IMG/VR virus record: IMGVR_UViG_3300021375_000006
DNA from: a virus
Taxonomy: Duplodnaviria; Caudoviricetes
Reading direction: 5' to 3' (one strand)
Length of the DNA stretch: 64,000 bases
A model generated the notes under the pieces. That model was not told where the DNA came from, made no database searches, and saw nothing but the letters and a program-made list of their open reading frames with translations. Made by a program: the position numbers and the translations under genes. Positions 1 through 64,000 of the stretch are shown in pieces. How positions within the stretch are numbered: the first letter of the stretch is position 1; every line of letters begins with the position of its first letter.

Positions 1-503
1 GGATGTTCCAGCTTATTATTATTTATCCTTTCAGATTCATTTAATTTAATAAATGTATAATTAGCCATCATTTTATTAGTTAAAGGTCTCTTACTATCAA
101 TAATTGATAACGGAGCCATTAAACCAATATCATAGATGTCTTTGTTAGACAAGAAGCCTTTATTATAGTCACTGACTATCACTAGGTCATACCCCTCTAA
201 GTAGGTTAGGTCTTTATCAAATGTAGAAATCTGCTCTTCACCCTCATCGTATCTGATGAACATGTGGTTAGATTTCTTTTCTACGAATCTTGTTTTTGTA
301 ATCTGTTCTGATTGAGTCCATAACTCAATATTGGCATCGGGGGCAATAGCCAAGCAATTAGCCATTGTATTGCCTGCCATCCCTGGATTTTCTATAGTTT
401 CTACAGGAGTAATAACAGGTACTGGCGCTTCAGGGGACAGACGTCCCACATTACCGTATATAAATCTATCGGTACAGCTATCTCCTATAATTAATATTTT
501 CAT
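1..503 (-). CDS. HldE/RfaE-like heptose-7-phosphate kinase (PfkB family), runs off left edge
   Basis: Manual translation from ATG at 503 (ATGA overlap with cupin stop): MKILIIGDSCTDRFIYGNVGRLSPEAPVPVI...GMAGN...KTRF...SDYNKG...IIDSK; matches the HldE kinase motifs RxSPEAPVP, GxAGN and SDYxKG. Confidence 0.85.
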   Translation of the reverse strand, partial: MKILIIGDSCTDRFIYGNVGRLSPEAPVPVITPVETIENPGMAGNTMANCLAIAPDANIELWTQSEQITKTRFVEKKSNHMFIRYDEGEEQISTFDKDLTYLEGYDLVIVSDYNKGFLSNKDIYDIGLMAPLSIIDSKRPLTNKMMANYTFIKLNESERINNNKLEH

Positions 504-865
504 CCTTGGGAATCTCCTTTGCGAATTCTGTAGCTATCTTCATCGAAGTGTTGTGTTGATACTTCAAATATTTCTGAGCCATCTTCTAGTGCTACTAACT
601 GATGTGGTTGGCCTCTTTCAATGGTGATACATGCACCTTCTTTTACTATTGTAGAATCTTCTACTGCACCTTCGGTATCAATCCAGATATATTCAAATGA
701 ACCCTTACCAACATACCAAGACTCTTTCTTAATAATATGATAATGCATTGAGAATCTACTACCCTTCTTATGAAATCTTAGTAATTTTCCACAATACTCT
801 TCGTCGTTGTGAATCCAAATCTCTTCGCCCCATGCTTTAGGTACTATTTTAGGTTGTACTATCAT
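500..865 (-). CDS. Cupin-domain protein (sugar-phosphate isomerase-like)
   Basis: VPKAWGEEIWI, SMHYH..K.ESW, GQPHQL, EVST cupin motifs. Confidence 0.8.
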   Translation of the reverse strand: MIVQPKIVPKAWGEEIWIHNDEEYCGKLLRFHKKGSRFSMHYHIIKKESWYVGKGSFEYIWIDTEGAVEDSTIVKEGACITIERGQPHQLVALEDGSEIFEVSTQHFDEDSYRIRKGDSQG

Positions 866-1581
866 AATTCTTCTATTCTTTTTGCTTTGTCATCAATAAC
901 CAAGTCAAAGCTGGGTTTTGTTTCTAAACCTGACTCAGACCAACCCACCACTAAGTTATTGTACTTACATCCCCATTCATTGAGTTGTGCCGTTGTCAAA
1001 TTAGTTAAATCTCTTTTTGAATGACCACCTCTAGCTGTCCAATATGTAATATGCCAGCCAGCTTCATATAGTTTATTTATTTTGCTTATATTAGTCGCAT
1101 TAGGTTTAGCATTTTGATATACTCTTTTACCCTCGTAGAAACAAATGGTTTCATCTATATCAACGTATGCCTTCTTTTGATCAGTATTATATAATTTGCT
1201 TTCTAGTACCTCAGTGGTCGAGTAGTCGCCTATTCGATCAAAGAAAACTACTTCACCAGCATGTTCTGCGCCTACGATTTCTTTGCCCTTCCAATCAGAG
1301 CCCACTACCATTACATCTGGTTTGAATTTAGCCACTAGATCAATTAGACCCTGTTTAGTATCAAAGGTCTCTACTAGATCAATATATTGAATGGATTCTA
1401 GAGCGAACTTTCTATCCTCTAGTTTATTATGAGGTCTATCTGGGCCCTTTGCCCTAGCCACCTTTTCGTCTGAGTCAATGCCTACAATAACTTTATCGCC
1501 TAATTCACTGGCAAATTTAAAGAGCTCAAAGTGACCTCTATGTAGAACATCAAAACATCCATTAACCCAAACTCTTTTCAT
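862..1581 (-). CDS. Sugar-phosphate nucleotidyltransferase (HldE/RfaE domain II-like) fused to HAD-like phosphatase
   Basis: N-term NGCFDVLHRGH (HxGH), VVGSDW, YSTT; C-term YVDIDETIC (DxD), YWTARG, IDDKA. Confidence 0.85.
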   Translation of the reverse strand: MKRVWVNGCFDVLHRGHFELFKFASELGDKVIVGIDSDEKVARAKGPDRPHNKLEDRKFALESIQYIDLVETFDTKQGLIDLVAKFKPDVMVVGSDWKGKEIVGAEHAGEVVFFDRIGDYSTTEVLESKLYNTDQKKAYVDIDETICFYEGKRVYQNAKPNATNISKINKLYEAGWHITYWTARGGHSKRDLTNLTTAQLNEWGCKYNNLVVGWSESGLETKPSFDLVIDDKAKRIEEL

Positions 1582-1616
1582 ATCTCTGCATTTACAGGGT
1601 TTATATGGTTAAAAAC

Positions 1617-2540
1617 CTAATTGTTTCCTCTAGAACCTGAAGATCTGCTGCGTGAATTACTACTTGAAGAAGAACTAGAACGTCTAGTAGGTGGAGGTGT
1701 TGTAGATCTAACGTTATTAGTACTTCTATTGTTAACGTTATTTGGTACTCTAGGTTTCCAGTTATTGTTTCTTGTATTATTAGGATTTACTCTAATATTA
1801 TTGTTATTATCATTAGGTCTTCTATAGATTCTTACAGTCTCACCATTATCTCTAATGATTACATTATTATCCGGGTTAATTCTAGGATTATTGTATGATC
1901 TTACTGTACGAGTATTATTACTATTAGTTCTACGTCTATTAACATTAGACTCAATTGTAGAATTAGTTCTATTAGAGACTATGCTACTACCTCTTCTACC
2001 ATTTACATAAACGGTATTGGGTCTATTTCTATGTTGCCATGCATAGTTGTTCATTCTCCATCTCCAGTTCCAGTCATTGTAATATCCATTCCAGCCATAG
2101 TAACTATTCCAACCCCAGCCCCAGTGAGCATTGCCCATCCAGTTATTATATCCCCATCTATCATATCCAAATAGTGACCATCTATGTGGTGTGAAACCCC
2201 ATACCCAGTCATTCCACATTTGATCTCTATTCCAGTAGTAGCCATAATAAGGGCTGTTCCAACCATATCTAGTACCTAATAATCTATTATTCCAATCAAA
2301 TGATCTAGGTTGACTTAGAGCATATTGTGCAAAGTCATATCTAAATTGAAAATCTGTTCTTAATCTATTTCTAAATTGAAATTCATTTAGGGTATCAATA
2401 GCTACATCATCTGAAACCACTATATAATTTTCATCATCATATATTGGGTCATAATTAAGTGTTGATACGTGCCAGTTAACTCCACATGATGTTAATAAAA
2501 CTAGTGATAGAATTGTAAGTAATCTTTTAAGTGTTTTCAT
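1617..2540 (-). CDS. Bacteroidota-type lipoprotein with W/Y/G/N-rich core and R/S/N-rich tail
   Basis: Lipobox LLTSC at residue ~18; low-complexity composition. Confidence 0.7.
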   Translation of the reverse strand: MKTLKRLLTILSLVLLTSCGVNWHVSTLNYDPIYDDENYIVVSDDVAIDTLNEFQFRNRLRTDFQFRYDFAQYALSQPRSFDWNNRLLGTRYGWNSPYYGYYWNRDQMWNDWVWGFTPHRWSLFGYDRWGYNNWMGNAHWGWGWNSYYGWNGYYNDWNWRWRMNNYAWQHRNRPNTVYVNGRRGSSIVSNRTNSTIESNVNRRRTNSNNTRTVRSYNNPRINPDNNVIIRDNGETVRIYRRPNDNNNNIRVNPNNTRNNNWKPRVPNNVNNRSTNNVRSTTPPPTRRSSSSSSSNSRSRSSGSRGNN

Positions 2541-2554
2541 ATATTTGTTTTATG

Positions 2555-2878
2555 TTATTTTTCTTTGTATTCCTGAAATGCTTCACTATTTGGTAGATCT
2601 TTCTCTATTTGTAAAGACCATAGTGAGCTATTTGGGACTACGAACTTTCTTCCATGGCCATAAACATAAAACGTAGTTTTCCAAATAGTTTGTCTAACTA
2701 TTCTTGCTTTCTTTGTACCTTTAATATAGACTACGTCATCTATATCAAAATCAGTACCCATCAAAAACTTCATACCGCTAAAAAAGTTGGCTATTGCATC
2801 TTTAAATGCTAAACCAGCTAAAGCAGCGATTGTTAACCAACCCCATTCTCCAATATACTGTGATAATAACTCTTCCAC
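2555..2878 (-). CDS. Minimal MscS (mechanosensitive channel)-like membrane protein
   Basis: TM helix then AFKDAIANFFSG...FDIDDVVYI...TTF...VPNS, resembling MscS TM3 and beta domain. Confidence 0.6.
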   Translation of the reverse strand: MEELLSQYIGEWGWLTIAALAGLAFKDAIANFFSGMKFLMGTDFDIDDVVYIKGTKKARIVRQTIWKTTFYVYGHGRKFVVPNSSLWSLQIEKDLPNSEAFQEYKEK

Positions 2879-3372
2879 TATATTAATCCTTTGTTTGTTA
2901 GATTCTGCAGTAAACTGTATTGACTAATCATTACATGTTTTACCGCTTCATCTCTATTCATAAATACAGCTCGGTCTACTTCTTTTAACTGTAGTTGGCC
3001 CTTAGGAATTTCTAATCCTTTCAGACCGATTTCCGCTAGATCTTTTATCTCTACAATATAGTAGTGTACAACCTTGTTATATTTGTACTTTCTACTGGTA
3101 ACTGTAAACGTAAAAGCATCTTTATTGATTAAAGATTTAGGTACTTTAATACCAAACTCTTCTCTAGTCTCTCTGATTGCTGCATCTAAAATTGATTCTC
3201 CTTCATCAATTCCACCCTTTGAAATACCATACGATGCTAGCTTCTTTCTGCCAGTGCTATGTCCTAATAGAACTTTGCCATCATGTACAATGGCCAAACC
3301 TGCAGACCGTCTCTCTTCCAGAAACTTCTTAGCCTCGTTAATATAGTTATCAAAGTTTGCAATTCTTTTCAT
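2878..3372 (-). CDS. NUDIX hydrolase
   Basis: Nudix box GGIDEGESILDAAIRETREEFGI. Confidence 0.9.
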   Translation of the reverse strand: MKRIANFDNYINEAKKFLEERRSAGLAIVHDGKVLLGHSTGRKKLASYGISKGGIDEGESILDAAIRETREEFGIKVPKSLINKDAFTFTVTSRKYKYNKVVHYYIVEIKDLAEIGLKGLEIPKGQLQLKEVDRAVFMNRDEAVKHVMISQYSLLQNLTNKGLI

Positions 3373-3662
3373 TATTTACTTTCTTCGTCGATCCTTTTAA
3401 TTTCTTCTTGTAGTTCGTGTATTCTCCATTCAAAGTCGAATAACTCTTGTCTACTTATTCTGTTATTTTTAAAAGATCGTTGTGCTCTCTTGTATTCTTG
3501 CGTTAATCTTTTTAATTCTTTTTGAAGAGAAGATCTAGCCTGGCCCGCTTGACTTGCCGTGACATTAAATTCTTTCTTTCTTGGGTTTGTTGTTCTCTGC
3601 TTGGGTGTAACCACCATATCGAAGTCCGAGAACAATGTTAGGAATTTATCAACGTTGTCCAT
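3372..3662 (-). CDS. Hypothetical coiled-coil protein
   Basis: ORF in operon context, preceded by GATATATA motif. Confidence 0.6.
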   Translation of the reverse strand: MDNVDKFLTLFSDFDMVVTPKQRTTNPRKKEFNVTASQAGQARSSLQKELKRLTQEYKRAQRSFKNNRISRQELFDFEWRIHELQEEIKRIDEESK

Positions 3663-3711
3663 TTCTTGAGCGTTTTATTTGAGTAGGTTGCCCCCTACAT
3701 AGTATATATCG

Positions 3712-4311
3712 TTATTTGATAAGAAACTCCCAGAACGAACGCCCAGTAGTATCTTCATTAGGAAAGTCAAACGATAAAGTTCTCTCCTTACCATTTTCAG
3801 TCCAGGTAATAGACTTAACAAAACTAGCAGGTATTCTAGCAGGATCTGAATTAGTTGTCCATTTATCTGAGAAGAATAATTCAATTCTAACTTCAATATC
3901 ATCGTAGATACCTGAAAGGTTTCTCTCGAATCTCTCTAGTGCAGCCCAGGCACCTCTATTTAGTCCCTGGTGTTGTAATGCACAGTTTGCATAACTAAAT
4001 GTTTCTTTTAACCATTTTTCAGAACATGCGAAAGTATTTGCTGGAGCCATGTGCCCCTTATCATATACATTAGCACTATAATCTGAACTAGAAGAACCAT
4101 TTAAACCAGGATAGGCTTTAAATGAAATCCCATCTCTATCATAAGTAGGTGATTCTGGTTTACAGAAGATAGTGTATTCAACAATCATTGGTTGTTGGTA
4201 TTCCTCATTGTATATAGATGTGTATATGTCTGTTTTAATTTCTTTAGTTTGCGCAAAAGCCACAATGTTAAAGAAGATTAAACAAAATATGATTGATATT
4301 AATTTTTTCAT
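3712..4311 (-). CDS. Secreted DNA/RNA non-specific endonuclease (NucA/EndG-like)
   Basis: Signal peptide; YDKGHMAPA (DRGH-type) and N..LQ..GLNRGAW..LE motifs. Confidence 0.9.
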   Translation of the reverse strand: MKKLISIIFCLIFFNIVAFAQTKEIKTDIYTSIYNEEYQQPMIVEYTIFCKPESPTYDRDGISFKAYPGLNGSSSSDYSANVYDKGHMAPANTFACSEKWLKETFSYANCALQHQGLNRGAWAALERFERNLSGIYDDIEVRIELFFSDKWTTNSDPARIPASFVKSITWTENGKERTLSFDFPNEDTTGRSFWEFLIK

Positions 4312-4532
4312 TTTAATAAAGGTCTTAAATAATTATTAATTTTTGCTAAAACATAAGAAGATTCATTTCTAGTTGGATAACATGCATCCCATAAAGATTG
4401 TTTTGGAAAATCAGGATCGTCTTGTGTTTTAGCCCACTTTTTTGCAGCTTCAAAATCTACAACTGACCAGCCAAACTCTCTTGTAGGAGTGGCTACAAAA
4501 CCTCTCTTAATTTTTCTTATTAGTTTTTTCAT
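4308..4532 (-). CDS. Hypothetical protein
   Basis: ORF overlapping neighbours in operon. Confidence 0.55.
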   Translation of the reverse strand: MKKLIRKIKRGFVATPTREFGWSVVDFEAAKKWAKTQDDPDFPKQSLWDACYPTRNESSYVLAKINNYLRPLLK

Positions 4533-4737
4533 CTTTCTTAGTTTTTATTTTTGGTTCGCTAATTATTTTAACGTAACTATCTTTTGCTTTTTTAACACAC
4601 TTTGCACAAAATGGTGTATAATAACCCACTTCATCCGGTTTAGCCCAGTTGCCTGACTTACCGACTGTGTACATTTCTTTATCTGGAAAGTCGCCCAAAC
4701 AATTTGAGCATACTGTCATTCTTACAGCTCTAGGCAT
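4507..4737 (-). CDS. Small CxxC...CxxC zinc-binding protein
   Basis: CSNC and CAKC motifs. Confidence 0.55.
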   Translation of the reverse strand: MPRAVRMTVCSNCLGDFPDKEMYTVGKSGNWAKPDEVGYYTPFCAKCVKKAKDSYVKIISEPKIKTKKDEKTNKKN

Positions 4738-5638
4738 CTCTCTGTTCTTTTATCCATTGTAGAACATTAACACTAGGCCTCCACTCTAACATCTGTGTAA
4801 TTAATGATATATCTGCTCTCGATCTTTTCGGTTCTTCTCGCTCTTCGATATGTACAATCTCACCACCGAATTGCTCTGCTATTTCTAGAATTTCAGTCTC
4901 TTCACCATAGGCAACGTTCCAGATCGGCATTGACTCAAATCCACCATTAGGTCTGGTTAGTGCTGCAAAACAGGCTTCTACTACATCACCAACATAGACA
5001 AAGTCTCTGGTTTGTCTGCCATCACCTGTGACAGTGATAGGTTGATATGATTCAAACTGTTTCTTAAAGATAGGAATGGCACTAACATAGCCCACGTCGT
5101 CTGGTTGACCTTCTCCAAATACATTAAAGAATCTTAAGGCTGCACATTGAGTATCTATAGTATGATATTGTTCTAATAGAGATTCCATCTCTAGTTTATA
5201 CTCAGCATACGGAGACATTGGTGCTGGAGTAGCCTGTTCGTTGAATGGTATATCTTGGCTATCACCGTAGACTGCGGCCGTTGAGGCTGCAACGATAGAT
5301 TTGGCACCTCTTTCTGTTGCCCATCTAAATACTCTTTCTGAACCACCGAATATACCTCTAAAATACTTCTCCCAATCTTCTAGTGACTCTTGTACTGAAA
5401 CCGGTGAAGCTAGATGTAATACATAGTCTATATTTTTAATATCTGGCATTGGACCGGCTGCAATATCACATTCATAAACCTTTAATCCAGCTGGTAGATT
5501 ACCAGACGGTAGAGTTAAATTCTCTAGTTTACCTGTGTAAAAATTATCAAGTACTGTAACCTGCCATCCACGTTCTAGTGCTTGCCAAACCGCGTGATGT
5601 CCAATAAATCCGGCGCCGCCTGTTATTACTATATGCAT
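4730..5638 (-). CDS. NAD-dependent epimerase/dehydratase (extended SDR)
   Basis: TGGAGFIG, ASTAAVYG, YAEYK, LRFFNVFG, GDGRQTRDFVYV. Confidence 0.92.
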   Translation of the reverse strand: MHIVITGGAGFIGHHAVWQALERGWQVTVLDNFYTGKLENLTLPSGNLPAGLKVYECDIAAGPMPDIKNIDYVLHLASPVSVQESLEDWEKYFRGIFGGSERVFRWATERGAKSIVAASTAAVYGDSQDIPFNEQATPAPMSPYAEYKLEMESLLEQYHTIDTQCAALRFFNVFGEGQPDDVGYVSAIPIFKKQFESYQPITVTGDGRQTRDFVYVGDVVEACFAALTRPNGGFESMPIWNVAYGEETEILEIAEQFGGEIVHIEEREEPKRSRADISLITQMLEWRPSVNVLQWIKEQRDA

Positions 5639-5644
5639 TTTTTA

Positions 5645-5890
5645 TTATTTAGTTCTTCTATTATATAGCTCATCTAAGAGCATTTTGTAAAGTCTTTCAA
5701 CGGAAATAAAAGATTCGCTTAGTTCATTAGTTCTAAATACTGACATATCATATTTACGATTAAGTAACTGGCCCCATGTTTGACCATACTTATCATATTG
5801 ATCTCCCCATTTAAGAGACCAATTAAGATATTCTGCATTTAGCCGTGACCATGATAAATCTAGCTTTTCCATCTTCATACTTCTATCCAA
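5645..5890 (-). CDS. Hypothetical protein
   Basis: ORF filling gap in operon. Confidence 0.55.
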   Translation of the reverse strand: MDRSMKMEKLDLSWSRLNAEYLNWSLKWGDQYDKYGQTWGQLLNRKYDMSVFRTNELSESFISVERLYKMLLDELYNRRTK

Positions 5891-5893
5891 TAA

Positions 5894-6760
5894 TTATACA
5901 AGCCATTCTCTCAAAGTTTCAAAAACCTTTTCAGGAGTAATTGCTTTATGACATTCAAATTCTCTATCAGTATCAGCATGTTTTGGACACCAATACCAAT
6001 TGCTACCATCAAATTTTTCTGTATGCCAACATCCATGACAGACAGATTCATCTGTTATTCTTTTATAGTCCTCTATTGATAGATCAAATTCATTCCAATC
6101 TTTTGTAAAATTAGAAATCATTACTACAGGTTTACCTAAAGCATGTGCTACCCAAGCCAAACCAGACGAAGGTCCAATATAAAACTTAGAATGCCATATC
6201 CAATTAATAACCTCTTTTAAATCTACAAAAACCTTATGGGCCTCTTCAGGCAATCCATTCCAATGTGGAGGTTTACCAAATAGTTCATGGTTTGATAAAC
6301 AAACAGGTGTTGTACCTGTAGTTTTTATCATCTTACATAATTCATTCCAATTAGTAGCAAGAGTTTGACCTTCTCGACCATCTGTAGAATTCCAATATTT
6401 TAATTGGGATGTACTATGAACACCAAACGTAACATAAGGTTGTTCCATTGGCCTATCCTTTAATATACGATCTATTTTAGGTCTAATATATGCTGGGTTT
6501 TCAAAACCTAATTGCTCTGCATAACCAGCTTGAATAGCTTTATCAAATTTATACCATATTCTAATAATATCTTCCTCTTGCCAACCATCTAACGTATCAG
6601 TAAAAAGAATACTTGGATAACTCCACTTAAATAAATCTTTAAAAATAAGATTAGTCTTAACTGTAACTGGAGTATCATGCTGTTCAGACCATAGTTGAAC
6701 ATAGGGTAATGCAGCAACCAGATCTCCTAATGAATGGCTATTTAAGTCAATTAGTTTCAT
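5894..6760 (-). CDS. TibC/Aah-like (GT9-related) heptosyltransferase
   Basis: SLGD N-term; IGPSSGLAWVAHALGKPVVMISNF; four-Cys finger VCHGCW...WCP...FEC. Confidence 0.8.
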   Translation of the reverse strand: MKLIDLNSHSLGDLVAALPYVQLWSEQHDTPVTVKTNLIFKDLFKWSYPSILFTDTLDGWQEEDIIRIWYKFDKAIQAGYAEQLGFENPAYIRPKIDRILKDRPMEQPYVTFGVHSTSQLKYWNSTDGREGQTLATNWNELCKMIKTTGTTPVCLSNHELFGKPPHWNGLPEEAHKVFVDLKEVINWIWHSKFYIGPSSGLAWVAHALGKPVVMISNFTKDWNEFDLSIEDYKRITDESVCHGCWHTEKFDGSNWYWCPKHADTDREFECHKAITPEKVFETLREWLV

Positions 6761-7580
6761 GTAAATAGTTTAAGTAATCTTGTAAACCTTCTTCCAATTG
6801 AAATTCAGGTCTCCATTTTGGCATCCATTTACCTCTATCACTACATGTGAAATACTGATAGCCTTTAGGTATCTTTTCTTCTGGGTGATATTTATATGGT
6901 ATATCCATGATTTCCATCTTCTCTTCAAACTCTCTAGCCTGACCACTACCCACTTCAAACCAATTACCCCACAGATCATCGACAAAGGCTCTAGAGCCAT
7001 TCTTAAATGCAAAGATATTAGCTGATACTACATCTTTAATATAGACAAAATCTCTAAGTGGTTTGTTTCTAAATAGTTTTACTTCTTCTCCAGCTTGGTG
7101 TCTTTTAAACATCTGATATGCAACTGATGCCATTCTACCTTTATCCTCTTCACCTGGACCATATACATTAAAGTATCTTAATGCAATTCCACCGTTCGAG
7201 ATTACATAACCCTCGCCAGCATATTTTGACCAACCATATAGATTAGCTGGATATTCTTTATTTGTACCATAGTTTGCAGCAGAAGAAGAGTAGATTAGTT
7301 TTACCTGATTTTGTTTACATAGATCAGTCAGATATTTTGTCACCTCGTAATTAAGTAACATCATATAATTAACATCTTGCTCTAGTGTATCTGAACATGC
7401 ACCGACATGAAAACAAGCATCTAGTTTTAGTGCAAAGATTTCATTTAGGTTTAACTTCCAGTTATCTTTTAGATCTCTCTCTTCAAATGTAACTACTTCC
7501 CAACCCTGTTTTTCTAATTCTGCCTTTAGGCTTCTACCAATAAATCCTTCCGTACCTGTAACTAATGCTTTCATATCCAA
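6747..7580 (-). CDS. hldD: ADP-L-glycero-D-manno-heptose 6-epimerase
   Basis: TGTEGFIG, FHVGACSDT, YSSSAANYG, YGWSK, RYFNVYGPGE..KGRMASVA. Confidence 0.88.
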   Translation of the reverse strand: MDMKALVTGTEGFIGRSLKAELEKQGWEVVTFEERDLKDNWKLNLNEIFALKLDACFHVGACSDTLEQDVNYMMLLNYEVTKYLTDLCKQNQVKLIYSSSAANYGTNKEYPANLYGWSKYAGEGYVISNGGIALRYFNVYGPGEEDKGRMASVAYQMFKRHQAGEEVKLFRNKPLRDFVYIKDVVSANIFAFKNGSRAFVDDLWGNWFEVGSGQAREFEEKMEIMDIPYKYHPEEKIPKGYQYFTCSDRGKWMPKWRPEFQLEEGLQDYLNYLHETN

Positions 7581-9847
7581 TTATCTTGTTTTAATTTTTG
7601 CCAAACATATTCTGGTGTAATTGTTTTTGTACATTCAAAATGTCTAGGTGTATCTTTGTGTTCTGGACACCAGTTCCAGTCACCTCTATCAAATACACGA
7701 TAGGTCCAACAGCCTGAACATACATTTGTATTAATAATTCTAATAGCTGGTTCAAATTCAATAAAAGACCAAGTAAATCCACTAATTAAACAGACTTTTA
7801 CGTCTAATGCCCATGCTAACCAGCTTAAACCAGAACCAATACCAATAAAATAACCACTGGCTCTCATCTGTTGACCTACTTTAAAAAGAGAAGATTCAGA
7901 ACCATCTGATACTCTTTCTATATTCTGTAAATGAGTAGTTTCTTTTGAACAATAATGTACATCCCAGTTTTGTGTTTTAAATTCATTTATTAAATCTTGC
8001 CAACCAGTTGGATGTTGCCATTCTTTAGCACCAGCAGTTCCTCGAGGGCCAATACAAACTGATGAATTATCTTTATCTTCTATTAAAGTATTTTGATAAA
8101 ATATAGGTGCCATCTTAGGTTTACGTTCCATATAAAAGATTCCTAAACGATCAGCTGCAATCGCACCAATCGGAACTGTTCTCCAATCTCTCTTATGCTT
8201 ATGTTTTACTGAAGGTTGATTATCTTCTTGATAAACACCTAAAGTCTGCCAATTCTGTGGCCAATATTCATGTGGAGAAACTGGTATAATACCTATCTTC
8301 CTATAATAACTCCAATCAAATAAATCTTGATGGTATAACCTAACATAAATAGTATCGTAATCTCTTTGTTGTTTTAGTTCTTCTACTTGACCCATCCAAC
8401 TAATTGTATCTCCTAATGAACTAGACTCGAATTGAATACCTATTTCCCTTTCTTCTGGTTTTAATACCTGTACTATTTGATTAGTTTTTTTCTTAACAAT
8501 ACGGCATTCCCATCTTTCATACCAATCCATTGCGTAGCGAGACCATAAATTTTCAAATAGATCTACCTTTAGATACATTTTATCTTTTAGCCAAAATTGA
8601 GCCTCGTATGATTTATCTTCAGGTGCCCAATCACAATGTAGTTCTGGTCCTGATCTATGATAAAATCTACAAATAGGTTTATTACCAACTCTATCTATAG
8701 TATATCTAAATTGCCTAAAGAAAGAATACCAATTACCATCAGGCCATAGTCGCTCTGTTTGATTAATAAGTATATTTGTCCATTCGTTTAAATCATACTC
8801 TGTAGTTTTAACTTGAGTGGCATCATTAAAAACCAACATACTAAATCTTTGAAAATCATTACCTACTTTACTAGGAATTGAGCTTAAATTATCATTAGCC
8901 CAAGCTACGATTATATTATTATGTGGTTGGTTAAATTTAATATTTTTACTTGGATATAAAAAATTAATTTTATCCTTTTGTTGTTGTGTAATCTCAGTTT
9001 CAGTATAAACAGAGAACTCTTTTATATCATTTAACCATTCACATGCCTGGATAGCAGAAGTAATATGCCAAACATCTTCATATAAAAATAAAGTATTATG
9101 TGGTTTTGATGATTCGATAAGAGGTTTTGCATTAATATTAAATTCTGCATGTTCTTGTTCTGTCATACTACCAGAGTCAGAACCTGGCCTTCTAACGTAC
9201 GTATATAAATTTCTAGGTATATGTACATGTTTACCTCTTGCTGTATTGTAGAATAAAAAGAATGTATCTGTGGATGTTTTGCACTCTTTAACAATAGGTA
9301 ATTTACTAACATCTGGTTTACGCATTGCTCGACCATGGCCAAACATTTTTTGAGTATTTCTATTTGAATAGATTTCCCAAAATTCTGAATTATGTCTAAA
9401 ATTCCACTCTAGGGCAAGATCGTCTGCTGGTTGTACTAATGACCATTGTTCTAAATCTCCATCAGGTGTTGTTTGAAAATAATCTGAAAATATAGAATAG
9501 ACTTGTGGATACGCTTGAAAATGATTATCATATATTTCAAATAATTCTTTATCTAAAATATCATCCGTATCTAAATCAAAATAGTAATCATATTCTAAAT
9601 GTTGAAATGTATTTTGGTATAAATAAAGTTCTCTTCTATTTTCTAAATGATAATAAATAATTCTTTTATCATTTAATTCTTCAACTCTCTTTCTTAATCT
9701 ACGTCTAAACTCAGGATCTTTAGATCCATCATCAGCTACGATTAATAACCAATCATTATGTGTTTGTTTTAATACATTATCGAATGTCAAGTCGATATGT
9801 TCGTCTGGATTATTATGAAAACTGGCTACTGCTAAAAACCTACCCAT
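7571..9847 (-). CDS. GT2 glycosyltransferase fused to TibC/Aah-like heptosyltransferase
   Basis: N-term IVADDGS and DLDTDD (GT2 DxD); C-term SSSLGDTISW, IGIGSGLSWLAWAL, VCSGCW...WCP...FEC. Confidence 0.8.
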   Translation of the reverse strand: MGRFLAVASFHNNPDEHIDLTFDNVLKQTHNDWLLIVADDGSKDPEFRRRLRKRVEELNDKRIIYYHLENRRELYLYQNTFQHLEYDYYFDLDTDDILDKELFEIYDNHFQAYPQVYSIFSDYFQTTPDGDLEQWSLVQPADDLALEWNFRHNSEFWEIYSNRNTQKMFGHGRAMRKPDVSKLPIVKECKTSTDTFFLFYNTARGKHVHIPRNLYTYVRRPGSDSGSMTEQEHAEFNINAKPLIESSKPHNTLFLYEDVWHITSAIQACEWLNDIKEFSVYTETEITQQQKDKINFLYPSKNIKFNQPHNNIIVAWANDNLSSIPSKVGNDFQRFSMLVFNDATQVKTTEYDLNEWTNILINQTERLWPDGNWYSFFRQFRYTIDRVGNKPICRFYHRSGPELHCDWAPEDKSYEAQFWLKDKMYLKVDLFENLWSRYAMDWYERWECRIVKKKTNQIVQVLKPEEREIGIQFESSSLGDTISWMGQVEELKQQRDYDTIYVRLYHQDLFDWSYYRKIGIIPVSPHEYWPQNWQTLGVYQEDNQPSVKHKHKRDWRTVPIGAIAADRLGIFYMERKPKMAPIFYQNTLIEDKDNSSVCIGPRGTAGAKEWQHPTGWQDLINEFKTQNWDVHYCSKETTHLQNIERVSDGSESSLFKVGQQMRASGYFIGIGSGLSWLAWALDVKVCLISGFTWSFIEFEPAIRIINTNVCSGCWTYRVFDRGDWNWCPEHKDTPRHFECTKTITPEYVWQKLKQDNWI

Positions 9848-10862
9848 TTCTTACTTCCATTATTTTATTAAACACTTGATCTGGACCTGGTTGACACTTA
9901 AATTCAGAATACCCTTCTAAACAAGATGGATAATAAGGTAAGTTATTTATAGACTTCCAATGTTTAACTGAATATTTAGGATCTGTAGCACAAAATATTT
10001 TACAATCACTACCTACAAAATGAAATTTATAGTCTTGTGATGCATATCTATATGGTGCAGTCTTTCTTGGATCGATAGATGCGCCTATTTGAAATATATG
10101 AGAATCTGTACACCCTGCTAAGTGGATTGGACCAGCATCAAAAGAAACTAATCCAAATGCATTATTTAAAACATGGTACAATTCAGAAATTGGTCTAAAT
10201 ACAGATGCTTCTTCTTGTTTACCTGGTGTATCATCACCATAATTATAGTCAATACCATTTAGATCTACTAGCCCTTTTACAATTTCACCTTCTGAAGTCC
10301 CCTCTCTATGAGCTTTACCGATCAAGACTATCTTCATATCGGTATGTTCTTTAATTAGATCAACTAGTCTTTGCCAGTGTTCTAATGGCCAAGTTCTATT
10401 AGGCCAATTCTCAGTAGGGTGGATAACAATACAGTTATCGTCAATCTTTAATGAGTCTTCAGTTTGTTCTTCTGGAAAATAGTCATAGTGTAAATCTTCA
10501 GGGTAAAGTGAAATACCTAGGCCTAAAGCGTGGTGTTGTCTCGCTTCAAAATTACTTAATTTAATTTGTACTCTACTATCTCTCTCCTGGTCTTGCCACA
10601 TGTTTCTATTTCCTTTAATCCAATGATTATAGGTTTCAAAAATCTCAGTATAGCCTTCAGGATCTTCATCTGTATATTTTAGTAATTTATCAACATAGGG
10701 AGATCTTTCGTAAATATCTGTGCGTCTACACATTACATCTACTTTATGCCCATAAGACTCCGCTGCTTTACGTACAGTTGGAGTAGAGCATATTGTGTCG
10801 CCCAATGCAGGGCAACTAACTTTAATTAAAACTTTAGAACTATTTCCAGGTAGGTCTATCAC
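9840..10862 (-). CDS. GT9 family heptosyltransferase-like protein
   Basis: ALGDTICSTP, IHP...NRTWP..W, SFDAGPIHLA. Confidence 0.8.
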   Translation of the reverse strand: MIDLPGNSSKVLIKVSCPALGDTICSTPTVRKAAESYGHKVDVMCRRTDIYERSPYVDKLLKYTDEDPEGYTEIFETYNHWIKGNRNMWQDQERDSRVQIKLSNFEARQHHALGLGISLYPEDLHYDYFPEEQTEDSLKIDDNCIVIHPTENWPNRTWPLEHWQRLVDLIKEHTDMKIVLIGKAHREGTSEGEIVKGLVDLNGIDYNYGDDTPGKQEEASVFRPISELYHVLNNAFGLVSFDAGPIHLAGCTDSHIFQIGASIDPRKTAPYRYASQDYKFHFVGSDCKIFCATDPKYSVKHWKSINNLPYYPSCLEGYSEFKCQPGPDQVFNKIMEVRNG

Positions 10863-11257
10863 TTATATTCTTCATAAGACTTCTCTTCGACTAGAAGAGA
10901 GCCAGTTAAAAGATTGATCTTTTTCTTCACCTCCGCTCTCTCGTCGTTAGTAAAATAAACAGATCTTGCTAATTCAACAAAGTCATCTTCGAAATCTTTC
11001 TTAGACTCATGTACTCTAATGTGGTCTTCTATATTCCATAACGTTTGATTAATGTCCTGTAAGTCTTTATGTAACTTTTTCATCTCTGGACGATCTAGTT
11101 CACTTAGAGCCTCGTACATATTATGAACAATAGGTGCTAATACATCGTACTCTGTTTGTACGTTTTTTAATTTGGCTTCATCTTTAATTTGTTCTAATTT
11201 GATAGCCAAAATAGTGAGTTTGTCTAGAATCTCACCGTTTGATACTTCTATTTTCAT
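10859..11257 (-). CDS. DUF6165-like protein
   Basis: MKIEVSNGEILDKLTIL...LWNIED..R...ARSVYFTNDERA..KKKIN pattern, often seen next to glycosyltransferases. Confidence 0.7.
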   Translation of the reverse strand: MKIEVSNGEILDKLTILAIKLEQIKDEAKLKNVQTEYDVLAPIVHNMYEALSELDRPEMKKLHKDLQDINQTLWNIEDHIRVHESKKDFEDDFVELARSVYFTNDERAEVKKKINLLTGSLLVEEKSYEEYK

Positions 11258-11268
11258 CTATTAATTAT

Positions 11269-12231
11269 TTAAAGTGTTAATAACATATTTATTAACTCAG
11301 TCTGTGGTTGAACATCATCTTTATCAGTTCTAACCTGTCCATGAGTTAAAAGCCCTTGAACTTTACCAGAGCAAGCTAGATCTGAGTATTCAAAAGCTCT
11401 ACCTAAATCAGCAGGATTTGGTTTTGCTATACCATAAGGTGTAGGTCCAACTCCTAATTTCTTTAGTTCATCAATTATACCAACATGCAAATCAATACCA
11501 TGCTTCTCTGATAATAATATGAGTAAAGCTTTTAAAGATTCAATTTGCTTTGCAGAATATCTATGGAAGTAGAGTTGACCCTTATATTTATGATCTAATG
11601 TACATACTTGATCTGGGTGTACCTCTGCATTATACCATGTGTAATATTTACCATCCTTTTGTGTTAATCTACCAGCAGAACAAAGCTCAATTGAGATTGA
11701 GCCTCTATGCATTGTACCAGATTTGGTTTTACCTAAGTGGTAACCCCAATATTCATCTTTGAATGCCTGTAGAATTCTACCATCATATTTAGTTTCATCT
11801 ACACCAGAAGCAGGTAGTCCACCAATTACATAATGAGTTCCTATTCTACCTCTTTGGTCTCTACCCCATTGGTCGATAACTTTATATGGATTATGTCTTC
11901 CTGCTGTATGGTGAATGAATATCCACTTTTTTGCTGTTTCTTGTTTCACATATTCACCATCTGGTAATGGATATTGTTCAATCCATGTTGCACCAGTTGT
12001 AATATCTGTATCTGCTTCTAATTCATGTGGATTTAATCCTAGCTTCTTCCATGTCATTGGGCCTATAATACCATCTCCCTTCAAGCCATTATCAATTTGA
12101 AATGCTTTTACAGCATCTCTAGTTCTAGGTCCAAATACTCCATCTACTCTAAGCCCAAGCCTTTCTTGTATATCCTCAACTAAATCACCAGAATGACCCT
12201 GTTTTAATACGTATTTACTTTGCTTTGACAT
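11269..12231 (-). CDS. Endolysin: peptidoglycan-binding domain plus N-acetylmuramoyl-L-alanine amidase
   Basis: DGVFGPRT..AVKAFQ...DGIIGPMTW; amidase HHTAG, THYVIG, SISIELC, LTHGQV. Confidence 0.88.
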   Translation of the reverse strand: MSKQSKYVLKQGHSGDLVEDIQERLGLRVDGVFGPRTRDAVKAFQIDNGLKGDGIIGPMTWKKLGLNPHELEADTDITTGATWIEQYPLPDGEYVKQETAKKWIFIHHTAGRHNPYKVIDQWGRDQRGRIGTHYVIGGLPASGVDETKYDGRILQAFKDEYWGYHLGKTKSGTMHRGSISIELCSAGRLTQKDGKYYTWYNAEVHPDQVCTLDHKYKGQLYFHRYSAKQIESLKALLILLSEKHGIDLHVGIIDELKKLGVGPTPYGIAKPNPADLGRAFEYSDLACSGKVQGLLTHGQVRTDKDDVQPQTELINMLLTL

Positions 12232-12641
12232 ATTTCTTTAGTTTTTATTTCTAATTTATTTATCACTCTTAATAAATCAGCATCACTAGTAGTTTCATGT
12301 TTGAATGTAAACACTTCCTTCATCCCTACTTTTTCATAGATTCTAAAAGATATTAAATATGAAGGTTTTACTTTTAATCTATCTTTCATAAAACTAATTG
12401 TTTCTGCCTGAATTCTAGCCGGACCAGAATAGGCAAACTTAGTTTTAATTTTAGCTGAGCATTGATAAGTATCATGGTCTAGTTCCATGAAATATTGTTC
12501 TTCCTTTATTTCATTAGCTATTAAGTAAAGTCTATGTAGTATACTTGGGTGCTCTCCGCTTAAAACTTTTATTAGAGTTTCTTTATCTAGTGCTTTAGTA
12601 ATAAATTTTTTACTTAAATTTATTTTAATTCTATTTACCAT
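12204..12641 (-). CDS. Hypothetical protein
   Basis: 145-aa ORF. Confidence 0.55.
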   Translation of the reverse strand: MVNRIKINLSKKFITKALDKETLIKVLSGEHPSILHRLYLIANEIKEEQYFMELDHDTYQCSAKIKTKFAYSGPARIQAETISFMKDRLKVKPSYLISFRIYEKVGMKEVFTFKHETTSDADLLRVINKLEIKTKEICQSKVNTY

Positions 12642-14394
12642 CTCGTTTCTTTAAAAAATCAATCTTATCCTGTTCTGCTTTCTTACGCATAGCCTCGTCG
12701 AATAATTCATCTTCACTACGTTCATTCGATACATCTTCAGTAGGTGTAATTGGTTTAGGTGCAATTACGTCTTTTTCTACTTCAGGTGTTTCTGGTAAGT
12801 GTGGTGTCTCAATTTTTTGTACAGTTGGAGGATATGTACCAAAGTCATTTGGTAAATTCTTTACAACTGCTGCAACTGATGTTGGATTAGTTTCATTAGG
12901 AAATTCACTATTAGATATTTCTTCTGGGTCGATTACCTCAATCTCTTTTTCTGCTGCTGCGATTTCTTCATCTTCTGCCATAAATACATCTTCTTCAAGA
13001 CCATCAACCATATCATTAAGTACCTGATCTAGTGCATGATCTTCATCCCATTCTTCTTCTGGCTCATGACGATCAACCGCTACATCGTAAGGATCTTGAA
13101 TACCTATGGCATCATTCTCATCCATCTTCTTTTGAAAGTCCATAAAGCCAGATTCTTTATCATTAGTCAGACCACCGATAGTATGAATTTTATCATCTTC
13201 CTCTGACCACGGCCCAGGTTTATCCATTTCCTCTAAGAAATCTTGAATTTCTGAATCGTCGTCCTCATTAGACCATGGTAAATCTCTAAAATCATCTAAA
13301 TCATCTTCAACTACACCTTTTGCTAATTCATCTGCAACTTGCGCCCAACGTTTAGCATTTTCTTTATCTATGTTAATATCAGCTGGTGGTTTAGGTTTTG
13401 CATATTGATCTGCGGTACTCCCATCTGTCCAACCAGAGTCATCATAATTATCATCATAATATCTCTCTGCAGCTCTACTTAATGCCTCATTTGGTTCTGG
13501 AAAATCATCATCGTTAAAGTCCTCTTCATTAAATTCATCAGTTAATGTAGGCTCGTATGGAGTTTCTTCATCTTCTGGTCTTTTAGGATTAGCCTTATCA
13601 AATGCAAAGTTGGCTGCAATTACCATAGAGATAGCTAGTGGATCGAATACAAAGATAATTATTAGGAGAAGTATATTAATAATCTTATCCATTGGTGCGC
13701 CTGTAAGGCCTGATAAATATTGTAGTGGTCCTAACTCACCAACAGTATCTGCTTCATTTTGTATCTCTAAGATTTTTAATTTAAGAGTCTGTAGTGAATC
13801 TGCTGCTACTTCTCTTTTCGCTTGAACAGCATTCCTGTTACCCTCTTCCACTTCAATTCTACTCTGTGCCAAACGTAGTTCAGATGTGGATATTGTGGTT
13901 CTAACGCCTCCAACCACCGAGGTGTCTCGTACCTGGATTTGTTGAGACCTAGCATTGGAAAGAGTACTAATGTTATTAGAAATTCTTTCAAGTTCTTGAT
14001 CGTATCTAGTAACGTCTGCTTCATAGAATTGTGCTTTATTATCTAAGAATTCTATCTGGTTCTGTTGAACTACTAATTTCTGATAGGTTTCTTGATATGC
14101 AGCAGATAGGAAGCCATAGATACCCATTGATGTAATAAGTACTAAGACTGTTGCTGCTATTGTTAGATAGGTTCTTAACCATTTGTTAATACTATCCCAA
14201 TATTGATATAATAGAGATGCAATTACTAGTTTACCGAATTCTAATGAACCGGCCATGATAATTACTTCTAATTGTGCCCCTGCAAATAATTTTGATAAAC
14301 CACTTACCGAATAGAATGCTGCTGATGCCGAAATTGACAAGGCAGAGAATGCTATTATGAATGGAAAGAAGTTTCTCTTTAATGATTTAAACAT
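12631..14394 (-). CDS. Multi-pass membrane protein with coiled coil and long acidic C-terminal region
   Basis: Three N-terminal hydrophobic helices, coiled coil, one further TM (IFVFDPLAI), D/E-rich tail. Confidence 0.75.
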   Translation of the reverse strand: MFKSLKRNFFPFIIAFSALSISASAAFYSVSGLSKLFAGAQLEVIIMAGSLEFGKLVIASLLYQYWDSINKWLRTYLTIAATVLVLITSMGIYGFLSAAYQETYQKLVVQQNQIEFLDNKAQFYEADVTRYDQELERISNNISTLSNARSQQIQVRDTSVVGGVRTTISTSELRLAQSRIEVEEGNRNAVQAKREVAADSLQTLKLKILEIQNEADTVGELGPLQYLSGLTGAPMDKIINILLLIIIFVFDPLAISMVIAANFAFDKANPKRPEDEETPYEPTLTDEFNEEDFNDDDFPEPNEALSRAAERYYDDNYDDSGWTDGSTADQYAKPKPPADINIDKENAKRWAQVADELAKGVVEDDLDDFRDLPWSNEDDDSEIQDFLEEMDKPGPWSEEDDKIHTIGGLTNDKESGFMDFQKKMDENDAIGIQDPYDVAVDRHEPEEEWDEDHALDQVLNDMVDGLEEDVFMAEDEEIAAAEKEIEVIDPEEISNSEFPNETNPTSVAAVVKNLPNDFGTYPPTVQKIETPHLPETPEVEKDVIAPKPITPTEDVSNERSEDELFDEAMRKKAEQDKIDFLKKRDGK

Positions 14395-14410
14395 AACTTT
14401 AGTTTTTAGT

Positions 14411-14770
14411 TTACCACTTACCTAATGGACATACAGATCCAGGTGAAAGTGCTTTAGCTGCTAATCTACAACCACAACCCCTCGTTGGTGCGCCAGTAAC
14501 TACATGAATACCCTCTTTATGTGGATTACATGTACCACCATCTCTCATATCACATGAATGACAGATATTTAATCTTGTTTCTGACTCATGTTTTAATTCT
14601 GGCTCTAAATCTACAAAATGAGATTTAACTAAATTACCCCATCCAGTTAAAATCTGTTCAATTTGACTGGGTTTTTTCTTTTGTGCAGGTGTTAAAGGTG
14701 CAGGTTTATATACATCTTTTTTGACATTACCCACAAAACCATACTTATTTGTTTTTCTTTCTATTGCCAT
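14411..14770 (-). CDS. Cys-rich metal-binding protein
   Basis: RLNICHSC...C...GCGC...AK......CPLGKW. Confidence 0.65.
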   Translation of the reverse strand: MAIERKTNKYGFVGNVKKDVYKPAPLTPAQKKKPSQIEQILTGWGNLVKSHFVDLEPELKHESETRLNICHSCDMRDGGTCNPHKEGIHVVTGAPTRGCGCRLAAKALSPGSVCPLGKW

Positions 14771-14773
14771 AAT

Positions 14774-15532
14774 CTATATATTATGTTTATCTTTAAACAT
14801 CTTCCTACGTTTAATAAACTCCTTTGCATAGAACTCTAAGTCTGATTGAGTTAGAGTAAACTTTTGAGGTAAATTATCATCCTCATTAGCAATCCATATC
14901 TCTGCACCATCTGCTTTATTTCCTGTCATATCCCAATACGCAATAAAATATGCAGAGGCTTGAAGGTAGTAATCAACAACCCATTCTTCTCTCTTAGGTC
15001 TTCTACTATTCTTATAGTCAATAATTTTAATTTGACCATCTGTTACTTTTGAGATATTATCTACTGTACCTGCCCAGCCGCCGCCTTTAGTAGTCCATAA
15101 GAAAGTCTCTGCTTCTAGGACTTCTAAGATCTGATCAAAATAGTCTGATGAATTAGACCAGAATTTATAGAAGAATTTCCATGCCTCTTCTAAATAGAGT
15201 TGACCGTTTTCATCATCTTTAAACTCATTGACCTCATCATCATCTTTTGCAACCTCTTTTAGTTGCGTTAGACGCTCCATGGCTTCACCAGAGGTCTCAG
15301 TTTTGTATAACTCAATAAGTCTGTGCATTATTGTACCACGAGACATACTAAGACTAGAGATACGATTAGCCTCTTTTTCACCCACTCTCTTCTTCCACTT
15401 CTCGAGACCAGACATATCTTTTGTCTGCCCCAATATAGTAGTAACCGAAGGTAGTTTCGCGATTACGTTTCCACCCTCGGTAACCTCATAAAATCTGAGA
15501 CCGTTCTCTTGTACTCTTTTTATTTCTGCCAT
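14774..15532 (-). CDS. PD-(D/E)XK (Cas4-like) exonuclease of T4-like phages
   Basis: LPSVTTIL, RGT.MH, AGTVD, IIDYKNS, YYLQASAY. Confidence 0.85.
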   Translation of the reverse strand: MAEIKRVQENGLRFYEVTEGGNVIAKLPSVTTILGQTKDMSGLEKWKKRVGEKEANRISSLSMSRGTIMHRLIELYKTETSGEAMERLTQLKEVAKDDDEVNEFKDDENGQLYLEEAWKFFYKFWSNSSDYFDQILEVLEAETFLWTTKGGGWAGTVDNISKVTDGQIKIIDYKNSRRPKREEWVVDYYLQASAYFIAYWDMTGNKADGAEIWIANEDDNLPQKFTLTQSDLEFYAKEFIKRRKMFKDKHNI

Positions 15533-16020
15533 TATAGTCCTGCTAATCCCAGTAGTTTAGTAAATAATTCTGTAACGTGGTGGAAATTTATATAGATTAC
15601 TCTACCTATTAAAAAGAAACCGAATAAAACTAGTGAAGTTTTTACAATATTACCTAAGATTGCAAAGAGTCCAAATGCATCATATTGCGGCCACATTACA
15701 ACTAGGTACGAAGCTGAATTAGGTATTTTTGCCATCTCTGGGTAAATAATATCTGAAATGCCTAATTCATTCATAACTGGACCCCATTTACCTAATTGTT
15801 GCATTACGTAGGCCTGTTGGACTTGGGGTGCTGCTCCTTGTACTTCTTCTGGCATATTAACTACACCGTATATTCTACCTAACCAGTCTACTCTTAGATC
15901 TTGGTTATTTAATTTTTGTGTATTACCCTTTTGTTTAGCAGTACGTCTAAATATCCACCAGATTCTAATTTCTGCATAGAGTTCGGACCAATACGAGAAT
16001 GTATTTGTGAACCAGTTCAT
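15532..16020 (-). CDS. Hypothetical membrane protein
   Basis: C-terminal hydrophobic helices. Confidence 0.6.
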   Translation of the reverse strand: MNWFTNTFSYWSELYAEIRIWWIFRRTAKQKGNTQKLNNQDLRVDWLGRIYGVVNMPEEVQGAAPQVQQAYVMQQLGKWGPVMNELGISDIIYPEMAKIPNSASYLVVMWPQYDAFGLFAILGNIVKTSLVLFGFFLIGRVIYINFHHVTELFTKLLGLAGL

Positions 16021-16023
16021 ATA

Positions 16024-16293
16024 TTAATTTTTAGAGAATTCTTTTAATTGTTCTACTGACATTGCGCCTGATTGTCTTGCAACAACTTCGCCATCTTCAA
16101 ATAGAATAAATGTAGGGATAGATCTAATCCCGTATTTAGAAGCAATATCAGTCTCTTCATCTACATTAATTTTTACAACTTCTACTGCTTCGTCTTCTGC
16201 GCTGTACTTTTCTAACACAGGCATCATCATTTTACAGGGGCCACACCATTGTGCCCAAAAATCTACTATTACTTTACCTTCTTGTGGAATCAT
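16024..16293 (-). CDS. trxA: Thioredoxin
   Basis: DFWAQWCGPCK, SIPT; start at 16293 chosen from ATGA overlap with upstream stop. Confidence 0.93.
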   Translation of the reverse strand: MIPQEGKVIVDFWAQWCGPCKMMMPVLEKYSAEDEAVEVVKINVDEETDIASKYGIRSIPTFILFEDGEVVARQSGAMSVEQLKEFSKN

Positions 16294-16508
16294 AATTCTG
16301 GGTTTATTCCGGCCCACTCTATAAGCAAACCTTTATCTGTTAATTCAATATATTTATCATACTTAATACTGACCTGAATTTGGTCTGCTACTACTGCAAC
16401 ACTAGTATATTCAACTGCGTTCTCAAAAACATCTTCAATTAACGGAGAGTTAATGTTTTTATTGAGTTGCTCTAGATAATCTTTACCTATCCAAATTAAT
16501 ATATGCAT
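16290..16508 (-). CDS. Hypothetical protein
   Basis: ORF translationally coupled to thioredoxin. Confidence 0.5.
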   Translation of the reverse strand: MHILIWIGKDYLEQLNKNINSPLIEDVFENAVEYTSVAVVADQIQVSIKYDKYIELTDKGLLIEWAGINPEL

Positions 16509-16529
16509 AATTTTAAATTTAGTTATTCA

Positions 16530-17360
16530 TTATACTGAATTTTGGTCCGTTGTTTCATTATCATACCAAAACCTATCCATCCAAGAATAAACATTATCTG
16601 AATCCTTGTCATTATGTTGTTCAATCGCATTATAGGTTGTTGTAAAAACATTAAGGTCTTTAAATTGATGGTTAATCCAAACGTCAATAGGTCCTTTAAT
16701 TGGAGTTTTTTTGCGTAGTTTACGAACACCTCGATCACTTAATAAATAGCCACTAAGCCACCATACGCCATTCTTTAATTTTTCTAAATTTACAGAATAT
16801 TTTTCTGCTGTATAACCTACAGTTGCTGGTAAAATAGAGAAGTAAACCATATCCCAATCTTCTGGTAATTCTTTAAAAACAGAATTAAATGTCTTTGAAA
16901 ATCCAACTTCAAATGTTATATCATCTTCAAGAAAAAGAGCTGCCTTGCCTTTAGATTCTATAAATTTATCCCACATTGCAATATGTCCAAGTGAAATAGC
17001 TATCTCTGATTTAGAACATGATAGAATTTGTTTTCTATAATGATTAATATTATCACTAAATGCCGGATCTGGTTCTATTGTATATTGCCAATTAAAATCA
17101 TAGTCTTTAAGTACTAGACTCTTATCCCAATCGTCTACATCATCTCCCCAAAAAGCCTTTTGCCAAGTTACAAAATCAGCCAGAGTTTGATCTCCATCTG
17201 TTTTAACTCGATCAAGCTGTTTTATTAAGGCCTCTTTTCGATCTTTCCTATGCTCTAAATTTAACACATAGACCTGATCTATATTTTTAGTATTTAATAG
17301 AGTGTTTTTACCAAATAGACCTGCTATTCTTTTTATCAGAGTTGTAGTCCCTCTACTCAT
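16530..17360 (-). CDS. Glycosyltransferase family 25
   Basis: YVLNLEHRKDR, IAISLGHIAMW, LFLEDD, GYLLS..G, PIDVWI. Confidence 0.85.
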   Translation of the reverse strand: MSRGTTTLIKRIAGLFGKNTLLNTKNIDQVYVLNLEHRKDRKEALIKQLDRVKTDGDQTLADFVTWQKAFWGDDVDDWDKSLVLKDYDFNWQYTIEPDPAFSDNINHYRKQILSCSKSEIAISLGHIAMWDKFIESKGKAALFLEDDITFEVGFSKTFNSVFKELPEDWDMVYFSILPATVGYTAEKYSVNLEKLKNGVWWLSGYLLSDRGVRKLRKKTPIKGPIDVWINHQFKDLNVFTTTYNAIEQHNDKDSDNVYSWMDRFWYDNETTDQNSV

Positions 17361-17374
17361 GTGGTTGATATTTG

Positions 17375-17446
17375 TAGCCCCTAGGAGAATCGAACTCCTC
17401 TTTCCAGGATGAAAACCTGGCGTCCTAACCGATAGACGAAGGGGCC
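17375..17446 (-). tRNA. tRNA-Glu(TTC), no encoded CCA
   Basis: GGCCCCT/AGGGGCT acceptor; CCAGG-TT TTC AT-CCTGG; GTTCGATTC T-loop. Confidence 0.95.
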
Positions 17447-17453
17447 ATAGTTG

Positions 17454-17526
17454 TTGGGCCGCAGGGGCTCGAACCCCGACTCTTCTGGACCAAAACCAGA
17501 CGTGTTGCCAGTTACACCACAGCCCA
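17454..17526 (-). tRNA. tRNA-Gln(TTG), no encoded CCA
   Basis: TGGGCTG/CGGCCCA acceptor; TCTGG-TT TTG GT-CCAGA; GTTCGAGC T-loop. Confidence 0.95.
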
Positions 17527-17530
17527 ATTA

Positions 17531-17899
17531 TTAATTATATAATGGAGCCTTCTTTTGTTTCTTTAAGTATTGTCTATAATTAACAACAGCTCTACTTAGG
17601 ATTTCCATCCTCTGTTCTGGGTCCATGACCATTGTTCTAGTTTTTGTGTAGTAAGTATTACCATCAAAAGAACTAGTCCATGGATGTAGTTTAGTAGGAT
17701 TTAACTGGTAGATTGATCTGTTCTTATAGATCGTACCATAAGAAGTCTTGTGAGTCTTCGTATAGGCTCTACGGATATAACCATTCTCATAAGAGAGATA
17801 GTCACAGTTTGAGATTGGGTCATGATAACATACTGTACCATGATCTGCTTGTGCTTGAGAAGTTAATTCAATACACTTAAGTGCTTGTAGTTTATTCAT
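17531..17899 (-). CDS. Hypothetical protein
   Basis: 122-aa ORF. Confidence 0.6.
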   Translation of the reverse strand: MNKLQALKCIELTSQAQADHGTVCYHDPISNCDYLSYENGYIRRAYTKTHKTSYGTIYKNRSIYQLNPTKLHPWTSSFDGNTYYTKTRTMVMDPEQRMEILSRAVVNYRQYLKKQKKAPLYN

Positions 17900-17900
17900 A

Positions 17901-18077
17901 TTATTTTATTTCGTTAGACTGATGCATTCTAAAACCAAGAATGGGTGTATGACCTACCAATTCGTTCTTCCTCTTTTCTATCATATCTCTTGTTAGAATT
18001 AAAGTTTCAACGTCTTTCTCGGTCTTCACCCAATCTGTGAATAAATACGTCAGTAATTTTGCTTTTAATTTTTTCAT
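17901..18077 (-). CDS. Small hypothetical protein (58 aa, below track cutoff)
   Basis: Manual translation MKKLKAKLLTYLFTDWVKTEKDVETL...; fills gap exactly. Confidence 0.55.
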   Translation of the reverse strand: MKKLKAKLLTYLFTDWVKTEKDVETLILTRDMIEKRKNELVGHTPILGFRMHQSNEIK

Positions 18078-18078
18078 A

Positions 18079-18306
18079 TTAAAGGTTATCTCTTACTGAG
18101 TTTTTAAGTAACATTTGAGAAGTAGGAGCGATTCCAAAACTAACCCAATTGTCAGAGTCATTAAATTGTTTTCTACAATGGTCCATGGTGTCCTCAGACC
18201 AGTCTAAATGGTTTCCTGCAACATCAGTTACTGGATGCCAAACGCTTTCCCAACCATCACTTAAGAAGGTTACCCAAGCTTTTTCTACGTTTAAATTTAG
18301 TATCAT
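18079..18306 (-). CDS. Hypothetical protein
   Basis: First ORF behind promoter motif copy at 18320. Confidence 0.6.
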   Translation of the reverse strand: MILNLNVEKAWVTFLSDGWESVWHPVTDVAGNHLDWSEDTMDHCRKQFNDSDNWVSFGIAPTSQMLLKNSVRDNL

Positions 18307-18319
18307 ATCGTTTTAATTA

Positions 18320-18376
18320 TAGTACTAATATACGAAAAATAATTGACATAAAAAAATCTAGAGGCAATTATTTTGC
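18320..18376 (-). promoter_or_regulatory. Conserved ~57-bp early-type promoter motif, copy 1
   Basis: Minus strand CAAAATAATTGCC...TTTTTTATGTCAATTATTTTTCGTATATTAGTACT; near-identical copies at 26291, 43285, 45079, 45192; TATATTAG resembles the Bacteroidota -7 TAnnTTTG. Confidence 0.75.
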
Positions 18377-18946
18377 AAAAAGTTTGTCTAGTGGATAAAG
18401 ATTATCCTCTGACTCGGCTCTTTCTGGATGCCATTGTACTGCCCAGATCTTTCTGCTCTCGTCTACGATCGCTTCTGGAATACCACCACCAATATGAGTT
18501 ACTGTAAAGTTATCTGCAACTTTAGCACAGTATTGATGATGTCTTGAATTAACGGTTGTAGTATTTCCGTCTCTATCTGTAATAATATGTTGTCGTGAAG
18601 GTCTAGTGGCATGTGATACATTATCTGAAAAGTCTGCAGCTGCATGAGCCTCTACTATTTCATCATCTATATTCTCTACCACACCACCAAAAAAGTGGTT
18701 AAGGATTTGCATGCCACGGCAAACTCCAATAATAGGTTGCTTATTTGCAATAGCCTCTTGAATCCACCTGAATTCTCTAATATCTCTATCTTTATCTTTA
18801 CCAATATCAGCACCACCTGCTAGAATAAGTGGTCCCGTAATAGGTTGGTTATCTAAAACCTCTGGTTCAAATCCATATCGGGTTAACCATTCAATAAATG
18901 CTGTTTTTTCGGAAGGTCCTTTCGGTGGCGCTAGATAAACTTTCAT
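18368..18946 (-). CDS. Class I glutamine amidotransferase / peptidase C26 (gamma-glutamyl hydrolase-like)
   Basis: LAGGADI, GVCRGMQ (nucleophile Cys), VNSRHHQ, QWHPE. Confidence 0.9.
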   Translation of the reverse strand: MKVYLAPPKGPSEKTAFIEWLTRYGFEPEVLDNQPITGPLILAGGADIGKDKDRDIREFRWIQEAIANKQPIIGVCRGMQILNHFFGGVVENIDDEIVEAHAAADFSDNVSHATRPSRQHIITDRDGNTTTVNSRHHQYCAKVADNFTVTHIGGGIPEAIVDESRKIWAVQWHPERAESEDNLYPLDKLFAK

Positions 18947-18960
18947 ATCGTTAAAAAGAT

Positions 18961-19098
18961 GGGAGTCTTAGAACCTGAGTCTTACATTTCCATTGCCTAG
19001 GATGTTAAAAATGCTCTGTTCATAGACTCCCTCTTTGGAGGGAAGGTAATACTAAGTCGCCTTAATATAGTGGTGCGCTTGTGTGAAATTATTCCCTC
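18961..19098 (-). ncRNA. Two tandem long irregular hairpins (candidate small stable RNAs) downstream of tRNA-Gly
   Basis: GGGAGTCT..GAAC/GTTC..AGACTCCC (18961-19031) and GAGGGAA/TTCCCTC (19038-19098) closing stems; no ORF. Confidence 0.5.
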
Positions 19099-19107
19099 TT
19101 ATTTTTG

Positions 19108-19179
19108 AGCGAAAGACGAGGATTGAACTCGCGACCCTCACCTTGGCAAGGTGATGCTCTACCGCTGAGCTACTTTCGC
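19108..19179 (-). tRNA. tRNA-Gly(GCC), no encoded CCA
   Basis: GCGAAAG/CTTTCGC; TCACC-TT GCC AA-GGTGA; GTTCAATCC. Confidence 0.95.
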
Positions 19180-19183
19180 AATT

Positions 19184-19244
19184 GTAGGTCATCGCTTAAC
19201 CTACGGTGAGTGTACCTTTCACCTTGTTCCCTCTCGGTACTACG
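19184..19244 (-). ncRNA. Structured inter-tRNA RNA, possible pseudoknot
   Basis: CC-GAGA-GG; GGTGA/TCACC; GTAGGTT/GACCTAC; 5' GTACC complementary to loop GGTAC. Confidence 0.5.
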
Positions 19245-19253
19245 ATTTTTTTG

Positions 19254-19327
19254 TGGAGAATAACGGAGTCGAACCGTTGACCTCCTGCGTGCAAGGCAGG
19301 CGCTCTAGCCAGCTGAGCTAATTCCCC
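19254..19327 (-). tRNA. tRNA-Ala(TGC), no encoded CCA
   Basis: GGGGAAT/ATTCTCC with G3:U70; CCTGC-CT TGC AC-GCAGG. Confidence 0.95.
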
Positions 19328-19333
19328 ATCGCA

Positions 19334-19645
19334 TTATTCTGCGTCAGGTACATAAACAGCTGCTCTGCCTTCTATGTCTGCCATTAAAGCTGTAACTTGG
19401 TCTTTTGTATAAGCTGATAACCACGCGCTATCATCTTGTTGTGTTACGCCATCAAAGACTTTACAATCAAATGCGTTGTAAGCATCTGCGCTAGCCTCTA
19501 CTGTTAATTCTGCTGCAGCTTCTGGATCTAGAGAAACTCTAGGTGGTCCTGCTGTTACATGAATTTGAAAAAAGTTATCAAAAACGTAATTTGATTCAAA
19601 TCCATTTTCTAAAGGTTTAAATACTAAGTCTGTAAACTGTGCCAT
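19334..19645 (-). CDS. Hypothetical protein within RNA array
   Basis: 103-aa ORF between ncRNA and tRNA-Ala. Confidence 0.6.
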   Translation of the reverse strand: MAQFTDLVFKPLENGFESNYVFDNFFQIHVTAGPPRVSLDPEAAAELTVEASADAYNAFDCKVFDGVTQQDDSAWLSAYTKDQVTALMADIEGRAAVYVPDAE

Positions 19646-19671
19646 AATTATATTAATTGTTTTTAATTTAA

Positions 19672-20073
19672 AAAAGAGGATCGTGTGCTAGAGTATACCA
19701 GCTCTAGAAGATCGTTCTATTGTATATATTACTGCATACCAACTAACTCTACTATTATTTCGAGTTCTACTCAAGATGGTTAATCTCGTTGTAGCGCCAC
19801 AATGGCTTTAGTTGTACCTTATCCCCTATAGAATAGGATTATTCGGTCACTAGGCAAGGCTTCCTCTCGGGTACTTGCAATGCTCTTCGTGAAATAGGTT
19901 TAGTTGTCTATTTCCCGATCTACCATCTTCTACTCTGTCGAGTCTCAATCACTCACTTTCGCAATTGAGCCGAAACTTGTTCGGTGTCAGATGTGCCTTA
20001 ACCCCTCTCACGTCAGGGTTTTTTCGGCCACACACTCACTCTCCGTCTGATCAGGAGTTCGAGTGCCTCTTTT
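19672..20073 (-). ncRNA. ~400-nt large structured ncRNA (GOLLD/ROOL-like context, family unassigned)
   Basis: Closed by AAAAGAGG/CCTCTTTT; >10 hairpins, several with GNRA loops; long-range AAGATGGT/ACCATCTT; no ORF in the track; boxA-like site just upstream. Confidence 0.75.
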
Positions 20074-20077
20074 AATA

Positions 20078-20088
20078 TGTTAAAGAAC
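20078..20088 (-). promoter_or_regulatory. boxA-like antitermination site
   Basis: GTTCTTTAACA versus consensus GCTCTTTAACA, 5 nt upstream of the large ncRNA. Confidence 0.6.
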
Positions 20089-20111
20089 TTTTATGCGAAT
20101 TGGGGTTTCGC

Positions 20112-20291
20112 TTACCCTTGCTTATTCTTGTTGCTTACGTAAACTCTTACGTCTTGTGCAACACCTTTGATAGTTTGCATTGCTTTACGTACTCTTGTAC
20201 CTGCAGCTTTGTTTCCCTTTTCGTCGAATTTTACCGCGTCATCTTGGATGCTTTCGATAGCTTCTGTAATTTGATTTAATAATTCTTGCAT
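20112..20291 (-). CDS. Hc1-type histone H1-like protein (59 aa, missed by track)
   Basis: Manual translation MQELLNQITEAIESIQDDAVKFDEKGNKAAGTRVRKAMQTIKGVAQDVRVYVSNKNKQG; EKGNKAAGTR.RK is the Bacteroidota Hc1 signature. Confidence 0.85.
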   Translation of the reverse strand: MQELLNQITEAIESIQDDAVKFDEKGNKAAGTRVRKAMQTIKGVAQDVRVYVSNKNKQG

Positions 20292-20346
20292 GTTTTGCTT
20301 TTTAAAATTTCTAATGTTTATACTTGGTTTATTGTATTTGTTTCAG

Positions 20347-20721
20347 TTATTCTGACTTTAAAGTATTATGTCTTCCGTTGAAACCGCCGTATTTTGTGTA
20401 TTCTTCATCTACCTCACCAATATCAAACCACTCAGTTGAGTACTTGTCTGTGGTTGATGAGTAAATATCCATGTCACCTTCAAATAGAAGTGATATTTGA
20501 TCTGCTAAATCTGTTTTATCTAAAGATTCTAATTGGTCACAGATGTCATACCAATCTTCATAATAGAGTTCTTGAATATACTCTACGAATTCTTGTTCTG
20601 ATTCAACATCTCCTTCATAAGGAAAATCTGGTAGATCTGTAAAATCTACAGGGTCTAGATCGACTGCGTCGTTAGCTTCCCAGTTCGTGTATTTTTCACA
20701 CTTTCTAATTTGAAATGCCAT
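20347..20721 (-). CDS. Acidic hypothetical protein
   Basis: 124-aa ORF. Confidence 0.6.
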   Translation of the reverse strand: MAFQIRKCEKYTNWEANDAVDLDPVDFTDLPDFPYEGDVESEQEFVEYIQELYYEDWYDICDQLESLDKTDLADQISLLFEGDMDIYSSTTDKYSTEWFDIGEVDEEYTKYGGFNGRHNTLKSE

Positions 20722-20766
20722 ATTTGTAATAATTTAGTAGTTATATGATATTGTTTTGTGATAGTT

Positions 20767-21123
20767 TCAAGCTAGGGTCTTAATAAAATGAAGTGTCCAA
20801 GCAATTAGTCCATTTAATTGTAGAGCTACTAGGTTCCATTGCTTTCTAAAAGTAACTTGAATTAGGACAAAGATAAATCCTAAGATAAAGAGAATAGGTT
20901 CTACAGTCCATTGACCTGCCATTAAGAATCCAGCACCCATATAACCTACTCGGCTTGCCATTCTCTCTGCTGGGCTTAATTTCTTTTGTTGTACTAGGTA
21001 TCTTAAGAAAGATCTCCACCAACGATACTCACATGATTTGCAAGTCTTCTTCTGATCATGTTTGAACTTCGATGTGGGTAATTTCTTACCACACTTGTTG
21101 CATTTCCTACCACTCATTCTCAT
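20767..21123 (-). CDS. Membrane protein with N-terminal CxxC...CxxC finger
   Basis: CNKC/CKSC followed by hydrophobic helices. Confidence 0.6.
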   Translation of the reverse strand: MRMSGRKCNKCGKKLPTSKFKHDQKKTCKSCEYRWWRSFLRYLVQQKKLSPAERMASRVGYMGAGFLMAGQWTVEPILFILGFIFVLIQVTFRKQWNLVALQLNGLIAWTLHFIKTLA

Positions 21124-21217
21124 TAAAATATCAGCCGTAATATATTTGACCAGATGAAATATGTAATCGTTAAAATTGCAGACCAGGCGATAATCTTAGC
21201 CCAATTGTACCTTTTCA

Positions 21218-21409
21218 TTACTCAAGATTTTGTCTAATGTTTTCTAATTGTAAGACTATTTTATCATAACAGTCTTTACATAACTGCCCCGCACCTTCAA
21301 TATAGTAGTCTCGGTATTCAATAGAAGTATCGTGAGAATATTTAGTTTCAGCTTCACATGAAATGCAAAGGTCTTTATTGTTCTCACTTACATATAATTT
21401 TTCTGCCAT
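21218..21409 (-). CDS. Small zinc-binding hypothetical protein
   Basis: CISC...YIEGAGQLCKDCY. Confidence 0.65.
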   Translation of the reverse strand: MAEKLYVSENNKDLCISCEAETKYSHDTSIEYRDYYIEGAGQLCKDCYDKIVLQLENIRQNLE

Positions 21410-21458
21410 AATGCTAAACTTTAAGTATTATACTTTTAATTTTTAAAAAGTTTATTTA

Positions 21459-21953
21459 TTAATCCCACCAATGTTGGATATTATGTTCTATGTATCTCCA
21501 TAATATTTTATGTGCTCGAGCCTGTTTTGCTCTAGACTCCCACATTAGTGCATTCTTTTCTCCATCGATTAAATTAATATCTGCTTCTGTATAGTCTTCC
21601 TCCCACTTTTCAACCATTGAGTAATATGGATCTCCGTTTTTATCTAGACTATCTAGCTCTTCAAATTCAAAAGAGGATTTACCATACTTTTCCTCCATTT
21701 GTTTAATATACTCAAATGCATATTCTTCATCATAAACCCTTTCCATTAACTCTACTGCGGTGCGAATTCTTGAGGCTGTTTGTTTTCTATTTAGTGAGCG
21801 CCCTCTATGTTCAATCTCATGTGCAGTTCTTTTTAACTGATGTTGAAATAATTCTATAGCATAGTGATAATCCCAATCATAACCTTTCCAGATAATAGGT
21901 AAGAAATCTGCCACTCTTTTAATTTGTCTCCACTTTCTTTTAAACCAATACAT
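21459..21953 (-). CDS. Hypothetical phage protein
   Basis: PIIWKGYDWDY...IEHNIQHWWD pattern. Confidence 0.65.
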   Translation of the reverse strand: MYWFKRKWRQIKRVADFLPIIWKGYDWDYHYAIELFQHQLKRTAHEIEHRGRSLNRKQTASRIRTAVELMERVYDEEYAFEYIKQMEEKYGKSSFEFEELDSLDKNGDPYYSMVEKWEEDYTEADINLIDGEKNALMWESRAKQARAHKILWRYIEHNIQHWWD

Positions 21954-21954
21954 A

Positions 21955-22164
21955 CTAATATTTTGTTGCTATTTTTTGATATGCTGCAAAAAGATGGTCC
22001 GCTGCCTTCTCTACTTCACCTCTTGCTTCCTTCTCTATTTTTAATACTGGGTGTTGAATTAAAGTTTCATCAATTAAACCTAATACTATATTTAAAGTAT
22101 GTACTACCTCATGATAATGAAAATCATCTAATTCTAAGTCTCCTATTTTTTTCTTGCTACTCAC
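21955..22164 (-). CDS. Hypothetical protein
   Basis: DDFHYHEVVH ORF in operon. Confidence 0.55.
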   Translation of the reverse strand: MSSKKKIGDLELDDFHYHEVVHTLNIVLGLIDETLIQHPVLKIEKEARGEVEKAADHLFAAYQKIATKY

Positions 22165-23992
22165 TTTTAATCCACATTTTATTATTAATAACTAATACGT
22201 CTACATCAGATTCTTGGAATAGTCTCATGGCATCCTCTGGGGTTTCTACTATTGGTTCTCCTTTTACATTTAAAGATGTATTTATTACTATAGGAATACC
22301 TGATATACTTTCAAATCTCTCAATTAGCTCATATAGTTTAGAATTGTGCCCTTTAGTTAGAGTCTGTACTCTAGCAGTATTATCAATATGAACTGCTGAT
22401 GGAATTTCAAATGGCCTCTTACATGGAACTGTATGTAACATAAAAGGTGAGTCAAAATCCATAACAAACCAGTCTTGTGCTTTTTCTTGTAATACAATTG
22501 GAGCAAATGGCCTATACCACTCTCTAAATTTAACTCTAGAATTTAGTATGTCCTTCATTTCTGGATTTTTAGGTGATGTGATAAAAGATCTATGCCCTAA
22601 TGCTCTAGGACCATTTTCAGATCTACCATCAAACCAACATATAATTTTATCTTCATTTAACTGCTCAGCAATAAAATCTAAATCTAATGGTTGACTGCCT
22701 TCAAGATAACTATCATCCCATGTTAATCCTGTATATGCTAACTCAGATGTACTATAATCTTGTCGAGGTACACCTAGTGTATAATGTAAATACCAAAGGG
22801 CTCCTCCTGCAGATGTGCCATCGTCTCCACATGCTGGGAACATGTGCATTTTATCAAAATCAGTTTCTGTATGAATTTTATAGTTTGCGTTACAATTTAA
22901 GAATGTACCACCGGCAACGCACAGATTTCCATCATTAAATTTTTCAGTCTCTTCATATAGATCTTGTGTATATTTTACTAAAGATCTCTCTGTAATAAAT
23001 TGAATAGTGGCTGCAATATCCATAGCCTCTTGTGTGGTTGACTCTTCTTTAAGAAAGGGGAATTGCCACATTCTATTAAAAGAATTGTGGCCTGGTTCTT
23101 CTGCTAATACCTCTGGTCTTTGTTGCCTTTTTTCTAATGGGAACCTACCACTTATTTGAGAGAATAACCAGTCAATATATCTCCACTCTTCTCGCTCTAT
23201 TTTCCTATTGAATTGAGGTTCTGTCCACTCTTCCCACTTATCATAGGCTTCTCTTTTTATTCTACCGTATGCTGCTAATCCCATTAAAGTCCCTGCCTTT
23301 AATGTACCTGGACCTATTCCTAAATATTCTGTCGCAACATCATAAAAATTGCCTAGCATATAGCCTGGATTTCTAAAGAAGTGTAATTGAGTATCATCAC
23401 CTACCCAATATCCACTACAGGCTAAATCGTGGTGCATAGATGCGTCTACTGTAAAAATAGAAGCCTTGTTAAAATTAGAAGTAAAAAATGCAGAAGCTGC
23501 GTGTGCTGCATGGTGGTCTACAAAATGACCGTTAAAAGTTTTATCTACACCGTCTATTCTAATATTAAGTGCAAAACCTTTCGCTAAGTTAATATCTTCA
23601 GATCCGTATGGTAATAATGTTCTTTGTATTAGATTAGGTAGTGTGAATCCCCATTCTGTTTTCTCAGGCCTAGGCTCTCCTTCAATATGATTTAAAATAG
23701 GAGTTTCGGCAGACCAACTACCAAATGTAGTTAATGGGTATCTAGTATCATAGGGAGAGTATATTGACATCCAAGGCGCTAGTTCTTTTACCCAAGCAGT
23801 TAATGTAATAAAGTCAATATCTTCTAGTTTAACATCCCAGCCATTTAAAAAGAACTCTAATTGTTCTTTAGTAATGTACATGTCTTTTTTAATTCTAGAT
23901 AAACGTTCTACTGAAGTTGTAGCTACAAGCTTATCATCTTTTATTAAAGAAATAGCAGCATCGTGGCCTAAATGAATTCCAACTATAATCAT
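22157..23992 (-). CDS. Carbamoyltransferase (NodU/CmcH family)
   Basis: GHDAA, ERLSRIKK, DHHAAHAASAF, MGLAAYG, AGGTFLNC.AN, GPRALGHRS, REWYRPFAP, HIDNTARVQT, NTSLNVKGEPIV. Confidence 0.95.
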   Translation of the reverse strand: MIIVGIHLGHDAAISLIKDDKLVATTSVERLSRIKKDMYITKEQLEFFLNGWDVKLEDIDFITLTAWVKELAPWMSIYSPYDTRYPLTTFGSWSAETPILNHIEGEPRPEKTEWGFTLPNLIQRTLLPYGSEDINLAKGFALNIRIDGVDKTFNGHFVDHHAAHAASAFFTSNFNKASIFTVDASMHHDLACSGYWVGDDTQLHFFRNPGYMLGNFYDVATEYLGIGPGTLKAGTLMGLAAYGRIKREAYDKWEEWTEPQFNRKIEREEWRYIDWLFSQISGRFPLEKRQQRPEVLAEEPGHNSFNRMWQFPFLKEESTTQEAMDIAATIQFITERSLVKYTQDLYEETEKFNDGNLCVAGGTFLNCNANYKIHTETDFDKMHMFPACGDDGTSAGGALWYLHYTLGVPRQDYSTSELAYTGLTWDDSYLEGSQPLDLDFIAEQLNEDKIICWFDGRSENGPRALGHRSFITSPKNPEMKDILNSRVKFREWYRPFAPIVLQEKAQDWFVMDFDSPFMLHTVPCKRPFEIPSAVHIDNTARVQTLTKGHNSKLYELIERFESISGIPIVINTSLNVKGEPIVETPEDAMRLFQESDVDVLVINNKMWIKSE

Positions 23993-24028
23993 ATTTCAAT
24001 TTTACTTTATTGTAATATTAATAATATG

Positions 24029-24058
24029 AAAAAAGTGGAGTTTGTTTACTCCACTTTT
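24029..24058. terminator. Intrinsic terminator (bidirectional-type)
   Basis: AAAAAAGTGGAG-TTTGTTTA-CTCCACTTTT. Confidence 0.75.
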
Positions 24059-24061
24059 AAA

Positions 24062-24250
24062 TTAATTTGCCTTCCAGACTAATAGTAGACTTTCTAGTTG
24101 TTTTTCGTCTAAGTCATAGAGTCTTACGGAATTGCAAGGTACATCTTTCATTCTAAAAAGATGCTCAATATCTAAAATTAGTTTTGCTTTATAGTTTAAA
24201 GAGTCTAGTAGATTTTGTTCTACTTCGTTTAGTTTTGTAGTATTTGCCAT
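24062..24250 (-). CDS. Hypothetical protein
   Basis: 62-aa ORF. Confidence 0.5.
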   Translation of the reverse strand: MANTTKLNEVEQNLLDSLNYKAKLILDIEHLFRMKDVPCNSVRLYDLDEKQLESLLLVWKAN

Positions 24251-24252
24251 AA

Positions 24253-24477
24253 TTAAAAGGGTAATTCTTCGTTTCTTAGTTTTTCGTACTTTAATTCCTT
24301 AATATCTACTTCTTGTACGTTTAGGGAAGCAAAAGGTGTTCTATGTAATTTAGTGACATCCCATTGTTGATTTGGGTGCAACATATTCTGGTTTCTTGCA
24401 ATAAGTTCTGCCTTAGAGTAAGCGTGTTTATCGTTATCTCCTTCGACATAAACTTCAAAAGTTACTGTGTATCTCAT
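24253..24477 (-). CDS. Hypothetical protein
   Basis: 74-aa ORF. Confidence 0.55.
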   Translation of the reverse strand: MRYTVTFEVYVEGDNDKHAYSKAELIARNQNMLHPNQQWDVTKLHRTPFASLNVQEVDIKELKYEKLRNEELPF

Positions 24478-24602
24478 TAGTTTATCATTTTTAAAAGGTT
24501 AGAAATAAGTAGTGTCATGTAGAGTCCGAATGCCGTGATAAGCACAATATCTACACTGTCGATTTTTTTGATTATGGTTTTTATTTTGTTCATATATTTA
24601 AT

Positions 24603-25898
24603 TTAAAAAGTTCTTACTCCGTCGTAAACTGCTTTAATAACTGGGAACCTCAATGAGTATTCTCCTGACTTGCTTTGAGATTCTTCAAAGTATTGTACGG
24701 TAATCTGCTTCCCTAGAATCTCGTTAGGGTTAGCGAAGTAATAGCGTCTCTGTTCGTGACTAAAGCCACTACCGACGCGTACCTGATTTCCTTTATGTTC
24801 GATGATAACATTCTTTAGCATCAGTTCCTCGACCTCTGCACCATCGACAATAACTCTATGGACGTCATTCTCAAGATCGACTACAATATACTCATCGTCA
24901 AACATTTGTTTTACTTTCAAGATCTCATCAGATCTTTTACCCTTATAGGCTGCATCTTTACGAAGCATTAGGCCTTCCCAGCCATTAGCTTTAGATTCTG
25001 CCATCATCTCCGAGAAGATCTGATCGTTACAGATTTGTTGCGGTAAAACTCCGATTAGTGTTAGACCCTTACCTAGACTCAAATCAAGTAGATCTGTAAT
25101 TCTTTGGCCGAATGTAACCTCTGAAGTTTTAGAGTTGAAATCTTCCATTGACAACATGTCAAACATCCAGTAGTATGGTTTTACAATAGTATGGTCTTTA
25201 CGTTTGATTTCTTTAATGATACCAGCAAAGTCTTCGTTACCATTCTGGTCTACGATACAAACTTCGCCATCAAGAACTGTATTCTTTAAACCAAGTGCTT
25301 TAATATCTAGTTTCAGATGATCAAGTGTCAAGAATTCTTTACCTTGACGTGAGAAGAACTTAGGCTCTCCGGAGGCATCAATAACTGTAAGACATCTTAC
25401 ACCATCCAGTTTTCTTGAGACGAACCAACGATCTTCCCAGTTAACTTTCTTTTGAGTCTTCTCATCAAATGCTTTGGCAAGTGCCACATCAAATGTAGGA
25501 ATAAGTCCTGGTTTTACCTTGTTAATCATAGAAGCAGTTGACCTAGTCTTTAGGTTTCTGTCAATGATGTTAAAAATAAGATCTTTGTAAATATAGTTCT
25601 CATGTACAAATCTATTCACGTTAGCGATTGCTGCGTGACCTGTACAAACTCTATTATTCAGATCATCTAGTAAAGTAAAAATACTTCCATAAGTATTAGG
25701 ATGTCCCATGAGATCTGAATTCTTCTTGCAGTTAGCAGAAGTAACACCATATTGTTTGTAGGTGTCATAAGTATAATTAAGTGCTTTACATACTGACTCG
25801 TATTGAGTATATGTTTTTAGCACTTCTAATTTGTCTGAGTTAGAGTTCGTAGCATTTGATGCTTCGACGAAATCTGAAATAAGTTGAAAATCTGTCAT
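24603..25898 (-). CDS. ATP-dependent DNA ligase
   Basis: SRKLDGVR (KxDG), LDGEVC, WEGLMLR, LKVK, VGSGFS, LRFPV. Confidence 0.95.
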   Translation of the reverse strand: MTDFQLISDFVEASNATNSNSDKLEVLKTYTQYESVCKALNYTYDTYKQYGVTSANCKKNSDLMGHPNTYGSIFTLLDDLNNRVCTGHAAIANVNRFVHENYIYKDLIFNIIDRNLKTRSTASMINKVKPGLIPTFDVALAKAFDEKTQKKVNWEDRWFVSRKLDGVRCLTVIDASGEPKFFSRQGKEFLTLDHLKLDIKALGLKNTVLDGEVCIVDQNGNEDFAGIIKEIKRKDHTIVKPYYWMFDMLSMEDFNSKTSEVTFGQRITDLLDLSLGKGLTLIGVLPQQICNDQIFSEMMAESKANGWEGLMLRKDAAYKGKRSDEILKVKQMFDDEYIVVDLENDVHRVIVDGAEVEELMLKNVIIEHKGNQVRVGSGFSHEQRRYYFANPNEILGKQITVQYFEESQSKSGEYSLRFPVIKAVYDGVRTF

Positions 25899-25904
25899 AT
25901 TATA

Positions 25905-26288
25905 TTATATAAAAAGTTTGTAATCTTGTTCCGACGCGATAGCTTCTAACTCAAATGGATGTGTGTCATATTCATAACCGTCGTCATAGAGTCTTTTCAT
26001 TTCTTCACCGTCTTGTAAATAATGTGTGTATTCATGTAGAAGAGACTCGATAACCCATTGTTTACTTTTAGCCTCTGGCCAGTAAACCCAAATAGTGTTA
26101 GACTCTCTTTCGAATTCTGCATGTGGACTACATTCACCTTCTGCATCTTCTTCGCCAGTTAATCTAGCGTAGATGTTATGATGTAGCTTAACTTCTGGAA
26201 ATTCACTGTGATATTTAGAAATACCGTAGTGTTCTTTTACCTTTGGGTAAACTTCGTCGATGATATGTTTTACTTTGTTCTTGTCCAT
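25905..26288 (-). CDS. HExxH zinc metallopeptidase-like protein
   Basis: LLHEYTHYLQ...HPFELEA. Confidence 0.75.
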   Translation of the reverse strand: MDKNKVKHIIDEVYPKVKEHYGISKYHSEFPEVKLHHNIYARLTGEEDAEGECSPHAEFERESNTIWVYWPEAKSKQWVIESLLHEYTHYLQDGEEMKRLYDDGYEYDTHPFELEAIASEQDYKLFI

Positions 26289-26290
26289 AA

Positions 26291-26350
26291 TTACAGTACT
26301 AATATAATCAATTTTTCTGACATAAAAAAATGTTTTGGCAATTATTTTGC
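26291..26350 (-). promoter_or_regulatory. Early-type promoter motif, copy 2
   Basis: Same motif as 18320; directly upstream of ATG at 26288 and just after a terminator. Confidence 0.75.
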
Positions 26351-26380
26351 AAAAAAAAAGCCCAGCGTTAACTGGGCTTT
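26351..26380 (-). terminator. Intrinsic terminator
   Basis: Minus strand AAAGCCCAG-TTAACG-CTGGGC followed by a long T run. Confidence 0.85.
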
Positions 26381-26401
26381 AAAATTGTGATTAGCTTAGT
26401 A

Positions 26402-26626
26402 TTACTTCTTGTCGAATACTTTCCACAGGATAAGTAAAGCAACTAAGCCAACGAATCCGCCATCACCAAGAGATTTTACAATCTCCATAACATTTCCTAC
26501 AACATTAGTTCCGAAAACACCTACGCCGAATACTACTTCAACTAAAATGCTAAGTGAAACAAATGATACTAGGATTGTAGATAGGCCACCTAAAAAGTCG
26601 CCTACTTTTCCAAATATGTCTTTCAT
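26402..26626 (-). CDS. Small two/three-TM membrane protein
   Basis: Hydrophobic, GGFVGLVALLIL. Confidence 0.65.
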   Translation of the reverse strand: MKDIFGKVGDFLGGLSTILVSFVSLSILVEVVFGVGVFGTNVVGNVMEIVKSLGDGGFVGLVALLILWKVFDKK

Positions 26627-26669
26627 GATTTTGTGATTTATTTAAAGCCCCGTCCCCCGAGTCTCTAAA

Positions 26670-26918
26670 TTACGCTTCTCCTTCTGAGTCTTTTTTCTTA
26701 CCGAAGATTTTATCAGCAGATGCTAACCCTAAACCACCAATACAAATTGCTGCAACAGCATTTACAATTGTAGGTTCTACTGGGTACTCGGTATAAAGGT
26801 TAATCATTAAAGCAGCACATAAAGTAATACCGCTTAATATTCCGATAAACCTTTTAGATGAAGGTGTTCCTTTCTCGTCTTTCAGAAGTCCTGAAAGCCA
26901 GTTGATTATCTTTTTCAT
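26670..26918 (-). CDS. Two-TM membrane protein, holin-like
   Basis: GTPSSKRF then two TM helices and charged C-terminus; adjacent to a lysin-like gene. Confidence 0.55.
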   Translation of the reverse strand: MKKIINWLSGLLKDEKGTPSSKRFIGILSGITLCAALMINLYTEYPVEPTIVNAVAAICIGGLGLASADKIFGKKKDSEGEA

Positions 26919-26965
26919 TTAGGCTAGATATATTTTTTAAGGTTTCCCCTGTTATCTATATATCT

Positions 26966-27577
26966 TTAAGAAATGTCATTCGAGTTGATTAGAGTATATG
27001 TGAACGAATTGCTCCATCTATCTCTAGCCTTATACATTACATTCATAAAATCGTAGAAATCATCTTCTTTCGAGAATACTTGACATCCAGCTGACCATTT
27101 GTCAACTTGAACTGAGCCACTTTTCCATGAACCAGCCTTATGGATATTAATACCATAAACACCCTCATGTACATTCTCTTCAATTAAATCATACTCATCA
27201 TCCATGTTTTTGTCTCTGTAAACTTTTACAGGACCCTTTTGACATAGAGCTTCATATTTACCTTGATGTTTTCTAATCATGTGTGAGCCTCTGTATTGAC
27301 CCTCTTTTAAAATAGCAACGCCATCTTTGTTTAATAAGTGTTCTGCCCAATACTTGCCTGGATCGGTAGTACATTTCCAGCAGTTAAAATGCCAATTGCC
27401 GCTATCATCTTTATATGAGATAGTCATACAATCGTCAAATTTGTTTGTAATTTCATCGCCAGTCGCTGCATTTCTCACTCCTACGATGTTTACGTTGTAG
27501 GCACCATTGTGAAAATACTTATGTCCTAAGCTTTCCATTGCTTTTTCAATTTGTTCTCTTGTGTAGCAAGTTTCCAT
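26966..27577 (-). CDS. Peptidoglycan-active enzyme with YkuD/L,D-transpeptidase-like His-Ser-Gly-Cys motif
   Basis: YNVNIVGVR, GINIHKA...WSAGCQV, FTYTL. Confidence 0.7.
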   Translation of the reverse strand: METCYTREQIEKAMESLGHKYFHNGAYNVNIVGVRNAATGDEITNKFDDCMTISYKDDSGNWHFNCWKCTTDPGKYWAEHLLNKDGVAILKEGQYRGSHMIRKHQGKYEALCQKGPVKVYRDKNMDDEYDLIEENVHEGVYGINIHKAGSWKSGSVQVDKWSAGCQVFSKEDDFYDFMNVMYKARDRWSNSFTYTLINSNDIS

Positions 27578-27579
27578 AA

Positions 27580-27942
27580 TTATTGTGTTTGATTTTGTTT
27601 AGCTCTAGCCTCTTTACAGTCTTCACATTGGCATAAATTAGGATCTGCTATAGTGGCCGGTTTATTATTTATTGGTTTTGGATTTACAGCATCTATTTTA
27701 TCTAAAAGCTGTTTATCTGCAGTATGGTCTTTAAACCAAAAGTCAATTACTTTACTAAAACCACCAATTAAGGCACCTAGTAATAACATTAGAACTTCTT
27801 TCCAGTCCGTATCTAGTTTATGATCGCCTAACATTGCATGTTCGATACCTATTAGAACTAGTAGAAAAGATGCTACAATTACGATACTGAGGAAAGTTCT
27901 ACCCCAAAATTCTTTCTTAATTATACTTACAAATGGATTCAT
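27580..27942 (-). CDS. Two-TM membrane protein
   Basis: EVLMLLLGALIGGFSKVIDFWF, holin-like segment. Confidence 0.6.
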   Translation of the reverse strand: MNPFVSIIKKEFWGRTFLSIVIVASFLLVLIGIEHAMLGDHKLDTDWKEVLMLLLGALIGGFSKVIDFWFKDHTADKQLLDKIDAVNPKPINNKPATIADPNLCQCEDCKEARAKQNQTQ

Positions 27943-27969
27943 AATATAAGGTTATATTATTATATATCT

Positions 27970-36968: not shown

Positions 36969-37369
36969 TATTTAATTCTTTTTCTGAGATTAGTACTCGA
37001 CCAATTATGCAGTCGGCTATTATATATCAGCTTTATGCCCTTTGTTTCACAAATGTCTTTGGCAGTAAAATAACTTTCTCTGTATTCTTCACCAATAATT
37101 CTAACATCTATATTAAATGATAAGAAAATATCTTCTAGATCTGCCTCTGTAGCATAGGGTATTATTTGATCTACATACTTACACGCATCTAATTGAATCC
37201 ATCTTTCTACAATAGATTGTATTGGCTTATTTTTCTCTGGTCGATCAATAGTCGGATCTGTTTGTAACGCGCAGATTAAGAAGTCACAGTGTTGCTTTGC
37301 ATCTTCTAACATCTTAATATGACCTGCGTGCAGTAGGTCAAAACTGGAACATGTAATTCCTATTTTCAT
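36968..37369 (-). CDS. Glycerol-3-phosphate cytidylyltransferase-like (TagD family)
   Basis: TCSSFDLLHAGH, LQTDPTIDRPEKNKP.QS..ER, WSST. Confidence 0.9.
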   Translation of the reverse strand: MKIGITCSSFDLLHAGHIKMLEDAKQHCDFLICALQTDPTIDRPEKNKPIQSIVERWIQLDACKYVDQIIPYATEADLEDIFLSFNIDVRIIGEEYRESYFTAKDICETKGIKLIYNSRLHNWSSTNLRKRIK

Positions 37370-37397
37370 CTATTAGCTCTTTGATTTTCTGTTAACT

Positions 37398-38126
37398 TCA
37401 TTCTGGTAATCTATCTTTGCCAACCCTCTGTGGAGTATGTGTACTTACTCTTGATGGAGATCCGTCTTGATTAAACCAATCATCATGTGTTGCGATAGCA
37501 TTTATAGTTTTAACAGGAAATAGTTCGTTTATATCTGGCCTAGGGTGTTGCATATAAGTTGCCATGATAAACTCATCATTAGGAAATAAATTATCTTCTA
37601 GTTTATAGTCAACTAATTTTTGAGCACCTAATTTTGTTAGGACGTATGATTGCATATTATAGTGTAACGATGGTATACACCATGTATCATCTAATTTAAT
37701 ATCATTATCATAATCAAAAACCCATCTTCCTAAAGTACAATAATCCCACGAAAATGGCCAATTAGGATTAGGTTCTGGTAATTCGCTTAAAGTTTTAATA
37801 GGCCAAAAGTCTTCTTCTAGAACTAAACATCTTTCTTCTTTACCCATTGCAATGGCGTTCCAAGCATTAATATGGCTTAATGCACATCCTATTTCTCCTG
37901 GTTGTGGTGGTAATTTCCAATGTGGATTATCAGTTTTTTCACCTAATCCAAATTTATCCCAAACAGTAACTCCTTCTGGAATAGGTTGCGTCCAGCCATT
38001 ATGGCCTGATAAAATCTCGCATTCGATTCTACTTTCAAAGCCACATTTATCTAGTTTAGACTGTATTTTATCTACCTTTGGTTGATCTATGCCTAAGGCT
38101 AAAATATAAACCTTATCAATTCTCAT
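37398..38126 (-). CDS. Glycosyltransferase family 25
   Basis: GEIGCALSH, LVLEED, SYVLTKLGAQKL, PNDEF. Confidence 0.85.
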   Translation of the reverse strand: MRIDKVYILALGIDQPKVDKIQSKLDKCGFESRIECEILSGHNGWTQPIPEGVTVWDKFGLGEKTDNPHWKLPPQPGEIGCALSHINAWNAIAMGKEERCLVLEEDFWPIKTLSELPEPNPNWPFSWDYCTLGRWVFDYDNDIKLDDTWCIPSLHYNMQSYVLTKLGAQKLVDYKLEDNLFPNDEFIMATYMQHPRPDINELFPVKTINAIATHDDWFNQDGSPSRVSTHTPQRVGKDRLPE

Positions 38127-38129
38127 TTA

Positions 38130-38660
38130 TTACTTGTCTATTTTTTTGGTTTCATCAGGTATTACTTCACCACCTACTGCCTTTGGATCTTGCATCCAAG
38201 CAATATATTGGTCAATCATTCTTGATAGAGCTTCTGGTTTTTCATCTTTCTTAAATTTTACTTTAATAGATGACATACCCCCTTCGCCCTGTTTATGAAT
38301 ACAAGGTGCTCCGTGATCTACTTTAATAGATGCTATATTATGTTCGTAATTCTTTTTTCTAAATAGACCTAATAGATCTTTTTTAATATCAGATACTTCT
38401 TTTGGATCGTCGCCAAATTGTAGTCTTGCAGAAAAGTCAATCTCTAATTCTGATAGCCCAATAGAGCCGTGGTCTGCAAGAATAAAGAGTGGTACAACCA
38501 TCTCTTTTTCACCAACTTTAAATGTTTTAGTGATAGGGCTTCCATCGTCGTTAAAGTAGTTACGAATTGCATTGATGTGTTGCCTCTCAGATATACCCTG
38601 AGCAACCATTGCTGCTTCTAATAGCCCACCAATTAATTCTTCGACATTTAGTCTTGCCAT
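38130..38660 (-). CDS. DUF2589-family protein
   Basis: LIGGLLEAA..AQ; VPLF.L.....IGLSELEIDF; IKVKFK..EKPE.L.R. Confidence 0.7.
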   Translation of the reverse strand: MARLNVEELIGGLLEAAMVAQGISERQHINAIRNYFNDDGSPITKTFKVGEKEMVVPLFILADHGSIGLSELEIDFSARLQFGDDPKEVSDIKKDLLGLFRKKNYEHNIASIKVDHGAPCIHKQGEGGMSSIKVKFKKDEKPEALSRMIDQYIAWMQDPKAVGGEVIPDETKKIDK

Positions 38661-38742
38661 GTTTATCTAACTTAAATTATTAATTATACCTTAATTATCC
38701 AAAATGTTTCATTGATAAATATAACAACTAATATTAATTTCC

Positions 38743-39549
38743 ATGGACAAAAAAGTGAGTTTTATTTGTACATCATATCGTAGATATAGATGTGTACAAA
38801 GAATTATTAAACAGTATCTACTACAAGACTATCCCAATAAAGAATTAGTCATATTAAATACCGACCCTGAATATTTATTCACCTTAGATTCTAGCCTAAA
38901 AGATAAAAACATCATAGTGGTTAATAATCATGTTGATTATGCAAAAGGTGAATTTTATACAAACAGGGGTGATATTTGTAGAGATGCAGTCGATCATGCA
39001 ACTGGTGATTATTTCATGCTAGCAGACGATGATGATATTTACTTGCCATGGCATATTCGACAAGCTGTAGATGGTATCAATAGAAATGGATTAGATTCAT
39101 GGAAACCTGAAAGAAGCTTTTTTAAAAGAAGTGACAATAGTTTAGAAACTGCTAGGAATACTATGGAAGCTTCTATAATAGTTAAAATGCAACGTATTAG
39201 ACATATTGGTTTTAGATCAGATGCAACTGGATATGAAGGTCTTAGCTGGTATACACAACTTAGAGGTGAAGGTCAGTTAAATGAGCATGAAAAATATTAC
39301 ATTCCATCGTATTGTTTTAACTGGGGAGCTGATCCATTTGCTGGACATAAACAATCTGGTGATATTGATAATCCTAATAACTTTGAGAATCATAAAAGAA
39401 ACTCTACAGATATTTCAAGTGAGCCTTTAACTCCTTGTACAGATGTTATTGTAAATGAATTATACAGTGATCTTTACGATTATTTAAAAAAACATCAAGA
39501 CCAGTACGACCCAGAACTTTGGCAAAAATACGTTGCCAAATACATTTAA
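38743..39549 (+). CDS. Glycosyltransferase family 2
   Basis: SFICTSYRR, QDYPNKELVI, ATGDYFMLADDDDIYLPWHI. Confidence 0.88.
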   Translation: MDKKVSFICTSYRRYRCVQRIIKQYLLQDYPNKELVILNTDPEYLFTLDSSLKDKNIIVVNNHVDYAKGEFYTNRGDICRDAVDHATGDYFMLADDDDIYLPWHIRQAVDGINRNGLDSWKPERSFFKRSDNSLETARNTMEASIIVKMQRIRHIGFRSDATGYEGLSWYTQLRGEGQLNEHEKYYIPSYCFNWGADPFAGHKQSGDIDNPNNFENHKRNSTDISSEPLTPCTDVIVNELYSDLYDYLKKHQDQYDPELWQKYVAKYI

Positions 39550-39551
39550 CT

Positions 39552-39576
39552 AAAAAAGCCATCCGAAGATGGCTTT
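39552..39576. terminator. Terminator between convergent genes
   Basis: AAAAAAGCCATC-CGAA-GATGGCTTT. Confidence 0.8.
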
Positions 39577-39607
39577 AATACTTTTGTATAAACTTAGTTC
39601 TTACTGC

Positions 39608-40195
39608 TTATTCGCCGCCTTTGTCTTTTGGTGGAGTAACACTTGGGTCAATCATACCGATTAACGCATCAGATAATTTTAACATACCTTCAGTTGGAGG
39701 TAGTTGCTCAGCGTGTACGTTTACTGTGTACTTTGCAGAGTTATCTGTTTTTCTAGTGTTCTCTTTATGAGTTGCTACTTTACCAGACATTGATGCTGAA
39801 TATTTCATACCGAACCAACCACCTGATGCAGAAACAGAAACGTCAGTCTCAGTATCTGTAGATGAAGTTGTTTGGTTTGAAGTTTGTACTTCCATGTCGA
39901 AAGTAATGTCAGCAGTTTTAACAGCTAAAGCAGGTAGTGGAACTAATGGTAACATTGGTACTTTTGCGTAATGTGTAACCCATGATTGCTCACCTGAGTT
40001 AGGGTCGGTCATCACTTTGTTAATTTCAATATCAAGTTCTCTTGTCTTTCCTTTACCCTGAAAAGCAACGTCCTTAATATATCTCCAAGTTACCTCGTTT
40101 AGTTTTGCTTGTCCTTTCGCCATACCGACTAGAGGAGAAACGATTAGGTCTTCGATTGGAAGTCCTTTAAATTGATCTGCTATTGCGTTTGCCAT
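39608..40195 (-). CDS. DUF2589-family protein
   Basis: QFKGLPIEDLIVSPL..MA.GQ.KL; VPMLPLVPLP.L.V....I.F.MEV; EQLPPTEG. Confidence 0.8.
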   Translation of the reverse strand: MANAIADQFKGLPIEDLIVSPLVGMAKGQAKLNEVTWRYIKDVAFQGKGKTRELDIEINKVMTDPNSGEQSWVTHYAKVPMLPLVPLPALAVKTADITFDMEVQTSNQTTSSTDTETDVSVSASGGWFGMKYSASMSGKVATHKENTRKTDNSAKYTVNVHAEQLPPTEGMLKLSDALIGMIDPSVTPPKDKGGE

Positions 40196-40264
40196 GTTTT
40201 AAAAATTTAGTTTGATTAAGTTATACATAGTATATATCAGGCATAATATTAAAATATATTACAC

Positions 40265-40489
40265 TTATATTAACTTGTTCTTGTGGTCACCGAACGTTGC
40301 AATGTCCTTATATTCTGCTTTAATATCTTCTATATTTCTGAAGGCTGCAGATACTTGCAGCTTCACATCTTCTGGTACATCGAACTTCATTACAGCTCTA
40401 CAGTGTGGACATTGAGCAACTGGATGTTGCATTAAAAACAGTAGGTCTACTCCTAACTGTTGTTTGCAAGATGGGCATGGCATCGGCAT
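40265..40489 (-). CDS. Zinc-ribbon protein associated with DUF2589 gene
   Basis: MPCPSC...QCPHC. Confidence 0.7.
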   Translation of the reverse strand: MPMPCPSCKQQLGVDLLFLMQHPVAQCPHCRAVMKFDVPEDVKLQVSAAFRNIEDIKAEYKDIATFGDHKNKLI

Positions 40490-40502
40490 TATCCTAGTAG
40501 TT

Positions 40503-40643
40503 TCATGTTGTTTTTATTATATAATCCTGCTTATCTTCAGCTTCCCACCACTCATCTAAATGCTTATCGAAGTGCCATCTGTAATCTAAGCCTGTACAGA
40601 ACTCTTCTTCACACCTACTACATTTAATAATGGGTTTGCACAT
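40503..40643 (-). CDS. Canonical C2H2 zinc-finger microprotein (46 aa, missed by track)
   Basis: MCKPIIKCSRCEEEFCTGLDYRWHFDKHLDEWW...: C-x2-C-x3-F-x5-Y-x2-H-x3-H. Confidence 0.7.
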   Translation of the reverse strand: MCKPIIKCSRCEEEFCTGLDYRWHFDKHLDEWWEAEDKQDYIIKTT

Positions 40644-40795
40644 TATATTCCTTGTACGATTGCATTGTAGATTAACAATCCAACAACCATAGCAATAACT
40701 GCTATCATAGAAATACCTGCTAAGGTCTCATTGGTTTCTACTTGTTTTCTTGATCTACCTTGCCAATCGTTTGGGTTCCAATTTTTATCTTCCAT
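40643..40795 (-). CDS. Single-TM microprotein (50 aa)
   Basis: MEDKNWNPNDWQGRSRKQVE...C-terminal TM; TAATG coupling. Confidence 0.6.
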   Translation of the reverse strand: MEDKNWNPNDWQGRSRKQVETNETLAGISMIAVIAMVVGLLIYNAIVQGI

Positions 40796-40799
40796 AATT

Positions 40800-40967
40800 T
40801 TAAAATTCGTCTATTTCAGAGAGTAACCAGATAACTAAATATGCGTAAATGGCTCCTGGAATGAATAACATCAGAATTCTAACTAGTAGAACGTCTATGT
40901 TGAAGTAGTGTGCAAGTCCTGCACAAACTCCTCCAATCCATCCGGGTTTCCTATAGAACTTATTCAT
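40800..40967 (-). CDS. PspC-domain protein (55 aa, missed by track)
   Basis: MNKFYRKPGWIGGVCAGLAHYFNIDVLLVRIL...AYLVIWLL, the PspC consensus. Confidence 0.85.
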   Translation of the reverse strand: MNKFYRKPGWIGGVCAGLAHYFNIDVLLVRILMLFIPGAIYAYLVIWLLSEIDEF

Positions 40968-40979
40968 ATATTATTATAG

Positions 40980-41105
40980 TTAACTTGAGTATTTTGTTTC
41001 TGGGCAACAGTCTACGCGATTGCATTTTTGACATTTCCAATAACTATCTCCCTGTGATGTCATAACCTGCATTGGTATTTCACATTTCTTACAATACTTA
41101 TCCAT
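40980..41105 (-). CDS. Zinc-ribbon microprotein (41 aa)
   Basis: YCKKC...WKCQKC. Confidence 0.55.
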   Translation of the reverse strand: MDKYCKKCEIPMQVMTSQGDSYWKCQKCNRVDCCPETKYSS

Positions 41106-41112
41106 TAAGTAT

Positions 41113-41664
41113 TTATCGGCCTAATTCTTTGTTAGTATGAGGAAAGCTTAAATTAGTAAAATTTAACTCTGGTAAAAAGTTTTTTATATCCTCTCCTGTA
41201 TTTTTTTCTATATCGAATATTAATAGCCTTTTAGCTCTATCTCCAACAAAATATTCTCTAACTAGCCGATCATGATATAACCATTCAGATTTCCAGTAGT
41301 TAACTTGATCTATATCTTGATTAAGAATATGTTCAAACTCAGCTTCGTATGCATATTTAATTGTGCTATATAATTTTAACCTACTAATAACCCAATCTTT
41401 TATTGGTCTAATATTATAGATAAATTTTGCATCTGGGTATTGTTCTGCAAATAGTTGAAAATGTCTCTGTATAAAACCAACGTCAGTCCATGCTACAATA
41501 TCATCATAAGGCTCACATAGTGGTTTACCTAATCTATGATTTTCAATAAAATGTCTTTCCCATTTCTTATGGTCCCAATGTACGGCATTATGTCCATTCT
41601 GATTAAAAAAATTACAGATAGAAAGAGTTCCACATCTATTAAAACCTATTTGAAATACTTTCAT
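41113..41664 (-). CDS. Sulfotransferase-like P-loop protein
   Basis: KVFQIGFNRCGTLS, YPDAKFI.N.R....W..S, RLLIFDI. Confidence 0.8.
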   Translation of the reverse strand: MKVFQIGFNRCGTLSICNFFNQNGHNAVHWDHKKWERHFIENHRLGKPLCEPYDDIVAWTDVGFIQRHFQLFAEQYPDAKFIYNIRPIKDWVISRLKLYSTIKYAYEAEFEHILNQDIDQVNYWKSEWLYHDRLVREYFVGDRAKRLLIFDIEKNTGEDIKNFLPELNFTNLSFPHTNKELGR

Positions 41665-41670
41665 AATTAT

Positions 41671-42060
41671 TTAAGCATTTATCGTCCTCAAATGTTTATA
41701 CCATTTAATTAGATGTGAAGCTGTCTTATAGTTAGTGGCTAGTGGTATATTGTGAACATCACAAAGTCTCATCAACATAGAAATATCTACATCGTGGGCA
41801 TGTTTACCTAGTGGATCTCTCATAAAAATAACCAGATCGATTTCACCTCTGGTTACCATTGCTGCAATTTCTGCATCACCACCTAGTGGTCCACTCTGTA
41901 CTGGTTCTACTTTCTTAATACCAGCTCTTTTACAATGAGAGCCAGTTGTACCCGTGGCTACAATGTGAATATCTTCCTCATTAAAAAAGGTTAACCTCTT
42001 TGATACAAAAGCAACCATATCTGCTTTCTTGTTGTCATGTGCTATTAAAGCGATTTTCAT
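41671..42060 (-). CDS. mgsA: Methylglyoxal synthase
   Basis: IALIAHD.KK, ATGTTG, SGPLGGD, RDP, HDVDI..L.RLCDVHNIPLATN. Confidence 0.95.
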   Translation of the reverse strand: MKIALIAHDNKKADMVAFVSKRLTFFNEEDIHIVATGTTGSHCKRAGIKKVEPVQSGPLGGDAEIAAMVTRGEIDLVIFMRDPLGKHAHDVDISMLMRLCDVHNIPLATNYKTASHLIKWYKHLRTINA

Positions 42061-42075
42061 AAATATCTATTTTAG

Positions 42076-42150
42076 TCGGGGTGGCAGGATTCGAACCTGC
42101 GGCCTCCACGTCCCAAACGTGGCGCGATAACCGGGCTACGCTACACCCCG
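42076..42150 (-). tRNA. tRNA-Pro(TGG), no encoded CCA
   Basis: CGGGGTG/CACCCCG; CCACG-TT TGG GA-CGTGG. Confidence 0.95.
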
Positions 42151-42552
42151 TTCGTGTAACTCTTTTTTCTTTTGAGGAAGATCTCCCTCTTCGATTTGCC
42201 TTAATAAATAAAGAGAATTGCTAGTTCTAAATAACCAGTAATTCTCTCTTGATTCTATAATTTCTTGAACTGCGGTGGTCTGCCATGTAAAAAAAGGATT
42301 GAATGGCGACATTAGAAGACTTAACCCCTCTTTTGGTAATTTATGTCTTTTTTTATACGTACGATCCTCATTAAACTCTAACCAAGTAACCTTTGCTGAT
42401 ATTTTTTGAAAGCCAGGTTCTTCTGGTTTTGTTAATATCCATTTAGGTTCACCTTCAGTCAGGCCAATTAACTCAGCCTGATCTCGATCAATTTTAAATT
42501 TACCATCTTCATCATAACCTAAGATGAGTTTGGGTTGACGTCCGCCTATCAT
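42136..42552 (-). CDS. Hypothetical protein, stop codon inside tRNA-Pro
   Basis: SLLMSPFNPFFTWQTT...FRTSNSLY; last 15 nt overlap the tRNA. Confidence 0.65.
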   Translation of the reverse strand: MIGGRQPKLILGYDEDGKFKIDRDQAELIGLTEGEPKWILTKPEEPGFQKISAKVTWLEFNEDRTYKKRHKLPKEGLSLLMSPFNPFFTWQTTAVQEIIESRENYWLFRTSNSLYLLRQIEEGDLPQKKKELHERGVA

Positions 42553-42613
42553 GTCTTCATTACTTTATGTAATATTTATGTGTTATAGATAAAATCTGTG
42601 AATAGTTTCACGG

Positions 42614-42690
42614 TAGTCAAGGAGAGACTTGAACTCTCATGTAACCAATTACTCTTTCAACAAGGTATAAGCTTGAGGAGATACTTGACT
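42614..42690 (-). ncRNA. D-armless tRNA-like RNA with UAU anticodon-type loop
   Basis: AGTCAAG/CTTGACT acceptor; GAGAG-TTCAAGT-CTCTC T arm; CAAG-CTTATAC-CTTG; GTAA-TTGG-TTAC; no D arm. Confidence 0.7.
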
Positions 42691-42695
42691 ATGTG

Positions 42696-42769
42696 CGGTC
42701 TGGACGGGATTCGAACCCGCGACCCCATGCGTGACAGGCATGTATTCTAACCAGCTGAACTACCAGACC
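42696..42769 (-). tRNA. tRNA-Asp(GTC), no encoded CCA
   Basis: GGTCTGG/CCAGACC; CATGC-CT GTC AC-GCATG. Confidence 0.95.
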
Positions 42770-42789
42770 ATAATAATATGTTTACTCCA

Positions 42790-42857
42790 CTTGGACTCTC
42801 CTTTCGGTTGTAGGCGTGAGATTTGACGCCTCGTTGTTCGGCTTTCGCCTATCCAAG
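42790..42857 (-). ncRNA. 68-nt four-way-junction RNA between tRNAs
   Basis: CTTGGA/TCCAAG closing; GGC-GAAA-GCC; AGGCGT/ACGCCT; CC-GAAA-GG. Confidence 0.6.
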
Positions 42858-42860
42858 AGC

Positions 42861-42976
42861 GGGGGAGTAGGGGATTCGAACCCCTACTTCTGCCTAACCA
42901 ACTTAATCACATCGCGTAACTAGTATGATGCTTTCAGTCTTAAGGTTGGAGCGTCGTACCGTTTGACTAACTCCCC
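42861..42976 (-). ncRNA. 116-nt tRNA-like RNA with expanded anticodon arm (possible intron-containing tRNA)
   Basis: GGGGAGT/ACTCCCC; D arm GTC-AAACGGTAC-GAC; T arm AGGGG-TTCGAAT-CCCCT; oversized central region with CCAAC/GTTGG and CATC/GATG. Confidence 0.7.
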
Positions 42977-42984
42977 ATATTTAG

Positions 42985-43058
42985 TGAACCAGACAGGATT
43001 CGAACCTGTGACCGTCTGCTTAGAAGGCAGATGCTCTATCCAGCTGAGCTACTGGTCC
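42985..43058 (-). tRNA. tRNA-Arg(TCT), no encoded CCA
   Basis: GGACCAG/CTGGTTC; TCTGC-CT TCT AA-GCAGA. Confidence 0.95.
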
Positions 43059-43063
43059 ATAAG

Positions 43064-43154
43064 AAAGAGAGGCTTCGGGTCTTTCGGGGTTACTACTATA
43101 TAGAAGCTAACCCTTGCTTTTATCCATATAAGTGTAGCTTCACTACCTCTCTTT
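43064..43154 (-). ncRNA. 91-nt structured inter-tRNA RNA, possible pseudoknot
   Basis: AAAGAGAGG/CCTCTCTTT closing; GAAGCTA/TAGCTTC; GGGTT complementary to AACCC. Confidence 0.55.
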
Positions 43155-43157
43155 TAG

Positions 43158-43243
43158 TACCGCTGGGCGGGCTCGAACCGCCACGGACATTACTGTCCAA
43201 GGGATTTTAAGTCCCTCGTGTCTACCAATTCCACCACAGCGGC
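43158..43243 (-). tRNA. tRNA-Leu(TAA), no encoded CCA
   Basis: GCCGCTG/CAGCGGT; AGGGA-CT TAA AA-TCCCT; long variable arm. Confidence 0.95.
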
Positions 43244-43262
43244 ATTTGGTACTAAATCTAGA

Positions 43263-43273
43263 TGTCAAAGAGC
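43263..43273 (-). promoter_or_regulatory. boxA-like antitermination site
   Basis: GCTCTTTGACA between promoter copy 3 and first tRNA. Confidence 0.65.
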
Positions 43274-43284
43274 TTTGTTGCTAA

Positions 43285-43344
43285 TTACAGTACTAATATA
43301 CGAAAAATAATTGACAACTAAAAATCTGGGGGCAATTAATTTGT
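43285..43344 (-). promoter_or_regulatory. Early-type promoter motif, copy 3 (tRNA array)
   Basis: Same motif as 18320. Confidence 0.75.
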
Positions 43345-43349
43345 TAAAA

Positions 43350-44390
43350 TTATGAAATTAAGTGTGGTTTGGCTTCTGCTAGTCCTGCGTTTGTAACTAC
43401 ATTATATTCTGCTCGATTAAAATATTCAAGTAGATCATTAGCTCCAGCGTATGAGAATGCTGATTTGATTCCATCGGTTAGTCCATTGATAATAAACCTA
43501 GCGCCACCTTTAAATGGAATTGTAGTAGACTCGCCTTCAACATTACGTTGCTTTTGAGCGTGTGTAATTTTAGTCTCTAAAGATGCAGAACCACGATAAC
43601 GTTTGAAAAGACCTGCTGGAGTTTCAAGAATGGCTCCTGGCGACTCCTTTGTACCTGCTAATAGTGAACCAACCATTACACAATCGGCACCCACTGCGAG
43701 CGCTTTTGCAATGTCTCCGGATGATTTAATACCACCGTCTGCCATGATGGGAATTCCAGCAGAATCTGCAACTTTAAATACATCTTCAATTGAGGTTACA
43801 TTAGGTACACCGAAACCGGTCTTAATACGAGTGGTACAAAGAGAACCTCCCCCAATACCAACTCGTAGACCATCAGCTCCCCAAGCAATCAGATCTTCTG
43901 CTGCTTCTGCCGTTGCGATATTACCGGCAATAACATCTGTAAACTCTTCCAGATTTGCCTTCAATTCAGCTAGAGCGACTTCCATATTGCCATGGTGGCC
44001 ATGCGCAACATCAACGAGTATGATATTACAACCTGCTTCTTCAAGTGCGACAGCGCGGTCCAGGTAGTCTCCTACGACGCCCACTGCTGCCATGATAGGT
44101 AGATGTGAAAGTACAATATCACTGTCTCTAAAAGCTACTAGTTTTTTAACCTGTGCTACTTGCTCTTCGATAGACATAAACCTATGAATACAGCCAACTC
44201 CACCCATTTCCATCAGTGTTGCTGCCATTTCATACTCAGTTACTGTGTCCATACATGAACCTACAATTGGAATATCAATTGACCAGTTTCTACTAACATT
44301 AACTGCTAGTGAGATATTCTGGCGTGTTGGGATGTCAGAAAAGTTAGGGATGAGTTGAATATCATCGTACGTTAGTGCTTGCTTTCGCAT
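43350..44390 (-). CDS. IMP dehydrogenase / GMP reductase (no CBS domains)
   Basis: LTYDDIQLIP, MDTVTE, DVAHGH, RVGIGGGSLCTTR, MADGGI, YRGSAS, VEG. Confidence 0.92.
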   Translation of the reverse strand: MRKQALTYDDIQLIPNFSDIPTRQNISLAVNVSRNWSIDIPIVGSCMDTVTEYEMAATLMEMGGVGCIHRFMSIEEQVAQVKKLVAFRDSDIVLSHLPIMAAVGVVGDYLDRAVALEEAGCNIILVDVAHGHHGNMEVALAELKANLEEFTDVIAGNIATAEAAEDLIAWGADGLRVGIGGGSLCTTRIKTGFGVPNVTSIEDVFKVADSAGIPIMADGGIKSSGDIAKALAVGADCVMVGSLLAGTKESPGAILETPAGLFKRYRGSASLETKITHAQKQRNVEGESTTIPFKGGARFIINGLTDGIKSAFSYAGANDLLEYFNRAEYNVVTNAGLAEAKPHLIS

Positions 44391-44452
44391 TTTGTTTTTA
44401 ATTTAAAAGGTAAGAATTTGATAGTTATACTATGATTATCTGTGTTTGTTTC

Positions 44453-45049
44453 TTAAACTTTACCAGCAATTATAGCTTTTCCTCTACGAATTCTATTTTT
44501 GATAGTCTGAAGAGGTAAGTCATACTTTTTAGCAATGTCTTCATATTTCATATTGTTAAGTAGCCTATCTTCTAGAATACCTTTGTACATTGGCTTAAGA
44601 GTTTCAATACCTTTAAGAGCTTGTTCGTATCTATTCATTAGCTCGTCATCTTCATCAATCCAATCTTGCTCAGATTTATATTCCATTTCAACAAGTAGAT
44701 CCTTTGCAGAAGTTCTAGCATAATACCTAGATACTTCTATTCCACTATCTTGAAGTGCATCAATAGATCTTTTTTTGTTTCTTTGGCGAATCCAGCCTAG
44801 ACATTCATTGAATGCAATTCTGTAAAGCCATGTTGTGATTTGATATTGTGGATCGTATTGGTCTATTTTAGTCCACATTTTAGTAAGTGTATTTGTGACA
44901 ATGTCATCTTTAGCATCATTGTCTTTGACTACGTTAAAGACATAGTTCTCTAAGCCTGGTTTTATTTTATCATATAAGACTTTGTAGTCTTTTTCTGATC
45001 TGGATTTTGTAAAATTTTCTGCTAGTTCGCGATAGGATTTTTTAGACAT
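44453..45049 (-). CDS. ECF-like RNA polymerase sigma factor
   Basis: Region 2 DDIV...TKMW..I.QYD...ITTWLYRIAFNEC; region 4 MKYEDIAKKYDLPLQTIKNRIRRGK. Confidence 0.88.
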   Translation of the reverse strand: MSKKSYRELAENFTKSRSEKDYKVLYDKIKPGLENYVFNVVKDNDAKDDIVTNTLTKMWTKIDQYDPQYQITTWLYRIAFNECLGWIRQRNKKRSIDALQDSGIEVSRYYARTSAKDLLVEMEYKSEQDWIDEDDELMNRYEQALKGIETLKPMYKGILEDRLLNNMKYEDIAKKYDLPLQTIKNRIRRGKAIIAGKV

Positions 45050-45078
45050 ATATGCTTTTTTAGGTTAAACTTCTTAAT

Positions 45079-45137
45079 AACTGTACTAATATAATAAAAA
45101 TAACTGATATAAAAAAATGTTTTTGCAATTATTTTGT
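45079..45137 (-). promoter_or_regulatory. Early-type promoter motif, copy 4 (sigma factor)
   Basis: Same motif as 18320, ~30 nt upstream of sigma ATG. Confidence 0.75.
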
Positions 45138-45191
45138 AATTAGTTTGTCTGTTAGTAGTATTATTACATGCTTTTTCGCAAACTTACATAA

Positions 45192-45251
45192 TTACAGTAC
45201 AAATATACGAAAAAAAACTGACATAAAAAAATATTATGGCAGTTATTTTGT
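45192..45251 (-). promoter_or_regulatory. Early-type promoter motif, copy 5 (tandem with copy 4)
   Basis: CAAAATAACTGCC...TTTTTTATGTCAG...CGTATATTTGTACTGTAA, containing exact TAnnTTTG. Confidence 0.75.
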
Positions 45252-45268
45252 AAAAGTTATTAACAATT

Positions 45269-45787
45269 TTAGAAATCTTGAAAAATTTCAATAAGTTTAG
45301 GTAACTCTTGTGGTTTGTGTCCCCATAGATCTGTTGACACATTAATAATCCTTTTTTTAGGATCTGATTTGAATTGTTTAGCTGGATAACCAATAAAAGA
45401 ATACCATTTCTTTCTTTTACCTGGCCATGCTGCTAATGGATAGTAGGATAGAGATGCTTTATTTTTTGCATCTTCTTCGATACACTTTATGATTTTACAG
45501 CCAGGTCTTAGCATATTCTTACTATCTAATAATTCTAAAGCTTGGTCATGTTCTCCTAAACAGAATAAGATTTTACCGTTTAATCTTAACATTGCATCTT
45601 GTCCAGTTTTAGGGTCATGTGCAAAATTACCTAAATGATAAACTATATCATTTTTTGTAACCGTTTCATTCCAAAGTGAAATTAATTTATCTGTCATCTC
45701 ATCGACGTTTTCAAAGTCTCGATTATACTTTTTAATAGCTGTCGGTCTACCTAATTGTAGATTTGATGTTACGAATATTTTACCCAT
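45269..45787 (-). CDS. Calcineurin-like metallophosphoesterase homolog with degenerate metal ligands
   Basis: FVTSNLQLG (for SDxH), W...V...D.VYHLGNF (for GD), LGEHD (for GNHD). Confidence 0.7.
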   Translation of the reverse strand: MGKIFVTSNLQLGRPTAIKKYNRDFENVDEMTDKLISLWNETVTKNDIVYHLGNFAHDPKTGQDAMLRLNGKILFCLGEHDQALELLDSKNMLRPGCKIIKCIEEDAKNKASLSYYPLAAWPGKRKKWYSFIGYPAKQFKSDPKKRIINVSTDLWGHKPQELPKLIEIFQDF

Positions 45788-46329
45788 TAGGCTACTATAA
45801 ATTTTATATTGTAATTATCCCAAAGCTCTCCAGTTAATGAAAGTTCGTTTACGCCTCCTTGTGCATTTTGAATTCTTTTATCATCTGAAATATCTACAAA
45901 AAGATAAAGTACAAAATCATAATGAGTTGCGTAAATCATTGACTGTCCAATACCAGCTCTAAGATCTGAACCTCTTTTTCCTTTCTTGAATTCAATAGCA
46001 ATTTTAATACCATTCATTTCAACTACCATGTCGGGTCTATTTCTAGTTCCCATAAAAAGGATATGATTAACAGTAGTGTTAACATCACCTTCCCATTTAA
46101 CAGAAGACTTAACTATTTCTTTTGCCTTCTCTTTATCATCCTCACCTTCAGAGACTAAATAATTTGTTAAGTCTCTAACAAGGTGTGGGTAAATAAATTG
46201 TTTGATCTGATCTTCTGACTTTTTCTTATAGTTCAGTGTTCCGAATATATCTTCATGTGTGATAGACTCAGAAATAAGATCTAAAAATTCTACTCTCTTC
46301 GAGGATTTACTTGCTTGTTTCATTTGCAA
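45787..46329 (-). CDS. PD-(D/E)XK restriction-endonuclease-like protein
   Basis: RPDMVV...IAIEFKKG...GIGQSMIY. Confidence 0.65.
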   Translation of the reverse strand: MQMKQASKSSKRVEFLDLISESITHEDIFGTLNYKKKSEDQIKQFIYPHLVRDLTNYLVSEGEDDKEKAKEIVKSSVKWEGDVNTTVNHILFMGTRNRPDMVVEMNGIKIAIEFKKGKRGSDLRAGIGQSMIYATHYDFVLYLFVDISDDKRIQNAQGGVNELSLTGELWDNYNIKFIVA

Positions 46330-46816
46330 CTGGTTCTACTTCCACTTCTACCTCTTCAGCACCTTGAATTTTAGTTTCTAATTCAGCTAATTCTTTATGT
46401 AAATCAGCTATTTCTTTATTCATAGTTGCTAATTCGGTCATAGCGGTAGATACAGTTTCTCCTACATGTGTTAACATAGTGATGAATTTTCTTGCATTTT
46501 CAATACCAGTACCTTCTACATTTAAAAGTGCTTGATATAAAGCATTTAATTCATGACCTCTTAGAGAAATAATAGTATCTTCGCTATCGGATTTTAATAA
46601 TTCTTTATTTTGCAATTTAAGTTGGTCATATAAAGTAACAACTACTGCTGCGTTATTAGTTTTCCAAGTATAACCTTTATTAAGGTGTTCCATTAAGGTT
46701 TTAACCATTTTTCTGTCATCAAACTTGATTTCAAATGTTTTCTCAGCTGCAGAAATCTGCATTTGGTCAACCTTTTCGGTTAATTCTTGTTTTTGTTTTG
46801 TTAGCGTTTTGCTCAT
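46307..46816 (-). CDS. Coiled-coil hypothetical protein
   Basis: 169-aa helical ORF. Confidence 0.6.
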   Translation of the reverse strand: MSKTLTKQKQELTEKVDQMQISAAEKTFEIKFDDRKMVKTLMEHLNKGYTWKTNNAAVVVTLYDQLKLQNKELLKSDSEDTIISLRGHELNALYQALLNVEGTGIENARKFITMLTHVGETVSTAMTELATMNKEIADLHKELAELETKIQGAEEVEVEVEPVANETSK

Positions 46817-46852
46817 TTTAATAAAAATTTAATCTAATTTATATATTGTTTT

Positions 46853-47326
46853 TTAAAAGTCATCATTTCTGACTCGTAAATCGAAGTCTTTGAAGTTCTC
46901 AAACTGGTCATCATCAGTATTCATCCTTCTAATGATAGAGTCATTTGGATCGTTTCTATATTCTAACCGTTCAACTCTAGTTATTCTAGGTGGATCTAAA
47001 TAAATTACCATACATTGGTCTCTGTATTCTTTAGGTAAAACATCTAAACCATCTTTTGACATTATCATTACATCGGCAAGATCGAAATCTTTTTTAGTCT
47101 GACCATAATACCATCCGTTAAACTCCATATACTCTACGAATTCTCCACATTCAATCATCGTTTCAAATTCTTCTTTGTCTACAAAATGATAATCTTGATG
47201 ATTAACTTCATTCTCTCTAGGAGGTCTAGTAGTGTGGCTAACACCGCTTACAAATCCTTTCTTAGCTAGTCTATTCTTTAAAAAATCTTTGCCTGCGGCT
47301 GCTTTACCTACTAGGATTAACTTCAT
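46853..47326 (-). CDS. Guanylate kinase-like protein
   Basis: GKAAAGKD P-loop; SHTTRPPRENEV...DYHFV; EFNGWYYG. Confidence 0.88.
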   Translation of the reverse strand: MKLILVGKAAAGKDFLKNRLAKKGFVSGVSHTTRPPRENEVNHQDYHFVDKEEFETMIECGEFVEYMEFNGWYYGQTKKDFDLADVMIMSKDGLDVLPKEYRDQCMVIYLDPPRITRVERLEYRNDPNDSIIRRMNTDDDQFENFKDFDLRVRNDDF

Positions 47327-47331
47327 AGTTC

Positions 47332-47475
47332 TTATACTGATTCTTTAGTTTTTGTTTTGTTTTTTATTGATTTAATAGCTAATGAAGCCACGAGTGCCAT
47401 AGCTGTGATGTTAAGTGCATTAGGATGCCAGTGTTCTCCACAAAATCCCATTGCATGGTAGATTAATTCTGTCAT
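47332..47475 (-). CDS. Membrane microprotein (47 aa)
   Basis: MTELIYHAMGFCGEHWHPNALNITAM...; fills gap. Confidence 0.5.
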   Translation of the reverse strand: MTELIYHAMGFCGEHWHPNALNITAMALVASLAIKSIKNKTKTKESV

Positions 47476-48074
47476 TTTTGTTTAATTTGATGTTTCCTTA
47501 AGTCTCTTACCACGTCTTTACGAACTGTTTCTAAATATTTCTTTCTTTTTGCGCTAGATACGAATGGTACTGACCAGAATTGTTTAGTCTTAGTCCATAA
47601 ACTAGCTCTCCAGCCAAAGACAAATGTAAATACTCCCATCACCAATCTAAGTTTAGGAGAGTTCAAATAAAGCGTTCTAACAGGCAGGGAAGGTGCGCCA
47701 TGTGTTATATAGGTTCTCACCTTTTTGTCGCTTAGAAACGGTCTGGGATATGCATAGGGACCTATCACTGGTACAAATTGATATGCATAGCCTGGAGTGA
47801 GTACTTCATCAAAGAATATCTCCATTCTTGGCGTTAATCTAAACCACCAGACTGGTGAGACAAAGTAAATACGATCTGCCCATTTAACTAGTTCTTTATA
47901 CTTGTCAATTAAATCTGTTCTAGGCCTAGCAAAACTATCTCTATACAGATCGATAACCTCAATTTCATTTAGATAGCCATCTTCTTCTAACAGAGTTTTC
48001 TTAATCGTCTTAAATATACCATTGTAGCAGAATGATTTCTCATCGGGATGGCCGACGACAATTAGGTTCTGCAT
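47472..48074 (-). CDS. Flavodoxin-like NAD(P)H dehydrogenase (quinone) family
   Basis: VVGHP..KSF, IDLY, WADRIYFVSPVWW, FDEVLTPGYAY; start moved to MQNL. Confidence 0.88.
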   Translation of the reverse strand: MQNLIVVGHPDEKSFCYNGIFKTIKKTLLEEDGYLNEIEVIDLYRDSFARPRTDLIDKYKELVKWADRIYFVSPVWWFRLTPRMEIFFDEVLTPGYAYQFVPVIGPYAYPRPFLSDKKVRTYITHGAPSLPVRTLYLNSPKLRLVMGVFTFVFGWRASLWTKTKQFWSVPFVSSAKRKKYLETVRKDVVRDLRKHQIKQK

Positions 48075-48212
48075 TCTTTCTTTCTTCTTACAAATTGCCA
48101 TTTTATTTCTTTTCTATTGGGTTCTCGTTCTCGTCGTATTCTGGTGCTGTCAATAATTCATAGGCAATCCAAATCCATGTGATTACAAATCCGATTGCAA
48201 ATAGTTTCCAAG

Positions 48213-48641
48213 TCATTCTGCTTTATTTAAGAGCCAAGAGCTCGATTGTATTTTATCTCCTAGACCATCTATCAATTCTACTCCGAGTTCTTTACAGATT
48301 TGAGCCTCTGGAATTGAGTTGTTATTCTGGTCTCCGCCGTTCGCAAACATAAATTTACGATGTATGGTAGTATTGTCTTTGACTATGGTTTCGATAGTCT
48401 CACAAACTGTTCTGTTTTTGTCGATCGACAAATAGGCTCTATCTACTACCCTCAATGAACTCACAATTTTTAAACGTTCTTCTTCATCTTGAAATGCTTT
48501 AGAGCCCTTTAGTTCTCTTTGTAGATCTGAGTTAACAATAACCCAAAGTTGGTCACCACATTTTCTAGCATTCTCAAAATACTCAATGTGGCCCTTATGA
48601 ATTGGGTTAAAATATCCGCTAACTATTACTACTCTTTGCAT
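48213..48641 (-). CDS. Cytidylyltransferase-family nucleotidyltransferase
   Basis: VSGYFNPIHKGH, VIVNSD, FANGGD, KIQSSSW. Confidence 0.9.
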   Translation of the reverse strand: MQRVVIVSGYFNPIHKGHIEYFENARKCGDQLWVIVNSDLQRELKGSKAFQDEEERLKIVSSLRVVDRAYLSIDKNRTVCETIETIVKDNTTIHRKFMFANGGDQNNNSIPEAQICKELGVELIDGLGDKIQSSSWLLNKAE

Positions 48642-48883
48642 TAGGGTGTATTTTCCGGTCCTCTTTGTACTTCTATAATTTTATTGTAAGCGATTGTATC
48701 ATTTTCTTTCGCCCAAGTTTTCCAGTGCTCCACATACTCCATAGCCTCGACTTTACCGCTGCCTGGAGTTATTCCCCATTTAATAAAGCGTACAGCATCT
48801 AATACATCTTCTAAGTGCAGTGTTTTGTAAGCCTCTTCCATATTTTGTGGCCTATCATCATAATGTTCGTGGAGTCCCATCAT
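48641..48883 (-). CDS. Hypothetical protein
   Basis: 80-aa ORF. Confidence 0.55.
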   Translation of the reverse strand: MMGLHEHYDDRPQNMEEAYKTLHLEDVLDAVRFIKWGITPGSGKVEAMEYVEHWKTWAKENDTIAYNKIIEVQRGPENTP

Positions 48884-49033
48884 AAAAATTTAGTATATTT
48901 AGTTAATTCTTGTTTTCTTGCCTCTTCTAATCTCTTTGCATGATATTCTTTTGCATACTGCTCCATGATTTTACTCATTTGAGTATAATGTGAAAATGCA
49001 TCACTGTCAATAGCCAGATCTGGCCATTCGTTT

Positions 49034-49870
49034 TTATCTAGCCAATCCGCCGCGCTCATATAAATACTCTCCTAAATCGTCTCTACTTGTTGGTACATCA
49101 TCCCATTTTGAATCATACCAAAATGTTCTACCGTTTCTATCTTTTCTCTTTGACATTTCTGCATTACCATAACACAACATAAACCGCTCCTGGATAGCTT
49201 CATCTCCAAATGGATTATCCCAATCCTTAATGCTTCCGCCACCTTTAGCATACGCTAGAAGTGGAATATCACGGCATAGATCTAGTAGTTTAGGGTATCT
49301 TGCGAATTGCATGCCTGCTGGTAAGAATGGATCTACATCATCAGCTCTATAAATAATTTCTGCTCTTAGGTAATTACCAATACCATTAAAATATTTTTGG
49401 TCCATTAACATTTCATAAAGTGGCTTCTTTAGTTTAGTCAGGTTAGTCATGACGTTATCCCAAAATGCTTTATACTCTGTTGTTGGATCTGGACCTCTAT
49501 TATCAGACCAAGATACACCCTGCTTCCACTTGCCAAAACGTCTGACATCTACAAAGGACATTGTAGTTCCGTCAGATCTATAAAATTTTAGGTGCGAATG
49601 TTTTGGCTCCTGCCCGGCGTTAGTCAGTTTAAAATGCCCGGACATACCCATCGTGATTCTTACAGGGATATATTGGTCTGAATGTTTATCTAAAAAGTAA
49701 AGTACCATTTCTTTACCCTTAGAAACTGCTTTAATTTTAAATGTTTCAAATGGAATATTAAGGTCCTCACATTTATGGACTGGATTCTTCTCCACTCTCA
49801 CGTAGGTTTGGCCTTCTGATACTTGGTTGACGTAGTCTGCTGTAAATTTGAGTTCCGCTAACTCTGGCAT
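49034..49870 (-). CDS. Fpg/Nei DNA glycosylase of NEIL1 (zincless finger) type
   Basis: N-term PE; GMSG; FVDVRRFG; DQKYFNGIGNYLRAEI.YR; DRNGRTFWY; no four-Cys finger. Confidence 0.9.
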   Translation of the reverse strand: MPELAELKFTADYVNQVSEGQTYVRVEKNPVHKCEDLNIPFETFKIKAVSKGKEMVLYFLDKHSDQYIPVRITMGMSGHFKLTNAGQEPKHSHLKFYRSDGTTMSFVDVRRFGKWKQGVSWSDNRGPDPTTEYKAFWDNVMTNLTKLKKPLYEMLMDQKYFNGIGNYLRAEIIYRADDVDPFLPAGMQFARYPKLLDLCRDIPLLAYAKGGGSIKDWDNPFGDEAIQERFMLCYGNAEMSKRKDRNGRTFWYDSKWDDVPTSRDDLGEYLYERGGLAR

Positions 49871-49913
49871 AATAAACTGATTTAGTTATTATAGAGAATT
49901 AGCGGGACTTGTT

Positions 49914-50459
49914 TCAATCTTTTGGCCAAAGTGCCTCTTTAATATTATCAGCTAAATTAGGTCCATGCTTGAATGCATCGATTTCCCATTTACGGTCTGG
50001 ATAGTTTATCTCAGTAATATCATAGATTGTATCACCTTTCCAAACTACTGCTTTGCCACCTAGGGTTTTTAACCAATTCATCTCATATTGTTGTAGATGA
50101 ATTAACTCATGTGCAATCGTGTTGATTGCTGTAGATCTGCTAATCCCCTTTTTTACGAAAATAGCATACTGATCGCCGTTCGTTTTAATATAGGCATCAG
50201 TTTCATAGTCACCTCCAAGCGATTGAGCTTGGTCTTGATTTCTAATAACCACTACCACATTACTAATCGACAGTCTGTCTAGACCAACCTGAACAATCGT
50301 GTCGAGGTAAGCCTTCTTGTGTAGATTAAATACTGCGTTACGGTTATTGAACTCGTAGTTTTCAAATTTGCGCTCTGGACGCGAAGCTAGATAAATGATT
50401 AGAGCTATAACTAATAGAACTATTACACCTATCCAGTGTTTAGTCTTCATATTCGCCAT
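49914..50459 (-). CDS. Membrane-anchored HExxH metallopeptidase-like protein
   Basis: N-terminal TM; TIAHELIHLQQ; WEIDA. Confidence 0.75.
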   Translation of the reverse strand: MANMKTKHWIGVIVLLVIALIIYLASRPERKFENYEFNNRNAVFNLHKKAYLDTIVQVGLDRLSISNVVVVIRNQDQAQSLGGDYETDAYIKTNGDQYAIFVKKGISRSTAINTIAHELIHLQQYEMNWLKTLGGKAVVWKGDTIYDITEINYPDRKWEIDAFKHGPNLADNIKEALWPKD

Positions 50460-50536
50460 TCCATTTTTGAGAACCTCCCGAATTGTATATATTCCAGGAT
50501 TGCTCCCAATAAATGTGGTCGTTGTTGTGGTTAGTA

Positions 50537-50698
50537 TTAGTACTCGTCATCGAATTCATCTAGATCTTGCATAGATCTGACATTTTTGTAGTTTAAGCCA
50601 CGCTCCTTGTTGCGTTGCTTTTTCTTTTTGAAGTTAAGTTTGCGGCGACGGTTTTCATCGTCATCTCGGGCGTCCCAGCGCTTGCTCGACTTATTCAT
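50537..50698 (-). CDS. Small highly charged protein
   Basis: MNKSSKRWDARDDDENRRRK...; start moved to in-gap ATG. Confidence 0.5.
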   Translation of the reverse strand: MNKSSKRWDARDDDENRRRKLNFKKKKQRNKERGLNYKNVRSMQDLDEFDDEY

Positions 50699-50715
50699 GA
50701 AGTAATTAAATAGTA

Positions 50716-50979
50716 TTAAGAGTTCTTGTCTCCAGGCCATTTTGTGTCTGGATATTCAAAAGGTTCCGAGTTAGTCCCATTGGTACTAGTTGTATACCAA
50801 GGTTGTCCAGGTCTATTTGGATCGTATGTCCAATCAGGATTAGAAGTCCAATATGGATTTGGATTATATGGGATATGTGTAATACCGTTATGGTTTTCAT
50901 TAGTTAGAAGTACTACTGCTTCTTCTGCAGTAATTTGCTTTTCGTCTAATAGTCTTTGTACAATGCTTGCCCTTGTCAT
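50716..50979 (-). CDS. Hypothetical protein with P/Y/W-rich tail
   Basis: IVQRLLDEKQITAEEAVVLL then PYNPNPYW. Confidence 0.65.
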   Translation of the reverse strand: MTRASIVQRLLDEKQITAEEAVVLLTNENHNGITHIPYNPNPYWTSNPDWTYDPNRPGQPWYTTSTNGTNSEPFEYPDTKWPGDKNS

Positions 50980-50982
50980 ATT

Positions 50983-51291
50983 TTATATATTTACTTTATG
51001 TGTATTAATAGCATTCATAATTTCAGAAATATTATCAGGGCTTAACCATCCTACTATATCGTCTTCTGCACCTGGTAGAATTTCTTTAGTAGCCCATTCA
51101 TTATTGTTATCTAAAATTGCAATTTCAAACGATTCATATTCTTCAATTAATTTTAGGTATAATTTAGGAGTACAGTATGCCATCTCACCACATACTACAG
51201 AGATTCTATATCCATTTTCAAATGTATACCATCCTGCCCATCCTCTTCCAAGTGGGTGTTTCGCAAATTTTAAATCGTTAAATGTTATCAT
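50983..51291 (-). CDS. Hypothetical phage protein
   Basis: MITFNDLKF...FENGYRISV...FEIAIL; track start at 51375 lies inside tRNA-Ser, so ATG 51291 preferred. Confidence 0.7.
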   Translation of the reverse strand: MITFNDLKFAKHPLGRGWAGWYTFENGYRISVVCGEMAYCTPKLYLKLIEEYESFEIAILDNNNEWATKEILPGAEDDIVGWLSPDNISEIMNAINTHKVNI

Positions 51292-51304
51292 AATTTTAAT
51301 TTTG

Positions 51305-51389
51305 CGGAGAAGGAGGGATTCGAACCCCCGGATCCGTGAAGATCGCCAGTTTTCAAGACTGGTGCATTCGACCACTCTGCCACTTCTCC
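51305..51389 (-). tRNA. tRNA-Ser(TGA), no encoded CCA
   Basis: GGAGAAG/CTTCTCC; CCAGT-CT TGA AA-ACTGG; variable arm. Confidence 0.95.
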
Positions 51390-51414
51390 TATGTTCTTTA
51401 GTCTATTAGATTAA

Positions 51415-51741
51415 TTACAAACGTATTGTTTCTTTCACTTTTTTCTTAAGTTTATCAACGGTGTGAAAGAGGCCGTCGACAAACGCCGTATTGTCATTAA
51501 ACCTAGCGTCAATTCTAGATTCCATTTTATCTGTTCTTGAGTCAATATATCTATATACCTCGTCAAAATCAGACCTTTGTGATTTATGTAGACCATCAAC
51601 TTCTTCGTCTACTCTTTTTTCCAAGTATTCTACTTGGGATTGCAATGCTGCAATCTGTCTCTGTGACTTAAACATTGAAACAACGCCAGCCAAAGCCAAC
51701 ACTGTTAAAACACCTAAACCATAAATTAATAATTGTTCCAT
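51415..51741 (-). CDS. Single-TM coiled-coil protein
   Basis: N-terminal TM; YIDSRTDK. Confidence 0.65.
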   Translation of the reverse strand: MEQLLIYGLGVLTVLALAGVVSMFKSQRQIAALQSQVEYLEKRVDEEVDGLHKSQRSDFDEVYRYIDSRTDKMESRIDARFNDNTAFVDGLFHTVDKLKKKVKETIRL

Positions 51742-51876
51742 ATTTTTATTGTTTTTATTTTGCGACTAAAGAACAATTACATTAATGGGCCTGCACTACA
51801 TGAATAGATAGCAGCCTTCATTCTCTGCTCTTCTAGCCATTTCATATAGGTCCAAATTTGTTTTAATCTTTTCATA

Positions 51877-52185
51877 TTAATTATCTAATTGATAATCATC
51901 TGGTGGCAATTGCTCCAAATAACTTACAGGTACTTTATTCCATTTAGCTTCTGTTGTACTATTCTCATCAACTAATTTATCATAATCGTATTTACCTTTA
52001 ATAAATTCGTTTAGTGCTTTACCTTGACTTTCAGCATTATTAAAAGATTCGAAATCAGAACGACTAACGCCGTTATATAAGTAGCTTGCATGATTAAAAT
52101 TTACAATTAATGTTTTAGTTTTGTAATTATACTCAGCTGATGTCAGTGTAGAACTGTCGTAATGTGATGTGGTGTTGGTAATCAT
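51877..52185 (-). CDS. KTSC-domain protein
   Basis: DSSTLTSAEYN...L.V.F....YLY..V......F..AESQGK..N..IKGKY. Confidence 0.85.
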   Translation of the reverse strand: MITNTTSHYDSSTLTSAEYNYKTKTLIVNFNHASYLYNGVSRSDFESFNNAESQGKALNEFIKGKYDYDKLVDENSTTEAKWNKVPVSYLEQLPPDDYQLDN

Positions 52186-52228
52186 AAAATATAATTTATG
52201 ACTTATATCTGATACTTAGTAAAAGTTT

Positions 52229-55200
52229 CTAACCTAATGCGTCGATATTCTTAATTTTAACACCGCTTGAAGTAAGTGCCTTATTAAGTTGCTTAATTGC
52301 AGATATTACTCCAGAGTTATCTCCACCAGAAGAACTTGAACCGCCGCCGGTAAATGCTGATTTAAGACTACCCATTGCGTTAGATATTGCATTACCAGAA
52401 TCTGCAGTTGCCGTCATACCATCACCTACTGTAGTTTTAAATTCACTTAACATATCTGCTAGATTTTGTAGAGCCTGTTCAAGAGATTCTCCCATCGCAG
52501 CAAGTATATCAGTTGGTTCTCCGCCTTCTGAAAGTACGCCAAGTGCTTCAAACATTTTTCTAGTCTCAACAAGTTTATCAAGATCCATCGCATTAATTGC
52601 ACCACTAATCTCTGGCATTGAATCTCCCATTCTAACAGTATTAGCACCAATTGTAGCCCATAACGTAGCCTGTTTAGCATAGCCCTCTGCTCTAGATTTT
52701 TCATCAACTGGACCTACAAATGCTCCAAAGAACAATTTACCTTTTTCTGGATCGAATGTATTAATTGCTGATATAATACCTGGAACGGAATTACCCATTT
52801 TCTCAAAAGTATTTCCAACAGCAGAAATCATCCATCTTTGTTCTTTAATAGTTTGCGCATCTGTCCCCTGGTCTACATTAGTAAATACTCCAATAATATC
52901 TGCCATTTTACCAGCAAACGCTTTAGAGTCCATATTACCTACTATTTCAATAATGGTTTTTACAGATTCACCTAATTTCTTATATGGCTCGCCAATCATA
53001 CTAACAATTTCAATACCCTTTTCAAAAGTGGTTTCGCCTTGCCACCACGATGATGTTTTAGCCTTGCCACTACCAATTACCATAAGAGTATCTGTTAGAG
53101 CCTCGATTAACATTTGAGTATTGGTTTGTATCTTTGCTTTCAGGCCTTCTGCATTTCCAATAGTCTGATAACCAGTAATTTTACCGTCTTTATCGTAAAT
53201 AGGGAACCTTAACTTGGCCATAGCTTCTACACCTTTCGCTAGGTTTAATAGAGGCTCACCAATACCTGTTACAATTGCAATACCTTTTTCAATAGTGGAT
53301 TTACCACCCCACCATGAACCATCATTTGCATCTGGATTTTTACCAATTTGAGCAAAAGTACCGGAAAGTGAACCGACTAACATTTGAGTATTATTAGCAA
53401 CTGCTTGAGCATCTTCTACACTAAATTGTCTATAGCCTGTAGCTTTACCTTCTTTATCAAAACCCGTTGGGAATTTAAGCATCGCCATATCTTGTACACC
53501 ACCTGCAATATTACTTAGGGCTTGTCCCATATTCATTACAGATTCAATACCCATTTGAACAGCACCGCCACCTGATAAGAAGCCTAATAGACCGCCTGAA
53601 CTTGGTCTACCAAAATCAACTGTCATTGGATTACCATCCGGGCCAATAACTTCTTGTTCACCACCCATTCCAATCTTAGCGAAAGGAACTGCAAGCGAAC
53701 CAACCATCATCATTGTATTTTTAACTACGTTCTTAAATGCATCACCACCAATAGTCTCAAATTTTGTTGGGTTACCTTCTTTATCAAAACCAATTGGGAA
53801 TCTAAGGTTGGCCATAGCCTGAACACCTTTAGCAATACCTGTAAGTGCCCTACCCATATTCATGGTTGACGCAACACCTATTGCAACTGTATTCTTTTTA
53901 CCTAAGCCAAATAAGCCGCCACCGCCGCCTCCAAATTTAACTTTAGTAATTGTACCGTCTGCGCCTAGAACTTCCATCTCTTCACCAGCACCAATTTTAT
54001 GGAATGGTACTGCTAATGTACCTAACATTAACGAGATATTTTTACCTAATACTGGTAAATCAAGTCCATCATTTTGTAGTTTAGCAAATCTTTTAAGACC
54101 AAGACCAACTGTCATTAAAGCAACACCTGCTGCAACCATTGCACCTGAACCTAATAAGATACCTGCTGCTGTCCATGGCCACATAACAAATGCATCACCA
54201 ATTGCTTTAAAGACAGGTACTAAACCAGTATCTTCATCGGTTAGTTTATCAATATTACCACCAGATAAAACTTTAGCCATAACAGCGATACCTGCTCCTA
54301 CTGCTAGTAAAGCAACACCTGCAACTATCATTGCTCCAGCCCCTAATGCAATAAACGCTGGAATTGGTCCTGCTCCTGCAATACCGAAGACTACACCTAG
54401 ACCACCAATCAGGGCCATCGTGGCGCCAATCATTGGCCAAGGATTTGAACCTAATGCTGCTGTAATAATTTTAAAACCTATTCCTATAACTATTAAGGAT
54501 GCTCCGACAAGTATCATCGCGATAGCTCCTTTCTTAATAAATTGTTCACCAAGGCCAATTACTGCAAACGCAGCTGCTAATAGACCTATTACTAAGAGTG
54601 CTCCTAAACTTTTCGCAGCCTCTTCACCAGTAATATTGCCAATTATTTTACCAAAGAATAGAAGTGAAAGACCTAATACGATAATGGATAAAGAAACCCA
54701 TAATAATGATTTTGCTCCGTTTTCAATATAATCACTTGCAAAGCCGACTAATGCGAACGCGAGTCCAATTGCAATTACAGTACCAACAACCATTAATATC
54801 GTACTAATGTTTGGCATAAGTAATTGGAATAGAGCTAAAGAAACACCTAATGCTAAAATTGATAGACCGGCCATTACAAGCCCTTTACCAGCTTTTTCCA
54901 TGTTATCTATAACACCAAACTCTTCTAATACATAAAATGCTAATGCAATTGCACCAATTACAAATATTGATAAGATAGCACCTTTAATCGCAGCACCTGC
55001 AATTAAACTAACTAGTGCAAATGTAACTGATAATGCTAATAGACCTAATGCAACGCCTAGAACGGCATCACCCATGGTTTTCATTTTATCTAATACTTTA
55101 TCTGGAATTATAGATGCAATTAATCCAATAGTACCTATTAATAAAACACTTACTAAAGCTCCCTTGAGTGCAGATTTTGAAATTAAGGTAACTAATGCTA

Positions 55201-55780
55201 AGGTGGCTGCTAATATCAGTATTGATTTACCGACATCTCCCATCATTTTAACCTTCTCTAGCTTTTCTTGATCTAAATTCTTAGTACCAAAATTAATACC
55301 TGCTACAAGCGCCCTTAATGTAAGTGCTATGAGTGGAGTACCTATTACTGCCACCATTAATAATGGGGTGGCTAATACCATATATCCAGCAAACTTTAGT
55401 ATTGATTTACCAACATCTCCTAGTAGAGTAATACCTGCTGCTAAGCCTTCCATTTTGGCTTTAACATCTTCTCCAGTATCTTCTAGATTATTTACAGCGT
55501 CTACAACAAATTGCAAACCTTTACCAAGAGGTTCCATGGAAGGTGCTAGCATTGCAATTGCCATGGCATTCCCTAGACCTCCGCCTACGCTCTTACCCTT
55601 TCCGTCTCTAATGTCTTCAATGGCAGTGGCCATAGCGTCCATTCTATCATAGAATTCACCACCTACTGCTAATGATACTGCAGTATTTTCAGTATTAACT
55701 GCTATTTGACCTAGAACATTACCCTGGCTACCTAACTTGTCGAAGGCGCCAGCTAACGATTTCATGAAATTTTGAGCCAT
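52229..55780 (-). CDS. Tail tape measure protein
   Basis: 1183 aa, A/G/L/I-rich amphipathic repeats, downstream of tube and hub genes. Confidence 0.8.
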   Translation of the reverse strand: MAQNFMKSLAGAFDKLGSQGNVLGQIAVNTENTAVSLAVGGEFYDRMDAMATAIEDIRDGKGKSVGGGLGNAMAIAMLAPSMEPLGKGLQFVVDAVNNLEDTGEDVKAKMEGLAAGITLLGDVGKSILKFAGYMVLATPLLMVAVIGTPLIALTLRALVAGINFGTKNLDQEKLEKVKMMGDVGKSILILAATLALVTLISKSALKGALVSVLLIGTIGLIASIIPDKVLDKMKTMGDAVLGVALGLLALSVTFALVSLIAGAAIKGAILSIFVIGAIALAFYVLEEFGVIDNMEKAGKGLVMAGLSILALGVSLALFQLLMPNISTILMVVGTVIAIGLAFALVGFASDYIENGAKSLLWVSLSIIVLGLSLLFFGKIIGNITGEEAAKSLGALLVIGLLAAAFAVIGLGEQFIKKGAIAMILVGASLIVIGIGFKIITAALGSNPWPMIGATMALIGGLGVVFGIAGAGPIPAFIALGAGAMIVAGVALLAVGAGIAVMAKVLSGGNIDKLTDEDTGLVPVFKAIGDAFVMWPWTAAGILLGSGAMVAAGVALMTVGLGLKRFAKLQNDGLDLPVLGKNISLMLGTLAVPFHKIGAGEEMEVLGADGTITKVKFGGGGGGLFGLGKKNTVAIGVASTMNMGRALTGIAKGVQAMANLRFPIGFDKEGNPTKFETIGGDAFKNVVKNTMMMVGSLAVPFAKIGMGGEQEVIGPDGNPMTVDFGRPSSGGLLGFLSGGGAVQMGIESVMNMGQALSNIAGGVQDMAMLKFPTGFDKEGKATGYRQFSVEDAQAVANNTQMLVGSLSGTFAQIGKNPDANDGSWWGGKSTIEKGIAIVTGIGEPLLNLAKGVEAMAKLRFPIYDKDGKITGYQTIGNAEGLKAKIQTNTQMLIEALTDTLMVIGSGKAKTSSWWQGETTFEKGIEIVSMIGEPYKKLGESVKTIIEIVGNMDSKAFAGKMADIIGVFTNVDQGTDAQTIKEQRWMISAVGNTFEKMGNSVPGIISAINTFDPEKGKLFFGAFVGPVDEKSRAEGYAKQATLWATIGANTVRMGDSMPEISGAINAMDLDKLVETRKMFEALGVLSEGGEPTDILAAMGESLEQALQNLADMLSEFKTTVGDGMTATADSGNAISNAMGSLKSAFTGGGSSSSGGDNSGVISAIKQLNKALTSSGVKIKNIDALG

Positions 55781-55814
55781 GTATAAGTACCGCTGATTAT
55801 TTTTTAGTATACAG

Positions 55815-55840
55815 GAACACCACTGTAAAAAGTGGTGCTC
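55815..55840. terminator. Stem-loop upstream of tape measure gene
   Basis: GGAACACCACT-GTAAAA-AGTGGTGCTCC; no clear T tail. Confidence 0.4.
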
Positions 55841-55862
55841 CTTATTACTATATTATATATCT

Positions 55863-56174
55863 CTACAACTTCGGCATCTTAATAGATGGAGTCTTGAGAG
55901 ATGGGGTGCTTGGCATCTTAGGCGGTTTATATTGAGATCTCATTGCTGACATCTGACTCGCCTGTTGTTCTTGTTGCTCCCCTTGCTGTTTATTCTTATT
56001 CTTGATGTATTCCGAAAGATTCTTAACGTAGTACCAAAATTCGTAGTAATACATATTTTCAATCTCGCTCGGTTGCATCCTAAGATGAATACCCAGGTAG
56101 AACTTTGTCTTAAAGTAGTTCTCCAGCGAGATCTGAAATAATGAAAAGACTTTTGATGCCACCTGGGAACTCAA
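55863..56174 (-). CDS. T4 gp51-like baseplate hub assembly protein; true start uncertain
   Basis: SLENYFKTKF....H....SEIENM..YEF resembles T4-like gp51; only a TTG start, inside the upstream gene. Confidence 0.7.
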   Translation of the reverse strand: MSSQVASKVFSLFQISLENYFKTKFYLGIHLRMQPSEIENMYYYEFWYYVKNLSEYIKNKNKQQGEQQEQQASQMSAMRSQYKPPKMPSTPSLKTPSIKMPKL

Positions 56175-57114
56175 GAGGGGCTTTCACCAACTCTCCTTCA
56201 AAGGTAGTTTCTAGTGTAGTAGATACACCAATTTTCATTCTTTCAGCCAATCTATAGATTACCATGAACTTTTTCTCATCCCATGCTTTATAGTCAACTT
56301 CGTGTTGGAAAATCTTACTTAAACCTAAAGTTCTCCAATCTGGTTGCATATAAGGCAATACTTGAATAAATGCTCTATCAAAATCTACTTCTTTTTCTTG
56401 CCTATCTTTAAGATATGAAGTAATCTCTTGCATAACACCAATTGTAGGTGGTTTCATTCTAACTTCACCAGCAGAACGTGTTTTGATTATATAAGTTCTT
56501 TCTTTTTCAGAATAATATCTTTCGATTTCTTCATCAATTTCAGTTGGAACTAAATTCTTAACAGCTAATTCAACGTCAACTTGTTTTTTAGTTTTTTCAG
56601 TTTTACCCTTTAAAACTAATTTGTTTTCTGGCTCAGGAAAGGTAAGATCTCTAATACTTAATAAAACAACAATTCTATCCTCTTCTAAAAGATCTTTCCA
56701 AGAAAGTCTTTTCTTATCTGCAGTTATCTGCATACAAGTTTCAACAATAGAATTTAACTTTTCTTCCATATCGATGTAATTATTTTCATCCATAGTTGAA
56801 AAGTGTCTAATTTCTGCAGCCTTTGCAGATCTAATTTTAATTACAGCATTAGCAGGATAAAATTTACCCTGAGATGGTAATGTAGTTAAATCTAATACAT
56901 GCCATCCTAAAGCAGAATCAGTAGATTGTGCTTTTTCTGGTGTAAAATTACCCATATTAACTTTACCTAAACCACCTTCTGTAATCGCGTCTTCAATATT
57001 TGAAGCCTGTTCATCAGTAGATTCAACCTTAGGGTTGTTAATAGCATCTTTAGCCTCTAGTGCTTTTGCCATCTTTTGCTCTTCCGGAGTCAATTTGTTT
57101 TTGTCTTCGCTCAT
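56110..57114 (-). CDS. T4 gp26-like baseplate hub / tail assembly protein
   Basis: LPSQGKFY, IRSAKAAEI, LLEEDRIVVLLSIRDLT; position after tail tube. Confidence 0.7.
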   Translation of the reverse strand: MSEDKNKLTPEEQKMAKALEAKDAINNPKVESTDEQASNIEDAITEGGLGKVNMGNFTPEKAQSTDSALGWHVLDLTTLPSQGKFYPANAVIKIRSAKAAEIRHFSTMDENNYIDMEEKLNSIVETCMQITADKKRLSWKDLLEEDRIVVLLSIRDLTFPEPENKLVLKGKTEKTKKQVDVELAVKNLVPTEIDEEIERYYSEKERTYIIKTRSAGEVRMKPPTIGVMQEITSYLKDRQEKEVDFDRAFIQVLPYMQPDWRTLGLSKIFQHEVDYKAWDEKKFMVIYRLAERMKIGVSTTLETTFEGELVKAPLEFPGGIKSLFIISDLAGELL

Positions 57115-57116
57115 TT

Positions 57117-57335
57117 TTATTTACTTTTTAAGTTTTTAAGATTTTGTTTAATGTAGGATCTCTGCTCTACAGTTCTCCTATCAAGTTCTAATTGTATAAG
57201 GGATCTGATAAATGCACTCACAGATACAGGACGTCTTTCCTGATCCAGGGCGTCATTCAAAATAACCCTATTAACTTCTCGGACCTCGTCCTCGGTCAAT
57301 AGAACCTGTAGTTTTTTTGTTAGTTTATCACTCAT
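57117..57335 (-). CDS. Ribbon-helix-helix-like DNA-binding protein
   Basis: KKLQVLLTEDE...SVSAFIRSLI. Confidence 0.65.
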   Translation of the reverse strand: MSDKLTKKLQVLLTEDEVREVNRVILNDALDQERRPVSVSAFIRSLIQLELDRRTVEQRSYIKQNLKNLKSK

Positions 57336-57377
57336 AATCTCTTATTATTAGGATATTATATTATGTTTTTCAAAGTT

Positions 57378-57410
57378 AAAAAAAGAACGTGTTGTTTAGA
57401 CACGTTCTTT
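57378..57410 (-). terminator. Intrinsic terminator after tail tube gene
   Basis: Minus strand AAAGAACGTGT-loop-ACACGTTC followed by T7. Confidence 0.85.
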
Positions 57411-57429
57411 ATGATTTAATTCTATTAAA

Positions 57430-57987
57430 TTACGCTAATTCTTCTGAGTAAGTATCACACTTCCAAGTTACATCCATTGCAACTGCGTCAGGTGTTTCGT
57501 AATTTAGATCTGCATTTAAGTTTACACCTGATGTAATGAAACAATCATCTAGTGTTACTTTTCTGTAAATGTCACCTTCTCTGTTGAATTGTACGACAAC
57601 AATAGTACCTACATAATTCTTCTTAAGACCCATTTCGCCAGTTTCAGGGTTATACGCTGCTCTGTACCATTGTCTTAATGTTTTGTATATGTAAGCCTGA
57701 TTCGAATCGTTCAGGTTTAGAGAGAAATTGATCCCAATGTCTAGCGATGTTTGCGCCGGCATACCTGCGAAATTTCTTTCTGCAAATTTATACTTTTGTG
57801 GAACTGCAGCTAGCTCAACGCTCATGCCGTCTAAACCAGTAATTGAATTAACTTGCTGTAAGAGCATCTCTGCACCAGTTACACCTGCTGGAGGTAATAA
57901 TGTTACCTCAAATAGGTTACCTTGTACTGGTTCAAAATTTCTACCCTTCTTTTGAGTTTGGTCCTCTGAATAATGTGGTAAAGCCAT
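57430..57987 (-). CDS. Tail tube protein (T4 gp19-like)
   Basis: FEV...P; YKFAERNFAG; LRQWY..YNPETG; VVQFNREG. Confidence 0.85.
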   Translation of the reverse strand: MALPHYSEDQTQKKGRNFEPVQGNLFEVTLLPPAGVTGAEMLLQQVNSITGLDGMSVELAAVPQKYKFAERNFAGMPAQTSLDIGINFSLNLNDSNQAYIYKTLRQWYRAAYNPETGEMGLKKNYVGTIVVVQFNREGDIYRKVTLDDCFITSGVNLNADLNYETPDAVAMDVTWKCDTYSEELA

Positions 57988-58026
57988 ATCTTTTATTTCT
58001 TATTTTATTTATATATCGTTGTTTTA

Positions 58027-60879
58027 TTATGCAAAGTTACCTGTTGCGATCTCTCCTGTATTTAATACAGTTACCCTAGATACTAGAATCTCAAGACCTT
58101 TAACTGGTTCAACGAATGTATCAAGAATACCCATGTTGTTATCGATCACCTCAGTTGTGTTGTTTGAAGTGTCCATGATGTTCTTGTAGTCGTATACACC
58201 ACCATCTTTCTTAACTGATTCCATAAAGTTATCAGCTAAAGTTTTGATTTCTAATCTAGTTTGAGCTGTATTAAACTCGAACAGATAGTTTTTAAGAATT
58301 TCAGCTAAACCATCTTCAATATAGATAAGAACTTCTCTTACGTGTGCTGAAGATAAGGCTGATTGAATTCCTTGTTGTGCAGTTTTATTACCTTTAATTG
58401 TTAAACCAACGCCTCTTTCAAATACGATTGGGTTGTAACCAAATGGTTCAAGTACATCTCTATCATTCTTATCGAATGAGAATTCTAAAGATTGAACACC
58501 TGTTCCACCTACAACACCTCTTCTTGGGCCTGCGATGATTGACCATGGTAATGCATCTAAATATTTGTCAATATAGTTATTTGATACGTAAGCTGCTGGT
58601 GGAATAACTTTAGTTCTACCGTTCTCAATTACATTAAGACCAGGACCGTAGTAGAATGCATAGTTTGCACCTTCATTGATCGATGGTAATGTGTAAAGAG
58701 CTGTTGGGTTTAACTCTAAGTTACCTCCTGTTGCAACGTTATTCACGTCAAATGCACCAGTGATAGCATTTAAGAATGATGGGTTTGTAGAAGCTTTTAA
58801 TTCTTTCACCATTGGTGCGTTAAGAATTGCAGAAGCGTTCTGTCTTTCTTTACATAAGAATGATAATTCTTCTTTGTTTAAGATTCCACCGTTCTCTAAT
58901 GAACCGAATGTATCAACTACATATCTAAATGTAATATTATCTTTATCTACTAAAGCGTTACCTAAACCAGTACCTGGCTTAATTGCTGTTAGTAATTCTG
59001 CAATACTTTTTGCAGTTTGAGTTGCTCCTTCTAATGGGAATGTCTTATAGAATCCACCTGCATCCTCATATCTCTTAAGAGAGTATGATGGTCTTGAAGA
59101 AACTGCTCTATGTGTTTCAAATCTGTAGTAAGTAGTTCCGTTAACAACAGTTTTAACGATCTTTTTAATTCTAGATAGTTTACCACTGTCACCTGGTACA
59201 TACATACCTACTTTAATATCTGAATTCCAAGTTGCATCATTTGAACCTGATAGTGTGAAGATACCTGCACCGTTATCAGTAAATGTCCATCCTTCTGATA
59301 ATGTTGGGAACATTTCTGCTCTTGCATTTGGAGTTAATGTCCATACATCAAATGATGTATTAATAGCAGGAGCGAAAGCTGTTAATGAATTACCAACACC
59401 GCCATATTGAGTGCTAAATGAAAGTCCACCTGCACATGAGATTGTTAATTCACCATCTTCTACAGAAACATTTGAGATAGCAACATACTCACCAGCGTTA
59501 ACTGATTCTAAGAAGTTACCAACTATAATTGATTCGTAAGATGTTGGTGTTGCATCAACTACAATATTACCATCTTCATTAACAATAAAGTTAGCGTTAG
59601 ATGCCCATGGAGCTGGAGTACCTGGATTATATTTTTCATAAGATTTTGAAATAGCACCAGAAGCAACGATTGTTACTTGACCTTCACCATTTGCACCAGT
59701 ACCAGTATTAGTGATACTTTCGATCTTAACATATTCACCTCCAACATAAGCTTCTAAATATTTAGAATCTGTAATACCGTGTAAAGAGGATAAATTAGCT
59801 GCACTTAAAGCAGGATCGTTACCTTGGATAGTTAATGTTGAACCAGCAACTGATACGATACCAGCTTGTGCTGTTAAATCTACGATAGATTCTGCAGCTA
59901 CTTGCTTCACTTTATGAGAAAGAATCTCATAATCTTGGTAGATGTCAAAGTTGTTACCTACTAGATCAATTTGTGGAAGTGCATCTTCTTGTACTGCACA
60001 GAATAAACCAGTTCTTCTAGCCTCCATATTAATTAGAGTCTCGATATACATTTGGTTACCTTCTGCATCAATAAATTCAGGAATTAATGATACACCATTA
60101 TATTGTGCTAACAGAGTTACTTCTCTTAAACCAGCAAACTTAGCGAATTCTGATTTTAATAACCCGTCTTGAGTAAAGTAGTTTCCGTAGTTTGGATCGT
60201 TATTTAATTCAGCAGCATCAAACTTGCCTTTAAATACAAATACATCTACTAGGTAATCTGATACATACTCATCTGCATCAATACCTTCTGGAATATTTGA
60301 TTCACCATACCATTCTCTTGCTGTTAATTCAAAACCTCTAACATCTCCAGCTTGTCTAATGATAACTGTGATTGGATCTTGTTTGATATTAACAAATGAG
60401 ATTGCGTGGTTTGTGTCTTCTGCAGCAGCAGATAAGAGTTTTTCATCTGAAGGATTCCAAAACTTGTCTGTATCAAATACAGCATTAAATTGCTTTGAAG
60501 CAGCATTTGATGCTTGTAATGAATTAGCTGATAAACCTTCTTGCGATGAGTTAGTTGCTGGAGAGAAAATTGATACTCTGTCAGCAATATCTGCAGCAGT
60601 TAGGTTTAATGCTAGAATAGGACCTCTAGATAAAGCTTCAATAGCTGATCTGTGGAAGAACATATTTTTCTTTTCTAAGGACTTGTCTACACCACCGAAA
60701 ACTTGCTTGAATTGCTCTACATCTTCTACTAATACTGGAGTATTGTAAGGACCCTTTTTAGATCTACCTACAACTAGTCTAATAGTTTCTGCAGGGATGT
60801 TAACAGTCTGTGACTTGTCAAACTCTAAGCGATATACGCCCGAGCTTTTGAACTGTAATAATTGAGGACTTAATGCCAT
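58027..60879 (-). CDS. Contractile tail sheath protein (T4 gp18-like)
   Basis: SSGVYRLEFDKS, KGPYNTPV, IPPAAYV, WSIIAGPRRG, VREVLIYIE, FEFNTAQTR, F.NTTEVIDNN. Confidence 0.95.
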   Translation of the reverse strand: MALSPQLLQFKSSGVYRLEFDKSQTVNIPAETIRLVVGRSKKGPYNTPVLVEDVEQFKQVFGGVDKSLEKKNMFFHRSAIEALSRGPILALNLTAADIADRVSIFSPATNSSQEGLSANSLQASNAASKQFNAVFDTDKFWNPSDEKLLSAAAEDTNHAISFVNIKQDPITVIIRQAGDVRGFELTAREWYGESNIPEGIDADEYVSDYLVDVFVFKGKFDAAELNNDPNYGNYFTQDGLLKSEFAKFAGLREVTLLAQYNGVSLIPEFIDAEGNQMYIETLINMEARRTGLFCAVQEDALPQIDLVGNNFDIYQDYEILSHKVKQVAAESIVDLTAQAGIVSVAGSTLTIQGNDPALSAANLSSLHGITDSKYLEAYVGGEYVKIESITNTGTGANGEGQVTIVASGAISKSYEKYNPGTPAPWASNANFIVNEDGNIVVDATPTSYESIIVGNFLESVNAGEYVAISNVSVEDGELTISCAGGLSFSTQYGGVGNSLTAFAPAINTSFDVWTLTPNARAEMFPTLSEGWTFTDNGAGIFTLSGSNDATWNSDIKVGMYVPGDSGKLSRIKKIVKTVVNGTTYYRFETHRAVSSRPSYSLKRYEDAGGFYKTFPLEGATQTAKSIAELLTAIKPGTGLGNALVDKDNITFRYVVDTFGSLENGGILNKEELSFLCKERQNASAILNAPMVKELKASTNPSFLNAITGAFDVNNVATGGNLELNPTALYTLPSINEGANYAFYYGPGLNVIENGRTKVIPPAAYVSNNYIDKYLDALPWSIIAGPRRGVVGGTGVQSLEFSFDKNDRDVLEPFGYNPIVFERGVGLTIKGNKTAQQGIQSALSSAHVREVLIYIEDGLAEILKNYLFEFNTAQTRLEIKTLADNFMESVKKDGGVYDYKNIMDTSNNTTEVIDNNMGILDTFVEPVKGLEILVSRVTVLNTGEIATGNFA

Positions 60880-60936
60880 AATCTTTTAGTTATTATTTTT
60901 TATTCTTTTATTATATATCCTTGTCTTTCTGCAAAT

Positions 60937-62769
60937 TTATTTCAATAGGTCATAAATATCATATTGTAAATCCCCTTGTTGGTCGCTGTCCTTATATAGG
61001 ATTGCTTCCATCTCGTCATGGAGCTCAGGGTCTATGAAATCTAAGATCTCTTCCACGAAGTCTGCATAGTCTGTTGTATTAAAAAATTCAGTTGCAGTGA
61101 TGCAAGTCATTATCACGTCATCATTGCCCATTTGGGCTCCATAACTTCCATTTGGTAAAGTACCAAAAAGACTAGCTTCCGTCACTGTAACTTCATCAGT
61201 TAAATCTAATCTATTTATCTTATACAATTTTGCGAAATTCTGGCAAAAGATAGCTTTATTGTCAGATTTCAGTTTGATACCTGGTTTTAATGACCTTCCA
61301 TCATGTCGGTGTTTAAATTTAACTACCATCTCATCATCGAAATCATTTCTTTGTGGGAATATACTTCTTAGATATTGGAATAGAACTGTACCATAAGTAT
61401 TATACTCTACGATCATCTTTACATTTTCTGGATAGAATATATCTACTGCTAAAGTATACAATACTTTTGCAAAATCTTCAATCACATGTTCATTTGATCT
61501 AAATCTAGCTACTTGTGTAAATTTAAAAAAGTCATACATCGCACCTGGATTAACGACATTTTTAATCTCATTTGAATCCATTGGATTAACCTGAAAGATA
61601 TTAATTACCGATGAGTCACCACCGTTACCTTCTGCAATATCTACAGAGAATACCCAAAAGTTTTCTGTATCTTTACATGTATCAATATCAAAGTCTGGAT
61701 CCCATTCTAAGAAACCTTTTGTGTCAATTGAAATATAATCAAATTCATCAAAGTCGTGATAAACATAAGGCTTCATTCTCTTTCTCATCTTTTTCATATC
61801 GACTGGGTCTAATAGGAGGTTAGATGAGCTGACGAACTCATTTCCATACTGTTTATTAAAGGCTTCAATCGAACCTAGGTTAGCAAGCTCTCTTTCATAC
61901 CATGCCTCATCTCTATCTGGATGTTGCCACCAGTCAATTCTTGTCGCTAGATATTCATTATCACCACGCTCTGCCGCAGCATAGATTTGATAGAACTTAT
62001 TAAATCCATTTGGAGTAGACGTAATTGTTATTCTTGAGACTTTCGATGAGGATAATGTAGGATATACATTCTCATAGAAAGAGTCTGCTATCGATGGATG
62101 AACGTGGGCAAACTCATCTAGGTATAAGTTATGGATTGTAAAACCAATACCAGATTTTGCTGTTGTTGATTGTCCTATTAGACGACAACCATTATCACAA
62201 CGTACATTCATTACATCATATTTAATAATACCAGGTTTCATAAAGAACGGTAAGTTCTCGATTACTGTTTTGGCTTTATCAATAATTTCTTTTGTTGAAT
62301 CAGATTTATTCGCAAGTAATAGAGTATTCTTATCCATATTAAAGGTAACATACCATGCATTAAATATAGATGCGGTTACGGTTTTACCCATTTGTCGAGC
62401 AGCAAGAACAATATTAAATCTATCATTCTGGAAATTCCTCAACATTTCTTTTTGATAATCTCTCAGCTTTACTTGTTGAATACCTTCATCTGTCATTACT
62501 ACTGCATACTTCTCTGCAAAGTAGACGATGTCCTTGGCACATCTGGCCAACTCAGTAATTTCCTCATCAGTATATTCAAATACAATATTACCCTTCTTTA
62601 GAAATTGTCTACCCTCGTAGAATGGTAACTTAATCTTAGGGCGATAACCCTGGTCCATAGCAACCAACAAGTCGTTGATCTGCCTGGTAGACCATACGAT
62701 TCTATCAGACATGGTGGCATCACCCTCTGCTTTTGGAATCCATTTATTATCTCCTACTCCGTCTGACAT
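60937..62769 (-). CDS. terL: Terminase large subunit (T4 gp17-like)
   Basis: LRDYQ, ARQMGKT (Walker A), LYLDEFAH (Walker B), TSTPNG, SVDIAEG, NDDVIM. Confidence 0.97.
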   Translation of the reverse strand: MSDGVGDNKWIPKAEGDATMSDRIVWSTRQINDLLVAMDQGYRPKIKLPFYEGRQFLKKGNIVFEYTDEEITELARCAKDIVYFAEKYAVVMTDEGIQQVKLRDYQKEMLRNFQNDRFNIVLAARQMGKTVTASIFNAWYVTFNMDKNTLLLANKSDSTKEIIDKAKTVIENLPFFMKPGIIKYDVMNVRCDNGCRLIGQSTTAKSGIGFTIHNLYLDEFAHVHPSIADSFYENVYPTLSSSKVSRITITSTPNGFNKFYQIYAAAERGDNEYLATRIDWWQHPDRDEAWYERELANLGSIEAFNKQYGNEFVSSSNLLLDPVDMKKMRKRMKPYVYHDFDEFDYISIDTKGFLEWDPDFDIDTCKDTENFWVFSVDIAEGNGGDSSVINIFQVNPMDSNEIKNVVNPGAMYDFFKFTQVARFRSNEHVIEDFAKVLYTLAVDIFYPENVKMIVEYNTYGTVLFQYLRSIFPQRNDFDDEMVVKFKHRHDGRSLKPGIKLKSDNKAIFCQNFAKLYKINRLDLTDEVTVTEASLFGTLPNGSYGAQMGNDDVIMTCITATEFFNTTDYADFVEEILDFIDPELHDEMEAILYKDSDQQGDLQYDIYDLLK

Positions 62770-62772
62770 TTA

Positions 62773-63432
62773 TTATTCTTCTGTTGGTTCAACGTCTTCA
62801 ATATCCTCTTCTTCAGCAGCTCCGTGTATACCTGCTTGAATTGCAGCCATTAAATCTTTTGTACCTCTTTGGATATTTTTATTACCAGTATCTCCGCCAG
62901 CACCTTTGATTTCAGATTGATTTGCTCTTTGCTGATATATCTCAATATCTCTAGCAATTCTTTTTGTACCCTCTTCTGCTGCCATTAAATACATGGTCTG
63001 AGATTTAATAATATCTAACATTGACTTTTGTAGAGTTGCTAACACCTCGAACATTCTTGGTGCTAATTCGCCAGAGTCAATTGTTTCTAATAGAGTGGTT
63101 AAGGCTTTTTCACCGGCTTGTAGCTGATATATCAAAGATGACATAGTCATCTCATCCATTTGCTTTTTAGCTTTAATATACTCATCTTTTTCAATAATAT
63201 CTGCATCCAGATAGAATTTCATTAAAGAAGTTATAGTTTTTTGTGCCTTCTTTGTTGCACCAGCTTTTAACTCAGTATAATTAACCAGTGGCGCCATGGC
63301 CGTTGGTTTAGCCTGAATAGGCAAATCCTTAGGATCGTTATCAACATCAAGAGGAGAGTCTCCAATTAATGCATCTAATTCCTGCCTAATATCATCTGCT
63401 TGTTCTGCTATTGTTTTTTTCTTTTCACTCAT
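62773..63432 (-). CDS. Terminase small subunit-like (T4 gp16-like)
   Basis: PRMFEVLATLQKSM resembles gp16 PRAYEV; immediately upstream of TerL. Confidence 0.7.
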   Translation of the reverse strand: MSEKKKTIAEQADDIRQELDALIGDSPLDVDNDPKDLPIQAKPTAMAPLVNYTELKAGATKKAQKTITSLMKFYLDADIIEKDEYIKAKKQMDEMTMSSLIYQLQAGEKALTTLLETIDSGELAPRMFEVLATLQKSMLDIIKSQTMYLMAAEEGTKRIARDIEIYQQRANQSEIKGAGGDTGNKNIQRGTKDLMAAIQAGIHGAAEEEDIEDVEPTEE

Positions 63433-63492
63433 AATATAATATTATATTCTATATATCTAGAAAATTTTATAGCAAAATTTAATGATAAAAAA

Positions 63493-63657
63493 TTAACCAA
63501 GTGGTTCAATGCCGTTAGGTGGCGTAAGGTGGTGTTTAGACTCTGGTTTCCAGTCTTTTAAATAATATTCTCTTAACTTCTTTCCTAGTTCGGAATCGTT
63601 TGGCGTGTCTTCTACAAGTTTCATAACTTGTTTAAATCTATAATATGTGCCGTCCAT
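63493..63657 (-). CDS. Small hypothetical protein (54 aa)
   Basis: MDGTYYRFKQVMKLVEDTPNDSELGKKLREYY... Confidence 0.55.
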   Translation of the reverse strand: MDGTYYRFKQVMKLVEDTPNDSELGKKLREYYLKDWKPESKHHLTPPNGIEPLG

Positions 63658-63663
63658 AATTTA

Positions 63664-64000
63664 TTATCGGTTTTGGTTATACTTCCTTAATTGAATAGAA
63701 GGAACTGCATTGTCAATAATCTCTGCTAGGTGACTATCTCTTACAATATATTGCTGTAACATATTTGTATGCTGATCCTTTCCTATTGTTTGGTTAAATA
63801 ATCTAATATTCGTAACGGCTAAATTACCAGGCATTAGCGAATATTGTTTTTGAGTTACCCATCCTTGCGCAGCTGTGATTTCAAAATTGTGATCCATCAC
63901 GTTTTCTAATGTATCTGAAACTGGCATAGATGTTAATTTATTACTATTTGGATTTAGCTTGTATACATTAGCTGAAGTATTTAAGTACTTATTATTTAGA
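63664..64000 (-). CDS. C-terminal fragment of a larger protein entering from the right edge
   Basis: Frame stays open to the window edge upstream of the track ATG at 63927. Confidence 0.65.
   Translation of the reverse strand, partial: LNNKYLNTSANVYKLNPNSNKLTSMPVSDTLENVMDHNFEITAAQGWVTQKQYSLMPGNLAVTNIRLFNQTIGKDQHTNMLQQYIVRDSHLAEIIDNAVPSIQLRKYNQNR

Follow-up and report, generated by a model that had tools for sequence, protein, structure and literature searches.

What does this phage do with the genes of a nucleotide-heptose pathway, and which molecules do its heptosyltransferase-like enzymes modify? The 64,000-nucleotide stretch of DNA analysed here (the window) derives from a marine phage of roughly 250-254 kb whose host probably belongs to the Bacteroidota, and the genes in question span window positions 1-11257 (Table 1). 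A preliminary description had listed a kinase, a nucleotidyltransferase-HAD fusion, HldD, a second epimerase and three GT9-like enzymes as co-oriented; all are present, and every element of the cluster lies on the minus strand. E-values of 1e-29 to 1e-56 exclude chance as the source of the homologies. The transferase genes are interleaved and overlapping, in the order DUF6165, GT9, GT2-TibC, HldD, TibC, and the cluster is broken up by unrelated-looking genes encoding a lipoprotein, an MscS-beta-domain protein, a NUDIX protein, a non-specific endonuclease and small ORFs. This block is best read as a protein O-glycosylation system that the phage encodes along with the means to supply the donor, and we propose with moderate confidence that the phage makes NDP-heptose for the O-heptosylation of its own fibres.

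Table 1. Features of the gene cluster and a further candidate acceptor, in window coordinates.
Feature	Position	Strand	Details
PfkB-type sugar kinase (HldE domain I/HldA-like)	3..503	-	N-terminal 167 of 245 aa; C-terminus beyond the window's left edge
Metal-type cupin, 121 aa (H-x-H...E...H), WbuC-family/Cupin_2	500..865	-	Cupin_2 5.4e-7; WbuC family 1.3e-10
Nucleotidyltransferase-HAD fusion	862..1581	-	HldE-domain-II/HldC-like residues 1-128; minimal HAD phosphatase residues 129-239
Lipoprotein, 307 aa	1617..2540	-	Lipobox L-T-S-C; W- and N-rich; Ser-run tail; system membership uncertain
NUDIX hydrolase	2878..3372	-	PF00293 5.7e-12
GalE-like extended SDR (NDP-sugar epimerase/dehydratase), second epimerase	4730..5638	-	PF01370 1.3e-46; TIGR01179 1.4e-40 (below cut-off)
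Short TibC/Aah-like iron-finger glycosyltransferase, 288 aa	5894..6760	-	TIGR04414 1.6e-51 (175 bits, cut-off 200)
HldD-like ADP-glyceromanno-heptose 6-epimerase	6747..7580	-	TIGR02197 1.4e-56 (192 bits, cut-off 274.6); NF008360 1.6e-36
GT2-TibC fusion, 758 aa	7571..9847	-	N-terminal GT2 (PF00535 9.1e-9); unassigned middle; TibC-like domain ~residues 435-753
GT9 heptosyltransferase-like enzyme, 340 aa	9840..10862	-	PF01075 1.7e-9; TIGR02193 2.6e-7
DUF6165, 132 aa, helical	10859..11257	-	PF19662 6.6e-15
Exported protein, 452 aa	28861..30219	-	~60-aa Ser/Gly tract; C-terminal part ends in Phe

The kinase fragment matches TIGR02198 (rfaE_dom_I, 1.8e-20) and phrog_8133 (1.4e-45), and the full-length PfkB protein, with PF00294 and the GAGD motif, is found on contig L001 (2154-2891). 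The nucleotidyltransferase-HAD fusion matches phrog_7878 and phrog_1238; its N-terminal domain matches TIGR02199 (rfaE_dom_II, 7.2e-31 over residues 4-127) and PF01467 (1e-15), while its C-terminal domain, a GmhB analogue, carries the HAD motif D-I-D-E-T and matches PDB 9iqw (3e-9). Judged from sequence, the combination of a PfkB kinase with an HldC/HldE-II nucleotidyltransferase supports assignment to the ADP-beta-heptose route, as opposed to the GHMP/GlmU-type GDP-alpha route. The HldD-like gene is wedged between the two TibC-like genes, with stops and starts overlapping both, and in the viral loci L013, L041 and L042 TibC-like genes likewise have HldD-like neighbours (44-59% identity). The NUDIX protein, which has weak PDB matches to Ap4A hydrolases and NudE, is possibly linked to nucleotide-sugar metabolism.

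GmhA was reported missing from the window in the preliminary description, and our reading agrees. Its suggestion that the gene lies off the left edge was not borne out, since no GmhA was found in ~10 kb past the left end or in about 32 kb leftward in a close relative; 20 kb past the right end there was none either. An HldE-kinase-like gene occurs in 133 of 151 sampled Bacteroidia genomes, which makes a supply by the host plausible. The cupin, which always adjoins the kinase and belongs to an almost wholly viral family, is a candidate sedoheptulose-7-P isomerase or NDP-heptose epimerase. It has weak Lyx_isomer and PMI matches, and Foldseek places its AF2 model (pLDDT 89.6) among generic cupins, the full-length matches being 104-112-aa archaeal phosphomannose isomerases, KdgF and the CapF cupin domain.

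An HMM comparison with TibC/Aah and GT9 models, proposed as a check in the preliminary description, recovered all three transferases, with TIGR04414 also matching the GT2-TibC fusion (6e-50 over residues 439-753) and both TIGR04414 scores below cut-off. Against PDB TibC (4RAP), the short protein aligns to residues 100-379 (3.5e-29) and the fusion to residues 63-377 (2.6e-31); the two phage domains are 29% identical. Asp13 of the short protein aligns with TibC Asp110, its Thr/Lys, Trp and four Cys are kept, and 23 family members show no variation at the equivalents of Asp110, Thr226, Lys230 and Trp305 or at the four Cys. The short protein has Val at Arg286, Ser at Pro300 and PH in place of the FV thumb tip; in the fusion Arg286 is unaligned, and the Pro300 position is Ser or Gly in the TibC-like proteins. 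The barrel at the N-terminus is missing from these enzymes, as are a hydrophobic tip on the thumb and the Arg that reads adenine, so they form a branch of their own that is mostly viral.

The four-Cys finger had been described in two of the three GT9-like enzymes. Both TibC-like proteins do carry C-x2-C-W ... C-P ... F-E-C, aligned with TibC Cys339/342/358/370, but the third enzyme also has a conserved finger of its own (C-x3-C ... C ... F/Y-E-C-H-P). The profile of its family matches WaaF (1PSW, 5.9e-9) and TibC (2.6e-4), and aligns with the TibC-like family over the full length, including the Cys region (hhalign probability 97.6%, E 4.5e-12). DUF6165, whose gene overlaps the GT9 start by 4 bases, belongs to the same gene unit; its relatives fall mostly in viral clusters. 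The window also encodes two GT25, one GT2, a sulfotransferase and a carbamoyltransferase, all genes of surface-glycan type.

The enzyme homologies support the earlier proposal that the phage makes its own nucleotide-heptose, but ADP-heptose as the product is less secure, given the loss of Arg286 and the low TIGR04414 scores. We weighed the alternative that ADP-L,D-heptose is not what the cassette produces and that the transferases move some other nucleotide sugar, for instance a CDP-linked heptose, a heptose with further modifications or a different sugar, for which the cupin and the two SDRs would carry out NDP-sugar epimerase/reductase steps. In TibC, Arg286 contacts adenine N1 and gives ADP specificity, and its Ala mutant is inactive (PMC4358343, against which all TibC residue roles were judged). 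The nucleotidyltransferase domain, which matches PDB 5x9q at 1.4e-15, finds its top PDB matches among cytidylyltransferases (TagD 4e-18), the cupin model resembles the CapF C3-epimerase cupin domain no less than it does isomerases, and every equivalog score (TIGR04414, TIGR02197, TIGR02199) is under its curated cut-off. Moreover, in E. coli a phage set of HAD/kinase, cytidylyltransferase and GT led to heptosylated DNA (bioRxiv 10.1101/2023.12.21.572611). Since four ADP-heptose families (rfaE domain I, rfaE domain II, heptose_epim, hepto_Aah_TibC) are nevertheless the top matches throughout, and Trp305, the heptose O4 ligand, is kept along with the beta-phosphate ligands, we consider a different sugar distinctly unlikely.

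Which acceptor is used was approached through related viral loci. Relatives of the transferases occur on at least 242 viral contigs in IMG/VR, and the best 80 loci were surveyed. These contain a mean of 2.3 GT9/TibC-like ORFs, many fused to GT4 or GT2 domains; the third enzyme's family is found in 26 of the 80, and DUF6165 in 28-29, mostly immediately after the short TibC-like gene, as a recurrent companion of these transferases. In at least 20 of the 80 the transferase array lies directly upstream of sheath and tube genes. Repeat proteins were defined as proteins of 300 aa or longer in which Ser and Thr make up 45% or more of a 100-aa stretch, or which contain eight or more consecutive Gly-X-X units. 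They turn up in 45 of the 80 TibC-anchored loci, compared with 4 of the 64 tube-anchored control loci that lack TibC-like genes (Fisher p 5e-11). Where tube-anchored controls do have such genes, the count is 5 of 16 (p 0.014 within the control set). The coupling of pathway and transferases is not general, since kinase, nucleotidyltransferase, HAD and cupin genes were within 10 kb in none of the 80 loci and the kinase is missing from two phages (295 and 317 kb, both at least 98% complete) that do have TibC-like genes.

There is no long Ser/Thr repeat protein inside the window. A close relative, Ga0233438_10000419 (97.8% nucleotide identity to window 4-1728; 92-98% identical), encodes on the same strand 1038-aa and 614-aa mucin-like proteins with (A/I/V/L)(A/E)-P-T-T-T-T repeats, a 1400-aa Gly-Ser-Ser "collagen" (Ser 27%, Gly 26%, 156 consecutive Gly-X-X triplets) and a 1447-aa Ser/Thr-rich protein. 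As read on this relative and not on the window's own genome, the fibre block starts 12.7 kb beyond the window's left end, with the PTTTT proteins and the "collagen" 13-22 kb downstream and the whole block at 13-30 kb.

The preliminary description had left open heptosylation of virion proteins, exported proteins or the host surface. The repeat-protein enrichment and the relative's fibre block favour the virion, with the acceptor itself still a matter of inference. That the enzymes instead act during infection on exported or host-surface targets, remodelling the infected cell, for example to block superinfection, seems to us unlikely. Candidate targets would be the LPS or capsule of the host, or envelope proteins encoded by the phage: the Ser/Gly-tract protein (a speculative choice, although the best in-window candidate acceptor), the lipoprotein (a possible exported acceptor) and the T9SS-tagged proteins at 31372-36442. 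TibC and Aah themselves modify, in the cytoplasm, proteins that are exported afterwards (PMC4358343). The window's two most Ser-dense proteins, the Ser/Gly-tract protein (Ser/Thr density 23/40) and the lipoprotein (18/40), carry signal peptides, and the latter lies inside the cluster; the former has weak Atlas leads to Phage_OMP/OmpG (0.88-0.89) and an AF2 pLDDT of 29.6. The third enzyme's proximity to the LPS heptosyltransferase WaaF and the surface-glycan-type genes of the window point the same way. However, the lipoprotein has no homologue across the 80 TibC-anchored loci, the WaaF-like enzyme is found alongside the TibC-like ones and has the Cys finger in common with them, no flippase, polymerase or ligase of lipid-linked glycan machinery was seen in the window, and the comparative signal consists of long Ser/Thr repeat proteins and tail gene neighbourhoods.

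Heptose could in principle be placed on phage DNA as hypermodified bases, evading restriction. Phage sets of HAD/kinase, cytidylyltransferase and GT-B enzymes add one or two heptoses to 5-hydroxymethylcytosine, and the TibC paper likens the iron finger to a zinc finger (PMC4358343). The known DNA heptosyltransferase, however, resembles T4 beta-GT and not GT9/TibC, and no thymidylate-synthase-like hydroxymethylase, cytosine methyltransferase or TET/5mYOX is found among window ORFs of at least 150 aa (of roughly 254 kb, ~100 kb was read, from this phage or a close relative). Protein acceptors are favoured by the link with Ser/Thr repeat proteins, and we regard a DNA target as highly improbable.

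For heptosylation of the phage's own fibres, we infer the following order of steps. Heptose 7-phosphate would be formed from sedoheptulose-7-P by host GmhA or possibly the phage cupin and phosphorylated at C1 by the PfkB kinase; the small HAD domain would remove the 7-phosphate, and the HldD-like SDR would epimerise C6 to the L,D form. In the cytoplasm, the two TibC-like iron-finger enzymes would then put heptose on Ser/Thr hydroxyls of phage proteins, most likely the Ser/Thr-rich fibre proteins encoded 13-30 kb downstream on the same strand, and the glycan may be extended by the GT2 domain of the fusion, by the third enzyme, a GT9 with a Cys4 finger, and by further transferases that the genome encodes.

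Compared with the bacterial ADP-L-glycero-beta-D-manno-heptose pathway (GmhA, HldE or HldA/HldC, GmhB, HldD), the phage has homologues of the kinase, the adenylyltransferase-type nucleotidyltransferase, the HAD phosphatase and the epimerase, and among its transferases the third is closest to WaaF of the LPS heptosyltransferases WaaC/WaaF. It differs in lacking GmhA, whose place in the gene set is taken by the cupin, in its shorter proteins with scores under equivalog cut-offs, and in the absence of a lipid A-core context.

By sequence comparison, the sugar cassette corresponds to T4-GC 304-308, a cyanophage module that is known but has yet to be characterised. This 'LPS-like' cassette is a conserved five-gene module (kinase, nucleotidyltransferase, HAD, cupin, epimerase) in T4-like cyanophages, and the same five proteins are found in P-SSM2 (PSSM2_309-313), S-SM2, S-CAM1/3, P-TIM68 and S-SSM7. 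Identities are 50% for the nucleotidyltransferase and 39-50% for the HAD (separate genes in P-SSM2 and S-SM2), 37% for the PfkB kinase (36-42% to the 'putative carbohydrate kinase' T4-GC 305), 49% for the cupin (P-SSM2 T4-GC 307) and 29% for the SDR epimerase. The 'phosphoheptose isomerase' label within the module belongs to the HAD phosphatase, and the complete P-SSM2 and S-SM2 genomes contain no GmhA. In our phage, by contrast, the nucleotidyltransferase and HAD are fused, the epimerase stands apart between transferases, and the cassette adjoins TibC-like enzymes. Of 50,697 GenBank phage records searched by tblastn, just 4 contain relatives of the TibC-like enzymes, and no marine T4-like cyanophage is among these.

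Mycobacteriophages offer a precedent for virion glycosylation by phage transferases (Freeman et al. 2023, cited in PMC12619734), and phage GTs also glycosylate DNA (Pyle et al. 2024; bioRxiv 10.1101/2023.12.21.572611). In these systems, too, glycosyltransferases encoded by phages, some of them adjoining structural genes, decorate phage components, and heptose is the sugar in one reported set. The transferase families are others, and so are the acceptors, namely capsid or tail-tube C-termini in the first case and 5hmC in DNA in the second; TibC-like enzymes and fibres with Ser/Thr repeats are involved in neither. We found no published description of TibC-like heptosylation of phage fibres.

The closest comparison is with TibC of ETEC and Aah of DAEC, bacterial autotransporter heptosyltransferases that add heptose to E. 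coli adhesins (BAHT, TIGR04414, PDB 4RAP/4RB4). The phage proteins have in common with TibC the GT-B/GT9-type catalytic core, catalytic Asp110, the beta-phosphate ligands Thr226/Lys230, Trp305, and the four Cys at the place of the 1Fe-0S finger. The N-terminal beta-barrel, deletion of which abolishes TibA heptosylation by TibC (PMC4358343), is absent in the short form and only partial in the fusion form. The Phe-Val thumb tip is replaced (Pro-His) or its hairpin shortened; since a hydrophobic tip is needed for the TibC dodecamer (PMC4358343), such an assembly is unlikely for the phage enzymes. One phage copy is fused to GT2, and there is no autotransporter partner. As the barrel, thumb tip and Arg286 are not kept, donor nucleotide and acceptor mode may differ from those of TibC. 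TibC and Aah act on Ser residues within beta-helices; tracts of the Thr-rich mucin-like or Gly-Ser-Ser kind are not their targets, which counts against the fibre reading, in which Ser/Thr-rich fibres are the likely acceptors in place of beta-helical passengers. Pro300 makes TibC D,D-selective, while Aah has Ser there and tolerates L,D-heptose (PMC4358343); the Ser or Gly at this position in the phage proteins fits the presence of HldD.

The donor cassette and three finger-type transferases sit in a single 11-kb block, and the genes concerned are all encoded on the minus strand of a phage genome with low GC (about 35%). The first five genes in transcription order, from DUF6165 through the short TibC-like gene, overlap successively by 4-14 bases, and the last three overlap one another by 4 bases. 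The complete kinase, 245 aa long, was recovered from contigs encoding an identical nucleotidyltransferase-HAD protein. The best-supported reading of the block is a phage protein O-glycosylation system, in which phage genes would boost the NDP-heptose pool, barrel-less and probably non-dodecameric iron-finger transferases would use this NDP-heptose to prime Ser/Thr residues of phage repeat fibres, and fused and neighbouring transferases would lengthen the glycan.

Genes of the putative heptose block in transcription order, followed by other features of the window and of two further contigs
Feature	Coordinates	Strand	Order or setting
DUF6165	11257-10859	-	first
GT9 enzyme (third GT9)	10862-9840	-	second
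GT2 + TibC-like fusion, 758 aa	9847-7571	-	third
HldD-like epimerase	7580-6747	-	fourth, between both TibC-like genes
Short TibC-like enzyme, 288 aa	6760-5894	-	fifth
81-aa ORF	between 5894 and 5638	-	sixth
GalE-like SDR	5638-4730	-	seventh
Small ORFs, non-specific endonuclease, NUDIX protein, MscS-beta-domain protein, lipoprotein		-	8th-12th, in that order
Nucleotidyltransferase-HAD fusion	1581-862	-	13th
Cupin	865-500	-	14th
PfkB kinase	503-3, runs off window edge	-	15th
Two GT25, Nol-like carbamoyltransferase, GT2 between two DUF2589 genes, sulfotransferase	16530-17360, 22157-23992, 37398-38126, 38743-39549, 41113-41664	-, -, -, +, -	scattered
Exported 452-aa protein	28861-30219	-	
Cohesin, PA14/SdrD-like, T9SS C-terminal sorting-domain ORFs	31372-32109, 32111-33205, 33222-34424, 34607-36442	-, -, -, +	
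GMP-reductase/IMPDH-family enzyme, sigma-70-type factor, guanylate kinase, Fpg/Nei DNA glycosylase	43350-44390, 44453-45049, 46853-47326, 49034-49870	all -	
1183-aa protein	52229-55780	-	adjoins baseplate-like gene
780-aa acidic-repeat protein	L261 (contig just right of window), 7551-9893		upstream of gp23
HtrL/YibB-family protein, GlcNAc-transferase-family protein	L180 (195-kb IMG/VR phage G003), 13351-15024 and 16443-17690		near cupin-kinase pair

Both TibC-like proteins match TibC (PDB 4RAP) at 1e-29 to 1e-31. The preliminary description had proposed a search against TibC/Aah and GT9 models. Against TIGR04414, the model of the bacterial autotransporter heptosyltransferases (BAHTs), the short protein scored 175.4 bits (E 1.6e-51) and the fusion protein 170.3 bits (E 6e-50), both below the curated equivalog cut-off of 200 bits. 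The GT9 model PF01075 (gathering cut-off 22) is passed by the third enzyme at 37.9 bits and missed by the TibC-like pair at 17.3 and 16.1 bits, which instead match TibC directly. Asp110 is the catalytic base of TibC, Thr226 and Lys230 are ligands of the beta-phosphate, and Trp305 is a ligand of heptose O4 (PMC4358343). Equivalents of all four are kept in both window proteins, and D13, T117, K121 and W203 are invariant across a 23-sequence family alignment. The four cysteines of the TibC finger (Cys339/342/358/370) all align as well, invariant as C241, C244, C258 and C270, and form a predicted iron finger; the C-x2-C-W...C-P...F-E-C motif noticed earlier in two GT9-like enzymes is present in both TibC-like proteins. 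The third GT9 enzyme is nearest to WaaF (5.9e-9). Its family has a conserved Cys4 finger of its own with the end motif F/Y-E-C-H-P and aligns over its full length with the TibC-like family in hhalign (probability 97.6%). With four Cys in the TibC-like pair and Cys4 in the third enzyme, all three are therefore finger-bearing GT9 relatives. DNA hypermodification, a rival to protein glycosylation, has a published precedent in heptose on 5hmC (bioRxiv 10.1101/2023.12.21.572611), but the transferase of that precedent has a different fold, and the window showed no genes for base hydroxymethylation.

The TibC-like proteins also differ from TibC. The N-terminal beta-barrel of TibC (residues 1-97) is required for TibA heptosylation, and a beta-hairpin thumb with a hydrophobic tip, Phe265-Val266, builds the dodecamer (PMC4358343). 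The short protein begins at about TibC residue 100 and the fusion protein aligns from TibC 63 only, leaving the barrel missing or partial; the thumb tip is Pro-His in the short protein, and the fusion protein has a shorter thumb region. A predicted complex of fusion residues 430-758 with the short protein scored 0.00, which speaks neither for nor against binding. No autotransporter partner with a beta-helical passenger was found in the window. None of the three transferases qualifies as a canonical BAHT.

Another rival holds that the donor is something other than ADP-L,D-heptose. The best-matching families of the sugar cassette are those of ADP-heptose steps (rfaE domain I, rfaE domain II and heptose_epim), with scores against the equivalog cut-offs of 73 versus 345 bits for the HldE domain I kinase (truncated by the window edge), 107 versus 181.5 for the HldE domain II adenylyltransferase and 192 versus 274.6 for HldD. 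In TibC, Arg286 contacts adenine N1 for ADP specificity, R286A being inactive, and Pro300 confers D,D-selectivity, while Aah, with Ser at this position, accepts L,D-heptose (PMC4358343). At the Arg286 position the short protein has Val, the fusion protein does not align, and the residue varies across the family. In the window proteins Ser or Gly occupies the Pro300 position, Ser being nearly invariant in the family; this fits the placement of an HldD gene between the pair of transferase genes. The C-terminal half of the nucleotidyltransferase-HAD fusion carries the HAD motif D-I-D-E-T and later motifs, and its nearest families are capsule phosphatases (TIGR01689, 0.0072; PDB 9iqw, 3e-9), not GmhB. 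The window has clustered orthologues of all five proteins of the cyanophage cassette, its proteins being matched by those of P-SSM2 and S-SM2 in BLASTP at E 1e-20 to 1e-47. The cyanophage 'phosphoheptose isomerase' (T4-GC 306; phrog_1238; P-SSM2 PSSM2_311, S-SM2 SSM2_207 and SSM2_210) consists of HAD phosphatases of 103-114 aa that carry DIDGT/DIDET and show no resemblance to E. coli GmhA, and the label on T4-GC 306 and phrog_1238 is a misnomer. Other glycan-modifying genes occur at scattered positions in the window, and a carbamoyltransferase gene adjoins the heptose cassette in P-SSM2.

The absence of a GmhA isomerase from the window, remarked on earlier, was confirmed by tblastn with E. coli GmhA, which found nothing at E below 0.09. 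It had been suggested that the gene might lie off the left edge, yet no match was found in the flanks, read over about 10 kb on the left side and 20 kb on the right, or in 32 kb leftward in a close relative. Nor was GmhA found in the complete P-SSM2 and S-SM2 genomes or in five large TibC-bearing IMG/VR records. The cupin accompanies the kinase every time, in the window, the cyanophages and the 195-kb IMG/VR phage, and belongs to an almost wholly viral family, many members of which are auto-labelled as lyxose- or mannose-phosphate-isomerase-like. Its confident structure model (pLDDT 89.6) is a metal cupin that Foldseek matches to archaeal phosphomannose isomerases of 104-112 aa over the full length of the latter, and equally well to KdgF, oxalate decarboxylase and the cupin domain of the CapF C3-epimerase. 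Since the model matches isomerases and epimerase or other cupins alike, and Foldseek does not separate an isomerase from an NDP-sugar epimerase role, it is chemically reasonable that the cupin may substitute for GmhA. An isomerase role for the cupin is not needed if the host provides the isomerase. We consider it rather unlikely, taken whole, that the five-gene viral cassette would be a complete GmhA-independent NDP-heptose route, with the metal cupin as a non-orthologous sedoheptulose-7-phosphate isomerase, feeding barrel-less, thumbless iron-finger heptosyltransferases that prime a heptose-based coat on mucin-like and Gly-Ser-Ser 'collagen' virion fibres. Near the cupin-kinase pair of the 195-kb phage are genes for an HtrL/YibB-family and a GlcNAc-transferase-family protein; htrL is presumably located in the LPS-core gene region of E. 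coli.

The short TibC-like family had 595 matches in a large protein set. In IMG/VR it is found on at least 242 viral contigs, but in only 4 of 50,697 GenBank phage records. Its motifs, whose patterns are specific to the viral branch and give no measure of canonical BAHTs, turned up in species-representative genomes at only 5 loci, most of them on short MAG contigs. An exact-peptide search of IMG/VR found no close relatives of the short TibC-like protein, although TerL of the lineage is on 412 contigs there, which are short. For comparison we used the best 80 viral loci, with 10 kb on each side. These carry a mean of 2.3 GT9/TibC-like ORFs, in many cases a long form with a fused GT4 or GT2 followed directly by a short form, and are accompanied by DUF6165 (28 loci), a third-type GT9 (26) and HldD (3). 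The window is unusual in holding donor cassette and three finger-type transferases together, since none of these 80 loci has the kinase/nucleotidyltransferase/HAD/cupin set within 10 kb of its transferases. In at least 20 of the 80 the transferase array lies directly upstream of sheath and tube genes. Repeat proteins, defined as being at least 300 aa long and having either a 100-aa segment that is at least 45% Ser+Thr or a run of 8 or more Gly-X-X triplets in succession, were found at 45 of the 80 TibC-anchored loci (44 of the 63 loci of at least 12 kb), compared with 4 of 64 tube-anchored controls without TibC-like genes (Fisher p 5e-11). Inside the control set, 5 of the 16 loci with TibC-like genes had them (p 0.014).

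By the same criteria, no repeat protein is present in the window or its immediate flanks. The contig of a close relative (Ga0233438_10000419) shares 97.8% identity with window 4-1728 and 92-94% with a contig that matches the window exactly (L002). Its sequence downstream of the kinase encodes, on the same strand, a glucosaminidase, DUF5824, a zeta-like kinase and further transferases, together with four repeat-type or Ser/Thr-rich proteins. Two of these, 1038 and 614 aa long, are packed with (A/I/V/L)(A/E)-P-T-T-T-T repeats, a Gly-Ser-Ser protein of 1400 aa has an unbroken run of 156 Gly-X-X triplets, and the fourth is Ser/Thr-rich and 1447 aa long. Read on this contig, the first repeat protein starts 12.7 kb past the window's left end. 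A further rival takes exported phage or host surface molecules as the targets, and both of the most Ser-dense window proteins are predicted to be exported. In the exported 452-aa protein, a Ser/Gly tract of about 60 aa varies in length, whereas the C-terminal half, which ends in Phe, is conserved. Its family exceeds 1600 proteins and is highly conserved (the 120 best matches listed are 77-100% identical). Because its AF2 model failed (pLDDT 29.6, from a shallow alignment whose sequences share at least 82% identity), what is left for the idea that it may be a phage outer-membrane barrel protein is a signal peptide, the C-terminal Phe and weak Atlas leads.

The window also encodes a large terminase, a 950-aa tail sheath and a T4-type baseplate protein, and genes for a T4-type portal, gp23 capsid and gp44 clamp loader lie just past its right end. 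The closest GenBank terminases are those of an uncultured 462-kb phage (44%) and then of Tenacibaculum, Sphingomonas and Flavobacterium jumbo phages (about 30-33%); the 11.3-kb block has no megablast match among GenBank phages. TerL relatives of at least 82% identity occur on 412 IMG/VR contigs, and window proteins are found on contigs of up to 254 kb. The lineage is abundant, uncultured and about 250 kb in size. The 1183-aa protein, which has no family match, may be a tape-measure or ejection protein; about its first half is Gly/Ala/Leu/Ile-rich, hydrophobic and, by eye, membrane-span-like, followed by repeated units of about 100 aa. The acidic-repeat protein, encoded directly before the major capsid gene, has a long, extremely acidic Glu/Val/Ala repeat region, differs in length among contigs (780 versus 786 aa) and may be a scaffold or decoration protein. 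The presence in two phage ORFs of sorting domains for type IX secretion (Por_Secre_tail, CHU_C) implies a probable Bacteroidota host and putative phage-encoded T9SS cargo. We rejected, for a Bacteroidia host, the idea that the host lacks a heptose pathway and the phage must bring it, as an HldE-kinase-like match at E <=1e-20 was found in 133 of the 151 Bacteroidia genomes sampled (19 of them above the cut-off; 132 of 150 without G095, one genome flagged as unpublished).

If the protein O-glycosylation reading is true, abundant marine phages coat their fibres with a heptose glycan by means of enzymes known so far only as virulence-associated modifiers of E. coli adhesins, a second and unrelated case of virion glycosylation besides the mycobacteriophages. 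It would also assign a function to the 'LPS-like' heptose cassette that has long been annotated in cyanophages but not explained, and correct its 'phosphoheptose isomerase' annotation. A fibre glycocalyx could influence adsorption, protease and grazer resistance, and particle stickiness in sea water, and the cupin is a directly testable candidate for enzyme displacement in a textbook pathway. We found no description in the literature of TibC-like enzymes in phages or of phage protein heptosylation. The heptose cassette is already known, as annotation in cyanophages: T4-GC 304-308 of T4-like cyanophages (P-SSM2, S-SM2, S-CAM1/3, P-TIM68 and others) comprise the same five proteins at 29-50% identity, whereas the window's epimerase lies about 5 kb apart from the other four genes. 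TibC/Aah are well studied in E. coli; unlike BAHTs, the viral enzymes have as neighbours in related loci Ser/Thr-rich or Gly-X-X repeat proteins and tail genes.

What the first reader, a model, noticed from the sequence alone, without database searches (positions are those of the whole stretch)
19672..20073. ~400-nt ornate non-coding RNA at the head of a tRNA array
Seen: GC-enriched and ORF-free in the track, with ends pairing (AAAAGAGG/CCTCTTTT). Hairpins include CTCC..GGAG, CCGA..TCGG, CTCAAT-[GAAA]-ATTGAG, ACTC-GACA-GAGT, GAAATAG/CTATTTC, GCAAG-[CC-GAGA-GG]-CTTGC, GCCA/TGGC, GAGT/ACTC and CTAGAG/CTCTAG, plus long-range AAGATGGT/ACCATCTT. Known: GOLLD and ROOL are large phage-associated RNAs near tRNAs, but they are longer. 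I found no RNase P (GAGGAAAGUCC), tmRNA or intron signatures. Inference: a truncated relative or a new class of large structured phage RNA.
Basis: partly seen in the sequence, partly recalled or inferred. Interest (0 to 1): 0.85.

Follow-up and report, generated by a model that had tools for sequence, protein, structure and literature searches.

The report
Double-core manA-like phage RNA
The flagged stretch is a real, transcribed, roughly 400-base folded RNA of uncultured marine phages: an enlarged, two-core relative of the 'manA' RNA (which a 2026 preprint reports to build RNA cages), and it behaves as a gene of its own beside tRNA genes, not as a switch for a neighbouring gene.

Summary
Window 19673-20072 encodes a structured RNA with a conserved leader reaching 20088. 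It lies on the minus strand, like all neighbouring genes and tRNAs. No Rfam family reaches its gathering score. The orphan manA motif (RF01745) matches the 3' half below threshold, and in related phage contigs it matches both halves.

Pattern scans recovered about 100 marine homologues (91 full-length, 49 distinct at 95% identity). On 43 of them my model is 93.6% paired, against 38-45% for slid controls. 71 of 115 pairs change on both sides.

The fold holds two manA-like core modules in series. They share a long-range helix, a P5-like hairpin and common closing helices, and each has a covarying loop pseudoknot.

The context varies. Some copies abut tRNAs within 0-15 nt, some are followed at once by intrinsic terminators, and some precede unrelated ORFs. 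In four metatranscriptome studies, assembled contigs of 362-381 nt cover this RNA alone. This argues for a stand-alone, stable RNA and against a cis-regulator.

The apical loop of the 5' hairpin is nearly always a palindrome (GAUC, UGGCCA, GUAC, CAUG) or manA's GACG tetraloop, which hints at self-association. Function is inferred, not shown.

It is not GOLLD or ROOL. Earlier notes of this scan describe manA-like RNAs in other phages' tRNA islands.

The parts
19673..20072 (-). Whole structured RNA, from the 5' arm of closing helix P0 to its 3' arm. A homologous full-length unit was found in 91 marine contigs.
   Evidence: RNA-library contigs cover 19660-20056.
20074..20088 (-). Conserved 5' leader GUUCUUUAACAUAUU. 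It may be a promoter remnant, a processing site or part of the RNA; this is unresolved.
   Evidence: G1 T2 T3 C4 T6 T7 A9 are invariant in 43 sequences. The leader is kept even where a tRNA ends 1-10 nt upstream.
20066..20072 (-). P0 5' arm (AAAGAGG). It pairs with 19673-19679 (CCUCUUU).
   Evidence: helix 1: 96.9% paired, 5 of 7 pairs changed on both sides.
20037..20065 (-). H1 hairpin, equivalent to manA P1. Its apical loop here is the palindrome CUGAUCAG.
   Evidence: Loops in relatives are GAUC, UGAUCA, UGGCCA, GUAC or CAUG, or the GACG tetraloop of the manA consensus.
20031..20035 (-). Inner closing helix H0b, 5' arm (GUGUG). It pairs with 19683-19687 (CACAC). It is equivalent to manA's closing stem.
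   Evidence: helix 5: 99.5% paired, 2 pairs covary.
19995..20028 (-). Core 1, P2: helix with the GAAAAAA / UUAAGG internal loop, the manA signature.
   Evidence: (helices 6-7).
19924..19993 (-). Core 1, P3: a junction that encloses three hairpins.
   Evidence: helices 9-13.
20006..20012 (-). PK1 5' arm, in the P2 loop (CGUGAGA). It pairs with 19888-19894 (UUUCACG).
   Evidence: helix 8: 94% paired, 4 of 7 pairs changed on both sides.
19916..19921 (-). Long-range helix H4, 5' arm (AGAUCG). It pairs with 19709-19714 (CGAUCU) and wraps core 2.
   Evidence: helix 14: 100% paired, 5 of 6 pairs covary. The same helix is predicted independently in clade 2.
19891..19914 (-). H5 local hairpin (GAAAUAG/CUAUUUC). 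Its 3' arm overlaps the PK1 3' arm by 4 nt in this clade.
   Evidence: In the intermediate clade the two do not overlap.
19854..19878 (-). H6 hairpin GCAAG-UACCCGAGAGGAAG-CUUGC. Its loop is nearly invariant.
   Evidence: helices 15-16.
19816..19847 (-). Core 2, P2': helix with the GAAUAA / UAAGG internal loop.
   Evidence: helices 17-18.
19740..19814 (-). Core 2, P3': a junction that encloses three hairpins.
   Evidence: helices 20-24.
19828..19833 (-). PK2 5' arm, in the P2' loop (UUCUAU). It pairs with 19715-19720 (AUAGAA).
   Evidence: helix 19: 93.5% paired, 4 of 6 pairs changed on both sides.
19688..19707 (-). H7 hairpin with loop CUGGUAUA, equivalent to manA P5 (GGUAUAC loop).
   Evidence: alignment, helix 26: 100% paired, 6 of 6 pairs covary.

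Best explanation
The stretch is a stand-alone gene on the minus strand for a stable, roughly 400-nt structured RNA of uncultured marine myophages.

Evolutionary origin. The RNA is a manA-motif RNA whose P2-P3 core has been duplicated. The order of elements is:
- an outer helix P0 and the manA-type closing helix, which enclose everything;
- a P1-like hairpin (H1);
- core 1 (P2, then a three-hairpin junction);
- a long-range helix H4, which wraps two hairpins and core 2;
- a single shared P5-like hairpin (H7).
Each P2 loop forms a covarying pseudoknot with a strand inside H4.

How it is made. In some phages it has its own promoter and terminator. In others it is released from tRNA-containing transcripts by tRNA end-processing.

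Proposed mode of action (inferred). It acts as an RNA-only architectural particle. Its palindromic H1 loop and other exposed loops would mediate self-association, as reported in vitro for single-core manA RNAs (pentamers, decamers and a 60-mer cage). In this it would resemble the tRNA-island-associated GOLLD and ROOL nanocages.

Shown: the fold, the conservation, the relation to manA, the varied context, and presence in RNA libraries.
Inferred: the processing route, self-assembly, and any cellular role.
For: Fold:
- 43 distinct homologues are 93.6% paired on the model, against 38-45% when partners are slid. 71 of 115 pairs have two-sided changes, against 18-27 when slid. 0 of 500 shuffles reach any of the measures.
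- RNAalifold, run separately on the divergent clade 2, gives the same architecture, including P0, the closing helix and H4.

Relation to manA:
- RF01745 scores 29.8 bits, E = 1.4e-5, on 19682-19865(-).
- In relatives both halves are hit: L005 48.1 + 23.8 bits, L009 44.7 + 18.8 bits, G004 29.2 + 20.3 bits.
- The signature CCGAAWAAWCC..GGGGWTAAGG occurs twice in the window, with 0 expected by chance.
- A profile of core 2 finds core 1 collinearly at E = 2e-6. The best of 860 shuffles gives 0.52.
- Six representatives carry manA's GACG loop on H1.

Stand-alone gene:
- 8 of 49 representatives abut a same-strand tRNA within 20 nt or less. L013 sits between tRNA-Ala (10 nt upstream) and tRNA-Gly (4 nt downstream).
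- The intermediate clade, L003 and L071 have intrinsic terminators directly after the RNA. Clade 2 has its own promoter-like motif and a long terminator-like hairpin.

Expression:
- In four RNA libraries from four studies, at 97% identity or more, contigs of 362-381 nt lie on 19660-20056. Apart from matches on the tRNA genes, the flanks hold only one low-depth contig, in X35.
- Exact-match contigs over the RNA are about 7-25 times deeper than those over the flanks in X8 and X19.

Self-association:
- H1 loops are palindromes that change while staying palindromic: GAUC, UGGCCA, GUAC/UGUACA, CAUG.
- The preprint 10.64898/2026.07.01.735769 reports that manA RNAs form decamers and a 60-mer cage through kissing loops.
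- GOLLD and ROOL are phage RNAs near tRNA islands that form nanocages.
Against: - No experiment or raw-read data bear on this RNA. Contigs cannot give true ends, strand or level (tool caveats).
- The Rfam score is below the manA gathering cut-off everywhere (at most 48.1 bits against 55.2).
- Self-assembly of manA has been shown only in vitro, at high RNA and Mg concentrations, and in a preprint. Nothing shows that a two-core RNA assembles.
- The H1 palindrome is mostly inherited. Only about four independent switches support selection for self-complementarity, and six representatives replace it with a tetraloop.
- In this window and in the L060-like subgroup an ORF starts 20-45 nt after the RNA, so a local cis effect cannot be excluded there.
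Confidence: 0.6

Rival explanations
1. A tandem riboswitch or cis-regulatory leader, which is the original hypothesis for manA. Two ligand-sensing aptamers in one 5' UTR would control the downstream 103-aa ORF and the tRNAs by termination or translation.
For: - manA was proposed as a riboswitch candidate located in 5' UTRs (PMC2864571).
- In the window an ORF starts 26 nt after the RNA.
- The L060-like subgroup also has ORFs 20-45 nt downstream.
- In clade 1 the H5 3' arm and the PK1 3' arm overlap, which could be a conformational switch.
Against: - What lies downstream is not conserved: abutting tRNAs (0-15 nt), intrinsic terminators with no ORF, or unrelated ORFs.
- The 103-aa ORF is found downstream in only a few relatives, at 27-47% identity.
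- No expression platform overlaps the 3' end. There is no terminator and no sequestered ribosome-binding site.
- RNA-library contigs stop at the RNA and do not run on into the ORF.
- In the intermediate clade H5 and PK1 do not overlap.
Confidence: 0.12
2. An accessory of the tRNA operon. The RNA would be a processing scaffold, or a decoy that recruits or titrates host RNases or tRNA-targeting defence nucleases, thereby protecting or maturing the phage tRNAs.
For: - 26 of 49 representatives have a same-strand tRNA within 700 nt, and 8 abut one.
- Abutting junctions of 0-4 nt imply that RNase P and the tRNA 3'-processing enzymes create the RNA's ends.
Against: - 23 of 49 representatives, including all of clade 2 and the intermediate clade, have no tRNA nearby and are independent transcription units.
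- No tRNA-like element lies inside the RNA.
- The elaborate conserved fold goes far beyond what a spacer would need.
Confidence: 0.1
3. The RNA component of a ribonucleoprotein with the small Hc1 histone-like protein encoded directly upstream.
For: - The 59-aa ORF at 20112-20291 matches Pfam Hc1 (PF07432) at 74.3 bits.
- An Hc1 gene lies 12-132 nt upstream of the RNA in 36 of 102 loci.
Against: - Loci with ample upstream sequence in the L002/L001 group, the L060 group, most of the intermediate clade and clade 2 have no Hc1 gene.
- The adjacency is confined to one subclade, so shared gene order explains it.
- Hc1 is known as a DNA-binding protein.
Confidence: 0.08

Closest known systems
manA RNA motif (Rfam RF01745; Weinberg et al. 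2010, PMC2864571; cryo-EM preprint 10.64898/2026.07.01.735769)
   Same: - The P2 helix with the GAAUAA / UAAGG internal loop.
- The three-hairpin junction.
- A pseudoknot made by the P2 loop.
- The P5 hairpin with a GGUAUAC loop.
- The closing helix.
- A P1 hairpin with a GACG loop, in some members.
- Occurrence in marine phages, and tRNAs flanking some seed members.
   Different: - It is about 400 nt, not about 190.
- It has two P2-P3 cores that share one H4/P4-like helix, one P5 and one closing helix, plus an extra outer helix P0.
- In most members the P1 loop is palindromic.
- It scores below the Rfam cut-off (18.8-48 bits against 55.2).
- Its context is that of a stand-alone gene, not a 5' UTR.
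GOLLD (RF01998) and ROOL (RF03087), large ornate phage RNAs
   Same: All are phage-encoded, often beside tRNA islands, and abundant. They have many helices and pseudoknots and no known protein partner. GOLLD and ROOL form RNA-only nanocages. The working analogy is functional only.
   Different: There is no sequence or structure match. This RNA is shorter (about 400 nt against about 580 to over 800) and comes from an evolutionarily different family.
Tandem riboswitch arrangements (for example tandem glycine aptamers)
   Same: Two homologous ligand-aptamer-like modules lie in one RNA.
   Different: Here the modules are nested within shared helices. There is no expression platform, and the contexts rule out a general cis-regulatory role.

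Membership tests
manA (RF01745) | Score at or above the Rfam gathering threshold (55.2 bits) | tested here: not met
   29.8 bits in the window. The best relatives reach 48.1 and 44.7 bits. None of five phage records is over the cut-off.
manA (RF01745) | P2 helix with the conserved GAAUAA / UAAGG internal loop | tested here: met
   It is present twice, at 19996-20027 and 19817-19846, with 0 expected by chance. It covaries (helices 6-7 and 17-18).
manA (RF01745) | Multi-stem junction that encloses three hairpins | tested here: met
   It is present twice, with covariation (helices 9-13 and 20-24).
manA (RF01745) | Closing helix around the core, and a P5 hairpin with a GGUAUAC-type loop | tested here: met
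   H0b is 99.5% paired. H7 is 100% paired with 6 of 6 pairs covarying, and its loop is CUGGUAUA. There is one copy of each, shared by both cores.
manA (RF01745) | P1 hairpin with a GACG loop, 5' of the closing helix | tested here: inconclusive
   The H1 hairpin is in the right place in all members. The GACG loop occurs in 6 of 49 representatives; the others have palindromic loops.
manA (RF01745) | Pseudoknot involving the P2 loop (marked 'pseudoknot?' in the 2010 description) | tested here: met
   PK1 is 94% paired and PK2 93.5% paired, each with 4 pairs changed on both sides. That these are equivalent to the published pseudoknot is inferred from one seed sequence read.
manA (RF01745) | Position in the 5' UTR of a protein-coding gene (cis-regulatory annotation) | tested here: not met
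   Members abut tRNAs, precede terminators or have their own transcription unit.
manA (RF01745) | Self-assembly into pentamer-based oligomers | not testable with these tools
   There is only an indirect hint: palindromic H1 loops. The structures in the preprint are of single-core manA RNAs.
GOLLD / ROOL | Match to the family covariance model | tested here: not met
   There is no match at gathering thresholds, and none at E up to 10 on 19300-20400.
Riboswitch (generic) | Aptamer followed by an expression platform that controls a conserved downstream gene set | tested here: not met
   No terminator or RBS-sequestering element overlaps the 3' end. The downstream elements are heterogeneous.

The most novel reading that the evidence does not exclude
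The two-core RNA would be a covalently fused 'dimer' of the manA protomer that self-assembles in infected cells into a closed RNA-only shell or ring, for example pentamers of double units that mimic the manA decamer. Together with GOLLD and ROOL, it would show that phage tRNA islands repeatedly encode cage-forming RNAs, implying a shared function in handling tRNAs or translation components during infection. That function is still unknown. It would also mean that the manA family as a whole is not a riboswitch class.
Probability: 0.3. Interest if true: 0.85.

Novelty: new variant of a known kind. Interest (0 to 1): 0.68.

Why it matters
- manA has been listed for 16 years as an orphan riboswitch candidate. 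Here a widespread, abundantly transcribed relative sits as an independent gene, often fused end to end with tRNAs. That shifts the likely role of the whole family from cis-regulation towards a free, architectural RNA, which fits the 2026 report of manA cages.
- The two-core design is a natural experiment in RNA domain duplication, with shared helices and paired pseudoknots. It is a ready target for cryo-EM.
- It adds a third, unrelated lineage, after GOLLD and ROOL, of ornate phage RNAs tied to tRNA islands. That makes the open question of what such RNAs do for phages more pressing and more testable.

Tried and rejected
- blastn (word size 11) of the RNA, and of a clade 2 member, against 50,697 phage records: no match.
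- Locus search with the downstream 103-aa ORF in IMG/VR: no relatives.
- The window's own genome is not held.
- Rfam at gathering thresholds: only tRNAs, in the window and in 13 loci.
- The SAM-III and STnc320 sub-threshold hits (E = 0.11 and 1.8) are taken as chance.
- A closing helix for core 2 (GCAU/AUGC, H4b) is invariant within clade 1, so the test says nothing there. Only comparison between clades supports it.
- Sigma-70 promoter and terminator scans around the locus: no more sites than in shuffles.
- Hc1 adjacency as a general feature: rejected, 36 of 102 loci, one subclade only.
- Search for a cultured carrier (Tenacibaculum PTm1, Flavobacterium MaF61, Sphingomonas PAU, LR756500): none. 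The single 13-bit hit, in MaF61, lies inside a coding region.
- Genome-contig scan: one true member, in a Flavobacteriaceae MAG contig, and four chance matches.
- RNA ends could not be set from contigs.

Full report
OBSERVATION. Window 19672-20073 lies between two minus-strand genes: a 59-aa ORF at 20112-20291 and a 103-aa ORF at 19334-19645. tRNA-Ala and tRNA-Gly follow on the same strand. Inside the stretch there are only ORFs of 32-48 aa. Its GC is 0.40-0.445, against about 0.31-0.33 beside it. The minus strand folds at -117.9 kcal/mol, z = -4.25, with 0 of 100 shuffles as good. The plus strand gives z = -2.49.

KNOWN FAMILIES. At Rfam gathering thresholds the 64-kb window holds only tRNAs. 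A permissive scan of 19300-20400 gives one notable match: manA (RF01745) on 19682-19865, minus strand, 29.8 bits, E = 1.4e-5, below the 55.2-bit cut-off. There is nothing for GOLLD, ROOL, RNase P, tmRNA or introns. The manA signature, a helix with a GAAUAA / UAAGG internal loop, occurs twice, at 19817-19846 and 19996-20027. The pattern has 0 chance matches in 100 shuffles.

HOMOLOGUES. blastn against deposited phages finds nothing. Degenerate pattern scans recovered 12 IMG/VR loci (one further match, L011, was chance) and 100 metagenome stretches (the listing cap), nearly all marine.
- nhmmer shows 91 full-length units, 77 of them unique and 49 distinct at 95% identity.
- They fall into three clades: window-like (clade 1), intermediate, and a divergent clade 2.
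- In clade 2 the Rfam manA model hits both halves: L005 48.1 and 23.8 bits, L009 44.7 and 18.8 bits.
- The same holds for whole phage records, including a complete 216-kb genome. None of these records holds a canonical manA above the cut-off.
- A profile of the second core finds the first core collinearly at E = 2e-6, whereas 860 shuffled copies give at best 0.52.
So the RNA contains an internal duplication of the manA core.

STRUCTURE. I derived helices from a scan for antidiagonal runs of compatible columns and tested them on a structure-blind MAFFT alignment of 43 sequences (A2).
- 93.6% of cells pair, against 38-45% when partners are slid by 1-3 columns.
- 71 of 115 pairs have two-sided changes, against 18-27 when slid.
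- The covariation score is 0.362, against 0.08-0.10 when slid.
- No shuffle of 500 reaches any of the measures.
Invariant G-U pairs fix the strand as minus.

The architecture, 5' to 3':
- outer helix P0;
- hairpin H1, in the position of manA P1;
- closing helix H0b;
- core 1 (P2, then a junction with three hairpins);
- the 5' arm of long-range helix H4;
- hairpins H5 and H6;
- core 2 (P2', then a three-hairpin junction);
- a small hairpin;
- the 3' arm of H4;
- hairpin H7, with manA's GGUAUAC-type P5 loop;
- the 3' arms of H0b and P0.
H4 is 100% paired, with 5 of 6 pairs covarying. The loop of each P2 pairs with a strand inside H4 (PK1 94% paired, PK2 93.5%, four two-sided changes each).

RNAalifold on seven clade 2 sequences alone predicts the same P0, H1, closing helix, P2, P3, H4, H5, H6, P2', P3' and P5-like hairpin. 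It also predicts a closing stem for core 2. That stem is invariant in clade 1, so the test is uninformative there.

In clade 1 the 3' arm of H5 overlaps that of PK1 by four bases. In the intermediate clade they lie side by side. I therefore do not claim a switch.

CONTEXT. Of the 49 representatives:
- 8 abut a same-strand tRNA within 20 nt. L013 lies between tRNA-Ala, 10 nt upstream, and tRNA-Gly, 4 nt downstream. L017 and L026 have tRNA-Thr 1 nt upstream. Six representatives have tRNA-Ala or tRNA-Gly 0-15 nt downstream.
- 18 have a tRNA 165-688 nt downstream, as the window does (332 nt).
- 23 have no tRNA nearby.
- In the intermediate clade, L003 and L071, a canonical intrinsic terminator follows the RNA, in L107 with no room for an ORF.
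- Clade 2 has a recurring promoter-like motif and a 5' hairpin upstream, and a long terminator-like hairpin downstream.
- The L060-like subgroup and the window have unrelated ORFs 20-45 nt downstream.
Nothing downstream is conserved across the family, and no expression platform is visible. This argues against a general cis-regulatory role.

EXPRESSION. Twenty runs hold the stretch, ten of them on record as RNA, from 13 studies.
- At 97% identity or more, four metatranscriptomes from four studies each give one contig that covers only the RNA: 19684-20049, 19700-20056, 19678-20056 and 19660-20038, in contigs of 362-381 nt.
- Apart from tRNA matches, the flanking genes hold only a single 3x contig beside a 247x RNA contig.
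- In two other runs, exact-match contigs over the RNA are about 7-25 times deeper than exact-match contigs over the neighbouring ORFs.
- One run (X7) shows even, DNA-like cover.
- Contigs cannot define ends, strand or true level, so this is evidence for a discrete abundant RNA, not proof.

SELF-COMPLEMENTARY LOOP. Of the 40 representatives my script could parse, 30 have an H1 apical loop centred on GAUC (UGAUCA, CUGAUCAG). Three carry other palindromes (GUAC, UGUACA, CAUG). L002 and L001 have UGGCCA and GGCC. Six have a C-GACG-G tetraloop, which is the loop of P1 in the manA consensus and seed. Changes that keep a loop palindromic are what a homotypic kissing contact predicts. The number of independent switches is small.

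LITERATURE.
- manA was described in 2010 as a riboswitch candidate of marine metagenomes, cyanophages and Photobacterium, with only modest covariation. Two of the first three seed sequences I read are flanked by tRNAs.
- A July 2026 preprint reports that manA RNAs form pentamer-based decamers and a 60-subunit icosahedral-like cage through kissing loops and a tetraloop-receptor contact.
- GOLLD and ROOL are phage RNAs 'often near tRNA islands' that form nanocages of unknown function.

THE PHAGE. The window encodes a tail sheath, a large terminase and a DNA ligase. The nearest cultured terminases are those of Tenacibaculum phage PTm1 (32.8% identity), Sphingomonas phage PAU and Flavobacterium phage MaF61. 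One family member lies on a contig binned with a Flavobacteriaceae MAG. A Bacteroidota host is a reasonable guess, no more. None of the cultured relatives carries the RNA.

VERDICT. This is a real, conserved, transcribed RNA of about 400 nt. It is a two-core variant of the manA family that Rfam does not capture, and it behaves as a stand-alone gene linked to tRNA islands. The mechanism I favour is RNA-only self-assembly by analogy with manA. It is inferred from the palindromic loops and from the family's reported behaviour. I put about 0.3-0.4 on that step alone and 0.6 on the explanation as a whole. Earlier notes of this scan describe manA-like RNAs in the tRNA islands of other phages. I did not test those, and they are not counted as evidence.

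Noticed in passing
window 20112-20291 (-): A 59-aa ORF directly upstream of the RNA is an Hc1 histone H1-like protein (Pfam PF07432, 74.3 bits, E = 6.9e-21). An Hc1 gene sits 12-132 nt upstream of the RNA in 36 of 102 related loci, all within one subclade.
   Followed up: yes
window 20074-20088 (-), and the same place in all homologues: A 15-nt leader, GUUCUUUAAMAUAUU (GUUUUUUGAAAAUUG in clade 2), is nearly invariant just 5' of the RNA. It is kept even when a tRNA ends 1-10 nt upstream. A variable hairpin usually precedes it. Whether it is a promoter element, a processing site or part of the RNA is unresolved.
   Followed up: partly
L005 about 655-730; L007, L012, L040 and L106 just 3' of the RNA: In clade 2 the RNA is followed by a long hairpin of about 70 nt. 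Its stem covaries and its interior holds a conserved UUUUAGUUUCCACU, and a U-run ends it. It could be a terminator carrying a second small conserved element.
   Followed up: no
L007, L009, L005 upstream and downstream of the RNA; L001/L002: Recurring promoter-like motifs flank the RNA gene: TGTnTTTTnG, then about 13 nt, then TATATATA. In L001/L002 the motif is TTTTGTATATTTG, which resembles the Bacteroidota -7 box TAnnTTTG.
   Followed up: no
window 42861-42976 (-): Rfam calls a 116-nt tRNA match here (41.6 bits) inside the second tRNA cluster. ARAGORN does not report it. It may be a tRNA with an insertion or intron, or a tRNA-like element.
   Followed up: no
window 19334-19645 (-): A 103-aa acidic ORF lies between the RNA and tRNA-Ala. 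It has no PHROG hit and no Pfam hit above the cut-off. Only a few related loci have a homologue in that position (27-47% identity); elsewhere the RNA abuts the tRNA directly.
   Followed up: partly
window 16530-17360, 18368-18946, 22157-23992 (-): Auxiliary genes surround the tRNA/RNA island: a glycosyltransferase-like protein, a glutamine amidotransferase and a NodU/CmcH-type carbamoyltransferase. The last is 31-36% identical to those of cyanophages and of pelagiphage HTVC008M.
   Followed up: partly
L118 (contig JBMYMD010000015.1, 63 kb): A clade 1 member of the RNA family lies on a contig binned into a Flavobacteriaceae MAG. This is a weak hint at the host, or at a binned phage contig.
   Followed up: partly
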